Below are positions 1 to 64,000 of a stretch of 64,000 nucleotides of DNA, one piece after another. Both the position numbers and the translations under genes were made by a program. This DNA is from Verrucomicrobiota bacterium (GTDB lineage Bacteria; Verrucomicrobiota; Verrucomicrobiia; Opitutales; JABDGR01): assembly GCA_048497935.1 (NCBI GenBank), contig JBEHYY010000005.1:46118-110117 (forward strand), written 5' to 3'. Positions within the stretch are counted from its first letter, which is position 1, and each line of letters opens with the position of its first letter. The notes beneath the pieces are model-generated. The model searched no databases and was not told the DNA's origin. It worked only from the letters and a program-made list of their open reading frames with translations.

Positions 1-19
1 CCATGTCTGGGTTTCCGCG

Positions 20-1318
20 TTGGGCTGGTGGACCATCCTTTCCTTTCTCGAGTTGCACGGCCTGGCGGCTTCCTTCATCCGCACCATGCTGCTGGACCGG
101 GGCATCACCCACCTGCGCCGCCGCCTTCTCATCCTCACGGCGCTGGTGGTTACGCTCGGTAGTGTGTACTACTGGAGCAGGAGCGAATGGCCGCCGTTCC
201 CCTCCGGCGGCAAGCTGGAAGGTATGCTCGACTGGCTCAAGCACGTGCTTTCCCTCGGGGCGGCGCCGTATGTTTTGTATCCCTTCCGGGCGGTGGTCGG
301 GCCGTATTTTGCCGCCGATGCCTTGGGCTTTTTATATGCCTGGGTTCCGGCACTCGTCATTCTCGGCAGCCTTTATTATTTGGTCATCCGCGCCAACGTG
401 GCCTTCGAGGAAGCCTCCGTTGAAGCCTCGCAACAATTGGCCGCCACTGTCGCCACCGCGCAGGCACGCCGGGCCGGCGCGGTGGTTGCGCCGGCCAAAG
501 CCAAGCGCGCGCCCTTCAATCTCAAACCCCTGGGCCTGCCCGCCGTGGCCTTCCTCTGGAAGAACCTAATCCTGGCGGGCAATTTTTTCAGCCTTCGGAA
601 TTTCTGGCGGGCAGCTCTCGTGCTCGTGGTTTGGGGGATTATTTTCCGGCCCACGACGGCTGGGGGCGTCATCACCGTCACCGGTTTTGCCGGGGCGTTT
701 TGTATTATTATCCTATTCCTCAGCCTCTTGGTGGGACCCATGCTGCTGCGCGCCGACTTCCGCTCTGACCTGAACATGGCTGAGCAACTGCTCTCCTACC
801 CGTTGCCCGGCTGGCAGATTGTACTGGGCGAAATCCTGACGCCCGTGGCCATCCTCACGGCTTTCCAATGGCTGCTCATCCTTTGTTCAGCGCTATTCAC
901 CCCCAATCCGCATGGGGACATACTCTCGTTAAGTCACCGGGTGTGCCTGGCCGCCACGGCCGCAATTCTGGCCCCGGCAGTGAATGCCGTCATGCTCCTC
1001 ATTCCCAATGCCGTGGCTATTCTATTCCCCAGCTGGGTTCGCTTCGACAAAAACGCCCCCCGGGGCTTTGAAAATCTCGGCCAAAATTTCATTATCGCCA
1101 TCGGGGTGCTCTTTATTATGGCCGTAGCCATCCTCCCAGCGGTAGGTTGCTTCTTTATAACGTTTTTATTAATAGGTTTATTGCTGAAAAACTTCTTGGC
1201 TATTTTTGCGGCTGGTGTAGTGGCTTCCGCCGTCCTTTTTGGGGAATCCTACCTCGCTATAAGACTGTTGGGCAAATCTTTAGAGAAATTCGACCTTACC
1301 AGTGAAATCACCAACTAA
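20..1318 (+). CDS. Multi-pass integral membrane protein, probably 5'-truncated by the window edge (possibly an ABC-exporter-type permease family; family uncertain)
   Basis: 432-codon ORF. The first listed codon is TTG and the frame stays open back to base 2, so the true start may lie upstream. Many long hydrophobic segments. No catalytic motif recognised. Confidence 0.6.
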   Translation: MGWWTILSFLELHGLAASFIRTMLLDRGITHLRRRLLILTALVVTLGSVYYWSRSEWPPFPSGGKLEGMLDWLKHVLSLGAAPYVLYPFRAVVGPYFAADALGFLYAWVPALVILGSLYYLVIRANVAFEEASVEASQQLAATVATAQARRAGAVVAPAKAKRAPFNLKPLGLPAVAFLWKNLILAGNFFSLRNFWRAALVLVVWGIIFRPTTAGGVITVTGFAGAFCIIILFLSLLVGPMLLRADFRSDLNMAEQLLSYPLPGWQIVLGEILTPVAILTAFQWLLILCSALFTPNPHGDILSLSHRVCLAATAAILAPAVNAVMLLIPNAVAILFPSWVRFDKNAPRGFENLGQNFIIAIGVLFIMAVAILPAVGCFFITFLLIGLLLKNFLAIFAAGVVASAVLFGESYLAIRLLGKSLEKFDLTSEITN

Positions 1319-1340
1319 CCTATCTAAAATAGCGTTATTT

Positions 1341-1490
1341 TTAGCCGCGCAGATCCAACCAGGCCATGAGGGCGAATTGGACGGCGATAAAAGCCAGTAA
1401 AACCCAGTACGCAGCCTCCTGGAAGCGATCCCGCCGCAAGGGACGCTCGCGCAGCGCAGTCGATGCCTTATGAGGAATGCCTCCAGCCAT
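1341..1490 (-). CDS. Candidate 49-aa tail-anchored small membrane protein (below the ORF-track size cutoff)
   Basis: Hand translation from ATG at 1490..1488 gives MAGGIPHKASTALRERPLRRDRFQEAAYWVLLAFIAVQFALMAWLDLRG, ending at TAA 1343..1341. Basic N-terminus plus one C-terminal hydrophobic helix. No clear RBS and no homolog recalled. Confidence 0.25.
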   Translation of the reverse strand: MAGGIPHKASTALRERPLRRDRFQEAAYWVLLAFIAVQFALMAWLDLRG

Positions 1491-1768
1491 AATAAAGTCT
1501 CAAGTAATACAAGCACCCCGCCAGCGCAAGCCTTGCGCATTGATACTTTGGCTGATGCTTGCCGGAGGCAGGCTATTAGAGGCGTTAAAATGTCCGCTTT
1601 AGATAAGGTCTCCTAATCGTAACCGAAAGCCCTCCATAAATTTGCCTCGGTCTGAGAAAATCCGGTTGACGCTCCACCGGGCTTCAGGCCATCGTGTCCA
1701 TTCCCCCGTTTTTAGGTCTGTTACCGCAGGTCTGAAAGCAATCAACTTTCCCGCTGCTTGTTGCCCAT

Positions 1769-2671
1769 ATGATCCTGCGCCTTACACGCTGGAATAAACT
1801 TCCGTTGCTCGCCTCCGCGCTCTGGTTGACCGCCATTACGCCGGCGTTTGGCGCGGAAGCCGGCGTCAATCCCAAGGCTGAGGAAGTCTTTAACATTGCC
1901 GGCCTGCCGGTGACCAACTCAATGGTCACCACCTGGTTTTTCTCGATTATCTTCATTCTCGTCATCCGGTGGGTCGCCGGGCGGCCCAAGCTCATTCCCT
2001 CCCGCGGCCAGGCCGTGGTGGAGGCGGCCATCACGGGCCTGCGCGATATTTTTGAGCTCATCGTCGGCAAGAAGATGATCGACAAGGTGTTTCCGCTGCT
2101 CATCAGCTTCTTCTTCTTCATCCTGGTGATGAATTGGAGCGGCCTGCTCCCCGGCGCCGGCACCATCGGCCTCGGGCATGATGCGGAGGGTTTTCATACC
2201 ATCTTCCGCCCGGCGGACTCGGACCTTAACACCACCCTGGCGCTGACGATTGTCTCGTTCACGGCGTGGCTGTACTTCGTGCTCCGCTATGCGGGCGTCG
2301 GCGTGCTGCTGAAGGACATCTTTGGCAACAAGGCCAGCAAGAAGGATGTGCATATCGCGCTCTATCTCGCGCTCTCGCCGATCTTCTTCCTCGTCGGCTT
2401 CATCGAGGTCATCTCCATCCTCTCGCGCCTGCTCTCCCTTTCCTTCCGTCTGTACGGCAATGTCTTCGGCGGTGAAAGCCTGCTGGATGCGATGTACAAC
2501 ATCTGCCCCTTCCTGCTGCCCATGCCGTTCTACTTCATGGAGCTGCTCGTCGGTGTCGTCCAGGCCTTTGTGTTCTGTGTGCTGACGGCCGTGTATATCG
2601 GCCTCATCTGCAATCACGAAGGCGGCGACCACGACCATGCCGAGGAAGGCCACGGCGAAGCCGCCCACTAA
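1769..2671 (+). CDS. atpB: F0F1 ATP synthase subunit a
   Basis: 300 aa, multi-pass. Contains the conserved stator-arginine region LSLSFRLYGNVFGGE. First gene of the atpBEFHAGDC order. Confidence 0.93.
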   Translation: MILRLTRWNKLPLLASALWLTAITPAFGAEAGVNPKAEEVFNIAGLPVTNSMVTTWFFSIIFILVIRWVAGRPKLIPSRGQAVVEAAITGLRDIFELIVGKKMIDKVFPLLISFFFFILVMNWSGLLPGAGTIGLGHDAEGFHTIFRPADSDLNTTLALTIVSFTAWLYFVLRYAGVGVLLKDIFGNKASKKDVHIALYLALSPIFFLVGFIEVISILSRLLSLSFRLYGNVFGGESLLDAMYNICPFLLPMPFYFMELLVGVVQAFVFCVLTAVYIGLICNHEGGDHDHAEEGHGEAAH

Positions 2672-2740
2672 CCCTCCACCCTTTTGCCGACCGGGACCAT
2701 GCACCGCGTGGACGGAAGGCGCGCAACAAAACCTACCACC

Positions 2741-3007
2741 ATGATCAACGAAATCGTCCACATCACGAGCCACGTCGTCCCGACGCTGCTCGCCCAGGCT
2801 GCGCCCGAAGTGGCCAGCCCCTTCCTGCCGTTCCGCGGTGGTCTCGCCTGCTTGGGCGCGGCCATTGGCGTAGGCCTCGTCGGCTTCAAGGCCGCTGAAG
2901 CCGTCGGCCGCAATCCTGCCGCCTTCGGCAAGATCCTCGTCATCGGCATTCTCGGCATGGCGTTTGCCGAAGCCGTGGCCTTCTACGGCCTGTACCTGGG
3001 TAAATAA
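2741..3007 (+). CDS. atpE: F0F1 ATP synthase subunit c
   Basis: Hairpin of two TM helices: GLACLGAAIGVGLVGFKAAEAVGRNPAA ... ILGMAFAEAVAFYGLYLGK, with the carboxylate E in helix 2. The ORF is open from 2684; the ATG at 2741 was chosen and the start is uncertain. Confidence 0.9.
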   Translation: MINEIVHITSHVVPTLLAQAAPEVASPFLPFRGGLACLGAAIGVGLVGFKAAEAVGRNPAAFGKILVIGILGMAFAEAVAFYGLYLGK

Positions 3008-3115
3008 CCCATTCCCCGGCCTTTGCCCGCCGGCCCGCGCTCTTCTGGGGCGCGGCCGGCGGCAAGGAGCTGAGACCTTCCGCCATCTTTTTCCCCGCCT
3101 CTTTTCCCGCCTCCC

Positions 3116-3697
3116 ATGCACCACGAATTTCTCCCCCTGTTCACCGCTGCGGTTGAAGCCGCTCCCGCTGCCACCTCCGGCGGCCTGGAAGCCGTCCAAC
3201 AGGTCCTTGGGCCCTTCGGCGTGAAGCCCCTCTTCCTGGCCGCGCAGATCGTCAATTTCGGTCTCGTCGCCGCCGTCGTTTATTACTTTGCCATCCGCCC
3301 CGTCATCGCGACGGTCGACACCCGCAACAAGGAAATCGCCGCGGGCCTCAAGTATGCCGAGGACATGAAGAAGAGCCTCGCCGACACACAGACACAGCAG
3401 GCCGAGATTCTCAAGCAGGCCTCCCTCGAGGGCAAAAAGGTCATCGCCGAAGCCCGCGACACCGCCAAGGCCCTCGTCGAAAAAGCCTCGCAGGACGCCA
3501 CCAAGAGCGCGGAAGACATCATCAAGAAGGGCCAGGCCGCCGTCGCCCTCGAGCGCCAACAGATGCTTAACGACCTGCGCCGCGAAGTGGCCCAGCTCGT
3601 CATCGCCACCAGCCAGCGCGTCCTCGGCCGCGACTTGACCGCCGACGAAAAGACCCGCTTCAACACCTCGGCTGCCGCCGACCTAAGCAAGAACTAA
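3116..3697 (+). CDS. atpF: F0F1 ATP synthase subunit b
   Basis: 193 aa. One N-terminal TM helix (LFLAAQIVNFGLVAAVVYYF) followed by a long charged A/K/E-rich helix. Correct operon position. Confidence 0.88.
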   Translation: MHHEFLPLFTAAVEAAPAATSGGLEAVQQVLGPFGVKPLFLAAQIVNFGLVAAVVYYFAIRPVIATVDTRNKEIAAGLKYAEDMKKSLADTQTQQAEILKQASLEGKKVIAEARDTAKALVEKASQDATKSAEDIIKKGQAAVALERQQMLNDLRREVAQLVIATSQRVLGRDLTADEKTRFNTSAAADLSKN

Positions 3698-3698
3698 G

Positions 3699-4097
3699 AT
3701 GCTTCTCGACCGCCAGCAAAAGGACTTTGCCAAGAAACTGGCCCGGATGTCGCTCGACGCCGGTGGCCAGATCGACACTGCGCGCGTGGCCGCCGTGCTC
3801 GCCTCCCTGGGCGGGCAGAAGCCCCGTGTGCGCCGCGGCATCCTGAAGGCCTATCTCCATTACATGGAGATTGAGGATCGCCGCAGCCGCGTGCTCATCG
3901 AGCATGCCGGCAACGTGGGCCCCGCCGAGCTGGAAGCCCTGCGCGCCCGCCTCTCCAAAAAGTATGGCCGGGCCCTGCGCCTCGAAACCCGCGAGAACCC
4001 CGCCCTCCTCGCCGGCCTGCGCGCTTCCGTGGCCGACGATATCTACGAGTCCTCCGTCTCCAGCCGCCTCGCCAACCTCCAGAACAATTTCGCCTAA
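3699..4097 (+). CDS. atpH: F0F1 ATP synthase subunit delta (OSCP family), unusually short
   Basis: 132 aa, starting 1 nt after the atpF stop. The C-terminal part matches the OSCP pattern (LAGLRASVADDIYESSVSSRLANL). Sits between atpF and atpA. Confidence 0.8.
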   Translation: MLLDRQQKDFAKKLARMSLDAGGQIDTARVAAVLASLGGQKPRVRRGILKAYLHYMEIEDRRSRVLIEHAGNVGPAELEALRARLSKKYGRALRLETRENPALLAGLRASVADDIYESSVSSRLANLQNNFA

Positions 4098-4142
4098 TCT
4101 TCCCCCCACACCCTCAACTCGCAACCTAGAATTTTTACAGCC

Positions 4143-5708
4143 ATGCCCTCCGTACTCGAACAAATCCAGCAGGAAATCGCCAAGCTCGAAACCGGCTCCA
4201 CGCAACGCAACGTGGGCCGCATCGTCACCCTCGCGGACGGTGTCGCGAAACTCGACGGCCTCTCCGCCGTCATGTACAACGAAATGATCGAGTTCCCGGG
4301 CGGCGTCTTCGGCATCGCCCTCAACTTGGAAGAAGACGAAGTCGGCGCGATCATTCTCGGCGACTACTCGCACCTGAAGGAAGGCGACGAGGGCAAGACC
4401 ACCAACCGCCTGCTCTCCGTGCCCGTCGGCAAGGGTCTCCTCGGCCGCGTGGTGGACGCCATCGGCCGCCCCGTGGATGGCAAGGGCCCCATCGCCTCCA
4501 CCGAGACGTATCCGGTTGAAAAAATCGCGCCCGGCATCATTTCCCGCCAGTCCGTCGATCAGCCCCTGCAGACGGGTATCATGGCCGTTGACTCGATGAT
4601 CCCCATCGGCCGTGGCCAGCGCGAGCTCATCATCGGCGACCGCGCCACCGGCAAGACCGCCATCGCCATCGACACCATCATCAACCAGGCACGCATCAAC
4701 AAGGCCGGCGCCGCCAGCGGCGACCCGAAGTTCCGCCCGGTCTATTGCATCTACGTTGCCATCGGCCAGAAGAACTCGAACATCGCCCGCACGGTCAAGG
4801 CCCTCGAAGGCGCCAATGCGATGGACTCCACCATCATCGTCGCCGCCCCCTCCGCCGACAATCCGGCCAATCAATACCTCGCCCCCTACTCCTGCTGCGC
4901 GATGGGCGAATGGTTCATGGAAAACGGCATGGACGCCCTCATCATCTATGATGACCTTTCCAAGCACGCCGTGGCCTACCGCCAGATCTCCCTGGTGCTG
5001 AAGCGCCCCTCCGGCCGCGAAGCTTATCCCGGTGACGTGTTCTACCTCCACTCCCGCCTCCTCGAGCGCTCGGCCCGCATCAATGCCAAGGCCGTCGAGG
5101 CCTTCTCGGGCGGCAAGGTGAAGGGCACCACGGGCTCACTGACGGCCCTGCCCATCATTGAGACGCAGGCCGGTGACGTGTCCGCCTACATTCCGACGAA
5201 CGTCATCTCCATCACGGACGGCCAGATCTTCCTCGAAACGGACTTGTTCAACCAGGGCATCCGCCCCGCCATCTCGGTGGGCTTGTCGGTGTCCCGCGTC
5301 GGTTCGGCCGCGCAGATCAAGGCATTCAAGCAGGTTGCCGGTCGCGTGAAGCTCGAGCTCGCCCAGTATCGCGAACTCGCCGCCTTCGCCCAATTCGGCT
5401 CCGACCTCGACGCCAAGACGAAGCAGCAGCTGGAGCGCGGCGCCCGCGTGGTGGAGCTCTTCAAGCAGCTCGCCCTCGCGCCCAAGCGCACGGAAGTCCA
5501 GGTCGTCCTGCTCTGGGCCGTCCAGAACGCCGTGTTCGACCCCATCCCGCGCGAAAAGATCGTCGCGGCCTCGGCCTCCTTCGAGGAGTACCTCACCACC
5601 CGCAAGGACGCCCTCCTCAAGAAGATCGTCGCCGAAGGCAAGCTGTCGGACGCCCTGACCGCCGAGGTCAAGTCCGCCTGCGAAGACTGGGCGCGCACGT
5701 TCTCCTGA
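4143..5708 (+). CDS. atpA: F0F1 ATP synthase subunit alpha
   Basis: 521 aa. Walker [19 protein letters not shown], and conserved blocks [45 protein letters not shown]. Confidence 0.97.
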
Positions 5709-5785
5709 AATTAAGAATCAAACGGGCAGCCCGCCCCGGGTTTCCCTCCTTTTTTAATTTCTCCTTTTTTAATTCCTAATTTCCC

Positions 5786-6673
5786 ATGAAGGGTATTCGC
5801 GAGATCCGCCGCCGCATCAAGGCGGTCAAGAACACCGCCCAGATCACCAAGGCGATGCAGCTCGTGGCGTCGTCCAAGATGAAACGCGCCCAGGACGCCG
5901 CGCTGGCCAGCCGGCCGTATGCCCTGCTTCTCGCGCAAATCCTGGAGTCCGCCCTGCCCCGCATGCATGAGACGGAGCACGCGTTCTTCACCACGCGCCC
6001 CGTCAAAAAGCGCGGCATCCTCGTCATCTCGACGGACAAGGGCCTCTGCGGCGCCCTCAATGGCAACACCTTCCGCCTCATCGCCGACATCAAGCGCGAC
6101 GAAGCCGCCTACGTCTGCGTGGGCCGCAAGGGCGCGCAGTTCATCGCCCGCACGGGCCGCGAACTCCTGGCGGACTTTGTGGTCAGCGATAAAGTGGGCT
6201 ACAATGAAGTGCGCCCCGTCATCGAGTTCCTCAGCCAGGCCTACCTCGACGGCAAGATCGACACCATTGAGGTTCTCTACCCCCACTTCGTCAACACGCT
6301 GCGGCAGGATCCGGCGCTCGACGCGCTGGTGCCTTTCCAATCCTTCGAAAAGGAGCTGGAGAAGCTCAATAGCCGTCTCGGTGTGCAGGCTGGCGACAAG
6401 ATCGCCGACGAGCGCGAATTCCTGTTCGAGCCCTCGGTGAACGAGATTCTCAACCAGCTGCCCCCGCTCTTCCTGAAGCAGCAGATCTACACGATGATCC
6501 TCGCCGCCAAGGCCAGCGAGCATTCCGCCCGCATGGTCGCCATGAAGAGCGCCACGGACAACGCCAAGCAGCTCGTCTCCGACCTTTCCCTGGAGTACAA
6601 CAAAGCCCGCCAGGCCGGCATCACCCAGGAAATTCTCGAAATCGCGGCCGCCTCGGCGGCCAGCGGCAACTAA
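5786..6673 (+). CDS. atpG: F0F1 ATP synthase subunit gamma
   Basis: 295 aa. N-terminal IRRRIKAVKNTAQITKAMQLVASSKM and C-terminal LEYNKARQAGITQEILEI signatures. Confidence 0.95.
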   Translation: MKGIREIRRRIKAVKNTAQITKAMQLVASSKMKRAQDAALASRPYALLLAQILESALPRMHETEHAFFTTRPVKKRGILVISTDKGLCGALNGNTFRLIADIKRDEAAYVCVGRKGAQFIARTGRELLADFVVSDKVGYNEVRPVIEFLSQAYLDGKIDTIEVLYPHFVNTLRQDPALDALVPFQSFEKELEKLNSRLGVQAGDKIADEREFLFEPSVNEILNQLPPLFLKQQIYTMILAAKASEHSARMVAMKSATDNAKQLVSDLSLEYNKARQAGITQEILEIAAASAASGN

Positions 6674-8119
<1,446 letters not shown>

Positions 8120-8153
8120 GCCGTTTCCGGAAACTCCTTAAGCCGACTCCGCC

Positions 8154-8609
8154 ATGCCTCTCACCCTCGAAATCGTCACCCCGGAACGCCGGGTCTATCG
8201 TGGCACCGCCGAATCGGTGCTCATTCCGACGCTCGCGGGCGAGATCGGCATCCTGCCGGGCCACGTCCCGCTGATGGGCCAGGTGGTCGCGGGAGAGCTG
8301 CGTTTGACGAATCCTGGGCCCAATACGGCCTTGGCTGCTTCCCACCCGGATGCCTCCCAGCCCGGCCCGACAGCCGTGGCCGTGGACAACGGCTTTGTGC
8401 GCATCCAAGGTGACGTGGTCTCCGTCCTGACGGAAGCCGCCATGGATGAGCGCAAGATTGACCTCCAGGCAGCGGCAGATGCCCAAGCCCGCGCCGAAAA
8501 GGCCCTGGCCGAAGCCCGCGAGAAGAACCTCGACCCGGGCGAGATAGAGCAGCTCGAAGCCATCGCCCGCTTTGCCATCGTCCAGCAGTTGATCAAGAAG
8601 AAGCACTAG
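8154..8609 (+). CDS. atpC: F0F1 ATP synthase subunit epsilon
   Basis: 151 aa, last gene of the operon. N-terminal beta-sandwich pattern (LEIVTPERRVY ... IPTLAGEIGILPGHVPL) and C-terminal helical hairpin. Carries a ~20-aa P/A-rich insert (NPGPNTALAASHPDASQPGPT). Confidence 0.9.
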   Translation: MPLTLEIVTPERRVYRGTAESVLIPTLAGEIGILPGHVPLMGQVVAGELRLTNPGPNTALAASHPDASQPGPTAVAVDNGFVRIQGDVVSVLTEAAMDERKIDLQAAADAQARAEKALAEAREKNLDPGEIEQLEAIARFAIVQQLIKKKH

Positions 8610-8635
8610 CTGGGACGGGAAGCGGTAGGCAACGG

Positions 8636-9058
8636 TCAGCCTTGGCCGGTGGTGACCATCCAATGGATGCCGAATTTGTCGGTAACCATTCCGAAGCATG
8701 GCGACCAGAAGGTCTTGCCCAATGGCATGATGACCTTGCCGCCTTTGCCCAGCGCCGTGTAGGCGCGTTTTGCCGCGGGCGCGCTGGAGAAGGTCAACGA
8801 CAGCGAGAAACCATCGTACTTCTGCCCCTTTTCACAGCCGTCCGAACACATGATGAGGCTCTGGCCCACGGTGAAGGCGGCGTGCATGACCTTCTTTTCG
8901 AAGCCCTTGGGCAGGCGCCCCGGGGGCGGCGGCTCCGGGCACTCCGTGTAGCGCATGAGCATTGTCACTTTGGCGCCCATGGCCTTTTGGTAGAACTTGA
9001 GGGCCTCTTCGCAGCGGCCTCCGAAAAAGAGATAGGGTTCGATAATGGTTTTTTTCAT
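8636..9058 (-). CDS. PhnB/VOC (glyoxalase-fold) family protein
   Basis: 140 aa. YLFFGGRCEEALKFYQKAMGA ... MHAAFTVG ... FWSPCFGMVTDKFGIHWMV is typical of the PhnB-like / 3-demethylubiquinone methyltransferase-like VOC family. Confidence 0.8.
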   Translation of the reverse strand: MKKTIIEPYLFFGGRCEEALKFYQKAMGAKVTMLMRYTECPEPPPPGRLPKGFEKKVMHAAFTVGQSLIMCSDGCEKGQKYDGFSLSLTFSSAPAAKRAYTALGKGGKVIMPLGKTFWSPCFGMVTDKFGIHWMVTTGQG

Positions 9059-9186
9059 GAGCGTATTCCGCGTGGGCAGGTTGGTGGGTTTTTAAACAAC
9101 GTTCCCTCACCCATCGCCCAAGTTTCCCGGCAAGTCAATGCTCTTGCGTGCCCAGGGGCGGATTGGGTTAAGATACCCCACCTTTC

Positions 9187-9259
9187 GGGCTCGTAGCTCA
9201 ATGGTTAGAGCAGAGGACTCATAATCCTTTGGTTCCCGGTTCAAGTCCGGGCGGGCCCA
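9187..9259 (+). tRNA. tRNA-Met (anticodon CAT); could alternatively be a lysidine-modified tRNA-Ile2
   Basis: Hand-folded 73-nt cloverleaf:
- Acceptor stem gggctcg/cgggccc, with one G-U pair.
- D stem gctc/gagc.
- Anticodon stem gagga/tcctt with loop cTCATAa.
- T arm cccgg-ttcaagt-ccggg.
- Discriminator A; CCA not encoded. Confidence 0.9.
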
Positions 9260-9260
9260 C
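9219..9260 (+). repeat. Direct repeat, left copy (3' half of tRNA-Met; att-like)
   Basis: tcataatcctttggttcccggttcaagtccgggcgggcccac, 42/42 identical to 10083..10124. Confidence 0.92.
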
Positions 9261-9354
9261 TTTATTCAAGCTATTGGTGTTAAGTGGGAACTATGACTGT
9301 TACCGCCACCGGCTTTTGCGCCCTCCAATCCTGACTGTGCCACTTTTCGGCTCC

Positions 9355-9924
9355 TCAATGCGAGTCTAATGGCGCAAATTTCGTCCAAGCAGGCCCATCA
9401 CCGATGGACTCCTGCTTGATCACGTAAGCTCTACCGGAATCGGTCAGGCCCAATAATCCATTCGCACCCAAACCAACGATACCATCCCGCATCAAGCTGA
9501 CCATACCAGAGAGATACTCACGATAATGAGGATCGTATGCTGGAACTAAGAATCCCCATCTTGATAGATCCACCGCATGATTTACCTTCGCAAGATAGAA
9601 TGTCCGTATAATCCGCTGTTCGGCTGGCTTCAATTCGCCGAACCTCTTTGACACAATGCCCTCCTCAATATGCGGCTGAATAATGTTAACTGGGCCGTCT
9701 TTTGGGCCGAATTCAAGAGGGCCTACCTTGATGACGTTATAGGCGCGTAAAATTGGAAGTAAAAATGGCGAAATGAAGATTACCAACAAAGCTATTGCTG
9801 ACGATGACAAGCCGCCTTGCGTAAGGACTTCACGAAATAAAAGAACGCCAGGCACGACCATGACCATTATAATACATAAAAGCACACGATTATTAGGTAA
9901 ACCGTCTTCGTCGAAGTCGCTCAT
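9355..9924 (-). CDS. Hypothetical membrane-anchored protein: two N-terminal TM helices plus a ~120-aa soluble C-terminal domain; cargo of the mini-insertion
   Basis: ATG at 9924..9922 (MSDFDEDGLPNN...). The longer track ORF (to 10086) runs into the att-like repeat and is unlikely. TM helices are VLLCIIMVMVVPGVLLF and AIALLVIFISPFLLPIL. No family recognised. Confidence 0.6.
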   Translation of the reverse strand: MSDFDEDGLPNNRVLLCIIMVMVVPGVLLFREVLTQGGLSSSAIALLVIFISPFLLPILRAYNVIKVGPLEFGPKDGPVNIIQPHIEEGIVSKRFGELKPAEQRIIRTFYLAKVNHAVDLSRWGFLVPAYDPHYREYLSGMVSLMRDGIVGLGANGLLGLTDSGRAYVIKQESIGDGPAWTKFAPLDSH

Positions 9925-10082
9925 CTTGCATACAGTTTCCACGGAATGATACCGCCTGTCAATAATGGCCCTTAAAAGTTTGAGGGGCTGTTGCCGCCAG
10001 ACTACCTTGACCAATCTGCAACATATACAAATGGAAGGGGGCGATCCTGCTTCCCTGCGATTGAACAAACACCGAAAGGCAA

Positions 10083-10124
10083 TCATAATCCTTTGGTTCC
10101 CGGTTCAAGTCCGGGCGGGCCCAC
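10083..10124 (+). repeat. Direct repeat, right copy (orphan tRNA 3' half; att-like)
   Basis: Exact 42-bp copy of 9219..9260. No acceptor 5' strand or D arm lies upstream of it, so it is not a second tRNA gene. Confidence 0.92.
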
Positions 10125-10251
10125 CCATTTCAAAACTGGGTGCGAAAATGGGAAATCCGGCACTGTGCCAGTAATCACCGGCACGCCATGCTGCCCTGAA
10201 GAAATAGCCGCACTTCCGGGAGAACTTTCCCGGCAGGCTGATTCGCCTCCG

Positions 10252-10455
10252 TCACAAGCCGTGCTGGCCGCTAGAATAGCTGCCATTGCCATTATTATTG
10301 TAGCCGGTGGAGCTGCCGGGGGAGGAGTTGCCGTTGCCGTTGCTGTTGCCACTCGAGTTCATTGTGCTGCCGTTCGAGCCGTTGTTGTAGGTGTCATCGT
10401 TGTGGTGACAGCCCGTGAGCGCCAGGAGTCCGGCAATCAGGATTAGCTTTTTCAT
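10252..10455 (-). CDS. Small lipoprotein with an N/G/S-rich low-complexity mature region
   Basis: ATG at 10455..10453. Signal peptide plus lipobox: MKKLILIAGLLALTG|C. The mature ~50 aa are almost entirely N, G, S, T, H and Y. Confidence 0.65.
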   Translation of the reverse strand: MKKLILIAGLLALTGCHHNDDTYNNGSNGSTMNSSGNSNGNGNSSPGSSTGYNNNGNGSYSSGQHGL

Positions 10456-10723
10456 GGTCGTTAGGGGATTGGTGTTGAAGGAAGGGACGCAACCAAGGGG
10501 AATTATCTCTCGGATGTGAATGCAGTATAAACCGGCTTTGCCAAAACCGCGGGTGGCGGGCGAAATTTTACCGGTTTTTTCAGGATGGCCGGAATTTTCC
10601 AAAACTCTTGGGAGATGACTGAAGATTTATTCGCGGCGATCATGGTATTGGGACACCAAGCCGGATCTATAATTTCGCACCTTCGATTTGTTTACCCAAG
10701 CGTGGCCGGGTCCCCATTTCTTG

Positions 10724-13700
10724 TCACTTGGCTGGCGGCCCGCCGGCAATTTCCACCACCACCTGATGGGGCGCCTTATCGTTCACCAGCTGAATGATGG
10801 CATCTGCCACCGGCAAGCCGTCCACCGTGACGTTGCCCAAAGGCTCAGCCGTCCGAGTCACGGAGATTTGATAGTATGTTTCAAAATAGCGGTAACGCAG
10901 TTGAAACCCCGGCCAGGAGCGCGGCAGGCGAGGCTCGATGCGCAACTGGTCGCCGGTGCGCGAAAGGCCCAGCAGCGTCTCCATCAGCAGGCGATACATC
11001 CAGCCGGCCGACCCGGTATACCACGTCCATCCCCCGCGCCCGGTATGGGGCGGTACCGCATACACATCCGCGGCCGCGACATACGGCTCAACCTTGTACA
11101 CTGCGGCCTTCTCCGCGGTCTCCGCGTGCAGGATGGGATTGATCAGACGCAGCAGCTCCCAGGCCTTGTCCCATTCCCCCATCATCGCAAAAGCCATGAT
11201 CGTCCATACCGCGGCATGGGTGTATTGGCCGCCATTTTCACGGACTCCCGGCACATAGCCCTTGATGTACCCGGGATCCAATGCGGAATGGTCCAACGGC
11301 GGAGCAAACAATTGAATGAGCCCGGCTTCCCGCTTTACCAGCCGCGCCTCCACCTCCGCCATGGCATGGCGGGCGCGGACCGCGTCGCCCGCGCCGGAAA
11401 TGACCGCCCAGCTTTGGGGCAGGGAATCAATCTGGCATTCCGTGTTGGTGGCGGAGCCCAACGGCTCGCCATTGTCAAAATACGCCCTCCGGTACCATTG
11501 GCCGTCCCAAGCATGGCGCTCGATGTTTTCCCGCAATTGGGTCGCATTGGCCAGGCAACGTTGCGCAAAGGATGGGTCTCCCTTGCGGGTGGCCAATTCG
11601 GCGAAGCGCTGCAAGACCTCATAAAGAAAAAAGGCCAGCCACACGCTTTCCCCACGCCCCTCCCGGCCCACCAGATTCATGCCGTCATTCCAATCGCCCG
11701 TGCCCATCAGCGGCAGCCCATGCTCGCCCAGTTTGAGCGCGTGATCGATGGCGCGGGTACAGTGTTCATAAAGCGAGGCGCCCATGGCGGAACGCGCCGG
11801 CAAGTCATAATGCGCCTCCTCGCCGGGCTTGACCGGCAACCCCTCCAGAAAAGTCACCCTTTCGTCCAAGACCCCGGTGTCATTGGTCATGGTGACATAA
11901 CGGCACGTGGCCAAAGGCAGCCAGAGCAAGTCGTCGGAAATATGCGTGCGCACGCCGCGCCCCAACGGGGGATGCCACCAATGCTGCACATCACCCTCGC
12001 CATATTGCCTTCCGGCGCATCGCAGCAGATGCTCGCGCAACAGATGCGGCGCCTGGTGCGTCAAGGCCATGGCGTCCTGCAGTTGGTCTCGAAAGCCAAA
12101 TGCGCCGCCGGATTGATAAAAGCCGCTGCGCGCCCACAACCGGCAAGCCAGCGTCTGATAAGGCAGCCAGACATTGGCCAGCAAATTCACCGCAGGCTCC
12201 GGAGTCTCGATTTGCACGGAACCCAGGAAATCCTTCCATTGGGTCCAGACTGCCTCCAGGTTTTCGCGCGCGGCCTGCGCCGTGCAGTAGCGCTGGGCGA
12301 GCTGCCGCGCCTCCTCCGTATTGCGCCCCGCGCCGAGCACAAAAACAACCTCATGCTGGTCCTGATCCGCCAGCTCAAAAAACGTCTGCAACGCCGCACA
12401 AGGATCGTAGCCGGCGCCCACCCGGCCGGAAAGGCGGCTTCGCGACAAAGCTGCTGGAGCGGCCAGGCTGCCATTGCGGCCGATGAATTCCCGGCGATCG
12501 CCGCTGACCGCGCGCCCCGGTTCGTTGACATCCACAAACGCCACGCGGTTGGAAAAATCACTGTTGTAGGGATTCCGCGCCAGGAGCGCGCGGCTGGCCA
12601 CATCCACCTCGGTGACCACGTGCATCATCGATTTGCCGCGCAAGTCTCCCAGCACCCATTCCCAATATCCCGTCACGGACAATCGCCGCCGCCGCCGGGA
12701 ATGATTGTGAATTTTAAGCAACGCAAATTTCACCGGCGCATCGGGCGCGACATAAATCGTCAACTCGGAACGCAGGCCGTCTTCCTCATGCTCGAACACC
12801 GAATAGCCCATGCCATGCCGCGTCACATAAGGCGTCTGGCCTCGCGCAGGCAAGGGCGTCGGCGACCAAAAATCCCCCGTTTCCTCGTCGCGGATGTAAT
12901 ATGCCTCGCCACTGCCATCACTCACCGGATCGTTCGACCACGGGGTGAGCCGGTATTCGTGGGCATTTTCGGCCCAAGTGTAAGCACTGCCGCTTTCGGA
13001 AATTACGGTGCCAAAATTCGGATTGGCCAGCACATTGACCCAGGGCGCGCCATAGGTGATGGCATTCGGGGGCGTGATGATGATGTATTCCTTCCCATCC
13101 TGCGTGAAGCCGCCCCGGCCGTTGAAAAACCGCAGGGTTTTCACGCGCTCCTCGATTCCCAGGCTGTTGGCTTCCCCCCCATCGGCGATCGGACGGCGGC
13201 GGGGAGCCAACCGCGGCATTTCCAAGGGCAGCTGGGGTCGCTTGGTCGCTTGGTCCACCAAAGTGCCTTCGCCTTCCGCAAAGGTAAGCCGCGCCATCGT
13301 CTGGATAAGGATCTGGTCTTCGGGTGGGATCTGCTCGGTGCGTCGGAGAAAAATGCCGCCCGGGCGATCAATCGCATGAGCCTCGGGCCCGGCTTCGATC
13401 AGCCCCACCATTTGCTGGTGCAGATCCTGTCGGTAACCCGAGCGGTCCTCATTCCAAATCAGGAGGTCCACCGCCAGCCCCTTTCGCCGCCAATAGGCAT
13501 GGGCTTGAATCACCTGTCGCACCAAGTTGAGGCTGGCAGCCTCACCCACGCGCAGCAGCACGAGCGGCAGGTCTCCGGAGATGCCATAGCTCCACAAAGC
13601 TGATTGGGGACGGCGATTTTTGCCCAGCACTGCGGCGCTGGCGCGGTTCCAGCGGCTGCTGTAAACAATCGCCCCGGCCAGATAGGCGTACAATTCGCTG

Positions 13701-16700
13701 TCAGCGGCAGTGATGTTGAGCTGCCGCCGCATCAGCTGATTATGGGTATGGGCCATTTCAAAAACCCGGTCGGCAAGATGGAAGTCACAGTATTTCTCGA
13801 TTTGCTCCAAAGCCGCTTCGCGGGTCTTGGCCATGCCGGTGATGATGCTGCAGCTGGTCACGGCATCCGGCGGCAACGTGATTTTCTGGCGAATGGACAC
13901 AATGGGGTCGAGCACCGCGCCGGCAGAGCCCGAGAGCTCTCCGGTCTGGAGGGCGGCCGGTGCGGCCAGCGTGCGGGCATGGCCGATGAATTTGCTGCGG
14001 TCTGTTTCAAAAGACGCTTCATCCAGTACTTCTCCCTCCAATGCCAGCAAATGGAACATCCAAAACGTCTTTTCCTGCTGCGAGCGCGGCCGCCGGGTGC
14101 AGAGGATGGCCCGGCGCTGCCGGACGAGCTGCGTCTCGACAAATAAATTGCCGAATGCCGGATGCGCAGCGGCATCCAGCGGTCTCATCAGCACCACCTC
14201 CGCATAAGTGGTCAGGTCAATGGCGCGCGGTTGGCTGGAATGGTTCGTCAACCGCACCCGGCGCACTTCGACATCATCTTCCGGAGCCACACTGATTTCC
14301 AGCCGGGTGGTAATGTCGCCATCGCGTCGGCGGAAATCAGCCCGGGCCTGCTCAAAATTGACTTGGTATTCATCCGCAGGCTTGAGTGTCGGCTGATGCG
14401 TGGCCGACCAAAAAGTGCCGCTGGCCAAATCGCGAATATAGCAAAAGGAACCCCAGCTGTCGCAGGTGGGGTCTTCCTGCCAGCGAGTGATAGCCAGATC
14501 GTTCCACCGGCTGTAGCCGCCACCCGCCGCACTGACCATGACATGATAAACGGCGTTGGAAAGCACCTGCACCTCGGGGGCGGGTGTGGCCGGCGTGGAA
14601 TAAGCGCGCACCAAAGCGGGTGGAATGGCGGTGGCGGGGCGCGATATTTCAGCTTGGCCGGGCGGCAGCGCCACCCGCGCGGCAGTGGGGACGCGTTCCT
14701 GCAAAAGCAAATCGGTGGCCCGGAAGAGGGGTTCGGCCAGGAAGCGCCGCTGCATGGGCGAGTCCAGCAATACCGCGGCATAGGAAAGCAGGCTCATGCC
14801 TTGATGATGCGCCAAAAATGAGCACACGACCGCCTGGTCCTGCCCCGGCGGCAGCCGCTGCGGCGTGTAATCGACAGCTTCGTAAAACCCATAACGGCCC
14901 TGCAGGCCTGCCGCCGCCAGCCGTTGCAGGTTTTGAAAGGCCGGCTCTGCGTCCACCATCAACGCCATCGCGCTGGCATACGGCGCGACGACCAAATCCT
15001 CCGCCAACCCACGCTTGAAACCCAAACCCGGCACCCCAAAGGCGCGGTACTGATAATTGAGTTGGACATCCGTCATATTGTAGCCTGATTCCGAAATTCC
15101 CCACGGCACCTTGCGCTCACGGCCATACTGGATCTGGCGGCGCACGGCCACCGCGCAGGTGCGGTCCAGCAAAGTGCCCGCGTAACTTGGCATCACCAGC
15201 AACGGCATGAGGTACTCGAACATCGAGCCGCTCCAGGAAAGCAACACCGGCCCGCCGCCAGCCGTGGTTAAACGGCGGCCCAAGGCAAACCAGTGCTCTT
15301 GCGGAAGCTGCCCCAGCGCAATCGCGACGAAGCTGGCCAACCGCGCCTCTGAAGCGAGCAAATCATAGAAGGAGTTGTCCCGGCGCCGGTCGGTGACGTT
15401 GAAGCCAATCGCCATTTGCTTGCGGGTTTCGTCGTAAAGGAAGCCAAACTCCATTTGCGCGCATTCTTCGCATTGGGCCGCGACCATCCCGGCAGTTTCA
15501 CCCAAAGCCTGGCAGCGTTCGGCGCCGCTTAACAATGCCCGGCGCAATTGCTCCTTGTCCGCCGGAGACATCATTCCGGTTTCTGGGCCGGAGGATTCGA
15601 GCATTGCCGCGACCTCGGCCGCGGCCTGCGCCACCTCGCGCAAAGAGAGGTTCGCTTCGAGCCGTTGTAATTTTTCCCGCCAGGACGGCTCCGTGATTTT
15701 GGCCCAAATATGCCGCAGCGGCAGCCAAGGCGCCAATCCCAGCAGGCTGTCATGGATTTCCTGGACTTGGGCCTGCAACGCTTGTGCCGCCCAGAACGCC
15801 GCAGCCGCCTCCGGGGCCGAAAGCAATTGCACTATTTTTGCCACCTGTTCCGCCAGCCGGCCCAACAAGGCCACGGCGTCCGGCAATGCGGCTGGGGCGT
15901 GGGCCAGTTCCCGGTGGATTTCCGCCATATGCTTTTCCAGGGCCACCGGCCATCCTTCGCGTTGCGCCAGTTGCAGTCCGGCCAGCTGTTCGCCCAACAC
16001 CAGCACCATGTCATTGAGCCCCGCAAATGCGCGCGGGGAAAGCAGCCGGTGCTCCGGGATCTCCAGCAAACCTTGCCGCACCACCAGCAACAGCGCCGCC
16101 AGGTTGCCGCTGTCCACCGTCGAGACATAGAGTGGCGCCAGTGGATGCAAGGTGCGTGTGTCGTACCAATTAAAAAAGTGGCGGTGATAGCGCGCGAGGG
16201 TCACGAGCGTGCCCAGCGTCTGGCCCAGACGGGCGACCAGAGCCTGCACGGAGAGGTAGCCAAAGTCATAGGCCGCGAGCACGGCCCCCAAGCCCATTCC
16301 GATATTGGTGGGCGAGGTGCGGTGCGCGACTGCTTCACGGGGCTGCTCCTGAAAATTATCCGGAGGCAAATAATGGTTTTCCGCGCACATGAAGACATCG
16401 AAAAACGCCCAAGTCCGCCGGGCGGCGCAAAACAGCCATTGCCGGTGCTCCGCCGGGATCTGCTGCTGGCGGACGACCAGGGGGCGGCTAATCCACCAGG
16501 CGATGGCTGGCGAAAGCAGCCAGCCCATCAGCCAAGGCTCGGCGGTGGGCAGGGACGCTGGCTGGTATCGCTGCAGCAATAGCTGAAGCATGATCGCCAG
16601 CAGCGGAGCCGCGGCCATCGTCCGGTAAAAGCTGGCCAGATCCTGCCGCGCGTATTGCAGCGAATCGCTGGCCGTCTGCCATTCAAGCAACCGCCGATGC

Positions 16701-19426
16701 GTGACCAGCAAGCGCCAAAGCGTGCGGCCTACGGCGTCAAGGCAGACACACGCATCGAAGGGCAGAAACACCAAAGTGAGCGCGAGTTGCGCCAATTGCC
16801 TTCCAAACCGCCTGGCCACCGCCGCGGCATGCGTGGCAAAATCAAGCGCGTGCGGCTTGTGCGCCAGTTCAATGACGGTGGCCAGCAACGGCGGCAACGT
16901 GAGCAGCACCGCGATCAAGCAGGTGGCCAGCAAGGGGGCCGGGGCGGCGAGCCAACTGACAGACAAAAGCAGCAAAATTGCCGCCGGCACCAGGCTGCGC
17001 CGCAGATTGTCGAGTATCTTCCAGCGCGAGAGACCGGACAACTGGTTCCATGCCGAGCGGGCATCGGGCCCCGGCACCCGGGGCAGCAGCCAGGTGGCGA
17101 TTTGCCAGTCGCCCCGCACCCAGCGGTGTTTGCGCGCCGCATCCGCGGTATAGTGCCAGGGATGCTCCTCATATACCTGCACATCGGTCACCAAGCCTGT
17201 GCGCACGTGGCAGCCCTCCAGCAAATCATGGCTGAGAATGCGGTTTTCGGGGAAGCGTGCGCCGAGGATTTTCTCGAACACCGCCACTTCGTAAATTCCT
17301 TTTCCAACAAAGGAGCCTTCGTCGAAAATATCCTGGTATGCGTCTGATACCAATCCGGTGTAAGGGTCGAGGCCCGGATCACCGGCGAAAATCCGGGCAA
17401 ACCATGAGCGACTGGCGCTGGGCAGGCTGATGGCCACGTGCGGCTGGAGCACGCCGTAGCCATGCGAGATGCAACGGGTGGCGGTATCATAGACCGGGCG
17501 CACCAAGGGGTGGGCCATGGTCGCGATCAACTCGCGCGCGGCATCGCGCGGCAGTTCCGTGTCCGTGTCCAGCGTGATGACGAAACGTGTCCCGAGGAGA
17601 CGCGTGGTGTCGCCCACCACCGTGGTAAACCCCGCCGCCGCGCCTTTGACCAGGAATTGGTTGAACTCCGCCAACTTGCCGCGCTTGCGCTCATAACCCA
17701 TCCAACAGCCTTCGGCGGGGTTCCAGCGGCGCGATCGGTGAAAAAGATAAAAAGCCTGGGGCTGGAGCGCGGCGTATTTGGCATTAAGCGCCTCCACCCC
17801 CTGGCAGGCCTGGGAAAGCAGCGCCTCGTCCCCTTCCATGGTTTCGGCGGGCGCATCGCGAAAGTCGGTCAGTAGCGCAAAGCAGATTTGCGGGTCGCGG
17901 TTGGCCACAAACCGCACTTCCAAGGATTCCAAAAGGTCGGTGATGCCGGTGGCGCTGGTCAGCATGGTGGGTATGGCCACGACGGTCTTGCAATCCGCCG
18001 GCACACCTCGGGAAAAATCCAGCCGCGGGATGGGCCGCGGTGGAATCACCACCGAGGCAATCCATTGCACAACCGCCACCGCCAGCTGGCTGGCAGTCAG
18101 TAATAACGCTATGCTTCCCGCAATTTTCGCCCAAGGGGCGGCCCAAGGCACGAGCGCGGTGAAACCAGCCATCGCCCCCGCCGTCACCGCCAGAATGCCG
18201 CCCAGATAAAAGCCCAGGGGCAGCTGTTTGAGCAAATCCACCACTCGGTCCCATATCGTCGGCCTGGCCTCCAATTCACGGATGAGCTGCGGCAGGCCGG
18301 CATCCACCAGATAATAACCCACATGGCGCTTGCCTTGGGCGGCATCGCGCGGGTCAAACCCGCTTCGAGCCGCAAGCTGCACCGCCATGGCAGCCACGCC
18401 TTCCTCCGTCTGGCGGCTGAGCTTGGCCAGCCGCTCCACCGCGTGGCGATAGCGGTCCCGGGTGGCAAAATCCATCGCGGCATACACGCCCGCCGGGTCC
18501 TCGCGCAGCTTTTTCTCCGTCATGCTCAGGGACTCCACAAACGCGCGCCAGTCCGCCGCATTGAGCGCCCGCAGGCTGGAGATGCTGTTGCCGATGGAGA
18601 TTTGGTCGATGGTGTTTTTTTGCGCCTCCTCCCGCAGCAGTTCCTCAATATTCAGTGATTGCTCCGCCAGGCGGTGCTCAATCCAGGCCAGCGGCAACGC
18701 CAGGGCTGGATGCTTGCCTTGCAGCAAGCGCCAGATTTCAGCGACAAAGGGGCGGTTCCACGTTATCCCGGTGCGCGTCATGTCCGCGAGGATGACGACA
18801 ATGCCGGCCGGGTTGTTTTGCGCTGCCGCCATCAGGCCCTCCGCCCAGTGGTTGGCCAAGTCGCGCTCCCGCCGATCGGAGATGATCTGGCCGGCAATTT
18901 CGCGCAGATACTCAATCAGCGCCAGCCGCAGCATGATGGGGACGGCCCACAACTCCCCCAGCTTCAACGCCGCCCGCCGCTGGTACGCCGCAATGAACGC
19001 CGACAGGTTGCCGTTGTCAATCTGGCCGTCGAGGTGGGAAACCAGTTCGGCCGCCAGATGATAAATCCGCGGGTAGCCCGCCAGGGCGCCGCTGGCCAGC
19101 TGGGGCAATTGCCGGCTGTAGCTGCGGGGAAGATGATGGCGCGTTGTCTCAATTTGCTCCTGCACCACGTGAAAATTATCAATGATCCATTCCGCCGCAG
19201 GGGTGATGCGCTGCCCGCGGGCCGCCGCCTTCGTCACTTCCTCGCAAGCCAGCAGCAAGACGGCTTCGTTCTCCCGCAAACGCCGCAGCAACCGGTCCGG
19301 TCCCGGACGCGGGGTTAACTTGTGCCGCTCACCCAACGCCTGGGCATGGACTTCCAGCTGGGGCCGAGTGAATAATTCCCCACGCAGGGATTGGTTCGCA
19401 TGGGCGGAAGACGACAACATGATCAT
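10724..19426 (-). CDS. Cyclic beta-1,2-glucan synthase-like protein (ChvB/NdvB/Cgs family: membrane GT84 glycosyltransferase plus GH94-type phosphorylase region)
   Basis: ~2,900 aa.
- N-terminal half has TM segments around a glycosyltransferase core with VITLDTDTELPRDAAREL (DxD) and KHRWVRGDWQ.
- C-terminal half has glucoamylase/GH94-like blocks (GGGYSRWNDLAITRW, RDQLQDAMAL, DVQHWWHPP, ISDDLLWLP, GTGDWNDGMN, GGQYTHAAVW).
- Start taken at ATG 19426; a TTG at 19429 is also in frame. Confidence 0.8.
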   Translation of the reverse strand: MIMLSSSAHANQSLRGELFTRPQLEVHAQALGERHKLTPRPGPDRLLRRLRENEAVLLLACEEVTKAAARGQRITPAAEWIIDNFHVVQEQIETTRHHLPRSYSRQLPQLASGALAGYPRIYHLAAELVSHLDGQIDNGNLSAFIAAYQRRAALKLGELWAVPIMLRLALIEYLREIAGQIISDRRERDLANHWAEGLMAAAQNNPAGIVVILADMTRTGITWNRPFVAEIWRLLQGKHPALALPLAWIEHRLAEQSLNIEELLREEAQKNTIDQISIGNSISSLRALNAADWRAFVESLSMTEKKLREDPAGVYAAMDFATRDRYRHAVERLAKLSRQTEEGVAAMAVQLAARSGFDPRDAAQGKRHVGYYLVDAGLPQLIRELEARPTIWDRVVDLLKQLPLGFYLGGILAVTAGAMAGFTALVPWAAPWAKIAGSIALLLTASQLAVAVVQWIASVVIPPRPIPRLDFSRGVPADCKTVVAIPTMLTSATGITDLLESLEVRFVANRDPQICFALLTDFRDAPAETMEGDEALLSQACQGVEALNAKYAALQPQAFYLFHRSRRWNPAEGCWMGYERKRGKLAEFNQFLVKGAAAGFTTVVGDTTRLLGTRFVITLDTDTELPRDAARELIATMAHPLVRPVYDTATRCISHGYGVLQPHVAISLPSASRSWFARIFAGDPGLDPYTGLVSDAYQDIFDEGSFVGKGIYEVAVFEKILGARFPENRILSHDLLEGCHVRTGLVTDVQVYEEHPWHYTADAARKHRWVRGDWQIATWLLPRVPGPDARSAWNQLSGLSRWKILDNLRRSLVPAAILLLLSVSWLAAPAPLLATCLIAVLLTLPPLLATVIELAHKPHALDFATHAAAVARRFGRQLAQLALTLVFLPFDACVCLDAVGRTLWRLLVTHRRLLEWQTASDSLQYARQDLASFYRTMAAAPLLAIMLQLLLQRYQPASLPTAEPWLMGWLLSPAIAWWISRPLVVRQQQIPAEHRQWLFCAARRTWAFFDVFMCAENHYLPPDNFQEQPREAVAHRTSPTNIGMGLGAVLAAYDFGYLSVQALVARLGQTLGTLVTLARYHRHFFNWYDTRTLHPLAPLYVSTVDSGNLAALLLVVRQGLLEIPEHRLLSPRAFAGLNDMVLVLGEQLAGLQLAQREGWPVALEKHMAEIHRELAHAPAALPDAVALLGRLAEQVAKIVQLLSAPEAAAAFWAAQALQAQVQEIHDSLLGLAPWLPLRHIWAKITEPSWREKLQRLEANLSLREVAQAAAEVAAMLESSGPETGMMSPADKEQLRRALLSGAERCQALGETAGMVAAQCEECAQMEFGFLYDETRKQMAIGFNVTDRRRDNSFYDLLASEARLASFVAIALGQLPQEHWFALGRRLTTAGGGPVLLSWSGSMFEYLMPLLVMPSYAGTLLDRTCAVAVRRQIQYGRERKVPWGISESGYNMTDVQLNYQYRAFGVPGLGFKRGLAEDLVVAPYASAMALMVDAEPAFQNLQRLAAAGLQGRYGFYEAVDYTPQRLPPGQDQAVVCSFLAHHQGMSLLSYAAVLLDSPMQRRFLAEPLFRATDLLLQERVPTAARVALPPGQAEISRPATAIPPALVRAYSTPATPAPEVQVLSNAVYHVMVSAAGGGYSRWNDLAITRWQEDPTCDSWGSFCYIRDLASGTFWSATHQPTLKPADEYQVNFEQARADFRRRDGDITTRLEISVAPEDDVEVRRVRLTNHSSQPRAIDLTTYAEVVLMRPLDAAAHPAFGNLFVETQLVRQRRAILCTRRPRSQQEKTFWMFHLLALEGEVLDEASFETDRSKFIGHARTLAAPAALQTGELSGSAGAVLDPIVSIRQKITLPPDAVTSCSIITGMAKTREAALEQIEKYCDFHLADRVFEMAHTHNQLMRRQLNITAADSELYAYLAGAIVYSSRWNRASAAVLGKNRRPQSALWSYGISGDLPLVLLRVGEAASLNLVRQVIQAHAYWRRKGLAVDLLIWNEDRSGYRQDLHQQMVGLIEAGPEAHAIDRPGGIFLRRTEQIPPEDQILIQTMARLTFAEGEGTLVDQATKRPQLPLEMPRLAPRRRPIADGGEANSLGIEERVKTLRFFNGRGGFTQDGKEYIIITPPNAITYGAPWVNVLANPNFGTVISESGSAYTWAENAHEYRLTPWSNDPVSDGSGEAYYIRDEETGDFWSPTPLPARGQTPYVTRHGMGYSVFEHEEDGLRSELTIYVAPDAPVKFALLKIHNHSRRRRRLSVTGYWEWVLGDLRGKSMMHVVTEVDVASRALLARNPYNSDFSNRVAFVDVNEPGRAVSGDRREFIGRNGSLAAPAALSRSRLSGRVGAGYDPCAALQTFFELADQDQHEVVFVLGAGRNTEEARQLAQRYCTAQAARENLEAVWTQWKDFLGSVQIETPEPAVNLLANVWLPYQTLACRLWARSGFYQSGGAFGFRDQLQDAMALTHQAPHLLREHLLRCAGRQYGEGDVQHWWHPPLGRGVRTHISDDLLWLPLATCRYVTMTNDTGVLDERVTFLEGLPVKPGEEAHYDLPARSAMGASLYEHCTRAIDHALKLGEHGLPLMGTGDWNDGMNLVGREGRGESVWLAFFLYEVLQRFAELATRKGDPSFAQRCLANATQLRENIERHAWDGQWYRRAYFDNGEPLGSATNTECQIDSLPQSWAVISGAGDAVRARHAMAEVEARLVKREAGLIQLFAPPLDHSALDPGYIKGYVPGVRENGGQYTHAAVWTIMAFAMMGEWDKAWELLRLINPILHAETAEKAAVYKVEPYVAAADVYAVPPHTGRGGWTWYTGSAGWMYRLLMETLLGLSRTGDQLRIEPRLPRSWPGFQLRYRYFETYYQISVTRTAEPLGNVTVDGLPVADAIIQLVNDKAPHQVVVEIAGGPPAK

Positions 19427-19758
19427 CAATTATCAACGGTGGTGAACCCTGCACCCCAAACCGGGGCGGTGTGAAGAATTTACCCGACTTTTGCGGAAAA
19501 TTCCGCCGTCCGGCCAAAATTAACAGAAAATTGAAATGCTCTCCGGGGTGTTTTGCTTCGGAGAGCAGGCGTGAAAAAAATATTTTGCCGAAGCAACTGC
19601 TGCTCCGCAGTTGGATTTCCACCAAGCCGGCCCGGGAGCTTTCCCTCGTGGAAAAAGCGAATTGCTTTAAAAGCGCGTAAAATCGGGGCGCGGTCGTGGG
19701 CAAGCCTCACGTTCGGGGTTATGCTGCGGGAACTTGCGCTTCCGCAAATTCCCTCCTT

Positions 19759-20679
19759 ATGAACTCACTACGCGAAATCACGATCGTCGATAAATTACAC
19801 TGGCAGCACGCCCGCCTGTCCTGGGGCGCGGTCATTGCCGGCTGTGTCACCGCTCTCAGCCTTCATCTACTGCTCGCCATGCTGGGCCTCGGCTTGGGCG
19901 TGCGCATGATCAATCCATTCACCTCCGAAAATCCGGGCTTGGAATTCACGGCGGTAGTGGGCCTCTCCTGGACCGTCGCGGCGCTCATCTCCTTGTGGGT
20001 CGGTGGCTGGGTGGCGGGCCGGACGTGCGGCCATGGCTATGGCAATATCGGCGGCCTGCATGGCGCCGTGGTCTGGGCTGTGGCCACCGTGGTTTCCGCG
20101 TTGTTTATTTCCGCCAGCGGCACCTTGCTCGCCGGCAGCGCCATCAGCCTCGTCACCAAGACGGCGGGCGGGCTGGCATCCAATCCATCCATCGCCAATT
20201 CCGTCAGCGCGCCATCGCTCTCTTCAATTCCACAAACGTTGAATAGTTTTCTGGATGAGGCCACCACCGAGGACGCCACCGCGCATCCGGAAGGCTATAA
20301 TGCCATGCTGGCCAAACGTGAAATTGGCACGGCCATCTACCGCAATTACACCGACAGCTCTCCGGAGAACCACGCGGCGCTCATCCAAGCCGTCGCCCAG
20401 TACACCGGCCGCTCGCCCGAGCAAGCCGCGCGGACCGTGGCCGCTTGGGACCGCTACATCGACCGCCTGAAGGAAGAGGCAAAGATTGCCGCGGACAAAG
20501 CGCGCAAAGCCTTGGTGAAAATCGGCACGTGGACCTTTCTCGCTTTCAGTGTGGGCGCATTTGCCGCCGGCTGGGGCGGCTATTGCGGCGCACGACGGGC
20601 CCGGAACTTCTACGTGGTCGCCGATAATGACACGGCTGCCGATGTCCTGCGTGAATCCGTCACGGAGAGCAACGCCTGA
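19759..20679 (+). CDS. Hypothetical membrane protein (about 4 TM helices with a central soluble segment)
   Basis: ATG at 19759 (MNSLREITIV...); the track ORF begins at 19696. Hydrophobic helices at both ends. No family recognised. Confidence 0.6.
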   Translation: MNSLREITIVDKLHWQHARLSWGAVIAGCVTALSLHLLLAMLGLGLGVRMINPFTSENPGLEFTAVVGLSWTVAALISLWVGGWVAGRTCGHGYGNIGGLHGAVVWAVATVVSALFISASGTLLAGSAISLVTKTAGGLASNPSIANSVSAPSLSSIPQTLNSFLDEATTEDATAHPEGYNAMLAKREIGTAIYRNYTDSSPENHAALIQAVAQYTGRSPEQAARTVAAWDRYIDRLKEEAKIAADKARKALVKIGTWTFLAFSVGAFAAGWGGYCGARRARNFYVVADNDTAADVLRESVTESNA

Positions 20680-20718
20680 AACCCACTCCTCCCACCAACC
20701 CTCTAATTCCCTCCCACC

Positions 20719-20901
20719 ATGCTTATCTACGCTTTTCTCTTCTTCGTCATCGCGCTGATCGCCGCCGCCCTGGGCTTCCCCACGGTGGCCGGCATAGCTT
20801 ATGGAGCCGCCCGTGTGTTCTTTTTCATCTTCATCGTGCTCTTTGTCGCGGTACTCCTCTTCGCCCTGTTTGCCGCGCCGACTCCCCTCGGGCGATGGTG
20901 A
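20719..20901 (+). CDS. DUF1328 / UPF0391 family small membrane protein
   Basis: 60 aa. MLIYAFLFFVIALIAAALGFPTVAGIAYGAARVFFFIFIVLFV matches the family pattern (LIFLVIALIAALLGFGG.AG.A..IAK.LFFIFLVLF). Confidence 0.8.
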   Translation: MLIYAFLFFVIALIAAALGFPTVAGIAYGAARVFFFIFIVLFVAVLLFALFAAPTPLGRW

Positions 20902-21000
20902 TAGGGTTGCCAAGGGTGAGCTCTTCCCCGCTTTTAGTCAGGCTATGCAGAGATGAGAGGTGGTCCGACCCCACCGTTCCCCTTTGACCCTTATAACGCA

Positions 21001-21033
21001 AAAGGCCCGCGGCATTCCTTGCCGCGGGCCTTT
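21001..21033. terminator. Bidirectional rho-independent terminator between convergent genes
   Basis: Perfect 13-bp stem aaaggcccgcggc / gccgcgggccttt with a 7-nt loop. Flanked by an A-run on the left and a T-rich tail (gcatttt) on the right. Confidence 0.6.
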
Positions 21034-21051
21034 GCATTTTCCAGCGAGTAG

Positions 21052-21255
21052 TTAGACCTTGGGCCGCATGGAAAAGCCCGCCAGGCCCGCGCCCGCCAGG
21101 ATAATGCCGCCGATGATCAGGCCGATGGCCTTTTGCGAGGGAGCCCCCGTCACCCCTTGGGTGACACTGGAGCCAATCGAGTGGTAAGCATCAATGCCCC
21201 AGACGAGGAGCACAATGCCGGCGATAAGCAAACCGATGGATAGTCCGCGATTCAT
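21052..21255 (-). CDS. DUF3185 family small membrane protein
   Basis: ATG at 21255..21253. MNRGLSIGLLIAGIVLLVWGIDAYHSIGSSV...SQKAIGLIIGGIILAGAGLAGF gives the two-TM pattern typical of this family. Confidence 0.7.
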   Translation of the reverse strand: MNRGLSIGLLIAGIVLLVWGIDAYHSIGSSVTQGVTGAPSQKAIGLIIGGIILAGAGLAGFSMRPKV

Positions 21256-21466
21256 GATGATTCCTTGGTTGATGTTTTTTGCGCGAATTCCCCCGCCGGA
21301 AGGCGGGTGGTTCGGCACAAAAGTTGTTACTAGAACCATACTTACCGCTGGGCAAAATGCCACGGCCAGGCGCTGTATTTACAGGTATTTTATGCCCGCA
21401 CCCGCCGAAGGCAGCGGTTCTTCCTTGGTGGAAAATCCCGACATTTTCGCCTCCCCTTAAAACCGT

Positions 21467-21484
21467 TTGGTGTTTAAACACCAA
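21467..21484. promoter_or_regulatory. Perfect 18-bp palindrome TTGGTGTTTAAACACCAA (candidate dimeric transcription-factor site)
   Basis: Exact reverse-complement symmetry. Lies in the divergent region between the DUF3185 gene (-) and the poly-HAMP kinase (+). A sigma70-like TTGACG-N16/17-TACTCT follows at 21494..21521. Related sites are at 30300 and 36407. Confidence 0.5.
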
Positions 21485-21606
21485 TCGCGCCCTTTGACGG
21501 TTTTCAATACTGCCATACTCTAGGGAGCTGCCTCCACGTCACCTACTGCGGTAGTCTCAATTTTTCGGCGGGAAAACTCCACGCTGAAGGCAAAACCTCC
21601 TTCCTG

Positions 21607-24600
21607 ATGAAAAACGGACGCTCAACCGCGGTGCTTCCCCGCCCGCCTCAACAGGAAGCAAACGATTTTCTCAAGCAATTGGTGACCACCATGGCCGCCG
21701 TGGAAGAAGGCGACTTCTCCGTCCGCGTGCCGACAGAGTATGACGGCATCGAAGGCCGGGTGGCCGAGCGAATGAACGCCATCATCCGCCGCCTCGAGCG
21801 CTTCAATGTCAGTGTTTCCACTCTGCGGCGGCAGGTGGGCCAGGAAGGCAAGATCCATGTCCGCCTGCCCTTGGGTGATGCCGTGGGCAACTGGGCCGAA
21901 CGCATCGAGGCCATCAATTCCCTGGTCGATGAGCTTTCGCAGCCCACCATCGCCATGGGCCGTGTCATCGGCGCCGTGTCCAAGGGCGACTTGGCGCAGT
22001 CCATGCCGCTCGAGGTGAATGGCCTGCCCCTCAAGGGCGAATACCTGCGCACCGCGAAATTGGTCAACGGCATGGTCGGCCAGCTCGAGGCTTTCTCCGT
22101 GGAAGTGATTCGTGTGGCCCGCGAAGTCGGCACCGAAGGCAAGCTCGGCGGCCAGGCCAAGGTGAAGAGCGTGTCGGGCGTCTGGGCGGAATTGACGGAG
22201 TCCGTCAACCAAATGGCGGGTAATCTGACCGCGCAGGTGCGCAACATCGCCGATGTGACCATCGCCGTCGCCAATGGCGACTTGTCCAAAAAGATCACCG
22301 TGGACGTGCGCGGCGAAATCTTGCAGTTGAAAGAGGCCATTAATGTGATGGTGGACCAGCTCCGCTCCTTTGCCGCGGAGGTGACGCGCGTGGCGCGTGA
22401 CGTGGGCACGGAAGGCAAGCTTGGCGGCCAGGCCGTGGTGCCCGGCGTGTCCGGCACGTGGAAGGACTTGACGGACAACGTCAACTCCATGGCCAACAAT
22501 TTGACCACCCAGGTGCGCAATATCGCCGACGTGACAACCGCCGTTGCCAGGGGCGACCTCTCCCGCAAGATCACCGTGGACGTGAAGGGTGAAATTCTGG
22601 AATTGAAGGACACCATTAACACGATGGTGGACCAGCTCAATGGTTTTGCCTCGGAAGTCAGCCGTGTGGCCCGCGAAGTGGGCACCGAAGGCAAGCTCGG
22701 CGGCCAGGCCACCGTCCCCGGCGTCGCTGGCACGTGGAAGGACTTGACGGACAATGTGAATCTGATGGCCGCCAATCTGACCGGTCAGGTGCGCAACATC
22801 GCCAACGTGACCACGGCGGTGGCCAAGGGCGACTTGTCCCGCAAGATCACCGTGGACGTGAAGGGCGAAATTTTGGAGCTCAAGAACACCATCAACACCA
22901 TGGTGGACCAGCTCAATGGCTTTGCCTCGGAAGTGACGCGCGTCGCCCGCGAAGTGGGCACCGAAGGCAAGCTCGGCGGCCAGGCCACCGTCCCCGGCGT
23001 CGCCGGCACCTGGAAGGACTTGACGGACAACGTCAACTCCATGGCCAACAACCTGACCACCCAGGTGCGCAACATCGCCGACGTGACGACCGCCGTCGCC
23101 AAGGGCAACCTGTCCCGCAAGATCACCGTGGACGTGAAGGGTGAAATTCTGGAGTTGAAGAACACCATCAACACCATGGTGGACCAGCTCAATGCATTCG
23201 CCTCGGAGGTGACGCGCGTCGCCCGCGAAGTCGGCACCGAAGGCAAGCTCGGCGGCCAGGCCACCGTGCCCGGCGTCGCTGGCACGTGGGAGGACTTGAC
23301 GGACAACGTCAACTCCATGGCCAACAATTTGACCGGCCAGGTGCGCAACATCGCCGACGTGACGACTGCGGTCGCGAACGGCAACTTGTCCCGTAAAATC
23401 ACCGTGGACGCCAAAGGCGAAATTTTGGAGCTCAAAAACACCATTAACACCATGGTGGACCAGCTCAATGGCTTTGCCTCGGAAGTGACGCGCGTCGCCC
23501 GCGAAGTCGGCACTGAAGGCAAACTCGGCGGCCAGGCGGCGGTGCCGGGCGTGGCCGGCACCTGGAAGGACTTGACGGACAACGTCAATTCCATGGCCAA
23601 CAATCTGACCACCCAGGTGCGCAATATCGCGGAAGTGACCATCGCGGTGGCCAATGGCGACTTGTCCCGCAAGATCACCGTGGACGTGCGCGGCGAGATT
23701 TTGCAGTTGAAGGAAACCATCAACACCATGGTGGAGCAGTTGCGCGCCTTCGCCTCGGAAGTGACGCGCGTGGCCCGCGAAGTCGGCACCGAAGGCCGCC
23801 TGGGCGTGCAGGCCGTGGTGCCGGGCGTGGCCGGCACCTGGAAGGACTTGACCGACTCCGTCAACGCCATGGGCGCCAACCTGACGGGCCAGGTGCGCAA
23901 TATCGCCGAAGTGACGACCGCAGTGGCGAAAGGCGACCTTTCCCGCAAGATCACGGTGGACGTGAAGGGTGAAATTTTGGAGCTCAAGAACACCATTAAC
24001 ACGATGGTGGACCAACTGAATGGCTTTGCCTCGGAGGTGACGCGCGTGGCCCGCGAAGTCGGCACCGAAGGCAAGCTCGGCGGCCAAGCCACCGTGCCCG
24101 GCGTGGCCGGCACCTGGAAGGACTTGACCGACTCTGTCAACGTCATGGCCGCCAATCTGACGGATCAAGTGTCCGGCATCGTGAAGGTCGTGACGGCGGT
24201 GGCGAATGGCAACTTGCGCCAAAAACTCACTGTGGAGGCAAAGGGTGAAGTTGCCAGCCTGGCGGAGACGATCAACAACATGATTGATACGCTGGCCACC
24301 TTTGCCGAGCAGGTTACCAACGTGGCCCGCGAAGTCGGCGTCGAAGGCCGGTTGGGTGGCCAGGCCGTGGTGCCCGGCGTGGCCGGCACGTGGAAGGACT
24401 TGACGGACAACGTCAACTCCATGGCCAACAACCTGACCACCCAGGTGCGCGCCATCGCCGAGGTCGCCACCGCCGTGACCAAGGGCGACTTGACGCGCTC
24501 CATCCAAGTGGACACCCGCGGTGAGGTGGCCGAGTTGAAGGACAACCTCAACACGATGATTTATAACCTCCGCGTCACCACGGAAAGTAACCGCGAGCAG

Positions 24601-27297
24601 GACTGGCTGAAGACCAATCTGGCCAAATTCACCAGTATGTTGCAGGGCGAACGCGACCTCTACGCCGTGGGCAAAATGCTGCTCTCCGAGCTTTCCCCGC
24701 TGGTGAACGCCCACCAGGGCACCATTTACCAGATGGACGGATCCGACCCGGAGGAGGCCGTGCTGCGCCTGCTGGCCAGCTATGCCCAACAGTCGGGCAC
24801 GCCCGCGACCATCGGGCGCGGCGAAGGCCTGGTCGGCCAATGCGCCATCGAAAAACGCCGCGTGCTGCTCAGCGATGTGCAGAACGACTACACCCACATC
24901 AGCTCCAGCCTGGGCCGCGGCCTGCCGACGAGCATCGTGGTGCTGCCGGTGCTCTTTGAAGGCGAGGCCAAGGCGGTGATCGAGCTGGCTTCGCTCCATC
25001 CGTTCAGCATCAGCCACCTTGCCTTCCTTGAACAGTTGACGCAGTCCATCGGCGTCGTGCTCAACACGATTGAGGCCACCATGCGCACGGAGCGCCTGCT
25101 CCAGCAATCCCAACAGTTGACGGCTGAATTGCAGTCCCAGCAAAAGGAGCTGCAGCAGACCAATGAGGCCTTGGCGCAAAAAGCCCAGCAGCTAGCCGAG
25201 CAGAACGCCGAGGTCGAACGCAAGAACCGCGAAGTCGAGCAGGCCCGCCGCGCACTCGAGGAACAGGCGGCCGAGCTGGCGCTGACCTCGAAATACAAGT
25301 CGGAGTTCCTTGCCAATATGTCGCACGAGTTGCGCACCCCGCTGAACTCCATCCTGATTCTCGGCCAGCAATTGGCCGAGAACAACAGCGGCCACCTCTC
25401 CAAGAAGGAGATTGAATTCGCCCGCAACATCCACTCCGCCGGCTCCGACCTGCTGAACCTCATCACGGACATTTTGGACCTTTCGAAGATCGAGTCCGGC
25501 ACGGTCACGCTCGACATCGAGCAGATCACCTTCGTCTCGCTGCGCGATTCCATCGAGCGCAACTTCCGCCACATCGCCGACACGAAAAACCTTCCCTTCG
25601 AAATCAGGTTCAGCCCCGAGCTCCCGCCGGCTTTTACCACGGACACCAAGCGCCTCCAGCAGATTCTGAAGAACCTGCTCTCGAACGCCTTCAAATTCAC
25701 CGCGCAAGGCCATGTGCAGGTCGAGGTGGGCATCGCCCACGCGGGGTGGACCTCCGGCCATTCGCTGCTGGCGCGCGCTCCCTGCGTGATCTCGTTCTCC
25801 ATTAGCGACACCGGCATTGGCATCGCGCCGGAAAAGCAGAAGCTGATCTTCGAGGCCTTCCAGCAGGCGGACGCCGGCACCAGCCGCAAATACGGCGGCA
25901 CCGGCCTGGGCCTTTCCATCTCGCGTGAACTGGCCACCTTGCTCGGCGGGGAAATCCGCCTGCAAAGCACCGAAAACCAAGGCAGCACCTTCACGCTTTA
26001 CCTGCCCCTGAACTTCAGCGCCCCGACGACCGAGAAGATCGGCAACCGCACGACCAAGCCCATTGCGCTCCCCGCCCCGCGTGAAGAGATGATTCCGGAC
26101 GACCGCGACCAAATCCAGCCCGGCGACCGTACCCTGCTCATCGTGGAGGACGATCCCCACTATGCCCGCGTGTTGCTGGGCCTGGCCCGCAGCAAAGGCT
26201 TCAAGGCCATCCTGGCCATGCGCGGCGCCGAGGCGCTGGCCCGGGCACGCGAATTCCAGCCCTCCGCCATCACGCTCGACGTTTTCCTGCCCGATATGCT
26301 GGGCTGGACGGTGCTGAACAACCTCAAGCACAACCCCGCGACCCGCCACATTCCGGTGCAGATCATCTCCGTGGAGGAGGAACGCTCCCATGCTCTTTCC
26401 CACGGCGCCTTCGCCTACGCCATCAAGCCGGCCACTTCCGCCGAGCTCGATGGGTGCCTCGACCGGATCTGCAAATTTGTCGAGCCGCACGCCAAGCGCC
26501 TGCTCATCGTGGAGGACAACGACACCGAGCGGCAGAGCATCGTCGAATTCCTGCGGCATGATGACATCGAAATCTCCACCGCCGCCACCGGCCATGAGGC
26601 GGTCAACCTGCTGCTCGACCGCGCGTTCGACTGCTGTGTGCTCGACTTGCGGCTGCCCGACATGACCGGTTTTGAATTGCTGAAAAAATTGCAGCAAGAG
26701 CCCGGCCTGCGGGACATTCCGGTCGTGGTCTTCACGGGCAAGGAGCTCAACCCGGAAGAGGAACTGCAACTGCGGGTACTCGCCAAGACGGTGCTCGTCA
26801 AAGGCGTGCAATCGCCGGAGCGGCTCTTCGATGAGACGGCGCTCTTCCTGCACCGGGTCTTCCACCAGCTGCCCGAGGCCAAGCAAACCATGTTGAACCG
26901 CCTCCATGGCTCCAACGATGTGCTGCGCCACCGCAAGGTGCTGATTGTGGACGACGACGCCCGCAATATTTTCGCCCTCACGACCATTCTGGAAAACCAT
27001 GAGATGGAGGTCATCAGCGCCACCAACGGTCGCCAGGCCATCACACTCATCGAAGAGGTGCCGGACATCGATGTTGTCCTGATGGACATCATGATGCCTG
27101 AAATGGACGGCTACCAGACGATGCAGGAGATTCGCAAGAATCCGAAGTTCAGCGCCCTGCCCATCCTGGCGCTCACCGCCAAGGCGATGAAAGGCGACCG
27201 CGACAAATGCCTCGCGGCCGGCGCCTTTGACTACGTTGCCAAGCCGGTGGACGCCAGCGAGCTCCTCTCCCTGCTGCGCGTCTGGCTTTACCGCTAA
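21607..27297 (+). CDS. Cytoplasmic poly-HAMP hybrid sensor histidine kinase (HAMP array, GAF, HisKA, HATPase_c, three receiver domains)
   Basis: 1,896 aa.
- No hydrophobic TM segment.
- Nine regular 92-aa di-HAMP units, plus degenerate N-terminal ones.
- GAF block ([17 protein letters not shown]).
- H-box [16 protein letters not shown].
- G-boxes DTGIGI / [14 protein letters not shown].
- Receivers LLIVEDDPH..., LLIVEDNDT...DLRLPDMTG and [10 protein letters not shown]...[10 protein letters not shown]. Confidence 0.93.
22111..24594 (+). repeat. In-frame tandem array, 9 units with an exact 276-bp period (di-HAMP coding repeats)
   Basis: Unit consensus: [92 protein letters not shown]. Neighbouring units share exact nucleotide runs of at least 57 nt; for example, 22669.. 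equals 22945.., an offset of 276. Confidence 0.9.
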
Positions 27298-27320
27298 ATA
27301 GCCGCCCACCCTGCCCTCCC

Positions 27321-29066
27321 ATGGCCGATAACGCCAATATTCTGCTGGTGGACGATGAGTCCCGGAACCTCGACGTCCTCGAGGCGCTGTTGCAATCGCC
27401 CGAGTATCATCTGGTGCGCGCCCAGACGGCCGACCAGGCCCTGCTGCTGCTGCTGGAGCAGGAATTCGCCGTCATCGTGCTCGACATCAATATGCCCAGA
27501 ATCAGCGGCATTGAGCTCGCCAACCTCGTCAAACAACGCAAGCGCACCCAGCACATCCCCATCATCTTTTTGACGGCCTATTACCAGGAGGACAAAGACA
27601 TCCTCAAGGGCTACGTCAGCGGCGCGGTCGATTACCTGACCAAGCCCATCAACCCCGACATTCTCCGCTCAAAGATCGGTGTGTTTGTGGATTTGTTCCA
27701 CAAAAGCCGCGCCCTGGCCGCCAGCAACGCGGCACTGGAGTCCGAGATTGCCTTCCGCCAGGAGGCTGAGATGGCGCTGCGTGAGGCCAACAACGAGCTT
27801 GAGGCCCGGGTGGCGGCGCGCACGACCGAGCTAAACCGCCTCAACGACGAATTGCGCGCGCGCGAGGCCGCCTTGGCGGCCAGTGAAGCCCAGGCGCAGG
27901 CGGCATCCCGCGCCAAGGATGATTTCCTGGCCGCGCTCTCGCACGAGCTGCGCACCCCCCTGAACCCCGTGCTCCTGCTGGCCACCGAAGCGGCAAGCAA
28001 TGCCAAGCTGGCCCCCGAGGTGCGCGCGGATTTTGACATCATCGCCAAAAATGTGGCCCTGGAGGCGCGCCTGATTGACGACCTGTTGGACCTGACCCGC
28101 ATCACTCACGGCAAACTCACCCTCGATTTGCAGCCATGCGACATCCATACCTGCCTGCGCGATGCGCTGGAGATGACGACCGCGGATGCCCAGGCGAAAA
28201 AACTCGCGGTCGATGTGGCGTTGAATGCCCGCCGCAGCATGGTGCGCGGCGATGATGTCAGGCTAAAGCAGATTTTCTGGAACGTGGTGAAAAACGCCGT
28301 GAAATTCACCCCGAGCGGCGGCCATATAACCGTCACCACCTCGATCAACGACGCCGAGGAAATTGTCATTCAGGTGACCGACACCGGCATCGGCATGACG
28401 CCCACGGAGGTCAAACGCGTCTTCGCCGCCTTTTCCCAAGGCGACCATGCGCTGCAGCGTACACCCCACCGCTTTGGCGGCCTGGGCCTGGGCCTCGCCA
28501 TTTCCCAGATGATGGCCAAGCTGCAACTGGGCACCATCTCCGCCTTCAGCTCTGGCCGCGACCAAGGCACCACCCTCGTGATCAAGTTCCCCCTGCTCGC
28601 GGCTGAATCGCAAACTTCGGCCAAGCTGCCCAGTGGAAAGCCTACTCCATCGCCCTTTGCCGAGGGTTCCCCCGGCGGCCAGCTCCGCGTCCTGCTGGTG
28701 GAAGACCATCCTTCGACAGCGCAAACGTTGGCCCTTTTGCTCCAACGGCGCAAATTCGCCGTGACAGTGGCCAATTGCCTGGGCGAAGCACGGCTGTTTG
28801 CGCTGAAGGAGCGGTTCAGCCTCCTGATCTCCGATATCGGGCTGCCCGATGGCAATGGCTATGAGCTCATGGCGGAGTTGCGGGACAGCCAGGGTATCCT
28901 GGGTATCGCCTTGACCGGCTATGGCTCCGAGAGCGACATTCAGCGCAGCTTGGATGCGGGATTCTTCACCCAATTGACCAAGCCTGTCAGCGTCCAGTCC
29001 CTGGATGGCGCGCTTGCCGAGGCCGTTCGCCGCTTGAAGGCCAATTCCAGCCAGCTCAAAACCTAA
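27321..29066 (+). CDS. Hybrid histidine kinase with receivers at both ends (REC, coiled coil, HisKA, HATPase_c, REC)
   Basis: 581 aa. N-terminal REC (ILLVDDESRN...VLDINMPRISG), H-box [27 protein letters not shown], and C-terminal REC (VLLVEDHPST...ISDIGLPDGNG). Starts 24 nt after the upstream kinase, so likely in the same operon. Confidence 0.9.
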   Translation: MADNANILLVDDESRNLDVLEALLQSPEYHLVRAQTADQALLLLLEQEFAVIVLDINMPRISGIELANLVKQRKRTQHIPIIFLTAYYQEDKDILKGYVSGAVDYLTKPINPDILRSKIGVFVDLFHKSRALAASNAALESEIAFRQEAEMALREANNELEARVAARTTELNRLNDELRAREAALAASEAQAQAASRAKDDFLAALSHELRTPLNPVLLLATEAASNAKLAPEVRADFDIIAKNVALEARLIDDLLDLTRITHGKLTLDLQPCDIHTCLRDALEMTTADAQAKKLAVDVALNARRSMVRGDDVRLKQIFWNVVKNAVKFTPSGGHITVTTSINDAEEIVIQVTDTGIGMTPTEVKRVFAAFSQGDHALQRTPHRFGGLGLGLAISQMMAKLQLGTISAFSSGRDQGTTLVIKFPLLAAESQTSAKLPSGKPTPSPFAEGSPGGQLRVLLVEDHPSTAQTLALLLQRRKFAVTVANCLGEARLFALKERFSLLISDIGLPDGNGYELMAELRDSQGILGIALTGYGSESDIQRSLDAGFFTQLTKPVSVQSLDGALAEAVRRLKANSSQLKT

Positions 29067-30118
29067 TTGGTGGTGGCCAGCTGCTCGGCGGCGGTGCCCG
29101 CTGGCAGCGTGAAATAGAACAGGGAGGTATCGGTGCCGCGGCGCTCATAGCCACAGGTACCCTGGTGCAGGGTCACCAGGCGTTGCACCAGGCTCAGGCC
29201 TAATCCGCCGCCGGGTTGCTTGTGCAGGTGTTCAAAAGGGGAAAACAGCGCGGCTTTTCTTTCCGTGGGCACCGGCAGGCCGCAATTGGCGACCCAAAAC
29301 CGCATCTGCCCTTCGGTATAGTCCCAACCGAGCTGGATGGCGGCGGCCCGGCGGTTGTGCTTGAGCGCATTGGCAATCAAGTTGAACCAGACCACGTTCA
29401 ACCACGCGGCGACCCCCGTCACCTCCGGCCAGGTGGCCGGCTGCTGGATGGTGGCCTGCGCCTGCAGGATTTCCTCCTCCAATTCATGCAGCGCCGCCTC
29501 CACCACCGTGGACATCAGCAAGGACTCCACCGCGTGGGATTCGGTCGATGCCTTGATCACATCACTAAAACGCTCCACCAACCGGCTGATTTCCTGCGAA
29601 GCGCGGTTAATGCCCCGCAAGGGCATTTCGAGGGTGTCGCCCTCGCCCGTCATCAATTCGGTGATCAATTCCGCATTGAGGTGGATGCACTGGACCAGGT
29701 TCAGCAAATCGTGGCGAAAACGGCGATCGAGGGTCTTGAGGTCCCCGCGCAGGCGGAAGTTTTCCAGGAGCAATTCATGCTGCTGGACGGCCGCGCGGAA
29801 AATTTGCATGAGAATCTTGGCGTTGCATTCCGCCAGCGGCACATTGTCCCCGTAATCCGGCTGCCGGTCACCGAGGACCACCATGGCCCAACGCGGCTGG
29901 TCCGGCGACGCCAATTGCGCGGCCAGCGCCAGTTGCGCCTCATCCTGGTCGCTGATCACCAACAATTGCCGCTGGTTGTGGGTCTGTTGCGCCACCGCCA
30001 GTTCCACGCTCTTCACCGAGAAAAACTGGACGTCCCTAAACGCGCCGGACGAAGCCGCCTCCACCACCTCGGACAACGCCTCCGGCAAATCCACCAAAAA
30101 AATTGCTTCCGTTTGCAT
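29063..30118 (-). CDS. Soluble histidine-kinase-like protein with a degenerate receiver-like N-terminal domain
   Basis: 351 aa. Candidate H-box RFRHDLLNLVQCIH. HATPase_c blocks NLIANALKHN and GGGLGLSLVQRLVTLHQG. The N-terminal ~110 aa resemble a receiver (LLVISDQDE) but lack clear conserved partners. Its stop overlaps the convergent gene's stop by 4 nt. Confidence 0.8.
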   Translation of the reverse strand: MQTEAIFLVDLPEALSEVVEAASSGAFRDVQFFSVKSVELAVAQQTHNQRQLLVISDQDEAQLALAAQLASPDQPRWAMVVLGDRQPDYGDNVPLAECNAKILMQIFRAAVQQHELLLENFRLRGDLKTLDRRFRHDLLNLVQCIHLNAELITELMTGEGDTLEMPLRGINRASQEISRLVERFSDVIKASTESHAVESLLMSTVVEAALHELEEEILQAQATIQQPATWPEVTGVAAWLNVVWFNLIANALKHNRRAAAIQLGWDYTEGQMRFWVANCGLPVPTERKAALFSPFEHLHKQPGGGLGLSLVQRLVTLHQGTCGYERRGTDTSLFYFTLPAGTAAEQLATTN

Positions 30119-30299
30119 TGTAATATTTGTTGAATACTGTTGAGACGCCGGGTGGCCGAAAAATTGCTACCAGAAAATTGGCGGCATACTAAGGAACAAT
30201 CCTAAGGGAAGGATTGTTGCGACTGTGATAAATATAGCCAGACTCATTGTGTTTGCCAGAAGTTTGCTGGTGAAATTCCACCCAAGCGCGGTCCAATCT

Positions 30300-30317
30300 T
30301 TGATGCTTAAACACCAA
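30300..30317. promoter_or_regulatory. Variant of the 18-bp palindrome: TTGATGCTTAAACACCAA
   Basis: 16/18 identical to the site at 21467; the right arm is identical. Lies in the divergent region between the kinase-like gene (-) and the LuxR-type regulator (+). A TATAAT hexamer is at 30354..30359. Confidence 0.45.
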
Positions 30318-30404
30318 TTCTAAGGATTTCGCCCTAACGGGCTTGATTCTCGGTATAATTGGAGCGAATGTAGAGAGCTTCCGACATACGCCCACGCATA
30401 CAAC

Positions 30405-31088
30405 ATGATGAAAATTGTTGTCATTGATGACCATGCTCTCCTGCGCGAATTGCTGGTTACCGCCTGCAAGGGCGCAGTACCCGGATCTGTTGTGGATGGC
30501 GCGAACGACGCGACCTCGGGACTGAATTTGTGCCGGGAAAAGACACCCGATTTGATCATTCTCGATTTGGCCCTCCCCGACCGCGATGGGCTGGAGCTGT
30601 TGAATGATCTCCTGGCCGCCTGCCCTCGGGCGAAAATTATCGGCCTTTCCGGCCACACGGATGATTTCACGCTGCATCAAGTCTCCCAGTCCAAATTGCA
30701 CGGCTTTGTGGATAAGAAGGAGCAGACCATCGAGCAACTGGCCCAGGCCATCCAGGCGGTCATGGGCGGGGAGCGGTACTTCTCGCCTGCCGCGATGAAG
30801 GTGCTCTACTCCCAACGCAATGACCCCGTGGCCTTCAATAAAATCCTCTCGAAGCGCGAGCAGGAACTGCTGCATTACTTCGGCCGCGGGTTGGGCAACG
30901 TGGAGATTGCCGGCATGGTCAACCTCAGCGAATTCACCGTGCGCAACCACCGCTGCCGTATCATGGCCAAGCTGGGTGTGCGCACCACGGCGGAACTCAT
31001 CCGCTATGCCTTGGAAAAGGGCTTTGTGCGGGTGGATATGCTGGAGCGAGGGGATACCCCGCCCCCCACCCCGCCCCGGCGCGCTTGA
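30405..31088 (+). CDS. NarL/FixJ (LuxR-type HTH) family response regulator
   Basis: 227 aa. REC domain (IVVIDDH...IILDLALPDRDG...GLSG...FVDK) plus a C-terminal LuxR HTH (LSKREQELLHYFGRGLGNVEIAGMVNLSEFTVRNHRCRIMAKLGV). Confidence 0.92.
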   Translation: MMKIVVIDDHALLRELLVTACKGAVPGSVVDGANDATSGLNLCREKTPDLIILDLALPDRDGLELLNDLLAACPRAKIIGLSGHTDDFTLHQVSQSKLHGFVDKKEQTIEQLAQAIQAVMGGERYFSPAAMKVLYSQRNDPVAFNKILSKREQELLHYFGRGLGNVEIAGMVNLSEFTVRNHRCRIMAKLGVRTTAELIRYALEKGFVRVDMLERGDTPPPTPPRRA

Positions 31089-31100
31089 CCTTCTTACTGG

Positions 31101-31310
31101 TTAACGGCGGGCACGGACGGCCTTGGGACGCGCGGACGGCTGCAACTTCGATGAGAAGTCGCGCAGGCACGGCAGCATGATATACCGGCTGGTGCTGGAG
31201 CGGAGGGAGCTGACGACACCTGAAGCGCTTTCCGGCAGGGTTTCCATCCGGAAGCCATCTTCAGTGGAGCGGCGCGGGCGCGCCAGTTGGTAGGTGGTGG
31301 TGGTATGCAT
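31101..31310 (-). CDS. Hypothetical small protein (69 aa)
   Basis: ATG-initiated ORF with GC-rich third codon positions. Begins 11 nt after the stop of the upstream small ORF. No family recognised. Confidence 0.3.
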   Translation of the reverse strand: MHTTTTYQLARPRRSTEDGFRMETLPESASGVVSSLRSSTSRYIMLPCLRDFSSKLQPSARPKAVRARR

Positions 31311-31321
31311 GGTAAAGAGGA

Positions 31322-31510
31322 CTAGTGGTTGAACGGTGTTTCAGCGCCGGAAATGCCGGCACAGGCGTCTTCATCGCGGGCCAGCAGTTGCCTGATTTCC
31401 GCCGGGCTCCATTGGCGTTCCTCGCCATAAACAACGGCGGCATTGTCTTCGGAGTGCGCGGTGAAATGCTCCTGGCTGATGACGAGTATTTTTCGATTGG
31501 AGGATGACAT
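31322..31510 (-). CDS. Hypothetical small protein (62 aa)
   Basis: ATG at 31510 (MSSSNRKILVISQEHF...). Codon usage is compatible with the genome. No family recognised. Confidence 0.35.
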   Translation of the reverse strand: MSSSNRKILVISQEHFTAHSEDNAAVVYGEERQWSPAEIRQLLARDEDACAGISGAETPFNH

Positions 31511-31663
31511 GAAAATAAGTGGTTGAGGTTGCAATACGCCGGAGGAAGCGGGTCAAATCCGGCGACGAAGGATTATTTTCCCTCGCTTGAGTTGATATTA
31601 AATCCGGAGGGACAGTCGTTTGCGATTTTTTGTCTTGGTGATATTGCATCAAGACAACATGGG

Positions 31664-32881
31664 CTAATTGGCCCACGTATTTGGCAGGGCCGCTTGGCTG
31701 TCGGAATGAAGAACTTGGTGGATGGTCTGGAGCAGTTGCGCGGCCCGATAAGGCTTGGGCAAAAAGGCCTGCGCGCTTGCCTGCGCCGCCCCCACCAGTC
31801 CCTCCTTCACACATAGCCCGCTCGTGGCGATGACTTTCACGTCGGGGTTGATGGCCCGCAGTTGCCTGATGGCTTCCGTACCATTGAGGAGGGGCATGCA
31901 GACATCCGTGAAAACCAGCTCAATTTTCTCCCTCTGCTGCAAATAAAGCGCCACGGCATCGGCCCCATTGGAGGCGGTGAGCACGTTATAGCCAAAAACA
32001 CGCAGCGTTTGTGCGGTGACGGCCAGAATCGCCTCCTCATCGTCCACCACCAGCACCCATTCCCCATGCCCGCGGGCCAGCGGGGCATTTTCCGTGACAA
32101 AATCCGCCGCGGCTCCCGGGGCTGCCGGCAGGTAAACCTTGAAGGTCGATCCGGCGCCCACCTCGCTTTCCATGGTCAATTGCCCATGGTGGGCTTTGAC
32201 AATCGCGTCACACACAAACAGCCCGGCGCCTTGGTGGTTACCCGTTTTGGTGGTGTAAAATGGCTCGAAAATTTTTTCCTGCAGGCATTCAGCGATGCCG
32301 CAACCCGTATCGGTAATGTCGATGCGCACATACCGGGCGCCATGGGTGCCGGGCTCAAGAAAGGCGCAATCATCATCCAAGACGACATTTTCAGCCGCGA
32401 TGACCAGAACCCCGCCGGGGGTCATGGCCTCATTGGCATTCTGGCAAAGGTTGAGCAGCGCATGGTGAAGCTCCGGGACCGAGCCAAGCACCGGCCAAAT
32501 CTCAGGGGCTATTTGCACCTCGATGCGGATGCGGCCGCCTACATCAGCCTCGACATACTTCCTCAAGTCTCGCAACAGGGCGGGAACGACGACTGGGCCG
32601 CGCAGCTTGCCCGCCCCTTCCACCAACGCGACAATCTGCTGGATTAGGCGCGGAGCCTGGCGGGTGTGCCGCTCAATGACGGATAATATCTCGAGGATCT
32701 CAGACTCTGGCGGTGCCTGTTCACGCAAAAGCTCCAGGGATGTGGTGATGGGGGCCAGCACGTTGTTAAGGTCATGCACCAGCCCCTCGGCCAGAATGGA
32801 TAAGTTTTTTCGGATTTGCCCGTTGACCGGAGGCCAGACCGTCAAAGGAAATTCCGCCGCGGCGGTGATGCTGCTATTCAT
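31664..32881 (-). CDS. Hybrid histidine kinase (short N-terminus, HisKA, HATPase_c, C-terminal REC)
   Basis: About 405 aa from ATG 32881; the ORF is open to 32920. H-box LVHDLNNVLAPI, N/G boxes LCQNANEAM and DTGCGI ... GAGLFVC, and REC VLVVDDEEAIL...FTDVCMPLLNG. No sensor domain and no TM segment. Confidence 0.88.
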   Translation of the reverse strand: MNSSITAAAEFPLTVWPPVNGQIRKNLSILAEGLVHDLNNVLAPITTSLELLREQAPPESEILEILSVIERHTRQAPRLIQQIVALVEGAGKLRGPVVVPALLRDLRKYVEADVGGRIRIEVQIAPEIWPVLGSVPELHHALLNLCQNANEAMTPGGVLVIAAENVVLDDDCAFLEPGTHGARYVRIDITDTGCGIAECLQEKIFEPFYTTKTGNHQGAGLFVCDAIVKAHHGQLTMESEVGAGSTFKVYLPAAPGAAADFVTENAPLARGHGEWVLVVDDEEAILAVTAQTLRVFGYNVLTASNGADAVALYLQQREKIELVFTDVCMPLLNGTEAIRQLRAINPDVKVIATSGLCVKEGLVGAAQASAQAFLPKPYRAAQLLQTIHQVLHSDSQAALPNTWAN

Positions 32882-33075
32882 AAAGCAACCGCACGGTAGT
32901 CTAAATTTCCCCCTTCGCAAGGGACGCAGTCTCCGTAAATTTGATGGCTTATGACCACCGGCTTCTGGGGGGTTTTAACTATCTCTTCGGGAATTTTCAC
33001 GTAAATGAGGAGTTATTACTCGATATACAGGGAGTTTTTTGCCGATTGTGCATTACTAATAGCACTTTGGCGTCT

Positions 33076-33468
33076 ATGCAGAATACATCCGCCGCAGCCC
33101 GCCTGCCGTCGCGCCGCATCCTGCTTGTCGATGACAACGAGGAGGCCGCGCAATTGCTGGCCAAACTTTTACGCATCACCGGCCATGATGTGGTGGTCAG
33201 TGCCACGGGCGCCGACGCGCTGCATCAGGTGGATGCATTTCGTCCGCAATTCATCCTGCTCGATCTTGGCCTCCCCGGCATGGACGGTGGCGAAATCGCC
33301 CGGCAAGTGCGGGGCCGGCCGGATTGCAGCGAAATCAAAATCATCGCCATCAGTGGTTATCGACCCGAGAGCATTGACCAGAACCTGGCCGTCATGTTTG
33401 ACGCTTATTTGGTCAAACCCGTTGGCATGGGGCTGCTGGCAAAAACCATGGCGTTAATTGATGTTTGA
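33076..33468 (+). CDS. Single-domain response regulator (REC only)
   Basis: ATG at 33076. RILLVDDNEEAAQLL...ILLDLGLPGMDG...ISGY...YLVKP. Confidence 0.88.
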   Translation: MQNTSAAARLPSRRILLVDDNEEAAQLLAKLLRITGHDVVVSATGADALHQVDAFRPQFILLDLGLPGMDGGEIARQVRGRPDCSEIKIIAISGYRPESIDQNLAVMFDAYLVKPVGMGLLAKTMALIDV

Positions 33469-33608
33469 AGCCAGGTGCTTGTTAATCATGTGCTAATCCG
33501 CGGCGGCCCAATGGCAGGGTGCAGATGGATGGGCTATCGTATGAGACAGGAGTCGAGACGACGGCCAATTCCGGACTCGTTTCACCTTCACCGCAAACAT
33601 CCGACATC

Positions 33609-33836
33609 ATGAAAACCACCGGCATTCAAACCGATCGCTCACCGTTGGGCGAAATCATCAAAGGCAACTGGGATATCGTCAAAGGCAGCCTCAAACAGAA
33701 GTATGCCAAGCTGACCGACAACGACCTCCGCTACCAGGAGGGCAAGGAGGAGGAACTGCTCGGCCGTCTCGAGAAGGCGACCGGCCGCACCCGCCGCGAT
33801 ATCGAGCGCGCCATTCGCGAATCCTGCAATTGCTAG
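33609..33836 (+). CDS. CsbD-family stress-response protein
   Basis: ATG at 33609. GNWDIVKGSLKQKYAKLTDNDLRYQEGKEEELLGRLEKATGRTRRDIE is the CsbD signature. Confidence 0.85.
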   Translation: MKTTGIQTDRSPLGEIIKGNWDIVKGSLKQKYAKLTDNDLRYQEGKEEELLGRLEKATGRTRRDIERAIRESCNC

Positions 33837-33860
33837 CGCGCTGGCAAGCCCCCCGATGAC

Positions 33861-33890
33861 AAGACCGCCTTTCGAGGCGGTCTTTTTTTT
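33861..33890 (+). terminator. Rho-independent terminator after the CsbD gene
   Basis: 9-bp stem aagaccgcc / ggcggtctt, a 6-nt loop, then a run of T. Confidence 0.75.
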
Positions 33891-33916
33891 GCCAGTCGTT
33901 TGCCACCCGCAGGATT

Positions 33917-34543
33917 TCATTTCTTCGACTGCTCCCCTTGGGAGATTTGCCGCATATTCCGGCCAGTCAGCACCGAAAGCTCGCGCCCGGTGCGCCGGAT
34001 GGGCGTCGTGCGCCCGCCTTCGGGATTCTTGATCACCAGCCAGTTTATCTTGCGGCCCTCGGTGCGCAGGCGCACTAATGTCCATTCGCCCCGGCACTTT
34101 TCCCCAATCAGGGCGAAGTGCAGTTTACCCTTTTCCAAGGCGTCGGCGGCCGAGATTTCAGCGGTGGCGTAGATGCCCCGGTCCCAGAGCATCACCGTGC
34201 CAGCCCCGTAATTGCCCTCGGGTATGACGCCCTCAAAGGAGCCGTAGTCCAACGGATGGTCTTCCACCTCAATCGCGAGGGCACGTCGGCCCGGCTTGAG
34301 CGGCAAGCCCTTGGGCACGGCCCAGGACTTGAATACTCCCTCCACCTCCAGGCGGAGATCGTAGTGCAAACGCGTGGCGTTGTGCTTTTGAATGACGAAT
34401 TTTGCCAGACCTGTGGAAGGCTGCCCGCCTTGGGGTTCGCCGCTCTGGCTCAAATTACGCTTGGCGTGATAGGCCTGTAGCGGGGCAGCGGGGGCTTTGG
34501 CGGGCCGTCCACGCGCGCGCTTTGGTGTGTTTTCGGTGCCCAT
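33917..34543 (-). CDS. Standalone DNA ligase D 3'-phosphoesterase (PE) domain protein
   Basis: LQAYHAKRNLSQSGEPQG ... FVIQKHNATRLHYDLRLE ... KSWAVPKGLP ... VEDHPLDYGSFEGVIPEGNYGAGTVMLWDRG ... GKLHFALIGEKCRGEWTLVR matches the LigD PE domain throughout. ATG at 34543; an in-frame TTG at 34588 is an alternative start. Confidence 0.85.
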   Translation of the reverse strand: MGTENTPKRARGRPAKAPAAPLQAYHAKRNLSQSGEPQGGQPSTGLAKFVIQKHNATRLHYDLRLEVEGVFKSWAVPKGLPLKPGRRALAIEVEDHPLDYGSFEGVIPEGNYGAGTVMLWDRGIYATAEISAADALEKGKLHFALIGEKCRGEWTLVRLRTEGRKINWLVIKNPEGGRTTPIRRTGRELSVLTGRNMRQISQGEQSKK

Positions 34544-34610
34544 GGCGCTTTTCTCCGAATCAACTGCTCCTCCCTGCGCGCCTGGCAATGAGTGCCTCGT
34601 TGGCGCAGAA

Positions 34611-34802
34611 TTATTTTTCCCTTTTAGTCTTATGCCTGCCTCCCCCGCTCTTGCGACCGCCGCCTGTTCGGCTATTCACCGTGCGCCAGGCGCGCTCTTC
34701 CGCCTTATCGTGCGTGTCGCCGCGCGATTCATAACCTTCCGCGATATGCTCAGCCATTCGCTTTTGCTTGTTGGTGTAGCTGCTTTTGTCTCCCTGTGGC
34801 AT
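34611..34802 (-). CDS. Small basic protein (63 aa), conserved-looking; function unknown
   Basis: ATG start. MPQGDKSSYTNKQKRMAEHIAEGYESRG...RAWRTVN followed by a G/K/R-rich tail. Tightly spaced within the minus-strand operon. Confidence 0.6.
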   Translation of the reverse strand: MPQGDKSSYTNKQKRMAEHIAEGYESRGDTHDKAEERAWRTVNSRTGGGRKSGGGRHKTKREK

Positions 34803-34847
34803 AAGCGTATGGATTTAGGGGTTGGTGCGAGGTAGAGATTCGGGTTG

Positions 34848-35330
34848 TTAGAGGCGACCTTCCTCCAGGTCATAAACGTCCAGAAACCGGTAAACCACCC
34901 GTCCCTTGGGCACGCACTGCGGAATGTATTCTTCGAGGTAGATCTGAAGGTCCATGGGCAGGCCGGAGATGTCCATGTCACGCTGCTGGTTGTTCCATTG
35001 GATGATCTCCGCGCTTGTCCGCCGATGGCTGTTCTCACGGATCCAGCGATCAACCTCCTCATCCGAGGCCCCAGTCGCGATGTAATCCCGCAACTTCTGG
35101 TAGTCGATTTTGGCGTACTTCAGCCACATCTGGTCCAGGGGGCAATTCGTGTGGTACTCTCCCGCCTGGCCCACCAAGTCCGCCCGGCACTTATCCACCG
35201 CGCGCGCAGCCAAGACGTATCCCCCCAGGCGCTCCCGGGGGCTGCGCGGGGGCTTGCCCGGGGCGCGCAGGTCCGGGGCAAGCTCCCGCACGCGTTCCAA
35301 ATTGGCTGAAGTTGTTGGCGCGGAATTCAT
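34848..35330 (-). CDS. DUF5069-like protein
   Basis: 160 aa. PRSPRERLGGYVLAARAVDKCRADLVGQAGEYHTNCPLDQMWL resembles the DUF5069 signature as I recall it. Confidence 0.7.
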   Translation of the reverse strand: MNSAPTTSANLERVRELAPDLRAPGKPPRSPRERLGGYVLAARAVDKCRADLVGQAGEYHTNCPLDQMWLKYAKIDYQKLRDYIATGASDEEVDRWIRENSHRRTSAEIIQWNNQQRDMDISGLPMDLQIYLEEYIPQCVPKGRVVYRFLDVYDLEEGRL

Positions 35331-35358
35331 AGCGGATGGATTTGAAGGTTAGCCGTGT

Positions 35359-36207
35359 TTAGCGAGGCAATGGCCCAAAGGGCGGCGGCAAAACTTTGGC
35401 GCCCGGCACTCTGAGGTTAGTGCTGCTGTAAATTTCTGCGGGCGTGATGGTCGTGGAGTCGTAATAGCCGCGGTTGCGGTCGTCATCCGGAGTCAGCTTG
35501 GTGGCCGAGACGGCCGCCCCGACATCCAGGCCGCTGGCAGTCTGGTAAAGAATCACATCAACGGTATTATCGATGGTCGTCTTCACGGCGGAGTCGTTGC
35601 CGGCTACGGCCCGGAGGTTGCCGCTCCAGATGAATTTGCTGTCCGTCAGCGTCTGGAGCGCCTTGTCGCTCATCAGAAAGGCCACGCTACGCACATGGCT
35701 GCCACCGACTTGCGCGCCCACGCTGCCACCCGCCACATTATAGAAAACCGGACCGCGCCAGGTGCCATCCGAAGCCTTCCGGTAGGCAATCGCCTTGCCG
35801 CCCGTGCCGCCGACAATGGCGGAGCCAGACCAGCGGTCGACAAACACCACGGCCTTGGCCAGCGAAACCACGGAGTTGGAAACTCCCGACGCAGGCTGTT
35901 TTTGCAATGTATCAAACCAGGCCCAGGCATCGTTGACCTGCTTAATGCTCTCGCTGCGGTCGGCGGAATGGTCGCTATTGGCGCCAATGGAACCCGCAGT
36001 GGCGGTTCCTGCCGTCCGGGCCGTACCCGTGCCGGTGGTGGAATCTGCCGGCGGCGGAGTCATGCTCGTCACCCGGTTTGCTTCGGCATCCGCCTGCGGC
36101 TGGCCGGGTCGGGTTTCAGCTGCGTGGCTGGAGGCCAGGAAAAGGGAGCCAACTGCAAGCAGAGCGACGGCCGGCAGAACGCGATTCATAGGGATGTGGG
36201 TTTTCAT
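35359..36207 (-). CDS. Secreted SYLF (DUF500 / Ysc84-like lipid-binding) domain protein
   Basis: Signal peptide MKTHIPMNRVLPAVALLAVGSLFLASSHA, then a T/A/G-rich linker. The SYLF core follows: AKAVVFVDRWSGSAIVGGTGGKAIAYRK...GPVFYNVAGGSVGAQVGGSHVRSVAFLMSDKAL. In-frame ATGs also occur at 36246 and 36189. Confidence 0.8.
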   Translation of the reverse strand: MKTHIPMNRVLPAVALLAVGSLFLASSHAAETRPGQPQADAEANRVTSMTPPPADSTTGTGTARTAGTATAGSIGANSDHSADRSESIKQVNDAWAWFDTLQKQPASGVSNSVVSLAKAVVFVDRWSGSAIVGGTGGKAIAYRKASDGTWRGPVFYNVAGGSVGAQVGGSHVRSVAFLMSDKALQTLTDSKFIWSGNLRAVAGNDSAVKTTIDNTVDVILYQTASGLDVGAAVSATKLTPDDDRNRGYYDSTTITPAEIYSSTNLRVPGAKVLPPPFGPLPR

Positions 36208-36406
36208 GTCTTTGTGAGGATGGGTTAATGGTGATTGCAAATTCATATTATGTTCAACGTAGCATCGTTTTTTTCGCTTTTCAAAAATGCCGGGAAATAT
36301 AACAAACGATTCGCAAATGCGGACTGGGGCGTTGCCCTGCGTCCTCCTGAATCATTCAGGCCATTTGCCCATCGCGCCGTGCCATCTGGAAAGAATCGCG
36401 AGAAAG

Positions 36407-36424
36407 TCAGTGCTTAAACACCAA
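36407..36424. promoter_or_regulatory. Variant of the 18-bp palindrome: TCAGTGCTTAAACACCAA
   Basis: The right arm and centre (TGCTTAAACACCAA) are identical to the site at 30304..30317. Lies in the divergent region between the SYLF operon (-) and the DUF892 gene (+). TTGGTC-N16-TAAAAT follows immediately (36426..36453). Confidence 0.4.
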
Positions 36425-36608
36425 CTTGGTCCGGGTTTATTTCTTCTTAAAATTTAAATTTTAACCTTGAAGCCCCCAGACATTAATTCCGTGTAAATTC
36501 AGCGTTCGTCGGCGATTTTTTATTGAAGACAGCGTAGGTTGCGCGCATCGCCAGCAGCCACAACGGCTGCGGCGCATCATCAGTTCCACCTTAAAAATTC
36601 AAATCACC

Positions 36609-37124
36609 ATGCCTAAGTCGTCACGCAATCTCCGCGATGTTCTCGTGGAGGAAGTTCAGGATCTCTACAATGCGGAAACCCAGCTGGTCGCCGCACTGCC
36701 CAAAGTGGCCAAGGCTGCCCACGATCCCAAGTTCAAGTCCGCTGTGGAAAGCCATCTGCAACAAACCAAAGGCCATGTCGTCCGCCTCGAACGGGTGGCA
36801 GAACTGCTGGGCGCTTCGCCCAAAGGCCGCGTTTGCCAGGCCATGAAAGGGCTTGTCAAAGAAACCGGCGAGCGGATCAAAGCTGGCAAGCCCAGCGCCG
36901 CCCGGGATGCCAGCCTCATTGGCGCGGCGCAAAAAGTGGAACATTATGAAATCGCCGGCTATGGCACGGTGCGCAGTTTTGCGGAGTTCCTCAACCTGGC
37001 TGATGTCGCTGAACTGCTCGATGTCACGCTCGAGGAAGAGGCTGCGACAGACCGCAAGCTCACCGACCTCTCGGCTTCCATCAACGCCGACGCGGAATCA
37101 TCCAACGGCCGCAAGGAAGCCTAA
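36609..37124 (+). CDS. DUF892 (YciE/YciF-like ferritin-fold) stress protein
   Basis: 171 aa. LRDVLVEEVQDLYNAETQLVAALPKVAKAA ... HLQQTKGHVVRLERV ... KVEHYEIAGYGT. Confidence 0.88.
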   Translation: MPKSSRNLRDVLVEEVQDLYNAETQLVAALPKVAKAAHDPKFKSAVESHLQQTKGHVVRLERVAELLGASPKGRVCQAMKGLVKETGERIKAGKPSAARDASLIGAAQKVEHYEIAGYGTVRSFAEFLNLADVAELLDVTLEEEAATDRKLTDLSASINADAESSNGRKEA

Positions 37125-37151
37125 CACAAACCAATTGCCAGCCTTTCTTCC

Positions 37152-37196
37152 AAAAGGCGGGGAGGCCCAGTCCGGGCTTTCTCGCCTTTTGTTTTT
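37152..37196 (+). terminator. Probable rho-independent terminator after the first DUF892 gene
   Basis: Outer stem aaaaggcg / cgcctttt enclosing a GC-rich imperfect hairpin, followed by ttttgttttt. Confidence 0.55.
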
Positions 37197-37263
37197 CCAA
37201 GCGGAGTAAGGGTTGAAGGCCATGCCCGTGTTACGCCGCCTTACGGGATTTCTTTGATTAATA

Positions 37264-37281
37264 AACACTAATCAGGATGGT
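37264..37281. promoter_or_regulatory. Degenerate relative of the palindrome: TTGATTAATAAACACTAA
   Basis: 13/18 match to TTGGTGTTTAAACACCAA, with 9/10 in the right arm. Also part of a local inverted repeat, TGATTA-N8-TAATCA (37265..37284). Sits ~55 nt upstream of the second DUF892-like gene. Confidence 0.25.
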
Positions 37282-37333
37282 GGATATATCCAAGCCGCTA
37301 CGCGATAATTGTCTCACCCCACCCCCTTTCTCA

Positions 37334-37903
37334 ATGTCCACGCCACTGTCCCGCATCACCTCTCTTTCTGATCTGCTCGCCGAGGAGATTGCCGAACTCT
37401 CCACCCTTGAGCGTCATTTGCTCCAACAGTTGCCTCCGCTCATTGCCACTATTGAGGAGAGCGATTTGCGCTATGCCCTTGTTTTTTACCTTCGGCAAAT
37501 TGATCGCCATCTCCAGCAGCTGACACCGCTGCTCAAGGCCTCCACACTAAATGCTGCTGAAGCAGCGGCCACTTTTGATCTCAAGGAGGACTTGCATACC
37601 CTGGACCCTGAGTGCTCGGACAGTGTGCGCGAGGCGGCTTTGATTTTCATTGTGACCAAGGTGGAGCATTATTTGACCGCTGGTTACCTTAATGCCTGCG
37701 CCTATGCCCGCCTCCTTAAGCAGGATGAAATTGCCCGGTTGCTGCTATCCCGTCTGGAGGTGGAGGCGGGGTTTCTAAATTGCCCGGCGTTACTAGTGCG
37801 TATGTTGCGTTTCTCGCATTCCAAGGACTTCAAACAATTGGCAGAATCCGAATACCTGCCGACCAAGTCCTCGCCGCCCGAGAAGGATTTTACGATGAAT
37901 TGA
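37334..37903 (+). CDS. Divergent DUF892-like protein
   Basis: Aligns by eye with the upstream DUF892 protein (LSDLLAEEIAELSTLERHLLQQLPPL ... KVEHYLTAGYLNA). ATG at 37334 fits that alignment; the track ORF starts at 37277. Confidence 0.65.
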   Translation: MSTPLSRITSLSDLLAEEIAELSTLERHLLQQLPPLIATIEESDLRYALVFYLRQIDRHLQQLTPLLKASTLNAAEAAATFDLKEDLHTLDPECSDSVREAALIFIVTKVEHYLTAGYLNACAYARLLKQDEIARLLLSRLEVEAGFLNCPALLVRMLRFSHSKDFKQLAESEYLPTKSSPPEKDFTMN

Positions 37904-38091
37904 GTGCCAGGAAGGATGCCCTACAACAAGCGCTGGGAAAGGAACCCGCTGCGTATGGCCTGGATGCTTCAGAATGCCCTCTGCAGTGCCGTTATGGCCT
38001 GTATTGGCCTAATTTCCCCCCAGATGACTGGCTGGCCTCGTTGGCGTTGATTCTGGCCAGCCCGGCAACAGTTGGGCTGCAGCCCTTGGCC

Positions 38092-38134
38092 ATTAAACAA
38101 ATCGCCCGCCAAGGATTGCTCCCGGGCGGGCGAT
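38092..38134 (-). terminator. Probable terminator of the giant gene
   Basis: On the minus strand, a 10-bp stem (ATCGCCCGCC / GGCGGGCGAT; 38134..38125 and 38110..38101) with a 14-nt loop. TTGTTTAAT follows, about 30 nt after the stop codon. Confidence 0.5.
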
Positions 38135-38161
38135 GCAAGCAGTCGTTAAACTGCTGAAGAA

Positions 38162-41100
38162 TTAAGCCTTGTTGCTCTGGGCGGCCGCCTTGGCCAGGCG
38201 CTTGCGGCGCAGGCCGAGGAGCATCATCAAGCCACCGGCAATCAGGCCCCAGGTCGCAGGCTCGGGCACCACCACGAACTGCAGGTCCTTGCCACCGTTG
38301 GCGAAGATGAAGTAGCTCTGGTTGTAGTCATTGTAAACACCGCCGGGGCCGACATTCACCGCGTGGAAGTCCGAAGCGCTCAGGCCGATGCTCGAGAGGC
38401 TGGTGTTGGAGGTCATCAGCGTATAGACGGTCGGCGTCACGCCGTTGTAGAAGCCGGTGTCATCGAAGTCGAATTCGATGTCGTGGTTGCTGCCGCTATA
38501 GATGATGTTGCCCGTCACCACAATCTTGTCGGACAGAGCCGTGATGTTGGCGCTGTTCAGGTGGAACTCGTTGTTGAAGACATTATCCGGGTTCCAAGTC
38601 AGGTTGCCATTGATGGTGAGCGTGGCGAACGCCGAGGCCTGATAGGAGGTGCCCTTGTGCGTCACGTTGGTGAGGGTCATGGAGGTCGTCAGATCATAAC
38701 CGGGGGCAAAGCCGCCGTTCATGTCCACATTATTGTTGATGGTGCCGTTGCCACCGAGGATGGCGCCATTGTTCACCACCACTTGGGAAGCCAGCTTGCC
38801 CTTCAGGACCAGCGCCAGGTTGTTCACCGTCGTGGTGCCGGAGTTGGTGTTGTTACCCGTGAGGATAAGCGTGGAACCGAACTGGGTGAAGCTGTTGATG
38901 TTGTTGGTCTGGACCGAGGCGTTGGCGGTCACGCTGTTCGGCGTCGTATCCTGGGAGTTTGCCGGCGACGACGGGCCAAAGCCGCTGAGGTTGGTTTCAC
39001 CATTGCCGGTGATGGCGCCGGCATACGTGGTCGTGCCGCTCGTGGCCCGGTTGTAATTGAAGGTGCCATTATTCGAGATGTTGCTCGTGACGCTGCTTTC
39101 AGTGCCACCGTCACCCAAGTTGAAGATGGCGCCAGCAGCCACAGAGGTGACGCCGGTGTAGGTGTTCGTGCCCGTTTCCGTCAGCGTGCCCGCGTTAACC
39201 GTCACACCGCCCACCTGCGAATTATTGCCAGAGATGGTCAGGGTATCGTTGCCAATCTTGGTCAGCGAGCCCGCACCGGAGAAGTTACCGCTGTAGGTGC
39301 TGTCGATGAGGTCGTTGCCGATGCTCAGGTTGACAGCGCTCGCAGCCGTGTTGGCGAGGACGAGGTCCTTATTGCCATTCAGGGCGCCCAAGGTCGCGCT
39401 CGTCACACCGGAACCGAAGGCCAGGTTGCCGTCGCCCGTATTGTAATTCACGTTGCTGAACTGCAGGGCGATGCTGCCATTGACCGTCAAGGTGCCCGCG
39501 CTGATGTTGGTGGAGCCCGTGAAGGTGTCAGCCCCGGCGATGATCAGGTTGCCGGTGCCAATCTTCACCAGGTTGCCAGTGCCGGAAATGACGCCCGTGT
39601 AGGTGGTCGCGAGGTTGTTCGACCCGGTGGTCAGTGTGCCATTGCCCAAGCTGACGTTGCCGGCGCCAGCCAGCGAACCGAGCGTGTCATTGAAGTTATT
39701 GAGGCTGAAGGTGGCACCCGAGGAAACCGTCAGGGACGAGTTGCTCGGCACCCAGTTATCCACGCCCAACTGCAGCGTGCCCGCGCTGACGGTGGTGTTG
39801 CCGCTGTAGTTCGAGCCACCGGAAACCGCCAGGGTGCCCGCGCCGGACTTCAGCAGATTCGAGGTCGCATTGCCGCTGACGTTGGAATTGGCCGTCAGGC
39901 TGTAAGTCATGCCCGGGTCAACCAGGATGGTGGCGTTTGTGCCATTGAGCGTGATCCAGCGGGCCGAGGAGATATTGGCCGTCACCTCCAAGGTGCCGTT
40001 CGTTGCGCCGTTGCCGATCGTGACACCCGTCGCCGTGTCGCTGTTGTTCACACCGAGGCTCGTGGCCGAGGTGATCGCCAGCGTGCCGGCGCTGATGCGC
40101 GTACCGCCGAGGTAGGTATTGTTGCCGCTCAAGGTCAGCGTGCCCACACCGGTCTTGGTGACAGCGATCTCATTCGCCGCCGTGACCGTTGTGTTGACGC
40201 CACCCAAACCGATGGTGCCGTTATAATTGTTGGTTCCGGCAATCAGGAGGGTCAGCGTGGAGAGGTTGTTGTTGCCGCTGATCACCGCATTGTGGTTGCC
40301 GGTGCCGCTGGTGGTAAGGCCCGCGAGGTTCTGGTTGGCCACCGCCGCGCTGTCACCGAGGATCAGCGTGCCGCTGTTCGTGCCGCTGCCGAGGACGACC
40401 GAGGTGGCCGTCGGCAGGCGGTTCGTGCCACCGGCGACCTGCACGGTACCCTGCTGAATGTTGGTCAGGCCCGAATAGGCGCTGGCGCCACGCAAGATCA
40501 GCACACCGTTGCCGGTCTTTGTGATGCCCTTGCCGGCGCTGGAGTCTTGGATGCTGCCGCTGACCGTCAGATTGCCGGCCACAAGGTTAAGGGAGACATT
40601 GCCCGCCGTGATGCTCACGTTACCCGTGCCGAGGTTCAAGTCATTGGTGCCGGTGAAGGTGAAGCCCGTCAGCCAGGTCATCGCATTGTTGCTCGTCAAT
40701 GTCTTGGCCGAGCCGCTGGTGTTGTCGATCGTGCCGCCATTGACGACTAAGGTCGCAGTGCTGGCACCGACTGCCGTGGCGTTGTTCAGGTTCAGCTTGG
40801 CACCCGAGTTGACCTGCAGGGTCTTGCCCGCGAGGCTGGCCGTGTTATTGCCGGCAAGGGTGACCACACCGCCATTGATGATGAAGTTGCCGGTGAAGCT
40901 GTTATTACCGGTGATGACCAGGTTGCCCACGTTGCTCACCAGGACGTTGTTGGTGCCCTGGATGCCGGCACCCAAGTTCAGGGTGGAGGTCGAATCAATA
41001 TCGAGGGTGAGCGAGCTGTTGCTGGTGGTCACCAAGGCCGCATTGATGTTCTCGATGCCGCCCACCAAGGAGAGGGTGGCCACACTGGCGGCACCGTTGT

Positions 41101-44100
41101 CAAAGGTGAAGCTGCTCACGTTGCCGGCGTTGATCGTGAACGGCACCGAGCTGGAGAACTGCATCCCGCCCAAGGTGATGGTCGAGACATTGCCCGCATT
41201 CAGCGTGATCGTGCGCGGCGAGTTCAGAATGGTGCTCGGGAAGATGGCGATCTCACCCACCCCGTTCGGGCCATTGGGCGTCAACGAGTGGTTAGCCGAG
41301 GCAAAGCTCCAGTTGGAGGGCGTGTTCCACGAGCCATTCGCGTCCACATTCCACTGATTGGGCGCCAGCGTTGACTGGACAACCAAGTTCAGGATGGTGT
41401 TGTTGGCCGCGAGCTGGAAGAACGAGCTGGAATAGGTGGAGCCGGGCGAGTTGTTCCACACCAAGCCGGAGATATTGCTGAAGATGCCGGTGCTGGAGGT
41501 GCCGATCGTGTAGGTTCCCGGCGTGAGCAACAGGCCGCCCGAGTTCGTGAACATATTCACCTTGACGGCCAAACCACCGAAGTTCAGGCCCGTGGCCCCC
41601 GAGAGGACCAGGCTATCCATGACATTTCCGCTGCTGAGGAAGTAATTCAGGACGGAATTGGCCGCCAGGTTAAGCGAACCGTTGAGGGTCAGGCTGCCGC
41701 CGCCGTTCGAGGTACCGGGGGCCAGGATACCGCCGCCGAGGACGGTGGTCGTGCCATTCAACGTGCCCAAACCGGAGACATTACCACCGTTGTTAACAGT
41801 GACGTTGGCGTTGATCACCGAGCCGCTGTTCGTGACAACCGAGCCGTTCGCGACAACCGGGACCGACAGGTTGCTGCTGAAGATCTGGAAGGTGGCGCCG
41901 CTGGCGACGTTGACCGAGGCACCTTGGATGGTAGCGCTGGTGATGCTGCCATTACCGAGAGAGACCGTACCGGCGTTAATGTTGGTGTTACCGGTGTAGC
42001 TGCTCGAGCCGGTCAGCGTCAGGCTGCCATTGCCGACCTTGGTCAAACCGCCGTCTTGGCCGCCACCGATGGAGGCGTCGTGCGACAGGTTTTGGGCCAC
42101 CGTGATATTGACACCCGTCGTGTTGAACGTCAGGCCGCCGGCGCCGATGTTGGCGCTCGTCAGGCCTTGGAGGAAGGTGGTGCTGCTGACGGTCGGGATG
42201 ATCGTGCCGTTGGCGATGCTGAGGATGGCGCTGCCGGTGTTGTTGCCATTGAAGCGACCGATGTCGCCATCAAGCGTCAACGTGGCGCTGGTATTCGTGC
42301 CGCCCAAGATGAACGTCGCGTTATTGGAGTTGGTGGAGACACCACTCAGGGCCAGCGCCAGGTTGCTGCCATTGACCAGACCGTTGAGGGTAGCCGTGCC
42401 GTTGGCGAGGATGAAGGTGGCGTCCGTCGAGCCGCCCACGCCGGAGTTGCCGCGGCTGACCCAGATGCTCGGGGCGACCAGGTTGACGTTGCCGGTCATG
42501 TTCACCAGAGCGGTGACCACCGAGCCGGTGTTGGTCGTGTTGGCCAAGTCAATCTCGCCGGCGGTGATGTTCGCGTTGCCGGTGATGTTCAGCGTCGCGT
42601 TGCTATTGTTCGACGCATTACCCACGAGCACCGCCAGGTTGCCATTGGAGTTGGTGAGGGTCAGGTTGCCATTGGTAGCGAGCGTCAGTGTGCTGTTGCC
42701 ACCGACCGTCAGACGGGTCGTGCTGGCGGTGCCGTTGCTCAGGTCAACATTACCCGTGAGGGCCATCTTGCCGTTGCCCGTCGTGGTGAGGCTGTTGCCA
42801 TTGCCTGCCAGGCTGCCCGCGATCAGATTGCCTGAAGCTTGCGCCAGGTTGATCGTCGAGGAATTGTTCAGGGTGACCGTGCCCGTACCGAGGTTGAGGG
42901 TACGATTGCTGCCGAAGGTGAAGGCCGTGGTGTTCACCGCCACCGCATTGTTGGTGGTGAGGTTCACCGGAGCGCCCGTCGAGCCGCTCAACGTGCCACC
43001 GGAAATCGTCAGCACACCGGTGCCCAGCGCCGTGGCACTGTTCACATTCAAGGTGCCGGCCTGGAGGTCAACGCCGCCCGAGAAGTCGCTGTTCGGGCTG
43101 CTGATCGTCACCGAGTTGCTGGTGTTCACCGTCACGGCGCCCGCGCCGGTCAGGTTAGCCGCGATATTGCCGTTTTGGGCAAAGATGGCGGTGGCGGCCA
43201 AGGTGCCGTTGCCGTTCAAAGTACCATTGAGCAGGCTCAGGTTGCCCACCGTCTTCACCGCGAGGCCACCGTTACGGACGTTCAACGTGCTGTTCACGTT
43301 GTTAATGAACACATCGCCGCCCAGGCTGCCACCGAGGCGCAGGTTGCCGCCTTCGAGGTCCGTGATGCCGGTGTAGGTGCTGTTGCCGTTCAGGACGAGG
43401 TTGCCGTTGCCGGTGATCGTCAGGCTGTAAGCATTGCCAGCATCACCGACGATGCCGCCGAAGGTCAGGTTGCCCGCGGCGATATTCGCCGTGGTGTTGC
43501 GCAGCAGGGTCACGGCGCCCGCACCGAGGTCGAGGTTGTTCGAGCCGATGAAGTTGATGGTCGCATTCACCACGATCGAGTTATTAACCGCGAGGACAAC
43601 CGCGCTGCCACTGGTGTTATTCAGTGTGCCGCCATTGAGGGTGAATGTGCCAGTGCCCAACGGGCCAGTCGTGTTGGAGCCGCTGCCATTGATGTTCAGC
43701 GTGCCGCCATTGAGGACGAAGCCGCCGGAGTAGGTGCTGTTGCCCGAGATAATGACGGAGCCCGCGCTGTTCATCGTGAGGAAGCCGCCCGAGGTCGTCT
43801 GGCCAATGTTGCTGGTCAGATTGAGGGTGAGGCCCACGTGCGGGTTGAGGCTCAAGCCAGCCGTGGTCACCAGGATGTCCGAGGAGACCGTGTGGTTGCC
43901 GGAGCTCACATCGATGGTGCTGAGATTGCCACCATTGCTGAAGGTGATGGCATTGCCGGAGAGGCTCGTCAGGTTATAGCTGTTCGGTGTCGTGAAGGAG
44001 AGGCCGGAGAGGCTCACGTTTTCATCGAGGGTGACCGTGGCCGCGTTGTCATTGAAGGCCGGGAAGCTGGCCACCGCGCCCACACCGCCGCCCACGCCGG

Positions 44101-47100
44101 CCACGTTGCCGTTGAACCAGCGCGTCGAGTCGGACCAGTTGCCGGTGCCGTCGCGGTTGCTCACATTACCGACCCAGCTGTAATTGGGCGGGTTGAGCTG
44201 GATGTTCACGAACAGGTAGCTGATATTGCCCACCGTGGTGGTGCCGAAGGTGTAGATGTCGCCGAGCACCGGGTTGAGCACGTTGGCCACCGTGAGGGCG
44301 GAATTGCCACCCAGGGTGCCGGTGTATTGGAACAGATTGTAATTACCGGTCACGGACCACTGGTTGCTCTGGATGGCCGTGTTCAGCATCGAGGAGTTGC
44401 CCGTGAGCACCTTACCCGAGAAGCCGAGGTCATAGTTGTAGAAGTTAAACATCGTGGCGTTGCTCAGGGACAGGCCGTTGAGACCCGTGACCACAATGCC
44501 GTTGAACAGATCCGTCGTGCCGTGGGAGGTGTTGCCACCCGCCGGGTTGAAGGTGAAGTTCAACTGGCCACCCGTGATGTTCGCGCTGCCGAAGGTCAAC
44601 AGGCTCGCGGCGGTGCTGACCGAGGTGATGTTGCCATCGATGTCGGTCGTCGTGGAGATGGCCGGACCACCGATTACCGTGGTGGCGTTCGGCACACCCG
44701 CGACCTGGACCACATTGATACCCGGCGACAGATTGCCGGTCGTCATGTTGAGGGAGCCGACGACCACGCCGTTGCCGGAGATAGCGGCCGTGGACGAATT
44801 CAGTTTCACCGCGGTGGCGCCGAAGTTGCCCGAGAGGGCCAGGTTGCCGTTCGTGACGTTGGTCGCGCCCGTGTAGTTGTTGCTGGTGCCCGCGAGGATC
44901 CAGGAGGTCGTGCCGCTCTTGATCACACCCGCCACCGTCGAGCCGTTGTTGAGGAGGCTCGGGTTCATGGTGCTCACACCGGCATGGTTACCGGTGAGGG
45001 TCAGATTGGCACTCGGGGCGGTGTTGGTCACCACCAGCGCACCGCCGCTGAGGAAGTTGACATCCGAGCCGTTGCTGCCGCTGTCGTTGACGGCAATCGT
45101 CGCGCCGTTGTTGGCGGTGGCATTGCCGATGGTGAAGCGGCGGTCGGTGGTGATCGTGGAATTGCCCAGGGCGGTGGTGCCTTGGAGTACCAGTGTGGCG
45201 CCGTTCAGGATCAGGCTGTCCGGGGTGTTGGCGCCTTTACCGATCGGGCTCGGGTTGCCGCCCAAGGCGAGCGTGCCAGCCTGGATCGTGCCGCCCTCAA
45301 CATCGAGGTAGCCGGAGAAGGCGTTGGTCGCCGCGTCCAGCACGAGGGTGCCGGGGATCAAGTCGATGACATTACCGGTGCCGGTGATGTCAGCCGCGCT
45401 GGAGTTCTGGCTGAGGATGCTGGACAGATTCTTCGTTCCATTAATCGGGAGATTCAGGATAAGGAGGCCGTTGTCCACGAGCCCGCCGGCGGTATGGTTG
45501 CCCAAGACGGTGTTAACCGTGATGCCATCGCCCACTTGGAAGATGCCGCTGGGGCTGATGGTGGTGACGCCGTTCCAGGTGTTGACGGTGCTATTATCCG
45601 TGTTCAGCACAAAGGTGCCGTTCACGATATTGAGCGAAACGGTATTGCCGCCGCCGCCCGTGATGCGACCAGAGTAGGTGGAGGTACGGCCGCCCGCGCC
45701 GATGTTCCAAGTCACTGCGCCAGCCGTGGTCTGGCCGCCACCGACGACTGCGGTTGAGTCGCCGAACAGGCTGCCCAGGGAGCGGGTGACGCCAGTCGCG
45801 TCACGAACCTGGATGGTTGTGTTAGTACCAACGATGAGGGTGCCGTTGGCCAAGCCCGAGGACGGGTCGAAGCGGAAGGTGTTGCCGCTGGCCGTCGTGG
45901 CTTGGAGGGTGAGGCAGCCGGTGAAGTTACCGAGGGCACCGGTGATCTGCATGATAAAGCCGATGGCGGTGAGGGACACATTACCACCGCCGACCAGATT
46001 GAATCCGCCGAACGAATTGGTCGAGCTGCTGCCGACGTTCAGGGTCAGGTTGGCGCCCGTGTCCACAATCAGGCGGTTGCCGGCGAAGCCACCGACGTTG
46101 GTGAACAATGCGGCGGAATTGCCGAGGAAGGTGATGTTGCCCGGCCCGAGTTCGCCGCCGCCACTGCCCAGCAGGGTGTAGTCGAGCGTCGAGGCATTGA
46201 CAATGGTGCCACCGGTATAGAGGCCGGCCTGGCCGCTGCCGAAGCGCAGGGTGCCCCCACCCTGGACGACCAAGTTACCGGTGCTGCTGCCGTTATTGGA
46301 AATCACGCTGCTGTAGGTCAGCGTGGTGTTGGCGGGGATGATGAACGTGCCGGTGAAGTTGCCCGCGGAGCCGTTGCCGATGACAATGTTGCGGTTGCCG
46401 CTCAAGGTCACATTGGAAGACACGATTAGCGCGCCGCCATTCAACGTGATGGCCGGGATCGCGAGGGACGGCACCGAGCCCAATTGCAGGTCGGAGCTGA
46501 TGCTGATGCCACCCAGCGTGCCATTGGTCGTGCCGCCATTGATGATGACGTTGCCCGTGATGTTGCCCTGATTGCTGGCGGACAGCGTCAACACGCCGTT
46601 GCCGGTCTTGGTCAGGCTGCCGCTACCCGCGCGGCCAATCGGGTTGGTCAGCGTCACATTGCTGCCATTGGTGTCAAACGTGCCGCCATTGGCGTCGAGG
46701 AAGATATTGAACTGGGAAATGTCGGTGACCGAGCCGGCGTTCCACTGCAGGCCACCACCATTGAGGTGGATGTTGCCCAGGCCGAAGTTGTTCAGAATAT
46801 CGAAGTTGATGAAGCCGCCGTTGATCAACGTGTCGCCGACATAGCCGGAAGAGGAGCTGCTATTGAACCCACGCAGGATCAGCACACCGTTGCCGATCTT
46901 GGTGATGTTCGCCACACTGCCACCGCCGAGGTTGCCCGCGAGGGTGACGGTCTGGCCATTCGTGTCAAAGATCGCCGTGGGCGCGGTGATGAGCACCGTA
47001 TGGTTGGTGGTGATGTCCGCCGGGGCCGTCCATTGCAAGGTGCCGCCCGCCATGATGATGTTGCCGTTGAGGCCGAGGCTGTTGACGTTGTTGATAACCG

Positions 47101-50100
47101 TGGTGCCCGACTGCAGGGTCGTGCGACCCTTGTAGGTATTATTGCCGAACAACTCGACGATGCCGGCGCCGCTCACCGTGACATTGCCGCTGACCGTGCC
47201 GTTGATGTCCGAGATGTTGCCGAGCAAGTTCAACTGGGTCGAAGCGGTGGCGTTGGCGGTGAGGCCTGCGTTGGCCGCGAGGATCATCGGCGCGGAGATC
47301 GCATGCACGCCGCCTTGGACCGTCAGCGGCGCCGTGGAGCCGCTGTTGTTCAGCGTCAGGGCGGAAGAACCGTTGACCGTATAAGTGTTGATGCCCGAGA
47401 AGGTGGCTCCGCCGATGGTGAACGGAGCATCCACCGTGACGTTATAAGCGCCGGACTGGATGGCCGGGAACACCGCGATGGTGCCCGCGCCCGAGGCCGG
47501 GGTATTGTTAAACCAGAAGTTGCCCGAGCTGGCGCTCCACAGGCCGCTGGTGCCCGTGTTGCCCGTCCAGTAGCCGGCACCCGGCGTGAAGGTGATGGTC
47601 ACCGCCAGGATGCTGGAATTGGAACCCAGGGGCGCGATATTCGTGTTAAAGCCGATCTGCTGGCTGATCCAGCTCAGGTTGCCCAGCGAGCCGGTGATGT
47701 TGCCCGGATGGTCCATCTGGAACAGCGCATAGGTGCCCGGCGTGGTGAAGGTGGTGCCATTGACCAGGAAGTTATAACCGCCGCCCGCCGTCACATTCAG
47801 GTTGTTCAGGATGTGCAGCAAGTCGCCGTTGAGGGTCGTGCCGGCAAAGGTCGTGTTGCCCGCGGAAGCCAGGTTCAGGTCGATGTTATAGATACCGCCG
47901 TTGAAGGTCAGATTGCCCAGCGTCATGTTGCCCAAACCACCGATGGTCGGGTTGAGGATACCGCCCGTGCTCACGGTGACGCGGCTGATGTTGCCGGTGC
48001 CGTTGACGTTGGTCAGGGTGCCGTTGACGGCAGTGCCGTTGACGGAGCTGCCGGTGACGATGACGTTCGAGTTCGGCACGGAGCCGGTGAACATCATATA
48101 ACCGTTGGAGATGGTAGTCGCGCCCGAGTAGGGCTGCGTGCCTTGCAAGGTCCAAGTACCGCTGTCCACCTTGTTGATGGAGGTGGCGCCAGCACCGTCA
48201 TCGACAAAGATACCCTGCATCAAGCCGGTGCCGTTACCGCCCAAGGACAGGCTTTCGGAAACGCCGGTGCCGCTGACACCCACGTTGCCCGGATTGGAGA
48301 AGGTCAGCAGGCCCGTGCCGGAGGCGTCGAGTGTGCCGCCATTATGCGAGATGGTGAAGGCGCGGTCCGTGCTGCTGGCCGAGCCGACGTATTGCAGGCG
48401 ACCACCGTTGAAGATAAGGCCGGAAGTCAGGGTGGAAGCGGCACCGATGCTGCTCGGGGCGTAGGCGTCACCGATGAAGCTAGTCTGGATGGTACCGCCA
48501 GACATGATGGTCGCACCCGTATAGTTGTTGCTGACATTGAGGGTAAGGATACCCGCACCGCGCTGCTCAACACTGCCCGGGCCGCTGATGAGGTTCACCA
48601 CGTTGTAGTTGTCGCTACGGTTGAAGGCCAAGGTGGAGTAAACATAGGCCGAGCTGGCGAAGCCAGTGGAATTGACACCGAGCTGGCCGGTGGTGCCGCC
48701 ATTGCCGATCTGCAGGACGCCCTGCGTCACATACATGATGGAGTTATAGGTGTTCGGGCCGGTCAGCGTCCAAGTGCCAGTGCCGATTTTGCTGAAGCGG
48801 TTATTCAGGCCACCGTCCTGGAGGACGCCGTCAAACTCACTGTTGAGATTCAAACTACCGACGACGTAGGTAACGCCGGAGGAGTTGGCGCCACCGAGGA
48901 GGGTGTTGACGCCACCGTTGCGCACGTCGCCAAAGTACTGGAAGGTATTTCCCTGATTGGCAACGAAGAGGGTCAGGGTGGCCGTGGCCGGCACCGTGGT
49001 GGAATTACCCATGTCGTACACGGCGTTCGGTGAAGCACCAGCCGAAAGAATTACCGGGAAGGAGCCGTTGGCAAACAAGCCAGTGCCGTTGAACGTGGTG
49101 GTCTGGCCAGCCAAGGACGGAGAGATATTATTAAGGTAGGTGGTGTTCGCAGTACTGCTACCCAAGATGCGCCAGTTGGCGGATCCCGGCGAGATGACGA
49201 GGAAGGTGCCGTTAAAGCCGAGAACGTTGCCGCTGGGCGAATAAGTCTGGTTATTGCCGAAGAACTGCAGCACCAAGGTAACGTTGCTGGCCGTGCTGGT
49301 GATGCTGCCGCTGAAGGAGTCATTACCACCGCTGGTGCGCTGGGTGAGCAGCTGGCTTGTGTTGTTGTTGCTGATGGGGCTCGGCGTGATGATCAAGTTG
49401 TCGGCGTCGTTGATGCCGTTGCCGTTGAGGAAGTAACCCGAACCGGCGCCTTGGAGGTAGATGTTCGCGCCCGCGCCCCAGGTGTTGCCGGAGACATTGG
49501 CGACCACCAGGAAGCCCTGCTGGACGAAGATATTGCCTTGGAAGGTGGAGCTGGTCGAGGAGCTGGAGATGTTGCCCGTGCCGGTCTTGTACAAGTCACC
49601 CGTGCCCTTGATGGGATTGCTGAAGTTCAAGGTCTGGCCCGCGCCGACATTGATGACACCGCTGCCATTGATGAAGATGCTCTGATTGCCGTCGAGGGTC
49701 GGGCTCGAATTCGTGCTCAACGTGGCGTTATTGGCCAGCGTGATGAAGTTCGGGAAGTTATTGCTGTTCGGGTTCGGGCCGAGGTTGGTGTTGCTGGAGA
49801 AGGACAGTGTGCCGCCACCGATGGTGATGTCGGTGATGTTGCTGCCATTGGCGCGATTGTTGCCCGACAGCACCAAGGTGCCATTGCCGGACTTGGCCAG
49901 GTTGCCTGTGCCGTTCAGCGTGCCAGCGAGGGTCAGGGTGTTATTGCCGACATACACCGTGAAGTCCTGCGAGCCGAAGGCCAGCGTACCCGTGCCAAGG
50001 CTGAGGTTGCCCGTGCCCACGTAGCTGATGAGGCTCGTGTTCAGCGTGATGGGAATGCTGTTCAACGTGGTGTTGCCAGTCGTGCTGTCGATATTGCCGA

Positions 50101-53100
50101 AGGTATAGAGGAAGCCACCGGTACCCAGGGCCGCCGCATTGCCGATGGCCAGCGTGCCGCCATTGAGGGTGGTGCCGCCCGTGTAGTTGCTCGCGCCGCT
50201 CAAGGTTTGCTGGCCGGGGCCGTTGATGACCACGCTGCCGTTGCCCGTCAGGATGCCGCTGAACACGCTGGTGGCATTGGCCACACCGGCGAAGTTCAAC
50301 GTGACCGGCAAGGCGGCCGTCGTGTTGGTGTTCATCAGGTTCAGGGTGCCGGAGCCGACCAAGCCGCCGAGGTTGGCCGTGACGATGCTGGGGCCGAAGA
50401 GGTAGGTGCCGCCCTGGTTGTTCACGCTCACGGTGGCATTCTGCACGGCGAGCGTCGTGGTGGCGCCGCCTGCACGGTCGAAGATCACATTGCCGCCCGA
50501 GTTGTACAGGGTGCCGGTGAAGGTGTTGATGCCGCCCAACACGAGGTTGCCATTGCCGAACTTGGTGATGCTGCTCGTGGTGCCGTTGTTGGCGAGCGTC
50601 ACATTGATGGTCGTGGCATTGGGCGCCCAGGTCGCAATCATCAACGCGCCGTTGAGGTTGGCGGGCTTGATGGTGCCGCTACCCGCTTCGCTGAAGGTCA
50701 CGTTGCCCGCGCCAGTGACATTGCTCGTCACGAGGATGGCATTGAGCGCGAGCGTATTATTCAGGACGATAATGTTGGATTTGTTGGAGCCGTACTGATC
50801 GTCGAAGCGCAAAGCATTCAAGGTGTAGGTGTTGTTGACCGTAATCGGTGCGCCGCCAGCCGGAATGCCCGTGTTACCGCCGGTGAAGCCCAGGTTGCCA
50901 CCCAAGACCAGCGTGCTGTTGGTCGGATCCTGGTTGGTGTCGCCAAAGTACTTCGCCCCAGCGAGCGTGGAGTACGCGACAATGAGCGTGCCATTCTTGG
51001 CTGCGAAGTCGCTCTGGTTCACGAAGGCATAGGGCATGCCGGTCGCCGGGTCGGTGAGCATGGCGCCGTCGGTGCCGCTGCTGGTCGTGACATTGGCACC
51101 CGTGCCGAAATTGGCAGCCACAAAGCTCAAGGCGCCACCCGAGTTGTAGGTGAGGGTGCCGAGATCCAGCGAGAGGGCACCGCTGCCTTTGGTGAGGCTG
51201 ATCGAGGCACCGCCGTTGATCGTCGTGCCCGTCACCGCTTCGCTGTTGGTCGTGTTGCCGAGGATGCTCAGCTTGCTGCCACCCGTGAGGGCCAGGAAGG
51301 AGCTCGTGTTCAGGATGTTGTTGGCCGGAGCCACGGATTGGGTGTGGTCGAGGACCAGGGTGCCCGCCGTGATGTTGGTGGTGCCGTTGTAGGAGTTGGT
51401 GCCGCCCAGGATGAGGGTGCCGTTGCCAGCCTTGCGGATGCCGAAGCCCGCGCCACTGATGTTGCCATCGACTGTCAAGGTGTTGTTACCGACCGTGATC
51501 GTCGGGGAGGCATTCAAGGTCACCGCGCCGGTGCCAAAATTGAAGCTGTAAAGCGAGCCGAGGTAGCTGAAGCTGCCGTTAAAGGCCAAGGGGTTGTTAT
51601 TGGCCAGCGTGATATTGCCAGCGCCGGTGGCGTCAAAGCTGCCACCCGTGAAGGTGAGCAGACCACCGTTGCCGAGCGAGCTGTTGTTGACGAGGTCCAA
51701 GGTGCCCGCCGAGAGCGTGAAGCCGCCGGTAAAGAGGGAGCTGTTGGTGCCGTTGAGCACCAGCAGACCACTGCCCGACTTGATCAGGCTGCCGGAGCCG
51801 GCGATATTGCCTTCAAGGGTCACCGTGTTGGCGCCCGTATTGAAGGTGCCGACCACGCCGGGGTTGACGTTGACCGTGCGGGCGGCCTGGATGTCGATAA
51901 CGTTGCCGGCGAGGAACGTGCTGTTGCCGGTGAAGGTGATGTTGCCGCCAGGAGCACCCAGAACGGCGTCGGCCGCCGCGGCCGTCGAGTTCGTCGAGTC
52001 GTAGTTGATGTTCAACGTACCGGCGTTGATGTAAACGCCGCCGCTGAAGTTGCTGGCGCCACCGAGGCCGGTGAGGATCAAGGTGCCGTTGCCGGTCTTG
52101 CCCAGGGAGTCATTGGAGCCGCCGGCGGCGTTCTTGATATTGCCGCTAAAGGTCATCGTGACGCCATTGTTCACGTTGATTGAACCGGTGCCGGTCGTGG
52201 AGGACGAGGTGTTGGCATCGCCCAAGAAGATGGTGCGGTTGGCGTTGAGGGTCAGGCTGGCGGTCGGATTGAGGGAGCCGCCGTTGAGGGTGATCGAGCC
52301 GACCGTGAAGTTCGTGCTGTTGCCATTGCCGAGGTTATTGTCACTGCCGAAGCTCAGGTTGCCGCCGTTGACCAGGAAGTTGCCGGTGAAGCCGCCGCTC
52401 GTTCCATTGGAGGCGACGTTGGCGTTGTTGCCGGAGAGCACGAGGTTGCCATTGCCCTGCAGCGTGATGTTGGCGCCAGAATTGATGTTGCCCGTGCCGC
52501 CCGGGAGCGCCGTGGTGCTGTTGGTGGTGCCGGAGATGACGCCGCCCAAGGTCAGTGTGCTGCCGTTGTTGACCGTGATGACGCTATCGGTTGCCACGAC
52601 CACCGCGCCCGTGCCCAAGCTCATGTTGCTGGTGCCGACGAAGGTCATCCCGCCGTTGAGGTAGATCGGGGTGGAGATGAGGGTCATGTTCGCGCCGCTG
52701 ACGTTATCAAACGAACCGCCGTTCATGATCAGGGAGCCATTGACACCCAGGACGGCGTTGTTGGCAAAGTTGAGCGTGCCGCCGTGCAGAATCATGTTCA
52801 GCGCAAAGGCGTTGCTGTTGACAGTGTTGTTGAGCGTCTGGCTGCCCGGACCGTCCATCTCGATCGTGGTGGCGCCATTGATGACGAACTGGCCGCTATA
52901 GGTCGGGTTGGTGCTGTTCAACGGGCTCAGATGCAGAATACCGGAGGAGCCGAGCGAGGTGGCCGCGTTGCCCGCCATGCCGCCAATGTAGGCGTTGTCC
53001 GCACCGACGGTCAAATTACCGCCTTGGAAGTAAACAATGCTATTGGAGAGATAACGGTTGTCCGCGAAGAAGCTGCCCGCCGGACGGTCGAGGTTAATGG

Positions 53101-56100
53101 CACCGGCATCCAAATAGGTTTTGCCTGTGAAAGCGTTGGCGGGCGAACCGGAGGTGTCGTCACCGAGGTTCAAGGTGCCGGCGCCGGCCTTGATCAAGTT
53201 GGTGGAGAGCGTGCCGATATCAATCAAGCGGCCCGAATCAATGGTGAAGGGGTGCAGGATGTTGTTCTGCACAATGACGACGTCGCCGCCAGACGTGCGC
53301 GGCGCCAGCGTGCCACCAGCAATGGCGGCACCCAAGCCCGTCACGGACGAGGAATACAGAATGCCACCCAGATTGAGGGTGAAGTTGCCGCCTTGGTTCA
53401 GGAGCAAGGTGGCGGTGCCATTACCCGAGAGAACGGACAACACGGCCAGGTCCTTATTGGCGCTCAGCACAATGGTGGAGCCATCTGCCGGGAGGCTGGC
53501 ATTCTTCACCAAGCTGTTGTTGATGTTGCCGGTGCCGGAGCCGCCGGAGGTGACATTGGAATAACCACCGATGCTGCTCAAGGAGACGATGGAAGCGTTC
53601 GCCGAGGTCCCCGAGCGGGCCGCCCAATCCGTGTTGTCGCCGGTGCCAATCAGCACAAACGGCGTATTATCAGTGCCGACGATGGCCGTGGCGTTAAGCG
53701 AGGCATTGGACGTGGTGAGGAAGTTGAGGGTGCCGGTGCCATTGGTCGAGAGGTAGAGGAGGCCGCCGGACGTGCGCGAGATGGTGGTGCCGAGGTTCAG
53801 ATTCACCGTGGGGTTGGCGCCGCTGGAGGAGCCGGCAATCGTGATGCTGGCCGTGCCCGTGCCGCCGCTGATCGTGGTGTTACTGAAGGTCTGGTTGTTC
53901 GTCAGATTCGCCTCAATGCTCTTGACCACCAGGTTGGTGGAGCCAATGGAGAAGGAATTGTCGAGGGTGGAGACCGTCACCACATCGCTGCCGTTGAGCA
54001 CCAGGGCCGAGACGGCGTTAATGATGCTGTTCTGCGGGGCGCCCGGGGTGGAGAAATCAAGCAGCAAGGTGCCGCTGTTGATGATGGTGCTGCCGGTGTA
54101 GTTGTTCGTGCCGGACAAGCGCAGCGTGCCGTTGCCCGCGACGCCCAAGCTGCCGGAACCCGTGATGCTGCCGGCGTAGGTCAGGTTGTTGTTGCCGGTG
54201 CTCAACGTGCCGATCATGCCGGAGTTGAGGACGATGGAGCGGGTCTTGCTGAGCGTGAAGTTGCCCGAAGCCTGCAAGGTGCCGTTGCCGCCGAAGATAA
54301 TCGAGGAGGTGACATTGCCACCCAGGGCGACATCCGTGGCGACCGCGAGCGTGCCACCCAGGATGGTGGTGTTGCCGGTGTAGGTGTTGATCTGGTTGGT
54401 GCCAATGGTCAGGACGCCATTGCCGCGCTTGGTCAAGCCGCCGTCAACCGCGGTGCCGTTGATGTCGTGAAGCAAGTTGGCCGAGATGGTGACATTGAAG
54501 CCGTTGGTGTCGATGGACGCACCGCCGGTGGACACGAGTGTGGAATTCAGGCCGTTGATGAAGTTGGTGTTGTTGGCGCCGGCCACGAGATTACCGCCGT
54601 TGAGTGTGAGGATGGCCGAACCGGTGGAGCCGATGTTGGCGCCCAAGATGCCGTTCGTCACCAAGTTGCCGCCACTGAGGATATAAGAGGTCGTGGTGGA
54701 ACCGAAGCTCAGGGAGATTTGATTACCGAAGCGCAGGTTCGCGCCGTTGCCCGTGAGGGTCACCGTGCCGCCATTTTGGATCACATTGGTGACGGCGCTG
54801 TCGGCGAGGTCGTCCGAGGTACTACCACGACCCAGCCACATGATGGAGGCCATCAACTGGGAGGTGCCGCCGATGGTGACGGTGGTGTTGGCCGAACCGG
54901 TGCTGCCACCGATGTCCGACAGGTCCAATTCGACGTTGGAGATGAACTGGCCGTTGCCGGTCAAGGCTAGCGTGGTCACATCGCCATCAGCGAGGCCGAA
55001 GGTGTTCGTGCCCTGATTGCCCGTGGTGTTGGCCGTGAGCACACCGCCCGTGCCAACCGTCACCGTCAATCCGACGCCGGAAGCCGAGATATGGTCGGCA
55101 TTCAGATTGGAGCTCAGATTCACCGGGCCGGTGATATTCAGGTTGCCAGCACCCGTGACGAGCAGGGTCTGGCCGGTGTTGCCGGAGGTCACCACGTTGC
55201 CGCCGAGGGTCAGGGTGTTATTATTGAGCAGCAAGGTGGTGTTCGATTGCAGGGTGTCCACGCTGGCGGCGCCGATCGTGAAGTTGCCCTTCCAGTTCAG
55301 CGTGCCCGACCAGGTCTGGTTATTGCTGATGGTCAGCGCGGAGCCACTGCTGTTGAGCAGGCTGCCGTTGGTGATGTTCAAAATACCGCTGCTGGCGAGG
55401 CCGCCGGCGCTGCCGATGCTCAAGGTGCCGGAGGAGATGGTGGTGTTGCCGAGGTAGCTGTTGGTGCCGTTCAAGGTCAGCGTGCCCGCGCCCACCTTGG
55501 TCAGGCTGCCGTTGCCGGTCAGGTTGCCCGCATAAGTGGTGTCGGAATTATTCGTGCCAACCGTCAGCGCCACGCCGAGGGTGTTGACATTGTTGAGCGC
55601 GAGGTTCTTGTTGCCGCTGAGGCCGCCGAAGGTCGCGTTGGTCAGGCTGCTGAAGCTGAGGTTGCCGTTGCCAATGTTGTAGGTGAAGGTGCTGTTTTGC
55701 AGAACCAGGTTGCCACCGAGAATCAGCGTACCGGCGGTGACGAGGGTGGTGCCACTGAAGGTATTATTGCCCGTCAGGGTGAGGTTTTGCGTGCCAGCCT
55801 GGATAAGATTACCCGTGCCGGAGATAACACCGCTGAAGATGGAGCTGCCACCTTGCTTGAACGACAGGGTGCCATTGTCCAAGATGTTGCTGAAGGCCGG
55901 CAGCGTCGTGTTCATCGTGGTGTTAACCACGCCGTCGCCCAACTGGAGGGTGCCGGAATTGATGATGGTGCCGCCCGTGTAGTTTTCCTGGCCATTGACG
56001 GCGAGGATCAAGGTGCCCGAGCCCGCCTTGACAAAGGTGCCAGCGCCGGAGAGCGCCGTGGCCAGGGTGACGGTCGGGTTCGTGCCGGTGTCAAAGGTGT

Positions 56101-59100
56101 CATTACCCACGTTCAATGCCGCAATGCGGGCCGAGATATCCGTGGTGGTGCTGGCGCCCCACTGGACACCGCCGCCTTGCAGGGTGATATTGCCGCTGCC
56201 GAAATTGCTCAGGCTGTTGAAGTTGATCAGGCCGCCTGTGATGAGCGTGCCACCGGTGTAAGTGTTAAGCGCGTTGAGGAACAGTGTGCCCGCGCCCGCC
56301 TTGCCCAAGGTGCCCGCGCCCGCGAGGACGGAGGAGAAGGTCACGTTGTTGACAAACGTATCAATGGTGTCGATGCCGGAGCTGAGGCCGTTGACCGGAT
56401 CCAGGTTGCCGGAAAGGTCGAACGTGATGCCGGAGTTGTATTGCAAGCCACCACCGGCGAGGATGATGTTGCCCGAGCCGAATTGGGCGGAGGAGTTGGA
56501 GCTGAAGCTGATGAAGCCGCCCGTGATGCGGGTGCCGCCGGTGTAGGTGTTGACGGCGGTCAAGCTGAGGGTGCCGGTGCCGCTCTTGGTCAGGCTGCCG
56601 CTGCCGCTGAAGATGCCGGTGTAGGTGGTGCTGTTGTTGTTATTGCCCACAGTGAGGTTCATCGCCGTGGTGTTGTCGCTTTGGGTCAGGCGGATGTTGC
56701 GGTTGCCGGTCAAGCCGCCGAAGGAGGCGTTCGTCAATGTGCCGAAGCTCAGGTTGCCGTTGCCGACGTTGTAGCTCAGCGTGCTGTTGTTGAGGGCGGT
56801 GTTGCTGCCGAGGATCAGGTTGCCGGTCGTGTTGCTGATGTTGGTGACGCCGGAGAAGCTGTTGTTGCCGGAGAGGGTGATGTTGGTGCCGGCAATCGAA
56901 TTGCTGCCACCGGTGAGATTGGTCAGACCCATGGCGGTCAAAACACCGGTGCCGTTGCCGCTGGCGAGCTGGACATTGAGCAAGTTGTTCGCGCTGGTGT
57001 TACCCTGGATCAGGTTCAAAACCTGGAGAGCGGTCGAGGTGCCGACGCCGGTTGCGTTGGTGGCGAGGTTCACCGTGATGACGTTGCCGCTGATATTGAG
57101 GGAGAGCGGGGTGTTATTCCCGGCGACCACATACCGGATTTGCAGGCTGTTGCCGTTGGTGCCGGCAGTGACCGCCGTGAAGGTGAGATTGCCATTGGCG
57201 ACGGTGGTGCTGCCGGTGAAGTTGTCCGCCGTGATGGAGGCGCGGCCGGTGTTCGTGCCGTTGATCGTCAAATTGCCGGTGCCGGTGATGTTGTTGGAGA
57301 AGTTGATGTCACGGGCGAAGTTGAGGGTCAGGTTGGCGTTGTCGGTGATGGTGCCCACGACGCTGGGCACGGTGAAGTTCGCGCTCGTGCCGCCCAGAGC
57401 CGCGCCGTTGCCGATTTGCAGTGTGCCGCCGGTGATGACCGTGGTGGAGCCGACGAAGGTGGAATTGGCGGTGCCGTTATAAACACCGGTCCAGTTTTCA
57501 GGCTGCGTGATGGTCAGCGTGCCGAGGCCGGCCTTCACCAACACACCCGTACCCGAGAGCGGAACGAGCGAGAGCTGCTCGTTGTTGCCGTTGGTATTCA
57601 GCGTATCCAGCGTGTTGCCACCGTTGGTCAGGTTGGCCGAATTGGCCGCGGAGAGCAGGCCCGTGCCGTTGCTGGCCGCGACGTTGGCCGCGATCACGGA
57701 GACATTGGCGGTCGCGTTGCCATTAATCAGCGCGATGATGCTGGAGGCGTTGGAGGTGATGGTGCCGTTCGCATCCGTGGCCAAGTTCACCACAATAGCG
57801 TTGCCCGTGATGCTCAGACCGGCGGTGGCGTTAACGGTGCCGGGGTTCACAAACGAGACGGTGATATTATTGCCGTTGGCGCCGGGGTTGAGCGCAGTGA
57901 TGGTGATGTTGGCGTTGGCGTTCGTCATGTTGGTCGTCAACGAAGCAGCGGCGTTGCCGGTGATGCTGATGTCGCGCGTAACGTCGATGACGGTGTTAGC
58001 GCCCCACTGGATGCCGCCGCCCTGAAGGATGATTTCAGCCGCCGTGCCAACCGGGTGGGCGGTGGTGTTGGCGGTGGTATTCACACCAAAAGCGCTCAGG
58101 GCAACGAAGTTAATTAAACCGCCGTTGATGGTGGTCGTGCCGTTAAAAGTGTTGGTGCCGTTGAGGGTGAGGGTGCCCGCGCCCGTCTTGATCAACGTGG
58201 CTGCGTTCGTTCCACCATTACCCGAAAGCACGCCACTATAGATGGTGTCCTGGCCATTGCCGCCGACCGTGAGGGTCATATTAGCCGCCGTCGTGGGCAC
58301 CAGGGTAAGGTTTTGCGTGCCGTTCAAGCCGCCGAGGACCGGGGCCGTGATACCGGTGTTGAACTTGAGTGTGCCGGAAACGTAATTCAAAGTCGAATTC
58401 GCCAGCGCAGTATTACTGCCCAAGGCCAGAGTGCCGGCGCTGATGAGTGTTGTGCCATTGAAGAGATTGTAGGTGGTCTGCGTGGTCGAATTACTGGTGA
58501 CGGTGTAGCCCGTGGCACCCAGGGTGAAGGTACCGGTGGAGGTATTGATCGTGAGATTGCCCGCACCGGCGATATTGCCAACGAGCGTGGCGTTGTTCGC
58601 ACCCGTGAGACGGAACTCATTGGTGCCGCCAGCAAGACCGTTAGTGGCAAGGAGATAAAGGACACCCAAGGCATTGCCCGCGCCAGTCGGATTGGTCGGA
58701 TCGAGGTTGTTGGCGCCCCAGATCAAGGTGCCGTTGGTCATCTGCATGGCGTTGTTTGAAGTGCCATTGCCAAACGAGTTGTTGGCACTGAAATTGACGG
58801 TGCCGTTGATGACCGCGCCGCCCGTGAAGGTGTTATTGGTGCCACTCAAGATAAGATTGCCGCCATTGGCTTCAACCAGGCCGCCGCCCACCTGCAGGTT
58901 GCCGCTAACGGTCAGCGTGCCGGCGCTCAAGGTAAGGGCTCCGCTGTAGTTCTGCGTGCCGGAGAGGGTGGCGGCCGTGCCTGAGCCAATCTTGGTAAGA
59001 CTGCCGAGACCACTGAGGTTGCCAGAGTAGGTAGAGGCCGCCGCGCCGGATCCGAGACTAAGGGCAACAGCGGTGTTGGAAGTGGTGTTGAGGGCAATGT

Positions 59101-62100
59101 CCTTATTACCAGTCAGCGCGCCAATGGTGGCGTTGGTGAGGGTGCCGAAGCTGAAGTTGCCGTTGGTCGAGGTATTGACCAGCGTGGTATTCAACGTGGC
59201 ATTCTGGAGGGCGATGTTGCTGCCCAGGGTCAGGAGGGCATTCTGCGCGATGATGACATTGCCGGAGAAGTTGCTGGTGGTGGGGGCCAGCGACACATTG
59301 GAAGCGTTGATAAGGGCGAGGGTGCCGGCGCCGGACAGCGTGTTCGTCAGCGTATTGAGGCTGGCGGACGGCTGGTCGAGGTTGAGCGTGCCGCCAATGA
59401 TGAGCAGCGAATTACCGGTGATGGAACCCGTGGAGCCATTGCCGATGGTGAGAATGTTGTTGGCAGTGACGTTGGTCGAGCCCGTGTAAAGCTGGGCCGT
59501 GTTAAAGATGATGTTCTGGAGGGCGGTGCCGTTGACGATCACACCACCGTTGCCGGAAATGGGGATGGAGAAAGTCGCAGCACCCGCCGCGCCCTTGAAG
59601 GTCAGCGACGAAGTGATATTGGCCAGATTGCCGCCGGAGCCGGTGGAGCCGGAAGTGACGGTGACACCGGTGCTGTTGCTGATGATGGACGCGGCATTCT
59701 GCGTGCCATTGCCCAACACCAAGGTGCCGATGTTGATGCTCGTCGTGCCGGTATACTGCTGGTTGGCGAGCAGGGTAAATGTCGCGCCAACGCTGCCGTT
59801 GACGGTATTGCCCGTGACGAAGAGGTTGCCGTTACCAATGCTGCTGTTGGAGAAGAGGATGCCACCATAGGTGGTTGAAGCGGCACCAAAACCCACCGTC
59901 AGATTAATGTTGGTGATGTCAAGCACGTTGGTGCCATTCATGCCGCCATTGCCCGTCAAGCCACCGAGGTTGACCGCGGAAAGGTTGCCAAAGCTGATGT
60001 TGCCGTTGGTGGTGTTGTTGCCGAGGGTCAAATTGAGCGTGGCGTTAAACAAGGCCTGTTGGTTGGCCAGGATAAGCGTGGCGCCGTTGGCGATCGTCAC
60101 CGTGCCGTTAACCGAATTGTTGCCCGCGAGGGTGATTGTGCTCAGCGCCAGGTTACCACCGTTGGCCAAGGGGGTGCTGCTCATGGCGCCGAGAACTGTC
60201 GATCCTACTGTGCCGACCGGCATGGACACACTGACCAGCCCGGCGACCGTGGCGTTGGATTGCAGCAGGTTCAGGACATTGGCGGCGGTGGAGGTGGGCA
60301 CGCCTGTCGCATTGGTGGCGAGATTGATGGTGATGGTGCTGCCGGAGACGGAGACGGACAAGGGAGTGTTGTTGCCGGCGACCGCGTACACGATGTTGAT
60401 GCTGTTGCCGCCCGTGCCAGGCGTGGTGGCCACGTAAGTGAGGCTGCTATTGCCGCCGCCGCCAAGCGCCAGGGAGGCAGCGCCAACGGTGCTGTTGAGG
60501 ATGATGTTGCCGGTGCCGGAAATCGAGGACGAGACGGTGATGTTGCTTGTTTCCTGGAAGATCAAATTGCCGGAGTCGATGATGGCGCCGCCCAAGAGGC
60601 CGTCGTTGCCGACGGTGCCGTCACCCAACTGTAGGATGTTGTTGGCGTTAATATTGGCCGAGCCCGTGAGGAGGCTGGCGTTGCCGGTATAGATGAATTT
60701 GTACTGCGAACCGCCGGCGATGGTCAAGTTACCGCCCAAACCGGAGATGGGCACGCCGGTCTTTTGCTGGGCGCTGCTGGGTCCGGAGAACTGGAGGTTA
60801 AGGGTGTCCGTGATGCTGGTGCTGTCCACGGAACCGAGTTGTGTCGTATTGCCCAAAACGAGGGTACCACCTGAGATGGTGGTGGTGCCGAGGTAGTGCT
60901 GCTGGCCGACGACGACCAGCGAACCGGTGCCCGCTTTGACGAAACTGCCGTTGCCACTCAGGGTGCCGTTATAGGGAGTCACGCCCACGGTGTAATTGCT
61001 GTTGCCCACGGTCAGCGTCACCGCATTGCCCGTCACATCCTGGAGGACATAATTACCATTGCCGCTCAAACCACCGAGGTTGACAAACGTGCCGGCGCCA
61101 GCGCCAAAGATCAACTGGCCGTTGGTGGTGCTGGATTGGAAGTTGACGGTATTCAGGGCAAAGGTGTTGTCGATGATGATATTGCCTGTGCCGGTGATCG
61201 ACAAGGTGGAGATGAGGGAGTTCGTGCCCGTCAGGTCAACATTGCCAGCGCCCTGCTGAATCATGAAGGACGGCGTGCCGTTGGTCGGGAGCGCGCCGGA
61301 AATATTGCTGGAGATGGTGACCGTGGAGCCGGCGGGTTCATTAAAGATCAACTGCGAGCTGTTGGCGCCAATGACGATCGGACCGGTGAGCGAGCCCGCG
61401 TTGGTGCCGTTACCCAATTGCAGGATCGTGCCAGTGGAGTTAGCCGCCACGGTGCTGTTGGAGGAGTTGCTAGTGCCGCCCACCGGGATGACCGTCGTAC
61501 CAGCATAGGTGTCATTATTGGCGATGATCAGGGATTTGCCCGCCGCGAGAACCGTTACCTGGATGTTGCCGCCGGAAATGGGACCCGCGAGTGTAATATT
61601 ATTACCACTGGGGCCCGTGTTAAGCACGAGGTTGGGCGTGAGGACGTTATTGGTAAAGTTGCCCAAAACAAGCCCGTTGGCGGAAATGTCCGCCGTGGAG
61701 CCGGAGACGTAGCGGATTTCACCGCCGGTCCAGGTGATGGGGCCGGTGCCGAAACTGGCGCTCGCATTGGTCAAGGCGTTGAAGATCACCACACCGACTG
61801 TGCCAGTGGCCGCGGGATTGGCGGTGTTGTTAATGATCATACCTCCGCTGAAAGTATTATTCGTGGTGGAATTGCCCAAGGTGAAGGTGCCAAAGCCCGT
61901 CTTGATGAAGGAGCCGGCGCCGCTGAGATTGCCGGTGTAAGTCGTGGTGGAATTGGCGGTACCGACCGTGAGCGCCACGGCGTTGGAATCCTGGTTCTGC
62001 AGCACGATGCCTTTGTTGCCGCTCAGGCCGCCAAAGTTAGCCGAGGTGATGCCGCTGCCGAAGGTCAGCGTACCGTTGTTTGAGCCGGTGTCGTAAGTCA

Positions 62101-64000
62101 GCGTGCTGCTTTGCAAGGCCTGCGCACTGCCAATAATAAGTGTACCGGATGTAATAAAGGTGCCGCCAGTAAAGGTGTTGTTACCGGTGAGCAAGAGGCT
62201 GGTGCCGGTGCCCGCCTGAGTGACGGAGCCCGTGCCTGACAGCACGGCTGAATAAGTCGTGGTGTTGCTGGCGCCATCGGGGGCTTCCTTGAAGATCAAG
62301 GCGGCGTTGTTCTGCAAGGGGGAATTAAACAACTGGCCACTGACCAAGCCATTGCCCAATTGCAGTGTGCCGCCGTTGACGATGGTGGGGCCAACATAGG
62401 TGTAGTTGCCGAGCAGAGTGAGGCAGCCAGAACCGGCTTTGATGATGCCGCCGACGCCCGAGAAGGCCGTGGTGAGGACGATGTTGTTGCCGTTGGTGTC
62501 CAGGGTGTTCAAGTCATTCGTGGGACCGGTGCCGAGGACGGGATTCAAAATGCTGCTGAGGTCCGTCGTGGTGCCCGTGGTCCATTGCAAGCCGCCGCCG
62601 AGCAGCGTCAGGCTGCTGGGCCCACCGTTGCCAAAGCTACGCAACGAGTTGAAGTTGATCAGGCCGCCTTCGGCCAACACGCCACCCGTGAAGGTGTTGA
62701 AACCGGTGAGGGTAAGGGTGCCGCCGCCGACTTTGGTCAGGCTGCCGTTGCCGGAGATGATGCCGGTGAAGGTGCTGCTCAAATTGTTTTGCCCCACGGT
62801 GAGGGCAACCGGCGCATTGCCGGTGGTGAGCAAGGAAAGATTGCCGTTGCCACTGAGACCAGCGAGCGTGGCCAAGGCCTGCGTGCCGAAGCTGAAGGTG
62901 CCGGCGCCGGCATTGAGCACCAAGATGCTGTTTTGCAGGGCGAGCGCGTTACCGAGCACGAGGGTGCCGGAATACACGGTGGTGTTGCCGGTGTAAGAAT
63001 TGATGCCAGACAGAGTCAGCGTGGTGTTCGGGCCGGCAATCGCATTGCCCAAGGTGAAGTTGCCAGTGGTGACAACGCCCGAGCCATCGCTGCCGGAGGC
63101 CAAGCCGGCGGTAACGGTGCCGTTGGTGGTCGAATTGCTGTTGATGGCGCTGACAATGCTGCTGGCCGTGCTGGTGATGCCCGGGTCCACACCGCCGGTG
63201 AGGCTGGTGTTGCCCAGCACACTCACGTTGCCGGCACCGGTGCTGTTGGCGGCAAAGGAAACCGTCACCAAGGCAGCAGCGGTGGCGTTGGTATTGATCA
63301 AGTCGCGGATGCTGGAGGCGGTGGAGGTAATAACGCCAGTGGCGTTGGTGGCGAGGTTGACCGTGATGGCGTTGCCGGAAATGCTCAAGCTGGCCGGGCT
63401 GTTGGCGCCCGGATTCACGTAGGCGATGGAGAGGCCGTTGCCTTGCACGCCCAATTTGGTGGTCGAGTTGGCGGCGAAGATAAGGTCCGCATTGCCGCCA
63501 AAGGCGGTGGTGAAGCTGGAGGCGACGCCATTGCTGTCCGTGGCGAGGCTGACGGTGACCACGTTGCCCGAAACGGAAACCGCGAGGCCCGCGCCGTTCA
63601 ACAACGGGTTGACGTAATTGACGGTGACACCGTTGCCCGCCGCGCCGGTGCTGACGGCACGATAAATCGCGTTCGTGTTGGTGCCGCCCAGGTTCGTGAT
63701 ATTCGAGGCAAGAACGCCGGGGTTGACGCCCACATTACCGCTGCCGGAAATGGTGGCGGTGATGTTGGTTGTGGTCGGCTCGTTAAAGTAAACATTGGCG
63801 TTGTTGATCAAGTTGCCCACGACCGAACCGGCATTGGTGACATTACCCAGCGCCAAAGTGCCGGTGGTGACCGTCGTGCCGCCGGTGTAGGCTTCCGAGC
63901 CGACAAAAGTCATGATGCCGGCACCGGAGCGCACAACCACGCCGCCCGCGCCGGAGAGAATGTGGGCGGACAAGGTGACGTCATTGCCATTCGTATCCAA
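38162..64000 (-). CDS. Giant PEP-CTERM-anchored surface protein built from autotransporter-associated beta-strand repeats; 5' end outside the window (more than 8,612 aa)
   Basis: One frame is open for 25,839 nt and still open at base 64000. The body is pervasive G/N/T/S/L-rich ~30-aa repeats (..LTKxGxGTLxLxGxNTYTGxTxIxxGTL..). A C-terminal PEP-CTERM signal is present. Stop TAA at 38164..38162. Confidence 0.9.
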   Translation of the reverse strand: MDTNGNDVTLSAHILSGAGGVVVRSGAGIMTFVGSEAYTGGTTVTTGTLALGNVTNAGSVVGNLINNANVYFNEPTTTNITATISGSGNVGVNPGVLASNITNLGGTNTNAIYRAVSTGAAGNGVTVNYVNPLLNGAGLAVSVSGNVVTVSLATDSNGVASSFTTAFGGNADLIFAANSTTKLGVQGNGLSIAYVNPGANSPASLSISGNAITVNLATNATGVITSTASSIRDLINTNATAAALVTVSFAANSTGAGNVSVLGNTSLTGGVDPGITSTASSIVSAINSNSTTNGTVTAGLASGSDGSGVVTTGNFTLGNAIAGPNTTLTLSGINSYTGNTTVYSGTLVLGNALALQNSILVLNAGAGTFSFGTQALATLAGLSGNGNLSLLTTGNAPVALTVGQNNLSSTFTGIISGNGSLTKVGGGTLTLTGFNTFTGGVLAEGGLINFNSLRSFGNGGPSSLTLLGGGLQWTTGTTTDLSSILNPVLGTGPTNDLNTLDTNGNNIVLTTAFSGVGGIIKAGSGCLTLLGNYTYVGPTIVNGGTLQLGNGLVSGQLFNSPLQNNAALIFKEAPDGASNTTTYSAVLSGTGSVTQAGTGTSLLLTGNNTFTGGTFITSGTLIIGSAQALQSSTLTYDTGSNNGTLTFGSGITSANFGGLSGNKGIVLQNQDSNAVALTVGTANSTTTYTGNLSGAGSFIKTGFGTFTLGNSTTNNTFSGGMIINNTANPAATGTVGVVIFNALTNASASFGTGPITWTGGEIRYVSGSTADISANGLVLGNFTNNVLTPNLVLNTGPSGNNITLAGPISGGNIQVTVLAAGKSLIIANNDTYAGTTVIPVGGTSNSSNSTVAANSTGTILQLGNGTNAGSLTGPIVIGANSSQLIFNEPAGSTVTISSNISGALPTNGTPSFMIQQGAGNVDLTGTNSLISTLSITGTGNIIIDNTFALNTVNFQSSTTNGQLIFGAGAGTFVNLGGLSGNGNYVLQDVTGNAVTLTVGNSNYTVGVTPYNGTLSGNGSFVKAGTGSLVVVGQQHYLGTTTISGGTLVLGNTTQLGSVDSTSITDTLNLQFSGPSSAQQKTGVPISGLGGNLTIAGGSQYKFIYTGNASLLTGSANINANNILQLGDGTVGNDGLLGGAIIDSGNLIFQETSNITVSSSISGTGNIILNSTVGAASLALGGGGNSSLTYVATTPGTGGNSINIVYAVAGNNTPLSVSVSGSTITINLATNATGVPTSTAANVLNLLQSNATVAGLVSVSMPVGTVGSTVLGAMSSTPLANGGNLALSTITLAGNNSVNGTVTIANGATLILANQQALFNATLNLTLGNNTTNGNISFGNLSAVNLGGLTGNGGMNGTNVLDITNINLTVGFGAASTTYGGILFSNSSIGNGNLFVTGNTVNGSVGATFTLLANQQYTGTTSINIGTLVLGNGTQNAASIISNSTGVTVTSGSTGSGGNLANITSSLTFKGAAGAATFSIPISGNGGVIVNGTALQNIIFNTAQLYTGSTNVTANNILTIGNGSTGSITGNSLLIIGGTLNLDQPSASLNTLTNTLSGAGTLALINASNVSLAPTTSNFSGNVIIAQNALLTLGSNIALQNATLNTTLVNTSTNGNFSFGTLTNATIGALTGNKDIALNTTSNTAVALSLGSGAAASTYSGNLSGLGSLTKIGSGTAATLSGTQNYSGALTLSAGTLTVSGNLQVGGGLVEANGGNLILSGTNNTFTGGAVINGTVNFSANNSFGNGTSNNAMQMTNGTLIWGANNLDPTNPTGAGNALGVLYLLATNGLAGGTNEFRLTGANNATLVGNIAGAGNLTINTSTGTFTLGATGYTVTSNSTTQTTYNLFNGTTLISAGTLALGSNTALANSTLNYVSGTLKFNTGITAPVLGGLNGTQNLTLVPTTAANMTLTVGGNGQDTIYSGVLSGNGGTNAATLIKTGAGTLTLNGTNTFNGTTTINGGLINFVALSAFGVNTTANTTAHPVGTAAEIILQGGGIQWGANTVIDVTRDISITGNAAASLTTNMTNANANITITALNPGANGNNITVSFVNPGTVNATAGLSITGNAIVVNLATDANGTITSNASSIIALINGNATANVSVIAANVAASNGTGLLSAANSANLTNGGNTLDTLNTNGNNEQLSLVPLSGTGVLVKAGLGTLTITQPENWTGVYNGTANSTFVGSTTVITGGTLQIGNGAALGGTSANFTVPSVVGTITDNANLTLNFARDINFSNNITGTGNLTINGTNTGRASITADNFTGSTTVANGNLTFTAVTAGTNGNSLQIRYVVAGNNTPLSLNISGNVITVNLATNATGVGTSTALQVLNLIQGNTSANNLLNVQLASGNGTGVLTAMGLTNLTGGSNSIAGTNITLSGNNSFSGVTNISNTTGNLILGSNTALNNSTLSYNVGNGNLSFGTLTNASFGGLTGNRNIRLTQSDNTTAMNLTVGNNNNSTTYTGIFSGSGSLTKSGTGTLSLTAVNTYTGGTRITGGFISFSSNSSAQFGSGNIILAGGGLQYNSGITFDLSGNLDPVNGLSSGIDTIDTFVNNVTFSSVLAGAGTLGKAGAGTLFLNALNTYTGGTLITGGLINFNSLSNFGSGNITLQGGGVQWGASTTTDISARIAALNVGNDTFDTGTNPTVTLATALSGAGTFVKAGSGTLILAVNGQENYTGGTIINSGTLQLGDGVVNTTMNTTLPAFSNILDNGTLSFKQGGSSIFSGVISGTGNLIQAGTQNLTLTGNNTFSGTTLVTAGTLILGGNLVLQNSTFTYNIGNGNLSFSSLTNATFGGLSGNKNLALNNVNTLGVALTVGTNNSDTTYAGNLTGNGSLTKVGAGTLTLNGTNSYLGNTTISSGTLSIGSAGGLASSGILNITNGSLLNSSGSALTISNNQTWSGTLNWKGNFTIGAASVDTLQSNTTLLLNNNTLTLGGNVVTSGNTGQTLLVTGAGNLNITGPVNLSSNLNADHISASGVGLTVTVGTGGVLTANTTGNQGTNTFGLADGDVTTLALTGNGQFISNVELDLSDIGGSTGSANTTVTIGGTSQLMASIMWLGRGSTSDDLADSAVTNVIQNGGTVTLTGNGANLRFGNQISLSFGSTTTSYILSGGNLVTNGILGANIGSTGSAILTLNGGNLVAGANNTNFINGLNSTLVSTGGASIDTNGFNVTISANLLHDINGTAVDGGLTKRGNGVLTIGTNQINTYTGNTTILGGTLAVATDVALGGNVTSSIIFGGNGTLQASGNFTLSKTRSIVLNSGMIGTLSTGNNNLTYAGSITGSGSLGVAGNGTLRLSGTNNYTGSTIINSGTLLLDFSTPGAPQNSIINAVSALVLNGSDVVTVSTLDNSFSIGSTNLVVKSIEANLTNNQTFSNTTISGGTGTASITIAGSSSGANPTVNLNLGTTISRTSGGLLYLSTNGTGTLNFLTTSNASLNATAIVGTDNTPFVLIGTGDNTDWAARSGTSANASIVSLSSIGGYSNVTSGGSGTGNINNSLVKNASLPADGSTIVLSANKDLAVLSVLSGNGTATLLLNQGGNFTLNLGGILYSSSVTGLGAAIAGGTLAPRTSGGDVVIVQNNILHPFTIDSGRLIDIGTLSTNLIKAGAGTLNLGDDTSGSPANAFTGKTYLDAGAINLDRPAGSFFADNRYLSNSIVYFQGGNLTVGADNAYIGGMAGNAATSLGSSGILHLSPLNSTNPTYSGQFVINGATTIEMDGPGSQTLNNTVNSNAFALNMILHGGTLNFANNAVLGVNGSLIMNGGSFDNVSGANMTLISTPIYLNGGMTFVGTSNMSLGTGAVVVATDSVITVNNGSTLTLGGVISGTTNSTTALPGGTGNINSGANITLQGNGNLVLSGNNANVASNGTSGGFTGNFLVNGGNLSFGSDNNLGNGNSTNFTVGSITLNGGSLNPTASLTLNANRTIFLGDANTSSSTTGTGSINVNNGVTMTFSGNIKNAAGGSNDSLGKTGNGTLILTGLGGASNFSGGVYINAGTLNINYDSTNSTAAAADAVLGAPGGNITFTGNSTFLAGNVIDIQAARTVNVNPGVVGTFNTGANTVTLEGNIAGSGSLIKSGSGLLVLNGTNSSLFTGGFTLSAGTLDLVNNSSLGNGGLLTFTGGSFDATGAGNITLANNNPLAFNGSFSYLGSLYSFNFGTGAVTLNASPTITVGNNTLTVDGNISGAGFGIRKAGNGTLILGGTNSYNGTTNITAGTLVLDHTQSVAPANNILNTSSFLALTGGSKLSILGNTTNSEAVTGTTINGGASISLTKGSGALSLDLGTLTYNSGGALSFVAANFGTGANVTTSSGTDGAMLTDPATGMPYAFVNQSDFAAKNGTLIVAYSTLAGAKYFGDTNQDPTNSTLVLGGNLGFTGGNTGIPAGGAPITVNNTYTLNALRFDDQYGSNKSNIIVLNNTLALNAILVTSNVTGAGNVTFSEAGSGTIKPANLNGALMIATWAPNATTINVTLANNGTTSSITKFGNGNLVLGGINTFTGTLYNSGGNVIFDRAGGATTTLAVQNATVSVNNQGGTYLFGPSIVTANLGGLVGSGTLNLMNTNTTAALPVTLNFAGVANATSVFSGILTGNGSVVINGPGQQTLSGASNYTGGTTLNGGTLAIGNAAALGTGGFLYTFGNIDSTTGNTTLNSIPITLNTSLISYVGTGNLSLGTGTLAFGSQDFTVYVGNNTLTLAGTLNGTGNLAKSGNGTLVLSGNNRANGSNITDITIGGGTLSFSSNTNLGPNPNSNNFPNFITLANNATLSTNSSPTLDGNQSIFINGSGVINVGAGQTLNFSNPIKGTGDLYKTGTGNISSSSTSSTFQGNIFVQQGFLVVANVSGNTWGAGANIYLQGAGSGYFLNGNGINDADNLIITPSPISNNNTSQLLTQRTSGGNDSFSGSITSTASNVTLVLQFFGNNQTYSPSGNVLGFNGTFLVISPGSANWRILGSSTANTTYLNNISPSLAGQTTTFNGTGLFANGSFPVILSAGASPNAVYDMGNSTTVPATATLTLFVANQGNTFQYFGDVRNGGVNTLLGGANSSGVTYVVGSLNLNSEFDGVLQDGGLNNRFSKIGTGTWTLTGPNTYNSIMYVTQGVLQIGNGGTTGQLGVNSTGFASSAYVYSTLAFNRSDNYNVVNLISGPGSVEQRGAGILTLNVSNNYTGATIMSGGTIQTSFIGDAYAPSSIGAASTLTSGLIFNGGRLQYVGSASSTDRAFTISHNGGTLDASGTGLLTFSNPGNVGVSGTGVSESLSLGGNGTGLMQGIFVDDGAGATSINKVDSGTWTLQGTQPYSGATTISNGYMMFTGSVPNSNVIVTGSSVNGTAVNGTLTNVNGTGNISRVTVSTGGILNPTIGGLGNMTLGNLTFNGGIYNIDLNLASAGNTTFAGTTLNGDLLHILNNLNVTAGGGYNFLVNGTTFTTPGTYALFQMDHPGNITGSLGNLSWISQQIGFNTNIAPLGSNSSILAVTITFTPGAGYWTGNTGTSGLWSASSGNFWFNNTPASGAGTIAVFPAIQSGAYNVTVDAPFTIGGATFSGINTYTVNGSSALTLNNSGSTAPLTVQGGVHAISAPMILAANAGLTANATASTQLNLLGNISDINGTVSGNVTVSGAGIVELFGNNTYKGRTTLQSGTTVINNVNSLGLNGNIIMAGGTLQWTAPADITTNHTVLITAPTAIFDTNGQTVTLAGNLGGGSVANITKIGNGVLILRGFNSSSSSGYVGDTLINGGFINFDILNNFGLGNIHLNGGGLQWNAGSVTDISQFNIFLDANGGTFDTNGSNVTLTNPIGRAGSGSLTKTGNGVLTLSASNQGNITGNVIINGGTTNGTLGGISISSDLQLGSVPSLAIPAITLNGGALIVSSNVTLSGNRNIVIGNGSAGNFTGTFIIPANTTLTYSSVISNNGSSTGNLVVQGGGTLRFGSGQAGLYTGGTIVNASTLDYTLLGSGGGELGPGNITFLGNSAALFTNVGGFAGNRLIVDTGANLTLNVGSSSTNSFGGFNLVGGGNVSLTAIGFIMQITGALGNFTGCLTLQATTASGNTFRFDPSSGLANGTLIVGTNTTIQVRDATGVTRSLGSLFGDSTAVVGGGQTTAGAVTWNIGAGGRTSTYSGRITGGGGNTVSLNIVNGTFVLNTDNSTVNTWNGVTTISPSGIFQVGDGITVNTVLGNHTAGGLVDNGLLILNLPINGTKNLSSILSQNSSAADITGTGNVIDLIPGTLVLDAATNAFSGYLDVEGGTIQAGTLALGGNPSPIGKGANTPDSLILNGATLVLQGTTALGNSTITTDRRFTIGNATANNGATIAVNDSGSNGSDVNFLSGGALVVTNTAPSANLTLTGNHAGVSTMNPSLLNNGSTVAGVIKSGTTSWILAGTSNNYTGATNVTNGNLALSGNFGATAVKLNSSTAAISGNGVVVGSLNMTTGNLSPGINVVQVAGVPNATTVIGGPAISTTTDIDGNITSVSTAASLLTFGSANITGGQLNFTFNPAGGNTSHGTTDLFNGIVVTGLNGLSLSNATMFNFYNYDLGFSGKVLTGNSSMLNTAIQSNQWSVTGNYNLFQYTGTLGGNSALTVANVLNPVLGDIYTFGTTTVGNISYLFVNIQLNPPNYSWVGNVSNRDGTGNWSDSTRWFNGNVAGVGGGVGAVASFPAFNDNAATVTLDENVSLSGLSFTTPNSYNLTSLSGNAITFSNGGNLSTIDVSSGNHTVSSDILVTTAGLSLNPHVGLTLNLTSNIGQTTSGGFLTMNSAGSVIISGNSTYSGGFVLNGGTLNINGSGSNTTGPLGTGTFTLNGGTLNNTSGSAVVLAVNNSIVVNATINFIGSNNLDLGAGAVTLLRNTTANIAAGNLTFGGIVGDAGNAYSLTITGNGNLVLNGNSTYTGITDLEGGNLRLGGSLGGDVFINNVNSTLNVRNGGLAVKTVGNLSLLNGTLNGNGTLAATAIFAQNGNIAANLTGAGAVTVNTSNSVTISSPNSDFSGGVDLQAGTLNVNSATALGTGVLTISGGTLSGSTGAPVNLTTNNAVAVNTTAFTFGSNRTLNLGTGTVTLNNSSTINLAQASGNLIAGSLAGNGNSLTTTGNGKMALTGNVDLSNGTASTTRLTVGGNSTLTLATNGNLTLTNSNGNLAVLVGNASNNSNATLNITGNANITAGEIDLANTTNTGSVVTALVNMTGNVNLVAPSIWVSRGNSGVGGSTDATFILANGTATLNGLVNGSNLALALSGVSTNSNNATFILGGTNTSATLTLDGDIGRFNGNNTGSAILSIANGTIIPTVSSTTFLQGLTSANIGAGGLTFNTTGVNITVAQNLSHDASIGGGQDGGLTKVGNGSLTLTGSSSYTGNTNINAGTVSLGNGSITSATIQGASVNVASGATFQIFSSNLSVPVVANGSVVTNSGSVINANVTVNNGGNVSGLGTLNGTTTVLGGGILAPGTSNGGGSLTLNGSLNLAANSVLNYFLSSGNVMDSLVLSGATGLNFGGLAVKVNMFTNSGGLLLTPGTYTIGTSSTGIFSNISGLVWNNSPGSTYSSSFFQLAANNTILNLVVQSTLAPNQWNVDANGSWNTPSNWSFASANHSLTPNGPNGVGEIAIFPSTILNSPRTITLNAGNVSTITLGGMQFSSSVPFTINAGNVSSFTFDNGAASVATLSLVGGIENINAALVTTSNSSLTLDIDSTSTLNLGAGIQGTNNVLVSNVGNLVITGNNSFTGNFIINGGVVTLAGNNTASLAGKTLQVNSGAKLNLNNATAVGASTATLVVNGGTIDNTSGSAKTLTSNNAMTWLTGFTFTGTNDLNLGTGNVSITAGNVSLNLVAGNLTVSGSIQDSSAGKGITKTGNGVLILRGASAYSGLTNIQQGTVQVAGGTNRLPTATSVVLGSGTNSGTLILGDSAAVANQNLAGLTTSGTGNHNAVISGNNNLSTLTLLIAGTNNYNGTIGLGGVNTTVTAANEIAVTKTGVGTLTLSGNNTYLGGTRISAGTLAITSATSLGVNNSDTATGVTIGNGATNGTLEVTANISSARWITLNGTNATILVDPGMTYSLTANSNVSGNATSNLLKSGAGTLAVSGGSNYSGNTTVSAGTLQLGVDNWVPSNSSLTVSSGATFSLNNFNDTLGSLAGAGNVSLGNGTLTTGSNNLATTYTGVISGTGNLVKIGTGNLIIAGADTFTGSTNISAGTLTVNGSIALQFSNVNYNTGDGNLAFGSGVTSATLGALNGNKDLVLANTAASAVNLSIGNDLIDSTYSGNFSGAGSLTKIGNDTLTISGNNSQVGGVTVNAGTLTETGTNTYTGVTSVAAGAIFNLGDGGTESSVTSNISNNGTFNYNRATSGTTTYAGAITGNGETNLSGFGPSSPANSQDTTPNSVTANASVQTNNINSFTQFGSTLILTGNNTNSGTTTVNNLALVLKGKLASQVVVNNGAILGGNGTINNNVDMNGGFAPGYDLTTSMTLTNVTHKGTSYQASAFATLTINGNLTWNPDNVFNNEFHLNSANITALSDKIVVTGNIIYSGSNHDIEFDFDDTGFYNGVTPTVYTLMTSNTSLSSIGLSASDFHAVNVGPGGVYNDYNQSYFIFANGGKDLQFVVVPEPATWGLIAGGLMMLLGLRRKRLAKAAAQSNKA
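38165..38275 (-). other. PEP-CTERM sorting signal (exosortase-type C-terminal anchor)
   Basis: VVVPEPATWGLIAGGLMMLLGLRRKRLAKAAAQSNKA: the PEP motif (codons 38258..38266), a hydrophobic helix, then a basic cluster. Confidence 0.85.
41360..41701 (-). repeat. Internal copy 3 of the pre-anchor C-terminal-type domain (no PEP-CTERM after it)
   Basis: GGSLTLNGSLNL...MDSLVLSGATGLNFGGLAVKVNMF...TPGTYTIGTSSTGIFSNISGLVW...ILNLVVQSTLAP. It is followed immediately at 41359 by NQWNVDANGSWNTPSNWSF...IAIFP. Confidence 0.6.
44186..44602 (-). repeat. Internal copy 2 of the pre-anchor C-terminal-type domain
   Basis: LLTFGSANITGGQLNFTF...TDLFNGIVVTGLNGLSLSNATMFNF...GNYNLFQYTGTLGG...YLFVNIQLNPP. It is followed at 44185 by NYSWVGNVSNRDGTGNWSDSTRWFNG...VASFP. 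Confidence 0.6.
47582..47932 (-). repeat. Internal copy 1 of the pre-anchor C-terminal-type domain
   Basis: GNMTLGNLTFNGGIYNIDLN...GDLLHILNNLNVTAGGGYNFLVNG...TPGTYALFQMDHPGNITGSLGNLSW...ILAVTITFTP. It is followed at 47581 by GAGYWTGNTGTSGLWSASSGNFWFNN...IAVFP. Confidence 0.6.
56906..57187 (-). repeat. 'LATNATG' insert module, copy 4
   Basis: NGNSLQIRYVVAGNNTPLSLNISGNVITVNLATNATGVGTSTALQVLNLIQGNTSANNLLNVQLASGNGTGVLTAMGLTNLTGG. Confidence 0.6.
57617..57928 (-). repeat. 'LATNATG' insert module, copy 3
   Basis: NGNNITVSFVNPGTVNATAGLSITGNAIVVNLATDANGTITSNASSIIALINGNATANVSVIAANVAASNGTGLLSAANSANLTNGG. Confidence 0.6.
60155..60442 (-). repeat. 'LATNATG' insert module, copy 2
   Basis: GGNSINIVYAVAGNNTPLSVSVSGSTITINLATNATGVPTSTAANVLNLLQSNATVAGLVSVSMPVGTVGSTVLGAMSSTPLANGG. 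Confidence 0.6.
63056..63664 (-). repeat. 'LATNATG' insert modules, copies 1a, 1b and partial 1c, inside the giant protein
   Basis: Copy 1a: ..GVTVNYVNPLLNGAGLAVSVSGNVVTVSLATDSNGV... Copy 1b: LSIAYVNPGANSPASLSISGNAITVNLATNATGVITSTASSIRDLINTNATAAALVTVSFAANSTGAG. Copy 1c (partial): ...GITSTASSIVSAINSN. Confidence 0.6.

Follow-up and report, generated by a model that had tools for sequence, protein, structure and literature searches.

A predicted operator, palindrome-N9-TTGAC, conserved beside a NarL/FixJ-type response regulator gene and its kinase genes in uncultured Opitutaceae

Proteins of the NarL/FixJ family bind as dimers to A/T-centred inverted repeats of 16-20 bp. DosR/DevR of Mycobacterium tuberculosis recognizes the Dos box, a 20-bp A/T-centred inverted repeat with TT..GG and CC..AA at its outer positions, which is situated upstream of or next to the -35 element, and the DosR operon itself is among the targets of this stress- or dormancy-type regulon. 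VraR/LiaR, which act in the cell-envelope stress response of Firmicutes, form phosphorylation-induced dimers on inverted repeats and autoregulate their own operon, kinase included. The 7-2-7 sites of NarL and the LuxR-type boxes of class I and class II sigma-70 promoters are also dyad-symmetric sites of 16-20 bp for dimers with a GerE-type helix-turn-helix (HTH) domain. To the best of our knowledge, next to nothing is known of how free-living Verrucomicrobiota regulate transcription.

The window analysed here, a 64-kb stretch of verrucomicrobial DNA, encodes a NarL/FixJ-type response regulator (RR) beside several kinase genes (Table 1). The RR possesses a receiver domain (PF00072, E = 6e-20) and a C-terminal HTH (PF00196, E = 2e-14), aligns over its full length with the structures of VraR, DevR and NarL, and is suggested to start at the second ATG, at 30408. 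Its closest solved structures are VraR/LiaR (5hev, E = 3.5e-24), which has the same REC + GerE architecture, DevR/DosR (3c3w, the second best, E = 9e-20), likewise of the NarL/FixJ family, and NarL. No NCBIfam equivalog cut-off was reached by the RR, the best being MctR with 122 against a cut-off of 300 bits, so that it is not a DosR/DevR orthologue, and no orthology to the named characterised members NarL, UvrY, MctR or FimZ was found. It belongs to an uncharacterised subfamily, mostly from Opitutales/Opitutaceae, in which D54, S82, K104 and the recognition-helix segment TVRNHR are invariant among 42 members; the same 42-sequence alignment shows an acidic pair at residues 8-9.

Table 1. Coordinates of sites, promoter elements and genes in the 64-kb window
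Feature	Position	Strand	Basis	Remark
Site 1	21467-21484	.		TTGGTGTTTAAACACCAA, perfect 18-bp palindrome, canonical form
-35-like hexamer TTGACG	21494-21499	+	read directly	exactly 9 nt downstream of site 1, towards kinase operon
Candidate -10 hexamer TACTCT	21516-21521	+	read directly	putative; 16-nt spacer after TTGACG
Target operon	21607-29066	+	Pfam	two kinase genes
Poly-HAMP/GAF hybrid histidine kinase	21607-27297	+	Pfam	three receiver domains
REC-HisKA-HATPase-REC kinase	27321-29066	+	Pfam
Soluble histidine kinase, 351 aa	29063-30118	-	Pfam and translation	divergent from regulator
Site 2	30300-30317	.		TTGATGCTTAAACACCAA, 2 mismatches; between soluble kinase and regulator genes
NarL/FixJ (LuxR-type HTH) response regulator	30405-31088	+	Pfam Response_reg + GerE	proposed binder
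SYLF/Ysc84 - DUF5069 - small ORF - LigD 3'-phosphoesterase operon	33917-36246	-	Pfam	divergent from site 3; possible target
Site 3	36407-36424	.		TCAGTGCTTAAACACCAA, 3 mismatches; between SYLF-DUF5069-LigD_N operon (-) and DUF892 gene (+)
DUF892 (YciE-like ferritin-fold) gene	36609-37124	+	Pfam	possible lineage-specific target of site 3
Weak site 4	37254-37271	+		TTGATTAATAAACACTAA; right arm only resembles the motif
Second DUF892 gene	37334-37903	+	Pfam

Compared with the Dos box, the palindrome of this locus is 18 instead of 20 bp long, its core (GGTGTTT/AAACACC) differs, and a fixed gap of 9 nt separates it from the -35 element, which the Dos box overlaps; the host is a verrucomicrobium, and the kinases are poly-HAMP hybrids rather than DosS/DosT. 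The differences from VraR/LiaR lie in the motif, the recognition helix (TVRNHRCRIMAKLG in the RR here and TVKTHVSNILAKLE in VraR), a wholly different kinase set and the lack of a LiaF/LiaS-type partner. With the NarL and LuxR-type boxes the palindrome shares a fixed phase to -35 and an intergenic region common to divergent genes, although the -35 here is near-consensus and the -10 weak, with positions read from sequence alone. Its predicted centre, at about -53.5, would be one helical turn upstream of the class II position (-42.5) and 8 bp downstream of the class I position (-61.5).

The earlier note on this DNA had reported three related sites that share an exact 11-mer, and all three are present: the 11-mer TTAAACACCAA is exact in each, and its four strand hits are confined to sites 1 to 3, far above the 0.01 expected from dinucleotide shuffles of the window. 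The right arms of sites 2 and 3 are perfect, the two and three mismatches, respectively, being all in the left arms, and no further 18-mer with four or fewer mismatches from the palindrome occurs in the window. Scored with a weight matrix that was trained on the orthologous sites of other genomes only, sites 1, 2 and 3 reach 35.4, 28.6 and 21.3 bits, against a maximum of 11.2 bits in 10 shuffled windows. The sites were also rightly described as lying between divergent genes: all three are intergenic, and the Pfam identities of the flanking genes agree with the earlier labels. Dyad symmetry, intergenic placement and statistical over-representation, all properties of an operator, are hence found together in this palindrome.

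Relatives of the RR were collected from metagenomic and genomic loci, all retrieved through the RR gene; orthologues were defined by at least 58% identity and counted by distinct upstream DNA, and a site was counted if it lay within 400 nt upstream. A TTGGTGTTTAAACACCAA-type site was found upstream of 35 of the ~44 RR orthologues but of none of the 26 more distant RR homologues. The palindrome is kept at orthologous positions across regulators that share just 58-75% identity, and it is nearly invariant there while the surrounding DNA diverges, which bears out its reading as a cis-regulatory operator. Site 2 occupies the position of this conserved site. The site accompanies the RR gene even where the neighbours have changed, for instance to a TonB receptor, CheR or KaiC-like gene. 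Approximately nine orthologues are without a recognisable site; examples of its loss include an IS insertion (L062), a 1-bp central deletion (L070) and degenerate copies (L069 and L098). Elsewhere in the RR loci, sites with three or fewer mismatches were found only before poly-HAMP operons and before a second TonB-receptor gene (L106:7358), and a control search of 948 kb from unrelated loci produced a single independent hit. The 18-bp palindrome is a genuine regulatory DNA site, and by sequence comparison the element is conserved across many uncultured Opitutaceae beside one RR gene and its predicted kinase genes.

There is strong support for the suggested connection with the neighbouring multi-kinase cluster. 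The poly-HAMP operon is syntenic with the regulator in five loci (L065, L068, L069, L077 and L080), and a perfect site precedes it in all four distinct orthologous loci whose upstream DNA was sampled (L068, L069/L072, L077 and L080); the DUF3185 gene on the other side of site 1 is not a conserved neighbour. The 351-aa kinase, which has a receiver-like N-terminus, an H-box (FRHDLLNL) and a HATPase_c domain, is represented by a homologue in the orthologous loci, where tblastn mapping identified it as the gene most often faced by the module described below.

Beyond the palindrome noticed earlier, a fixed geometry was found. In all 43 distinct orthologous instances, TTGAC(C/G/T) follows 9 nt after the palindrome on one side, as at site 1, and a profile over these instances restricts the information content to the 18-mer and TTTGAC, with unconserved flanks. 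Since the N9 spacing to TTGAC is fixed, the palindrome reads as a directional, activator-type promoter module, and the predicted unit palindrome-N9-TTGAC, rather than the bare palindrome, is what is conserved. If TTGAC is taken as the -35 element, the orthologous -35 is near-consensus and the -10 weak: only a TGnnnT signal of low strength appears at -10 distance, and the usual A at position 2 is mostly missing. These promoters suggest that a TTGAC -35 with a weak, non-canonical -10 is the promoter architecture of the phylum. The earlier claim of a -35/-10 pair beside each site holds clearly for site 1 only (TTGACG/TACTCT, where TACTCT was not called by a strict consensus promoter scan). Sites 2 and 3 show no TTGAC at N9 (on either side in the case of site 2), and the consensus scan gave nothing convincing beside them; without the N9-TTGAC geometry, the claim fails there.

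Since the palindrome is perfect, recurs within one region and could fold into a short hairpin, it might be no protein operator at all but a transcribed hairpin, the end of a mobile element or a repeated extragenic palindrome. We consider this highly improbable, as there are just three copies in 64 kb, each at a promoter, with flanks that have no similarity; the orthologous positions persist while the regulators diverge, the register to TTGAC on one side is constant, and no T-run follows the palindrome, which lies upstream of the putative -35 and would hence be absent from the transcript. A repetitive extragenic palindrome or MITE end in particular was rejected on the copy number, the unconserved flanks and the 9-nt register.

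The RR is the sole protein of the conserved gene cluster with a DNA-binding domain, and the motif co-occurs specifically with its orthologues; to that extent its earlier nomination as the candidate binder stands. No covariation of the recognition helix with motif variants was found, the helix being invariant though the motif varies in L078, L092 and L131. The assignment is built on the co-localisation of motif and regulator gene. That the palindrome instead serves a different, unlinked transcription factor, of which the NarL-type regulator would be a target and not the binder, is in our judgement unlikely. It would fit a motif tied to the regulator through co-localisation only, the more so as all loci were retrieved through the RR gene, so that a genome with the motif and no RR could not appear, and as in most orthologues the composite promoter is directed away from the regulator gene. 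Against it, the motif accompanies the regulator gene among different neighbours, is missing from all 26 loci of more distant homologues and has no second DNA-binding domain encoded near it in the conserved cluster, and an 18-bp A/T-centred inverted repeat suits dimers of GerE/LuxR-type HTH proteins. From these comparisons we infer that the RR binds the palindrome. Autoregulation, also proposed earlier, is affected by the orientation of the module, which in the regulator intergenic region of orthologues usually points to the divergent kinase or TonB-receptor operon; direct autoregulation is consequently plausible, yet conservation does not show it.

We infer that the effect is activation. The regulator might, in contrast, bind and repress or act neutrally, the TTGAC promoters being constitutive and the site giving negative feedback. 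A near-consensus -35 means that the promoter may work without an activator, and sites 2 and 3 are not placed like activator sites. We nevertheless regard such a role as quite improbable: in 43 of 43 composites the site ends 9 nt before the -35 and never overlaps the -35, spacer or -10, a position typical of activators and not of steric repressors, and the poor -10 region agrees with a promoter in need of activation. As an observation on the promoters themselves, a near-consensus -35 with a weak -10 is the reverse of many activator-dependent promoters, which counts against reading the site as that of an activator.

On balance, we favour the view that TTGGTGTTTAAACACCAA is bound by a dimer of the RR, which probably activates signalling genes in a positive feedback. 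In this model, the RR dimer would occupy TTGGTGTTTAAACACCAA 9 bp upstream of the TTGAC hexamer, centred near -53.5 if TTGAC is at -35, and the phosphorylated RR would activate transcription from there; the best conserved part of the site is the promoter-proximal arm, AAACACCAA. One conserved target would be the poly-HAMP hybrid-kinase operon (site 1 in the window), and the other the operon divergent from the RR gene, which encodes the soluble kinase or, in other lineages, a TonB receptor, a DUF4154 protein and a kinase. With the signalling genes themselves as conserved targets, a positive feedback loop would be formed, and the palindrome is most likely the place where the RR switches on its own signalling pathway. 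In this genome, sites 2 and 3 and a marginal half-site before the second DUF892 gene would widen the regulon; they probably add the RR itself and a few stress-type genes, by a different promoter geometry.

The earlier note had also proposed a stress regulon, and as a general feature it does not hold: the motif precedes DUF892 genes only in the window and L092 and is absent at three other Opitutaceae DUF892 loci. The sole orthologous support for site 3 is TTGGTGCTAGAGCACCAA-N9-TTGACC before a DUF892 gene (L092:5443), in a locus syntenic with the window. The DUF892 upstream regions of L071, L130, L152, L158 and L159 lack the motif, where the last three loci were seen over ~20 kb each and their genomes may or may not carry an RR orthologue. 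Apart from site 3 and the marginal site 4 in the window and the L092 site, no recurrence before orthologous DUF892, CsbD, SYLF or LigD genes was found. Behind the regulator gene, four loci (L077, L080, L083 and L104) carry SYLF and CsbD genes, a matter of synteny only. On the loci compared, the predicted link to stress genes is lineage-specific.

Among the three weaker relatives listed earlier, one is above chance, with its true position at 37254-37271 instead of 37264-37281. This site 4 is marginal, scoring 13.9 bits against the shuffle maximum of 11.2, and a predicted promoter begins exactly 9 nt past it (TGGATA at 37281-37286, 17 nt, and GATAAT at 37304-37309). For the second DUF892 gene, the ATG at 37334 is a more probable start than 37277, which places the gene downstream of this promoter; in the longer ORF, the Pfam match begins at residue 30 and tblastn matches at residues 19-29. 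The site at 33472-33489 and its neighbour at 33458 score at most 3.3 bits, at chance level, and the candidate at ~19664 (GCTTTAAAAGC) was rejected, having the TTTAAA centre alone in common with the motif.

CsbD, DUF892/YciE, SYLF and LigD gene types are elsewhere under the control of sigma-B or EcfG. It is doubtful whether the regulator, with the palindrome, acts as master switch for a general-stress-like response of Opitutaceae (Verrucomicrobiota). If it did, a single NarL-type regulator would collect the output of a network of poly-HAMP, REC-kinase, CHASE8 and TonB-receptor-linked kinases, and it would boost its own kinases and, in some lineages, also CsbD, DUF892/YciE, SYLF and LigD-type genes, and a two-component system would do the job that is usual for alternative sigma factors. 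A predicted RR operator with kinase feedback is an ordinary type of element and no new mechanism, here in a poorly studied group. What is gained is a sharply defined predicted operator, TTGGTGTTTAAACACCAA-N9-TTGAC, together with a candidate regulator whose recognition helix is invariant and a conserved core regulon that would consist of the regulator's own kinases.

The earlier note had reported three 18-bp palindrome copies, and these are present where it placed them; the divergent gene pairs and gene labels that it gave around them agree with our ORF calls and Pfam assignments. Within the window, the 11-mer TTAAACACCAA is confined to sites 1-3 (dinucleotide shuffles expect 0.01 occurrences), no further 18-mer with up to four mismatches from the palindrome is found beyond them, and the three score up to 35.4 bits with a matrix built from foreign sites alone, against a maximum of 11.2 bits in shuffled windows. 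The 351-aa protein beside site 2 has a receiver-like N-terminus as well as an H-box (FRHDLLNL) and is therefore a soluble histidine kinase. Of the weak relatives, those proposed at 33472 and ~19664, like the neighbouring 33458, proved no better than chance or unrelated, and 9085 and 10642, with five mismatches each, were rejected as chance level.

Coordinates of the palindrome copies, associated genes and other features in the window and in relative loci (L-numbers, metagenomic and genomic)
Feature	Position	Sequence	Score (bits)	Setting
Site 1	21467	perfect palindrome TTGGTGTTTAAACACCAA	35.4	DUF3185 divergent from poly-HAMP/GAF hybrid kinase + REC-kinase-REC operon
Site 1 putative -35/-10	21494-21499, 21516-21521	TTGACG, 16-nt spacer, TACTCT		faces kinase operon
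Poly-HAMP operon	21607-29066 (+)			downstream of site 1
Site 2	30300	TTGATGCTTAAACACCAA	28.6	351-aa HATPase protein divergent from REC + GerE (NarL/FixJ-type) regulator
Regulator	30405-31088 (+)			
Site 3	36407	TCAGTGCTTAAACACCAA	21.3	SYLF-DUF5069-small ORF-LigD_N divergent from DUF892, then second DUF892
Terminator-like hairpin	37151-37191			past first DUF892 gene
Site 4	37254-37271 (+)		13.9	
Predicted promoter	37281-37309	TGGATA-17-GATAAT		9 nt past site 4
Second DUF892 ORF	37277			long form; ATG at 37334
tRNA-Met gene	9187-9260			
243-aa ORF	9355-10086 (-)			low-GC stretch
tRNA 3' end and its copy	~9220-9259, ~10084-10123	cataatcctttggttcccggttcaagtccgggcgggccca		
Giant ORF	10724-19429 (-)			2901 aa
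Giant ORF	38162-64000 (-)			>8612 aa, continues past window end
Control match	L048 19807, L049 19815	TTGGTTTTTAAACACCAT / TTGGTTTTTAAAGACCAT		Hyphomonadaceae
IS element	L062 9104-9880			1.5-Mb contig
Variant palindrome	L070 9932-9949	TGGTGTTTAACACCA		Lacunisphaera
TonB-dependent receptor region	L071 2079-9576			divergent from regulator
TonB-dependent receptor region	L106 ~5100-9880			divergent from regulator

Regulator homologues at 60-75% identity are numerous, and their named sources are mostly Opitutales/Opitutaceae (Lacunisphaera, Didemnitutus), others being labelled just Verrucomicrobia. Syntenic loci were fetched via exact-protein look-up, and 80 more came from scanning metagenomes with an alignment of 42 regulator sequences; when a genome collection was scanned with one regulator protein alone, distant homologues from other phyla and nothing closer were obtained. 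Among these loci, all retrieved by way of the regulator gene and forming the basis of the palindrome co-occurrence counts, a site is found within 400 nt upstream of 35 of ~44 orthologues (at least 58% identity, distinct upstream regions counted once) and of none of 26 more distant homologues (<58% identity). In most orthologues the palindrome, mostly perfect or with one mismatch, precedes the start codon of the regulator by 30-112 bp, and a perfect site lies ahead of the poly-HAMP operon wherever the upstream region was captured (L068, L069/L072, L077 and L080). DUF3185 was rejected as a conserved target, as orthologues of this operon do not adjoin it (in L068 the neighbour is DUF748). No other sites with up to three mismatches were found in the relative loci, except at a second TonB-receptor gene (L106:7358), and a single independent match came from 948 kb of unrelated control loci. 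The sequences of this match, the sole near-matches in the control loci, occupy the same orthologous spot in two related alphaproteobacterial genomes. In L062, the region directly 5' of the regulator gene that normally holds the palindrome has been replaced by an IS element encoding a DDE_Tnp_1 transposase.

In all 43 non-identical orthologous instances, TTGAC(C/G/T) is found exactly 9 nt from the palindrome, on one side, and the aligned sites give the consensus tTGGTGTTTAAACACCAA-tcgC...c-TTTGACc. The TTGAC-proximal arm (AAACACCAA) is nearly invariant, while the two outermost bases of the distal arm vary, and the information content is limited to the motif, the flanking sequence showing no conservation. 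Copy number, the unconserved flanks and the fixed register all rule against a REP or hairpin element, which we consider extremely improbable. TTGAC agrees with the sigma-70 -35 consensus, and just a weak TGnnnT signal is found ~17 nt beyond it. Site 1 has exactly the geometry of the orthologues, and the -35/-10 pair previously suggested there holds as a candidate promoter facing the kinase operon. If TTGAC is the -35 element, the palindrome would be at about -62 to -45, centred at ~ -53.5, a predicted position of the activator type at which the core promoter is never overlapped. Because of this lack of overlap, the possibility that the regulator binds the palindrome but represses is disfavoured, and we regard it as unlikely.

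In the regulator intergenic region of the orthologues, this palindrome-N9-TTGAC module is directed away from the regulator to the divergent gene, which is most often a homologue of the 351-aa kinase; other lineages have in its place a TonB-dependent receptor(-DUF4154-CHASE8 kinase-HATPase) operon, PAS/CHASE8 kinases or a gene resembling CheR or KaiC. TonB-dependent receptors divergent from the regulator were observed in L071, L105, L106, L110 and L116; the order in L071 is TonB receptor, DUF4154, CHASE8-HAMP-PAS kinase and 345-aa soluble kinase, and there are two TonB-dependent receptor genes in L106, a separate perfect module accompanying each. The L070 variant has one central base pair deleted and its proximal arm is still 9 nt from TTGACC, the half-site spacing thus being altered by 1 bp.

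Upstream of the regulator orthologues, a conserved box, CTCYGCRCTTGC, is followed ~17 nt later by TAnnnT, and together they presumably constitute the promoter of the regulator itself. The palindrome lies at a variable distance from the box (~8 to 65 nt); the two abut in a few lineages only (L089, L094, L102 and L103), in which both divergent promoters could share one site. A sigma-54 reading of the GGCTCYGCRCTTGC box was rejected, as GG-N10-GC fits many sequences but the -24 GG is absent in L070, L089 and L102; an ordinary TTGC -35 region is more likely. Many orthologues have a TTG start just ~9-12 nt after TAnnnT, which suggests very short leaders on their transcripts. This presumed promoter box, (G)GCTCYGCRCTTGC, the second conserved one beside the palindrome, occurs ~40-55 nt 5' of the regulator start codon with TAnnnT ~17 nt on (L076, L079, L082, L084, L086, L088-L091, L094, L097, L102-L106, L110-L113 and L116).

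The regulator is a canonical member of the NarL/FixJ family, with D54, S82 and K104 intact and a GerE HTH; among solved structures, VraR/LiaR, DevR/DosR and NarL are nearest to it, and it is orthologous to no named regulator. Members of this family bind as dimers to A/T-centred inverted repeats of 16-20 bp, such as the 7-2-7 sites of NarL, the 20-bp box of DosR and the lux boxes, and the same mode of binding would be expected here. TVRNHR, a segment of the recognition helix, does not vary in the 42-sequence alignment, and LSELTVRNHRCRxMAKLG, the longer stretch around it, hardly does, in agreement with the near-invariant palindrome motif; as the helix is invariant, it offers no variation to compare with the motif for covariation. 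The regulator is the sole DNA-binding protein of the conserved cluster, and the palindrome stays with it where the neighbour genes differ. We infer that the regulator binds the palindrome; that an unlinked factor is the binder seems rather unlikely.

Sites 2 and 3 each have a perfect right arm, which points to the regulator gene and to DUF892, respectively, and a degraded left arm, and TTGAC at N9 is found on neither side of either site. A sigma-70 consensus scan beside sites 1-3 gave nothing above shuffle expectation, and the -35/-10 pairs that the earlier note saw at sites 2 and 3 had to be discarded, since the scan found no convincing promoter adjoining either. Degenerate variants are also found in the closest relatives of the window (e.g., ATAGTGTTTAAACCTCAG in L078, L092 and L131). 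Because site 2 is at the position orthologous to the conserved site of the relatives, it is very likely functional, with a different geometry in the window lineage.

Site 3 is backed by one syntenic relative, L092, where the variant composite TTGGTGCTAGAGCACCAA-N9-TTGACC separates a hybrid kinase-REC-CsbD-DUF892 operon from a DUF892 gene. No motif was found upstream of DUF892 in L071, L130, L152, L158 and L159, and DUF892 was rejected as a conserved target because L071, L130 and three Opitutaceae DUF892 loci are without it; with the motif missing from these five loci, the predicted link to stress genes is lineage-specific. The weak site once placed at 37264 does exist as a marginally positive match (site 4), at a corrected position. 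It is exactly 9 nt before a predicted promoter that exceeds shuffle expectation in the consensus scan, so that the second DUF892 gene would start at 37334, downstream of this promoter. In the long form, homology sets in past residue ~19-30, and the ORF is probably mis-started in the longest-ORF call. The hairpin past the first DUF892 gene is strong (18 pairs, then a T-run), and the two DUF892 genes would thus probably be separate transcription units.

Elsewhere in the window, the tRNA-Met gene is followed by a ~0.8 kb low-GC stretch (49% vs ~62%) that encloses a 243-aa ORF, and the 3'-terminal ~40 nt of the tRNA gene are doubled, the second copy closing this stretch; 9187-10125 resembles a small integrated element, or what remains of one, with direct repeats of the att type. 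Giant ORFs are found on both sides of the regulatory island.

We consider it probable that a phosphorylated regulator dimer occupies the palindrome and switches on its own kinase genes through their neighbouring TTGAC promoters, which would constitute positive feedback; the window lineage would have additional non-canonical sites at the regulator's own gene and at DUF892/SYLF. Our literature search turned up nothing about the motif, nor about response-regulator stress control in Verrucomicrobia, and literature matches to GTGTTTAAACAC were primers carrying PmeI sites. The palindrome is a predicted response-regulator operator with kinase feedback, a well-defined example of a familiar class, from a phylum in which almost no regulation has been characterised.

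Follow-up and report, generated by a model that had tools for sequence, protein, structure and literature searches.

The window, the whole 64,000-nucleotide stretch of Opitutales-like bacterial DNA analyzed here, carries a giant open reading frame (ORF) whose product is very probably one long PEP-CTERM-anchored surface fiber of tandem beta-helix modules, with seams that were inherited rather than made by a recent fusion. Each module would consist of a Trp-rich motif (W-motif), then PATR-type beta-helix repeats, and finally an end domain of ∼130 to 150 amino acids (aa). The seams would separate the four most C-terminal modules, the first of ≥5,473 aa and the next three of 1,132, 942, and 1,065 aa.

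The giant reading frame and its anchor

The giant ORF occupies positions 38162 to 64000 on the reverse strand. According to the ORF list and translation, 8,612 codons and the stop are visible and the frame is unbroken; the N terminus lies beyond position 64000, outside the window. By HMM scans, the product has PATR beta-strand repeats and ends in a PEP-CTERM anchor. PF12951 (PATR) reached 116.2 bits (cutoff, 27) and covered 10 stretches in the C-terminal 3,139 aa, while TIGR02601 gave 99.4, 53.2, and 28.6 bits in modules 3, 2, and 1, respectively (cutoff, 19.85); the autotransporter-associated beta-strand repeat is thus present in several copies above the curated cutoffs. The PEP-CTERM sorting signal (38165 to 38269, reverse strand) comprises VPEP, a hydrophobic helix (WGLIAGGLMMLLGL), RRKR, and a short tail, and the sequence VPEP-ATWGLIAGGLMMLLGL-RRKR can be read directly from the translation. 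This is the order that defines PEP-CTERM proteins: a C-terminal PEP motif, a transmembrane helix, and a basic cluster (Haft et al. 2006, PMC1569441). TIGR02595 scored 23.5 bits on the C terminus (cutoff, 16), and PF07589 (cutoff, 20.7) scored 21.3 bits with a 195-aa query and 18.0 bits with a 3,139-aa query. No exosortase (EpsH/Xrt) was found among the ORFs scanned within the window.

The seams fall after aa 5473, 6605, and 7547 (47581/47582, 44185/44186, and 41359/41360 in the DNA) and delimit modules 1, 2, and 3 of 1,132, 942, and 1,065 aa. Rereading the translation reproduced the seam coordinates, sequences, and unit lengths given in a first-pass annotation of this DNA. That annotation had also seen no seam in the upstream part of the ORF, and scans of aa 1 to 5320 with both the W-motif and the end-domain profiles likewise yielded no seam of either kind. 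In self-BLAST and profile scans, the N-terminal part (aa 1 to 5333; 48002 to 64000, reverse strand) consists of PATR-type repeats of a generic kind, and its internal duplications reach 50% identity at most. The first of the four modules (≥5,473 aa) greatly exceeds the module lengths common in the family (95th percentile, 1,037 aa), a point against the modular reading.

Module starts and module ends

Tryptophan is rare in the giant ORF (38/8,612 residues), and clusters of three or more occur only at aa 5478 to 5496, 6609 to 6628, and 7550 to 7564, in keeping with the Trp-rich segments originally described at the three seams. Of 5,000 shuffled sequences, one attained three such clusters (shuffle mean, 0.16). 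These clusters lie in the W-motifs that start modules 1 to 3, all on the reverse strand: W-motif 1 (aa 5474 to 5544; 47369 to 47581; GAGYWTGNTGTSGLWSASSGNFWFNN...IAVFP), W-motif 2 (aa 6606 to 6679; 43964 to 44185; NYSWVGNVSNRDGTGNWSDSTRWFNG...VASFP), and W-motif 3 (aa 7548 to 7625; 41126 to 41359; NQWNVDANGSWNTPSNWSF...GVGEIAIFPS). The W-motif profile, A1, scored 50.5, 41.9, and 50.1 bits at aa 5477, 6607, and 7549 and ≤1.7 bits elsewhere in the ORF; its training set includes these three motifs, so the seam scores are partly circular. Independent support comes from leave-one-out runs, in which each of the three was recovered at 8 to 13 bits as the top nontraining match, and from the resemblance to N termini of other proteins. 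The consensus is W-x-G-x(3-9)-W-x(4-5)-N-W ... P ... A-x-F, and with A1-matching W-x-G...W...NW motifs at its module starts, the giant ORF fits an informal class of multimodule beta-helix proteins whose units run from W-motif to end domain. W-motif 3 is near in sequence to the N termini of two autotransporters (P0033 and P0016). Neither the W-motif nor the end domain has a Pfam or NCBIfam model.

The end domain has the consensus G-x-L-x-P-G ... D-x-V-x-V-x-G ... T-P-G-x-Y-x-L followed by a final hydrophobic strand. The four copies in the giant, again on the reverse strand, are end domain 1 (aa 5334 to 5473; 47582 to 48001), with TTPGTYALF; end domain 2 (aa 6466 to 6605; 44186 to 44605), with TGNYNLFQYTGTLGG; end domain 3 (aa 7408 to 7547; 41360 to 41779), with GILAPGTSNGGGSLTLNG...MDSLVLSG...TPGTYTIG...ILNLVV; and the terminal end domain (aa 8416 to 8577; 38270 to 38755), with VTPTVYTLM. 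The terminal copy directly precedes the anchor and is conserved in L002, L003, and P0002; no PEP motif follows any of the three internal copies, as had been reported. The copies are very divergent from one another, and all four module ends have a Tyr 49 to 51 aa ahead of them.

The end domains could not be told apart from generic repeats by small within-protein HMMs, by pairwise phmmer, or by a shallow hhalign profile. Profiles that were seeded from end domain 2 or 3, expanded with family members, and trained on no other segment of the giant did make the distinction. The profile seeded from end domain 3 scored end domain 1 at 33.1 bits, the true C-terminal domain at 21.2 bits, and end domain 2 at 2.1 bits, with the next best segment at −0.7 bits. 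The profile seeded from end domain 2 found all three other copies (end domain 3, 15.7 bits; end domain 1, 8.3 bits; true C terminus, 5.6 bits; next best, 0.6 bits). By these noncircular profiles, an end domain lies upstream of each internal W-motif and of the anchor and at these four sites only, which upholds the claim that the pre-anchor domain recurs three times internally; the link of end domains 1 and 2 to the true C terminus is indirect or weak (5.6 bits).

Could the seams be chance patterns in a low-complexity, G/T/N/S-rich protein or the product of a chimeric assembly? The composition is indeed extreme, with G, T, N, S, and L making up ∼64% of residues; small profiles did not pick out the pre-junction domain; and in a metagenomic relative (L001), the seam coincides exactly with a scaffold gap. 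Such an artifact is nevertheless largely refuted, and we regard it as extremely improbable, given the shuffle test, the restriction of the family profiles to four sites, and the reproduction of the seam grammar in independent assemblies from many sources. DNA repeats inside the unbroken frame reach at most 83% identity over at most 139 nt, so there are no near-identical repeats able to cause a misjoin.

Recurrence of the seam across the family

At an E value of ≤1e−3, 14,821 cluster representatives match the W-motif profile. The best 150 of these carry 2 to 13 copies each at a median spacing of 449 aa, in a list that is biased toward multicopy proteins; among module-3 homologues, a less biased set, an N-terminal W-motif occurs in 31/120 and an internal one in 19/120. 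The first W-motif lies at a median position of 34 in 141 proteins, 124 of which have a hydrophobic, signal-like stretch upstream, and in many classical autotransporters it directly follows the signal peptide. These positions support the statement in the first-pass annotation that ordinary family proteins begin with the W-rich segment after their signal peptide.

Among segments preceding an internal W-motif, the profile seeded from end domain 2 found 112/482 (matched controls, 6/480) and that seeded from end domain 3 found 176/482 (controls, 28/480). The latter also matched 11/70 segments preceding a PEP-CTERM signal, which implies that many family members end differently. End domain 2 aligns with a family subgroup containing ...TPGTYNLFSYSGTLGG.... 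A W-motif follows 433 of 639 end-domain matches, with a median linker of 6 aa compared with 0 to 3 aa in the giant, and the profile matches end flush with the W-motif. A single end domain ends 346 to 409 aa before the C terminus, at a constant distance from the barrel, in 11/21 homologues with an autotransporter barrel, and one stands directly before the PEP-CTERM signal in P0230, P0236, and P0241. Together with the W-motif positions, these proteins bear out the description of the seams as C-terminal-type running into N-terminal-type elements. These comparisons show the W-motif to be an N-terminal-type and the end domain a C-terminal-type element and establish the grammar, specificity, and spread of the seam. 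Because the W-motif follows the signal peptide and the end domain closes the protein or, in single-module autotransporter homologues, the passenger, each unit of the giant looks like a complete mature family protein.

The same seam recurs in hundreds of the proteins examined, with 2 to 13 modules each. Five multimodule PEP-CTERM proteins (P0241, P0148 [3,550 aa], P0157 [4,243 aa], P0230, and P0236) share the grammar of the giant, namely, a signal peptide, two to five units running from W-motif to end domain, and PEP-CTERM. In P0241 (3,123 aa), the signal peptide is followed by W-motifs at aa 41, 856, and 1899, end domains at aa 698 to 849, 1749 to 1894, and 2950 to 3095, and the PEP motif at aa 3095, with modules of ∼800 to 1,200 aa, like those of the giant. 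The last end domain reaches the PEP motif in P0230 and P0241 and ends ∼15 aa short of it in P0236. The giant differs from P0241-type proteins in its extra N-terminal seamless stretch of at least 5,333 aa, and identity to them is low and detectable only at the profile level. Proteins with this grammar form a very large family in Verrucomicrobiota, Planctomycetota, and Proteobacteria, and a Flavobacterium adhesin also matches the W-motif; the C-terminal anchors of the family are PEP-CTERM, an autotransporter barrel, or a T9SS domain. Seam architecture, shared by thousands of related proteins, is an ordinary feature of this modular beta-helix family and not peculiar to the giant gene.

Origin and fate of the modules

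The closest relatives of the giant are Opitutales and Verrucomicrobiota MAG proteins with PATR/PEP-CTERM annotations. Its own modules are 29 to 33% identical and rank only 19th to 40th among each other's matches, being closer to modules of other proteins. The J1 and J3 regions align colinearly across the seams of P0158 and P0149, and seam 3 is also present in L001, which is 42% identical. We consider the seams inherited module boundaries because the grammar is widespread, the modules are closer to those of other proteins, and seam 3 is shared with this relative. Seams are not obligatory, since a related Opitutales contig (L003) shows none in 2,572 aa.

A lineage-specific fusion, in which three or four head-to-tail secreted PEP-CTERM genes merged into the giant ORF, is unlikely. 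The anchors, stop codons, and signal peptides between these genes would all have been lost, along with the intergenic DNA. Each unit does carry both elements, N-terminal-type and C-terminal-type, that mark a complete mature family protein; some PEP-CTERM homologues have just one module, with a signal peptide and W-motif (P0098, P0097, and P0080); and the modules differ as much as unrelated paralogues would. However, hundreds of other proteins have junctions just as tight, which under fusion would take repeated precise in-frame deletions, and remnants of a PEP motif, transmembrane helix, or signal peptide are absent at all seams. The same grammar occurs across phyla and anchor types, alignments spanning the giant's seams match those of other proteins, and seam 3 is common to the giant and its 42%-identical relative. 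Of the concatemer first proposed for this gene, the likeness of the units to complete mature proteins stands, but a special event of the giant gene does not; a gene fusion may lie deep in the history of the family, though not one datable to this gene.

A polyprotein, also suggested initially, would be cut at the seams into surface proteins of ∼1,000 aa, of which the last alone keeps PEP-CTERM. The seams do separate units resembling complete mature proteins, by short Pro-containing linkers (FTP/GAGYW, LNPP/NYSW, and TLAP/NQW, with slashes at the seams). Yet aligned family seams show no conserved cleavage motif and have in common only a Pro or an aromatic residue close to the first Trp, no protease domain was found in the giant ORF or the neighboring ORFs scanned, and the N-terminal pieces would be left without an anchor. 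The AF2 model of the J3 region is all-beta (pLDDT, 71), with moderate confidence at the seam and no marked drop at the linker. We thus judge processing at the seams to be very improbable, and the giant protein would stay in one piece.

The best Foldseek match of the J3 model was the Ssp autotransporter passenger (8e7f); the giant also has a weak sequence match to IcsA (5ke1), and family representatives of the end domain, as distinct from the giant's own copies, match positions 497 to 571 of the EprS model. The beta-helix fold is shared with the PATR-containing passengers of type Va autotransporters (IcsA, EprS/Ssp, and ShdA), but the giant has several passenger-like units per chain instead of one and no beta-barrel. 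The giant does not fit a classical type Va autotransporter, since it ends in PEP-CTERM and its C-terminal 3,139 aa have no match to the PF03797 translocator; it resembles the passenger only. With a PEP-CTERM anchor in place of the barrel, its export and attachment must differ from those of type Va autotransporters.

PATR/PEP-CTERM proteins of Verrucomicrobiota and Planctomycetota share with the giant its anchor and PATR repeats, which are above threshold in every module. Typical members are several times shorter than its ≥8,612 aa, and the W-motif/end-domain seams that bound its last three modules are not captured by the family models now available. Proteins of 5 to 10 thousand aa were among the size classes surveyed by West-Roberts across PVC phyla, including Verrucomicrobia. 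The giant resembles the giant genes of this superphylum in exceeding 25 kb and in encoding a surface protein that is repetitive and probably adhesive; such surveys do not describe the W-motif/end-domain grammar, and the Omnitrophota giants differ in domain content.

We propose that each beta-helix is capped by the W-motif at one end and by the end domain at the other. The giant protein would leave the cytoplasm by the Sec route, an exosortase would cut the anchor, and the fiber may serve in adhesion or in the matrix. Across the family, duplication, shuffling, gain, and loss would act on whole modules, irrespective of the type of C-terminal anchor.

Extent, family, and setting of the giant ORF

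The giant ORF lies on the minus strand at window positions 38162..64000 (8,612 codons plus a stop, with the start beyond the window), and G, T, N, S, and L dominate the composition of its product to an extreme degree. The PATR/autotransporter-associated beta-strand repeat was found in this protein (PF12951, 116 bits), and TIGR02601 scored above cutoff in all of the last three units. Its C-terminus is a PEP-CTERM signal, VPEP-ATWGLIAGGLMMLLGL-RRKR (TIGR02595, 23.5 bits versus a cutoff of 16). The nearest relatives come from metagenome-assembled genomes (MAGs) of Opitutales and other Verrucomicrobiota. Among those ORFs of the window that were scanned, none was an exosortase gene.

Because F1 ATP synthase alpha, gamma, and beta genes are present (window 4143-8119, plus strand), the window represents ordinary chromosomal DNA. 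Longer ORFs overlapping these genes on the opposite strand gave no family matches and are probably artefacts of high GC content. Two other very long ORFs were rejected as members of the giant's family, their domains being those of a GH94/GT2 glucan-synthase-like protein and a poly-HAMP kinase. The former (window 10724-19429, minus strand; 2,901 aa) resembles cyclic beta-1,2-glucan synthases and carries GT2, glucoamylase-like, and GH94 supersandwich/catalytic domains. The latter is a hybrid histidine kinase (window 21607-27297, plus strand; 1,896 aa) in which about ten tandem HAMP/HAMP_2 units are followed by GAF, HisKA, HATPase, and three receiver domains. Trp residues spaced ~92 aa apart (positions 96, 193, 285, 377 ... 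929) reflect the high regularity of its poly-HAMP array. An adjoining two-component cluster (window 27321-33468) consists of a receiver-HisKA-HATPase hybrid, a HATPase-only ORF, a HisKA-HATPase-receiver hybrid, and a single receiver. An ORF with a LigD 3'-phosphoesterase domain (window 33917-34588, minus strand) and two adjacent DUF892 ORFs (window 36609-37903, plus strand) separate this kinase cluster from the giant gene.

Elements bounding the modules

The first-pass annotation had placed three seams (J1, J2, and J3, after aa 5473, 6605, and 7547) in the giant protein, each joining a C-terminal-type domain (here the end domain, ~140 aa) to a Trp-rich segment (here the W-motif, the module start). 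On checking, the sequences and coordinates it quoted were all correct, as was its remark that Trp is rare (38 of 8,612 residues). Clusters of at least three Trp residues occur solely at aa 5478-5496, 6609-6628, and 7550-7564, each directly past a proposed junction, and three such clusters were reached in 1 of 5,000 shuffles. In leave-one-out HMM tests, the three Trp segments recovered one another. A broader profile, whose own members include the three giant copies, scored 42 to 50 bits at the seams and ≤1.7 bits anywhere else in the protein. The motif takes the form W-x-G-x(3-9)-W-x(4-5)-N-W ... P ... A-x-F. Profile scans retrieved neither the W-motif nor the end domain from the first ~5,320 aa, in agreement with the earlier statement that no seam was seen in the upstream part. 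A second, single-Trp motif, L-x-G-G-G-(L/I)-Q-W-x(5-7)-D-(I/L)-S, differs from the seam motif and recurs in the seamless part as well as in module 1 (aa 473, 757, 1761, 1999, 2614, 5657, and 5753).

Many standalone homologues carry the W-motif directly past the signal peptide (e.g., at residue 36 of P0090, 35 of P0013, 46 of P0098, and 28 of P0072), and the N-termini of two autotransporters, P0033 and P0016, closely resemble J3. Across all sequences collected, the first W-motif stands at a median position of 34 in 141 proteins, with a hydrophobic, signal-like stretch upstream in 124/141.

The end domain proved more dependent on profile depth. Leave-one-out HMMs built within the protein from the four pre-junction segments (pre1, pre2, and pre3, preceding J1 to J3, and the true C-terminal domain preceding the PEP-CTERM signal) never recovered the left-out copy, and pairwise phmmer with each segment matched only itself and its orthologues. 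Shallow hhalign profiles (the true C-terminus from four orthologues; the P0090 group from 15 sequences) did not separate the pre-junction segments from 60 control windows, with pre3 alone marginal at 24.9 versus 24.1 for the best control. Iterated searches with jackhmmer either remained confined to their own subgroup (from the P0090 end domain, against a small database) or converged on five orthologue-like sequences and made no links (from the true C-terminus). Only weak signals emerged when position-specific composition was examined ahead of 460 internal W-motifs.

Deeper profiles were built on 482 segments taken from other proteins immediately ahead of internal W-motifs, 480 matched controls, and 70 segments immediately ahead of PEP-CTERM motifs; jackhmmer was seeded with each giant segment after all other giant segments had been removed, and the whole giant protein was then scanned. 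The pre3-seeded profile retrieved pre1 (33.1 bits), the true C-terminal domain (21.2), and pre2 (2.1), with the next best site at -0.7. The pre2-seeded profile retrieved pre3 (15.7), pre1 (8.3), and the true C-terminus (5.6), with the next best at 0.6. With deep profiles, the four sites named in the first-pass annotation are the sole positive sites in 8,612 aa, and a Tyr lies 49 to 51 residues ahead of all four module ends. Small and shallow profiles did not tell these segments apart from generic repeats, the very outcome the annotation had listed as refuting its reading, but deeper family profiles did. The annotation's observation is thus confirmed, and the seams are real and sharply bounded.

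In homologues, the end domain is enriched immediately upstream of internal W-motifs (112 to 176 of 482 segments versus 6 to 28 of 480 controls). Its matches terminate flush with the W-motif, which follows in 433/639 matches at a median of 6 residues. Among barrel-bearing autotransporter homologues, 11/21 contain a single copy that ends 346 to 409 aa before the C-terminus, i.e., at the passenger end. The domain reaches the PEP-CTERM motif in P0230 and P0241 and stops about 15 aa short of it in P0236. Because of this placement of both elements, the description, in which a C-terminal-type domain passes into an N-terminal-type segment, is correct. No Pfam or NCBIfam model was found for either element, even at an E value of ≤10; family representatives of the end domain aligned with the NCBIfam model for the autotransporter EprS (positions 497-571).

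An AF2 prediction for aa 7330-7760, which covers J3, was made from a nine-sequence seam alignment and gave an all-beta model (pLDDT 71, pTM 0.59) without a sharp drop in confidence at the linker. Among PDB structures, the model was closest to 8e7f, the beta-helical passenger of autotransporter Ssp; Hbp, Ag43, TibA, and Hap came next. Sequence searches of the PDB led to no informative structure, and the one with module 3 and its seam returned only IcsA (E value of 0.005). We propose that each module would form a beta-helix with its ends closed by the W-motif and the end domain. The chain would remain whole, forming a segmented rod or fibre that is first anchored and subsequently processed by way of PEP-CTERM/exosortase.

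The first-pass annotation had alternatively suggested a polyprotein processed at the seams. On that reading, cleavage between end domain and W-motif would free several beta-helix proteins, each of ~1,000 aa, from a single precursor with a PEP-CTERM anchor. We regard this as very improbable. The linkers of the giant (FTP|GAGYW, LNPP|NYSW, and TLAP|NQW) and of other proteins (SAFYY|W, PPQAY|W, and PPSDV|W) share just a nearby Pro or aromatic residue rather than a common motif, and no protease domain was seen in the giant ORF or in the scanned neighbouring ORFs.

Spread of the seam grammar

An exhaustive W-motif profile search retrieved 14,821 cluster representatives at an E value of ≤1e-3. The best 150 of these matches, a list biased to multi-copy proteins, contain 2 to 13 copies apiece, at intervals whose median is 449 aa (5th-95th percentile, 220 to 1,037), and the first copy lies ≤130 aa from the start in 110 of them. 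In a less biased set of module-3 homologues (n = 120), N-terminal copies were present in 31 and internal copies in 19. Internal seams of this type were read directly in P0090, P0035, P0056, P0059, P0079, and P0119, as well as in two Verrucomicrobiota contigs (L005 and L006). Some complete proteins have exactly the giant's grammar of W-motif and end domain repeated ahead of a C-terminal anchor. P0241 (3,123 aa) has W-motifs at 41, 856, and 1899; end domains at 698-849, 1749-1894, and 2950-3095; and the PEP motif at 3095. P0148 comprises four modules and P0157 five.

The W-motif profile also hits RemA, a gliding adhesin of Flavobacterium, at an internal segment (PDB 8gl6_D, residues 891-954; E value of 1e-7). 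For the end domain, the first half of the profile shows a weak match to a beta-helix domain of capybara gut metagenome origin (PDB 7jvi_A, residues 286-352; E value of 0.002). By these two matches, both elements occur outside the PVC bacteria and Proteobacteria. In the literature searched, neither the seam grammar nor its two boundary elements were found to be described. It is fairly likely that the W-motif and end domain delimit a so-far-undescribed autonomous passenger-like module that lacks a Pfam/NCBIfam model and is the unit by which beta-helix surface proteins evolve, whether anchored by T5SS, PEP-CTERM, or T9SS.

Module ancestry and family architecture

Self-BLAST of the giant protein was run on the protein cut into chunks. 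The three modules are 29 to 33% identical to one another. When the first 300 aa of each were compared with 632 module starts, the other giant modules ranked only 19th to 40th, behind P0148 (at 666), P0100 (at 534), and P0059 (at 475), among others; the modules are therefore not recent tandem duplicates. The closest modules were mostly internal ones, a trend that is not significant by itself because 78% of the module starts in the database are internal. The seamless N-terminal part contains large internal duplications with 40 to 50% identity over ~300 aa (e.g., aa 410-708 versus 2554-2843 and neighbours; window 55471-62770, minus strand). Compared with about 29% among the C-terminal modules, this identity shows that growth by internal duplication was the more recent in the N-terminal part.

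Seam-spanning 300-aa queries for J1 and J3 aligned colinearly onto seams of P0158 and P0149, while J2 gave no match. A metagenomic contig (L001; ENA ERZ28654833 scaffold_15644) encodes a 42%-identical module-3 orthologue with the same seam, ...TTGNYTLITS...VANQW / GSWLGSGNWSFASTG... Within the W-motif of this orthologous seam lies a 10-N scaffold gap (L001 1886-1895), followed by ~45 non-family codons and a stop, and gene callers split the locus into three genes at the gap; seams may be difficult spots in short-read assembly. That the seams are themselves an assembly artefact is unlikely, given that the frame of the giant ORF is uninterrupted, that DNA repeats within it are ≤83% identical over ≤139 nt, and that the seam grammar recurs in independent assemblies.

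The check for split or syntenic versions of the gene covered L001 and two further relatives, of which L002 extends over the last 410 aa only. In L003 (CAZLPS010000087.1, an uncultured Opitutales MAG), the module-3 body (38% identical), the true C-terminal domain, and the PEP-CTERM signal are conserved. Its open frame of 2,572 aa contains no W-motif seam anywhere, and regular ~100-aa PATR repeats stand in the seam's place, so that relatives differ by gain or loss of modules.

None of the giant protein's seams retains a PEP motif, a transmembrane helix, or a signal peptide, even as a vestige. Taken together, the evidence favours inherited module boundaries, with the module as the unit of rearrangement in the family. 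That the grammar arose deep in the family's past through fusion of single-module genes is plausible, although such an origin is not attributable to the giant gene itself. The earlier reading of complete units arranged head to tail thus stands, whereas the special concatemer, like the polyprotein, is unsupported because the members of a very large family are normally built to the seam grammar. The giant gene is most probably neither a recent fusion nor an assembly artefact, and is an unusually long member of a known family.

The giant protein can accordingly be viewed as a surface fibre of great length, composed of at least four passenger-like modules, its apparent oddity being ordinary family architecture. 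The wider value lies in the two boundary elements, which are widespread yet seemingly absent from Pfam/NCBIfam. Models of the W-motif and end domain would allow giant PATR proteins to be split into modules during annotation and would help to spot truncated gene calls and to study fibre growth by module gain and loss. They also yield a testable idea, namely, that one modular passenger unit is common to beta-helix surface proteins with different anchors.
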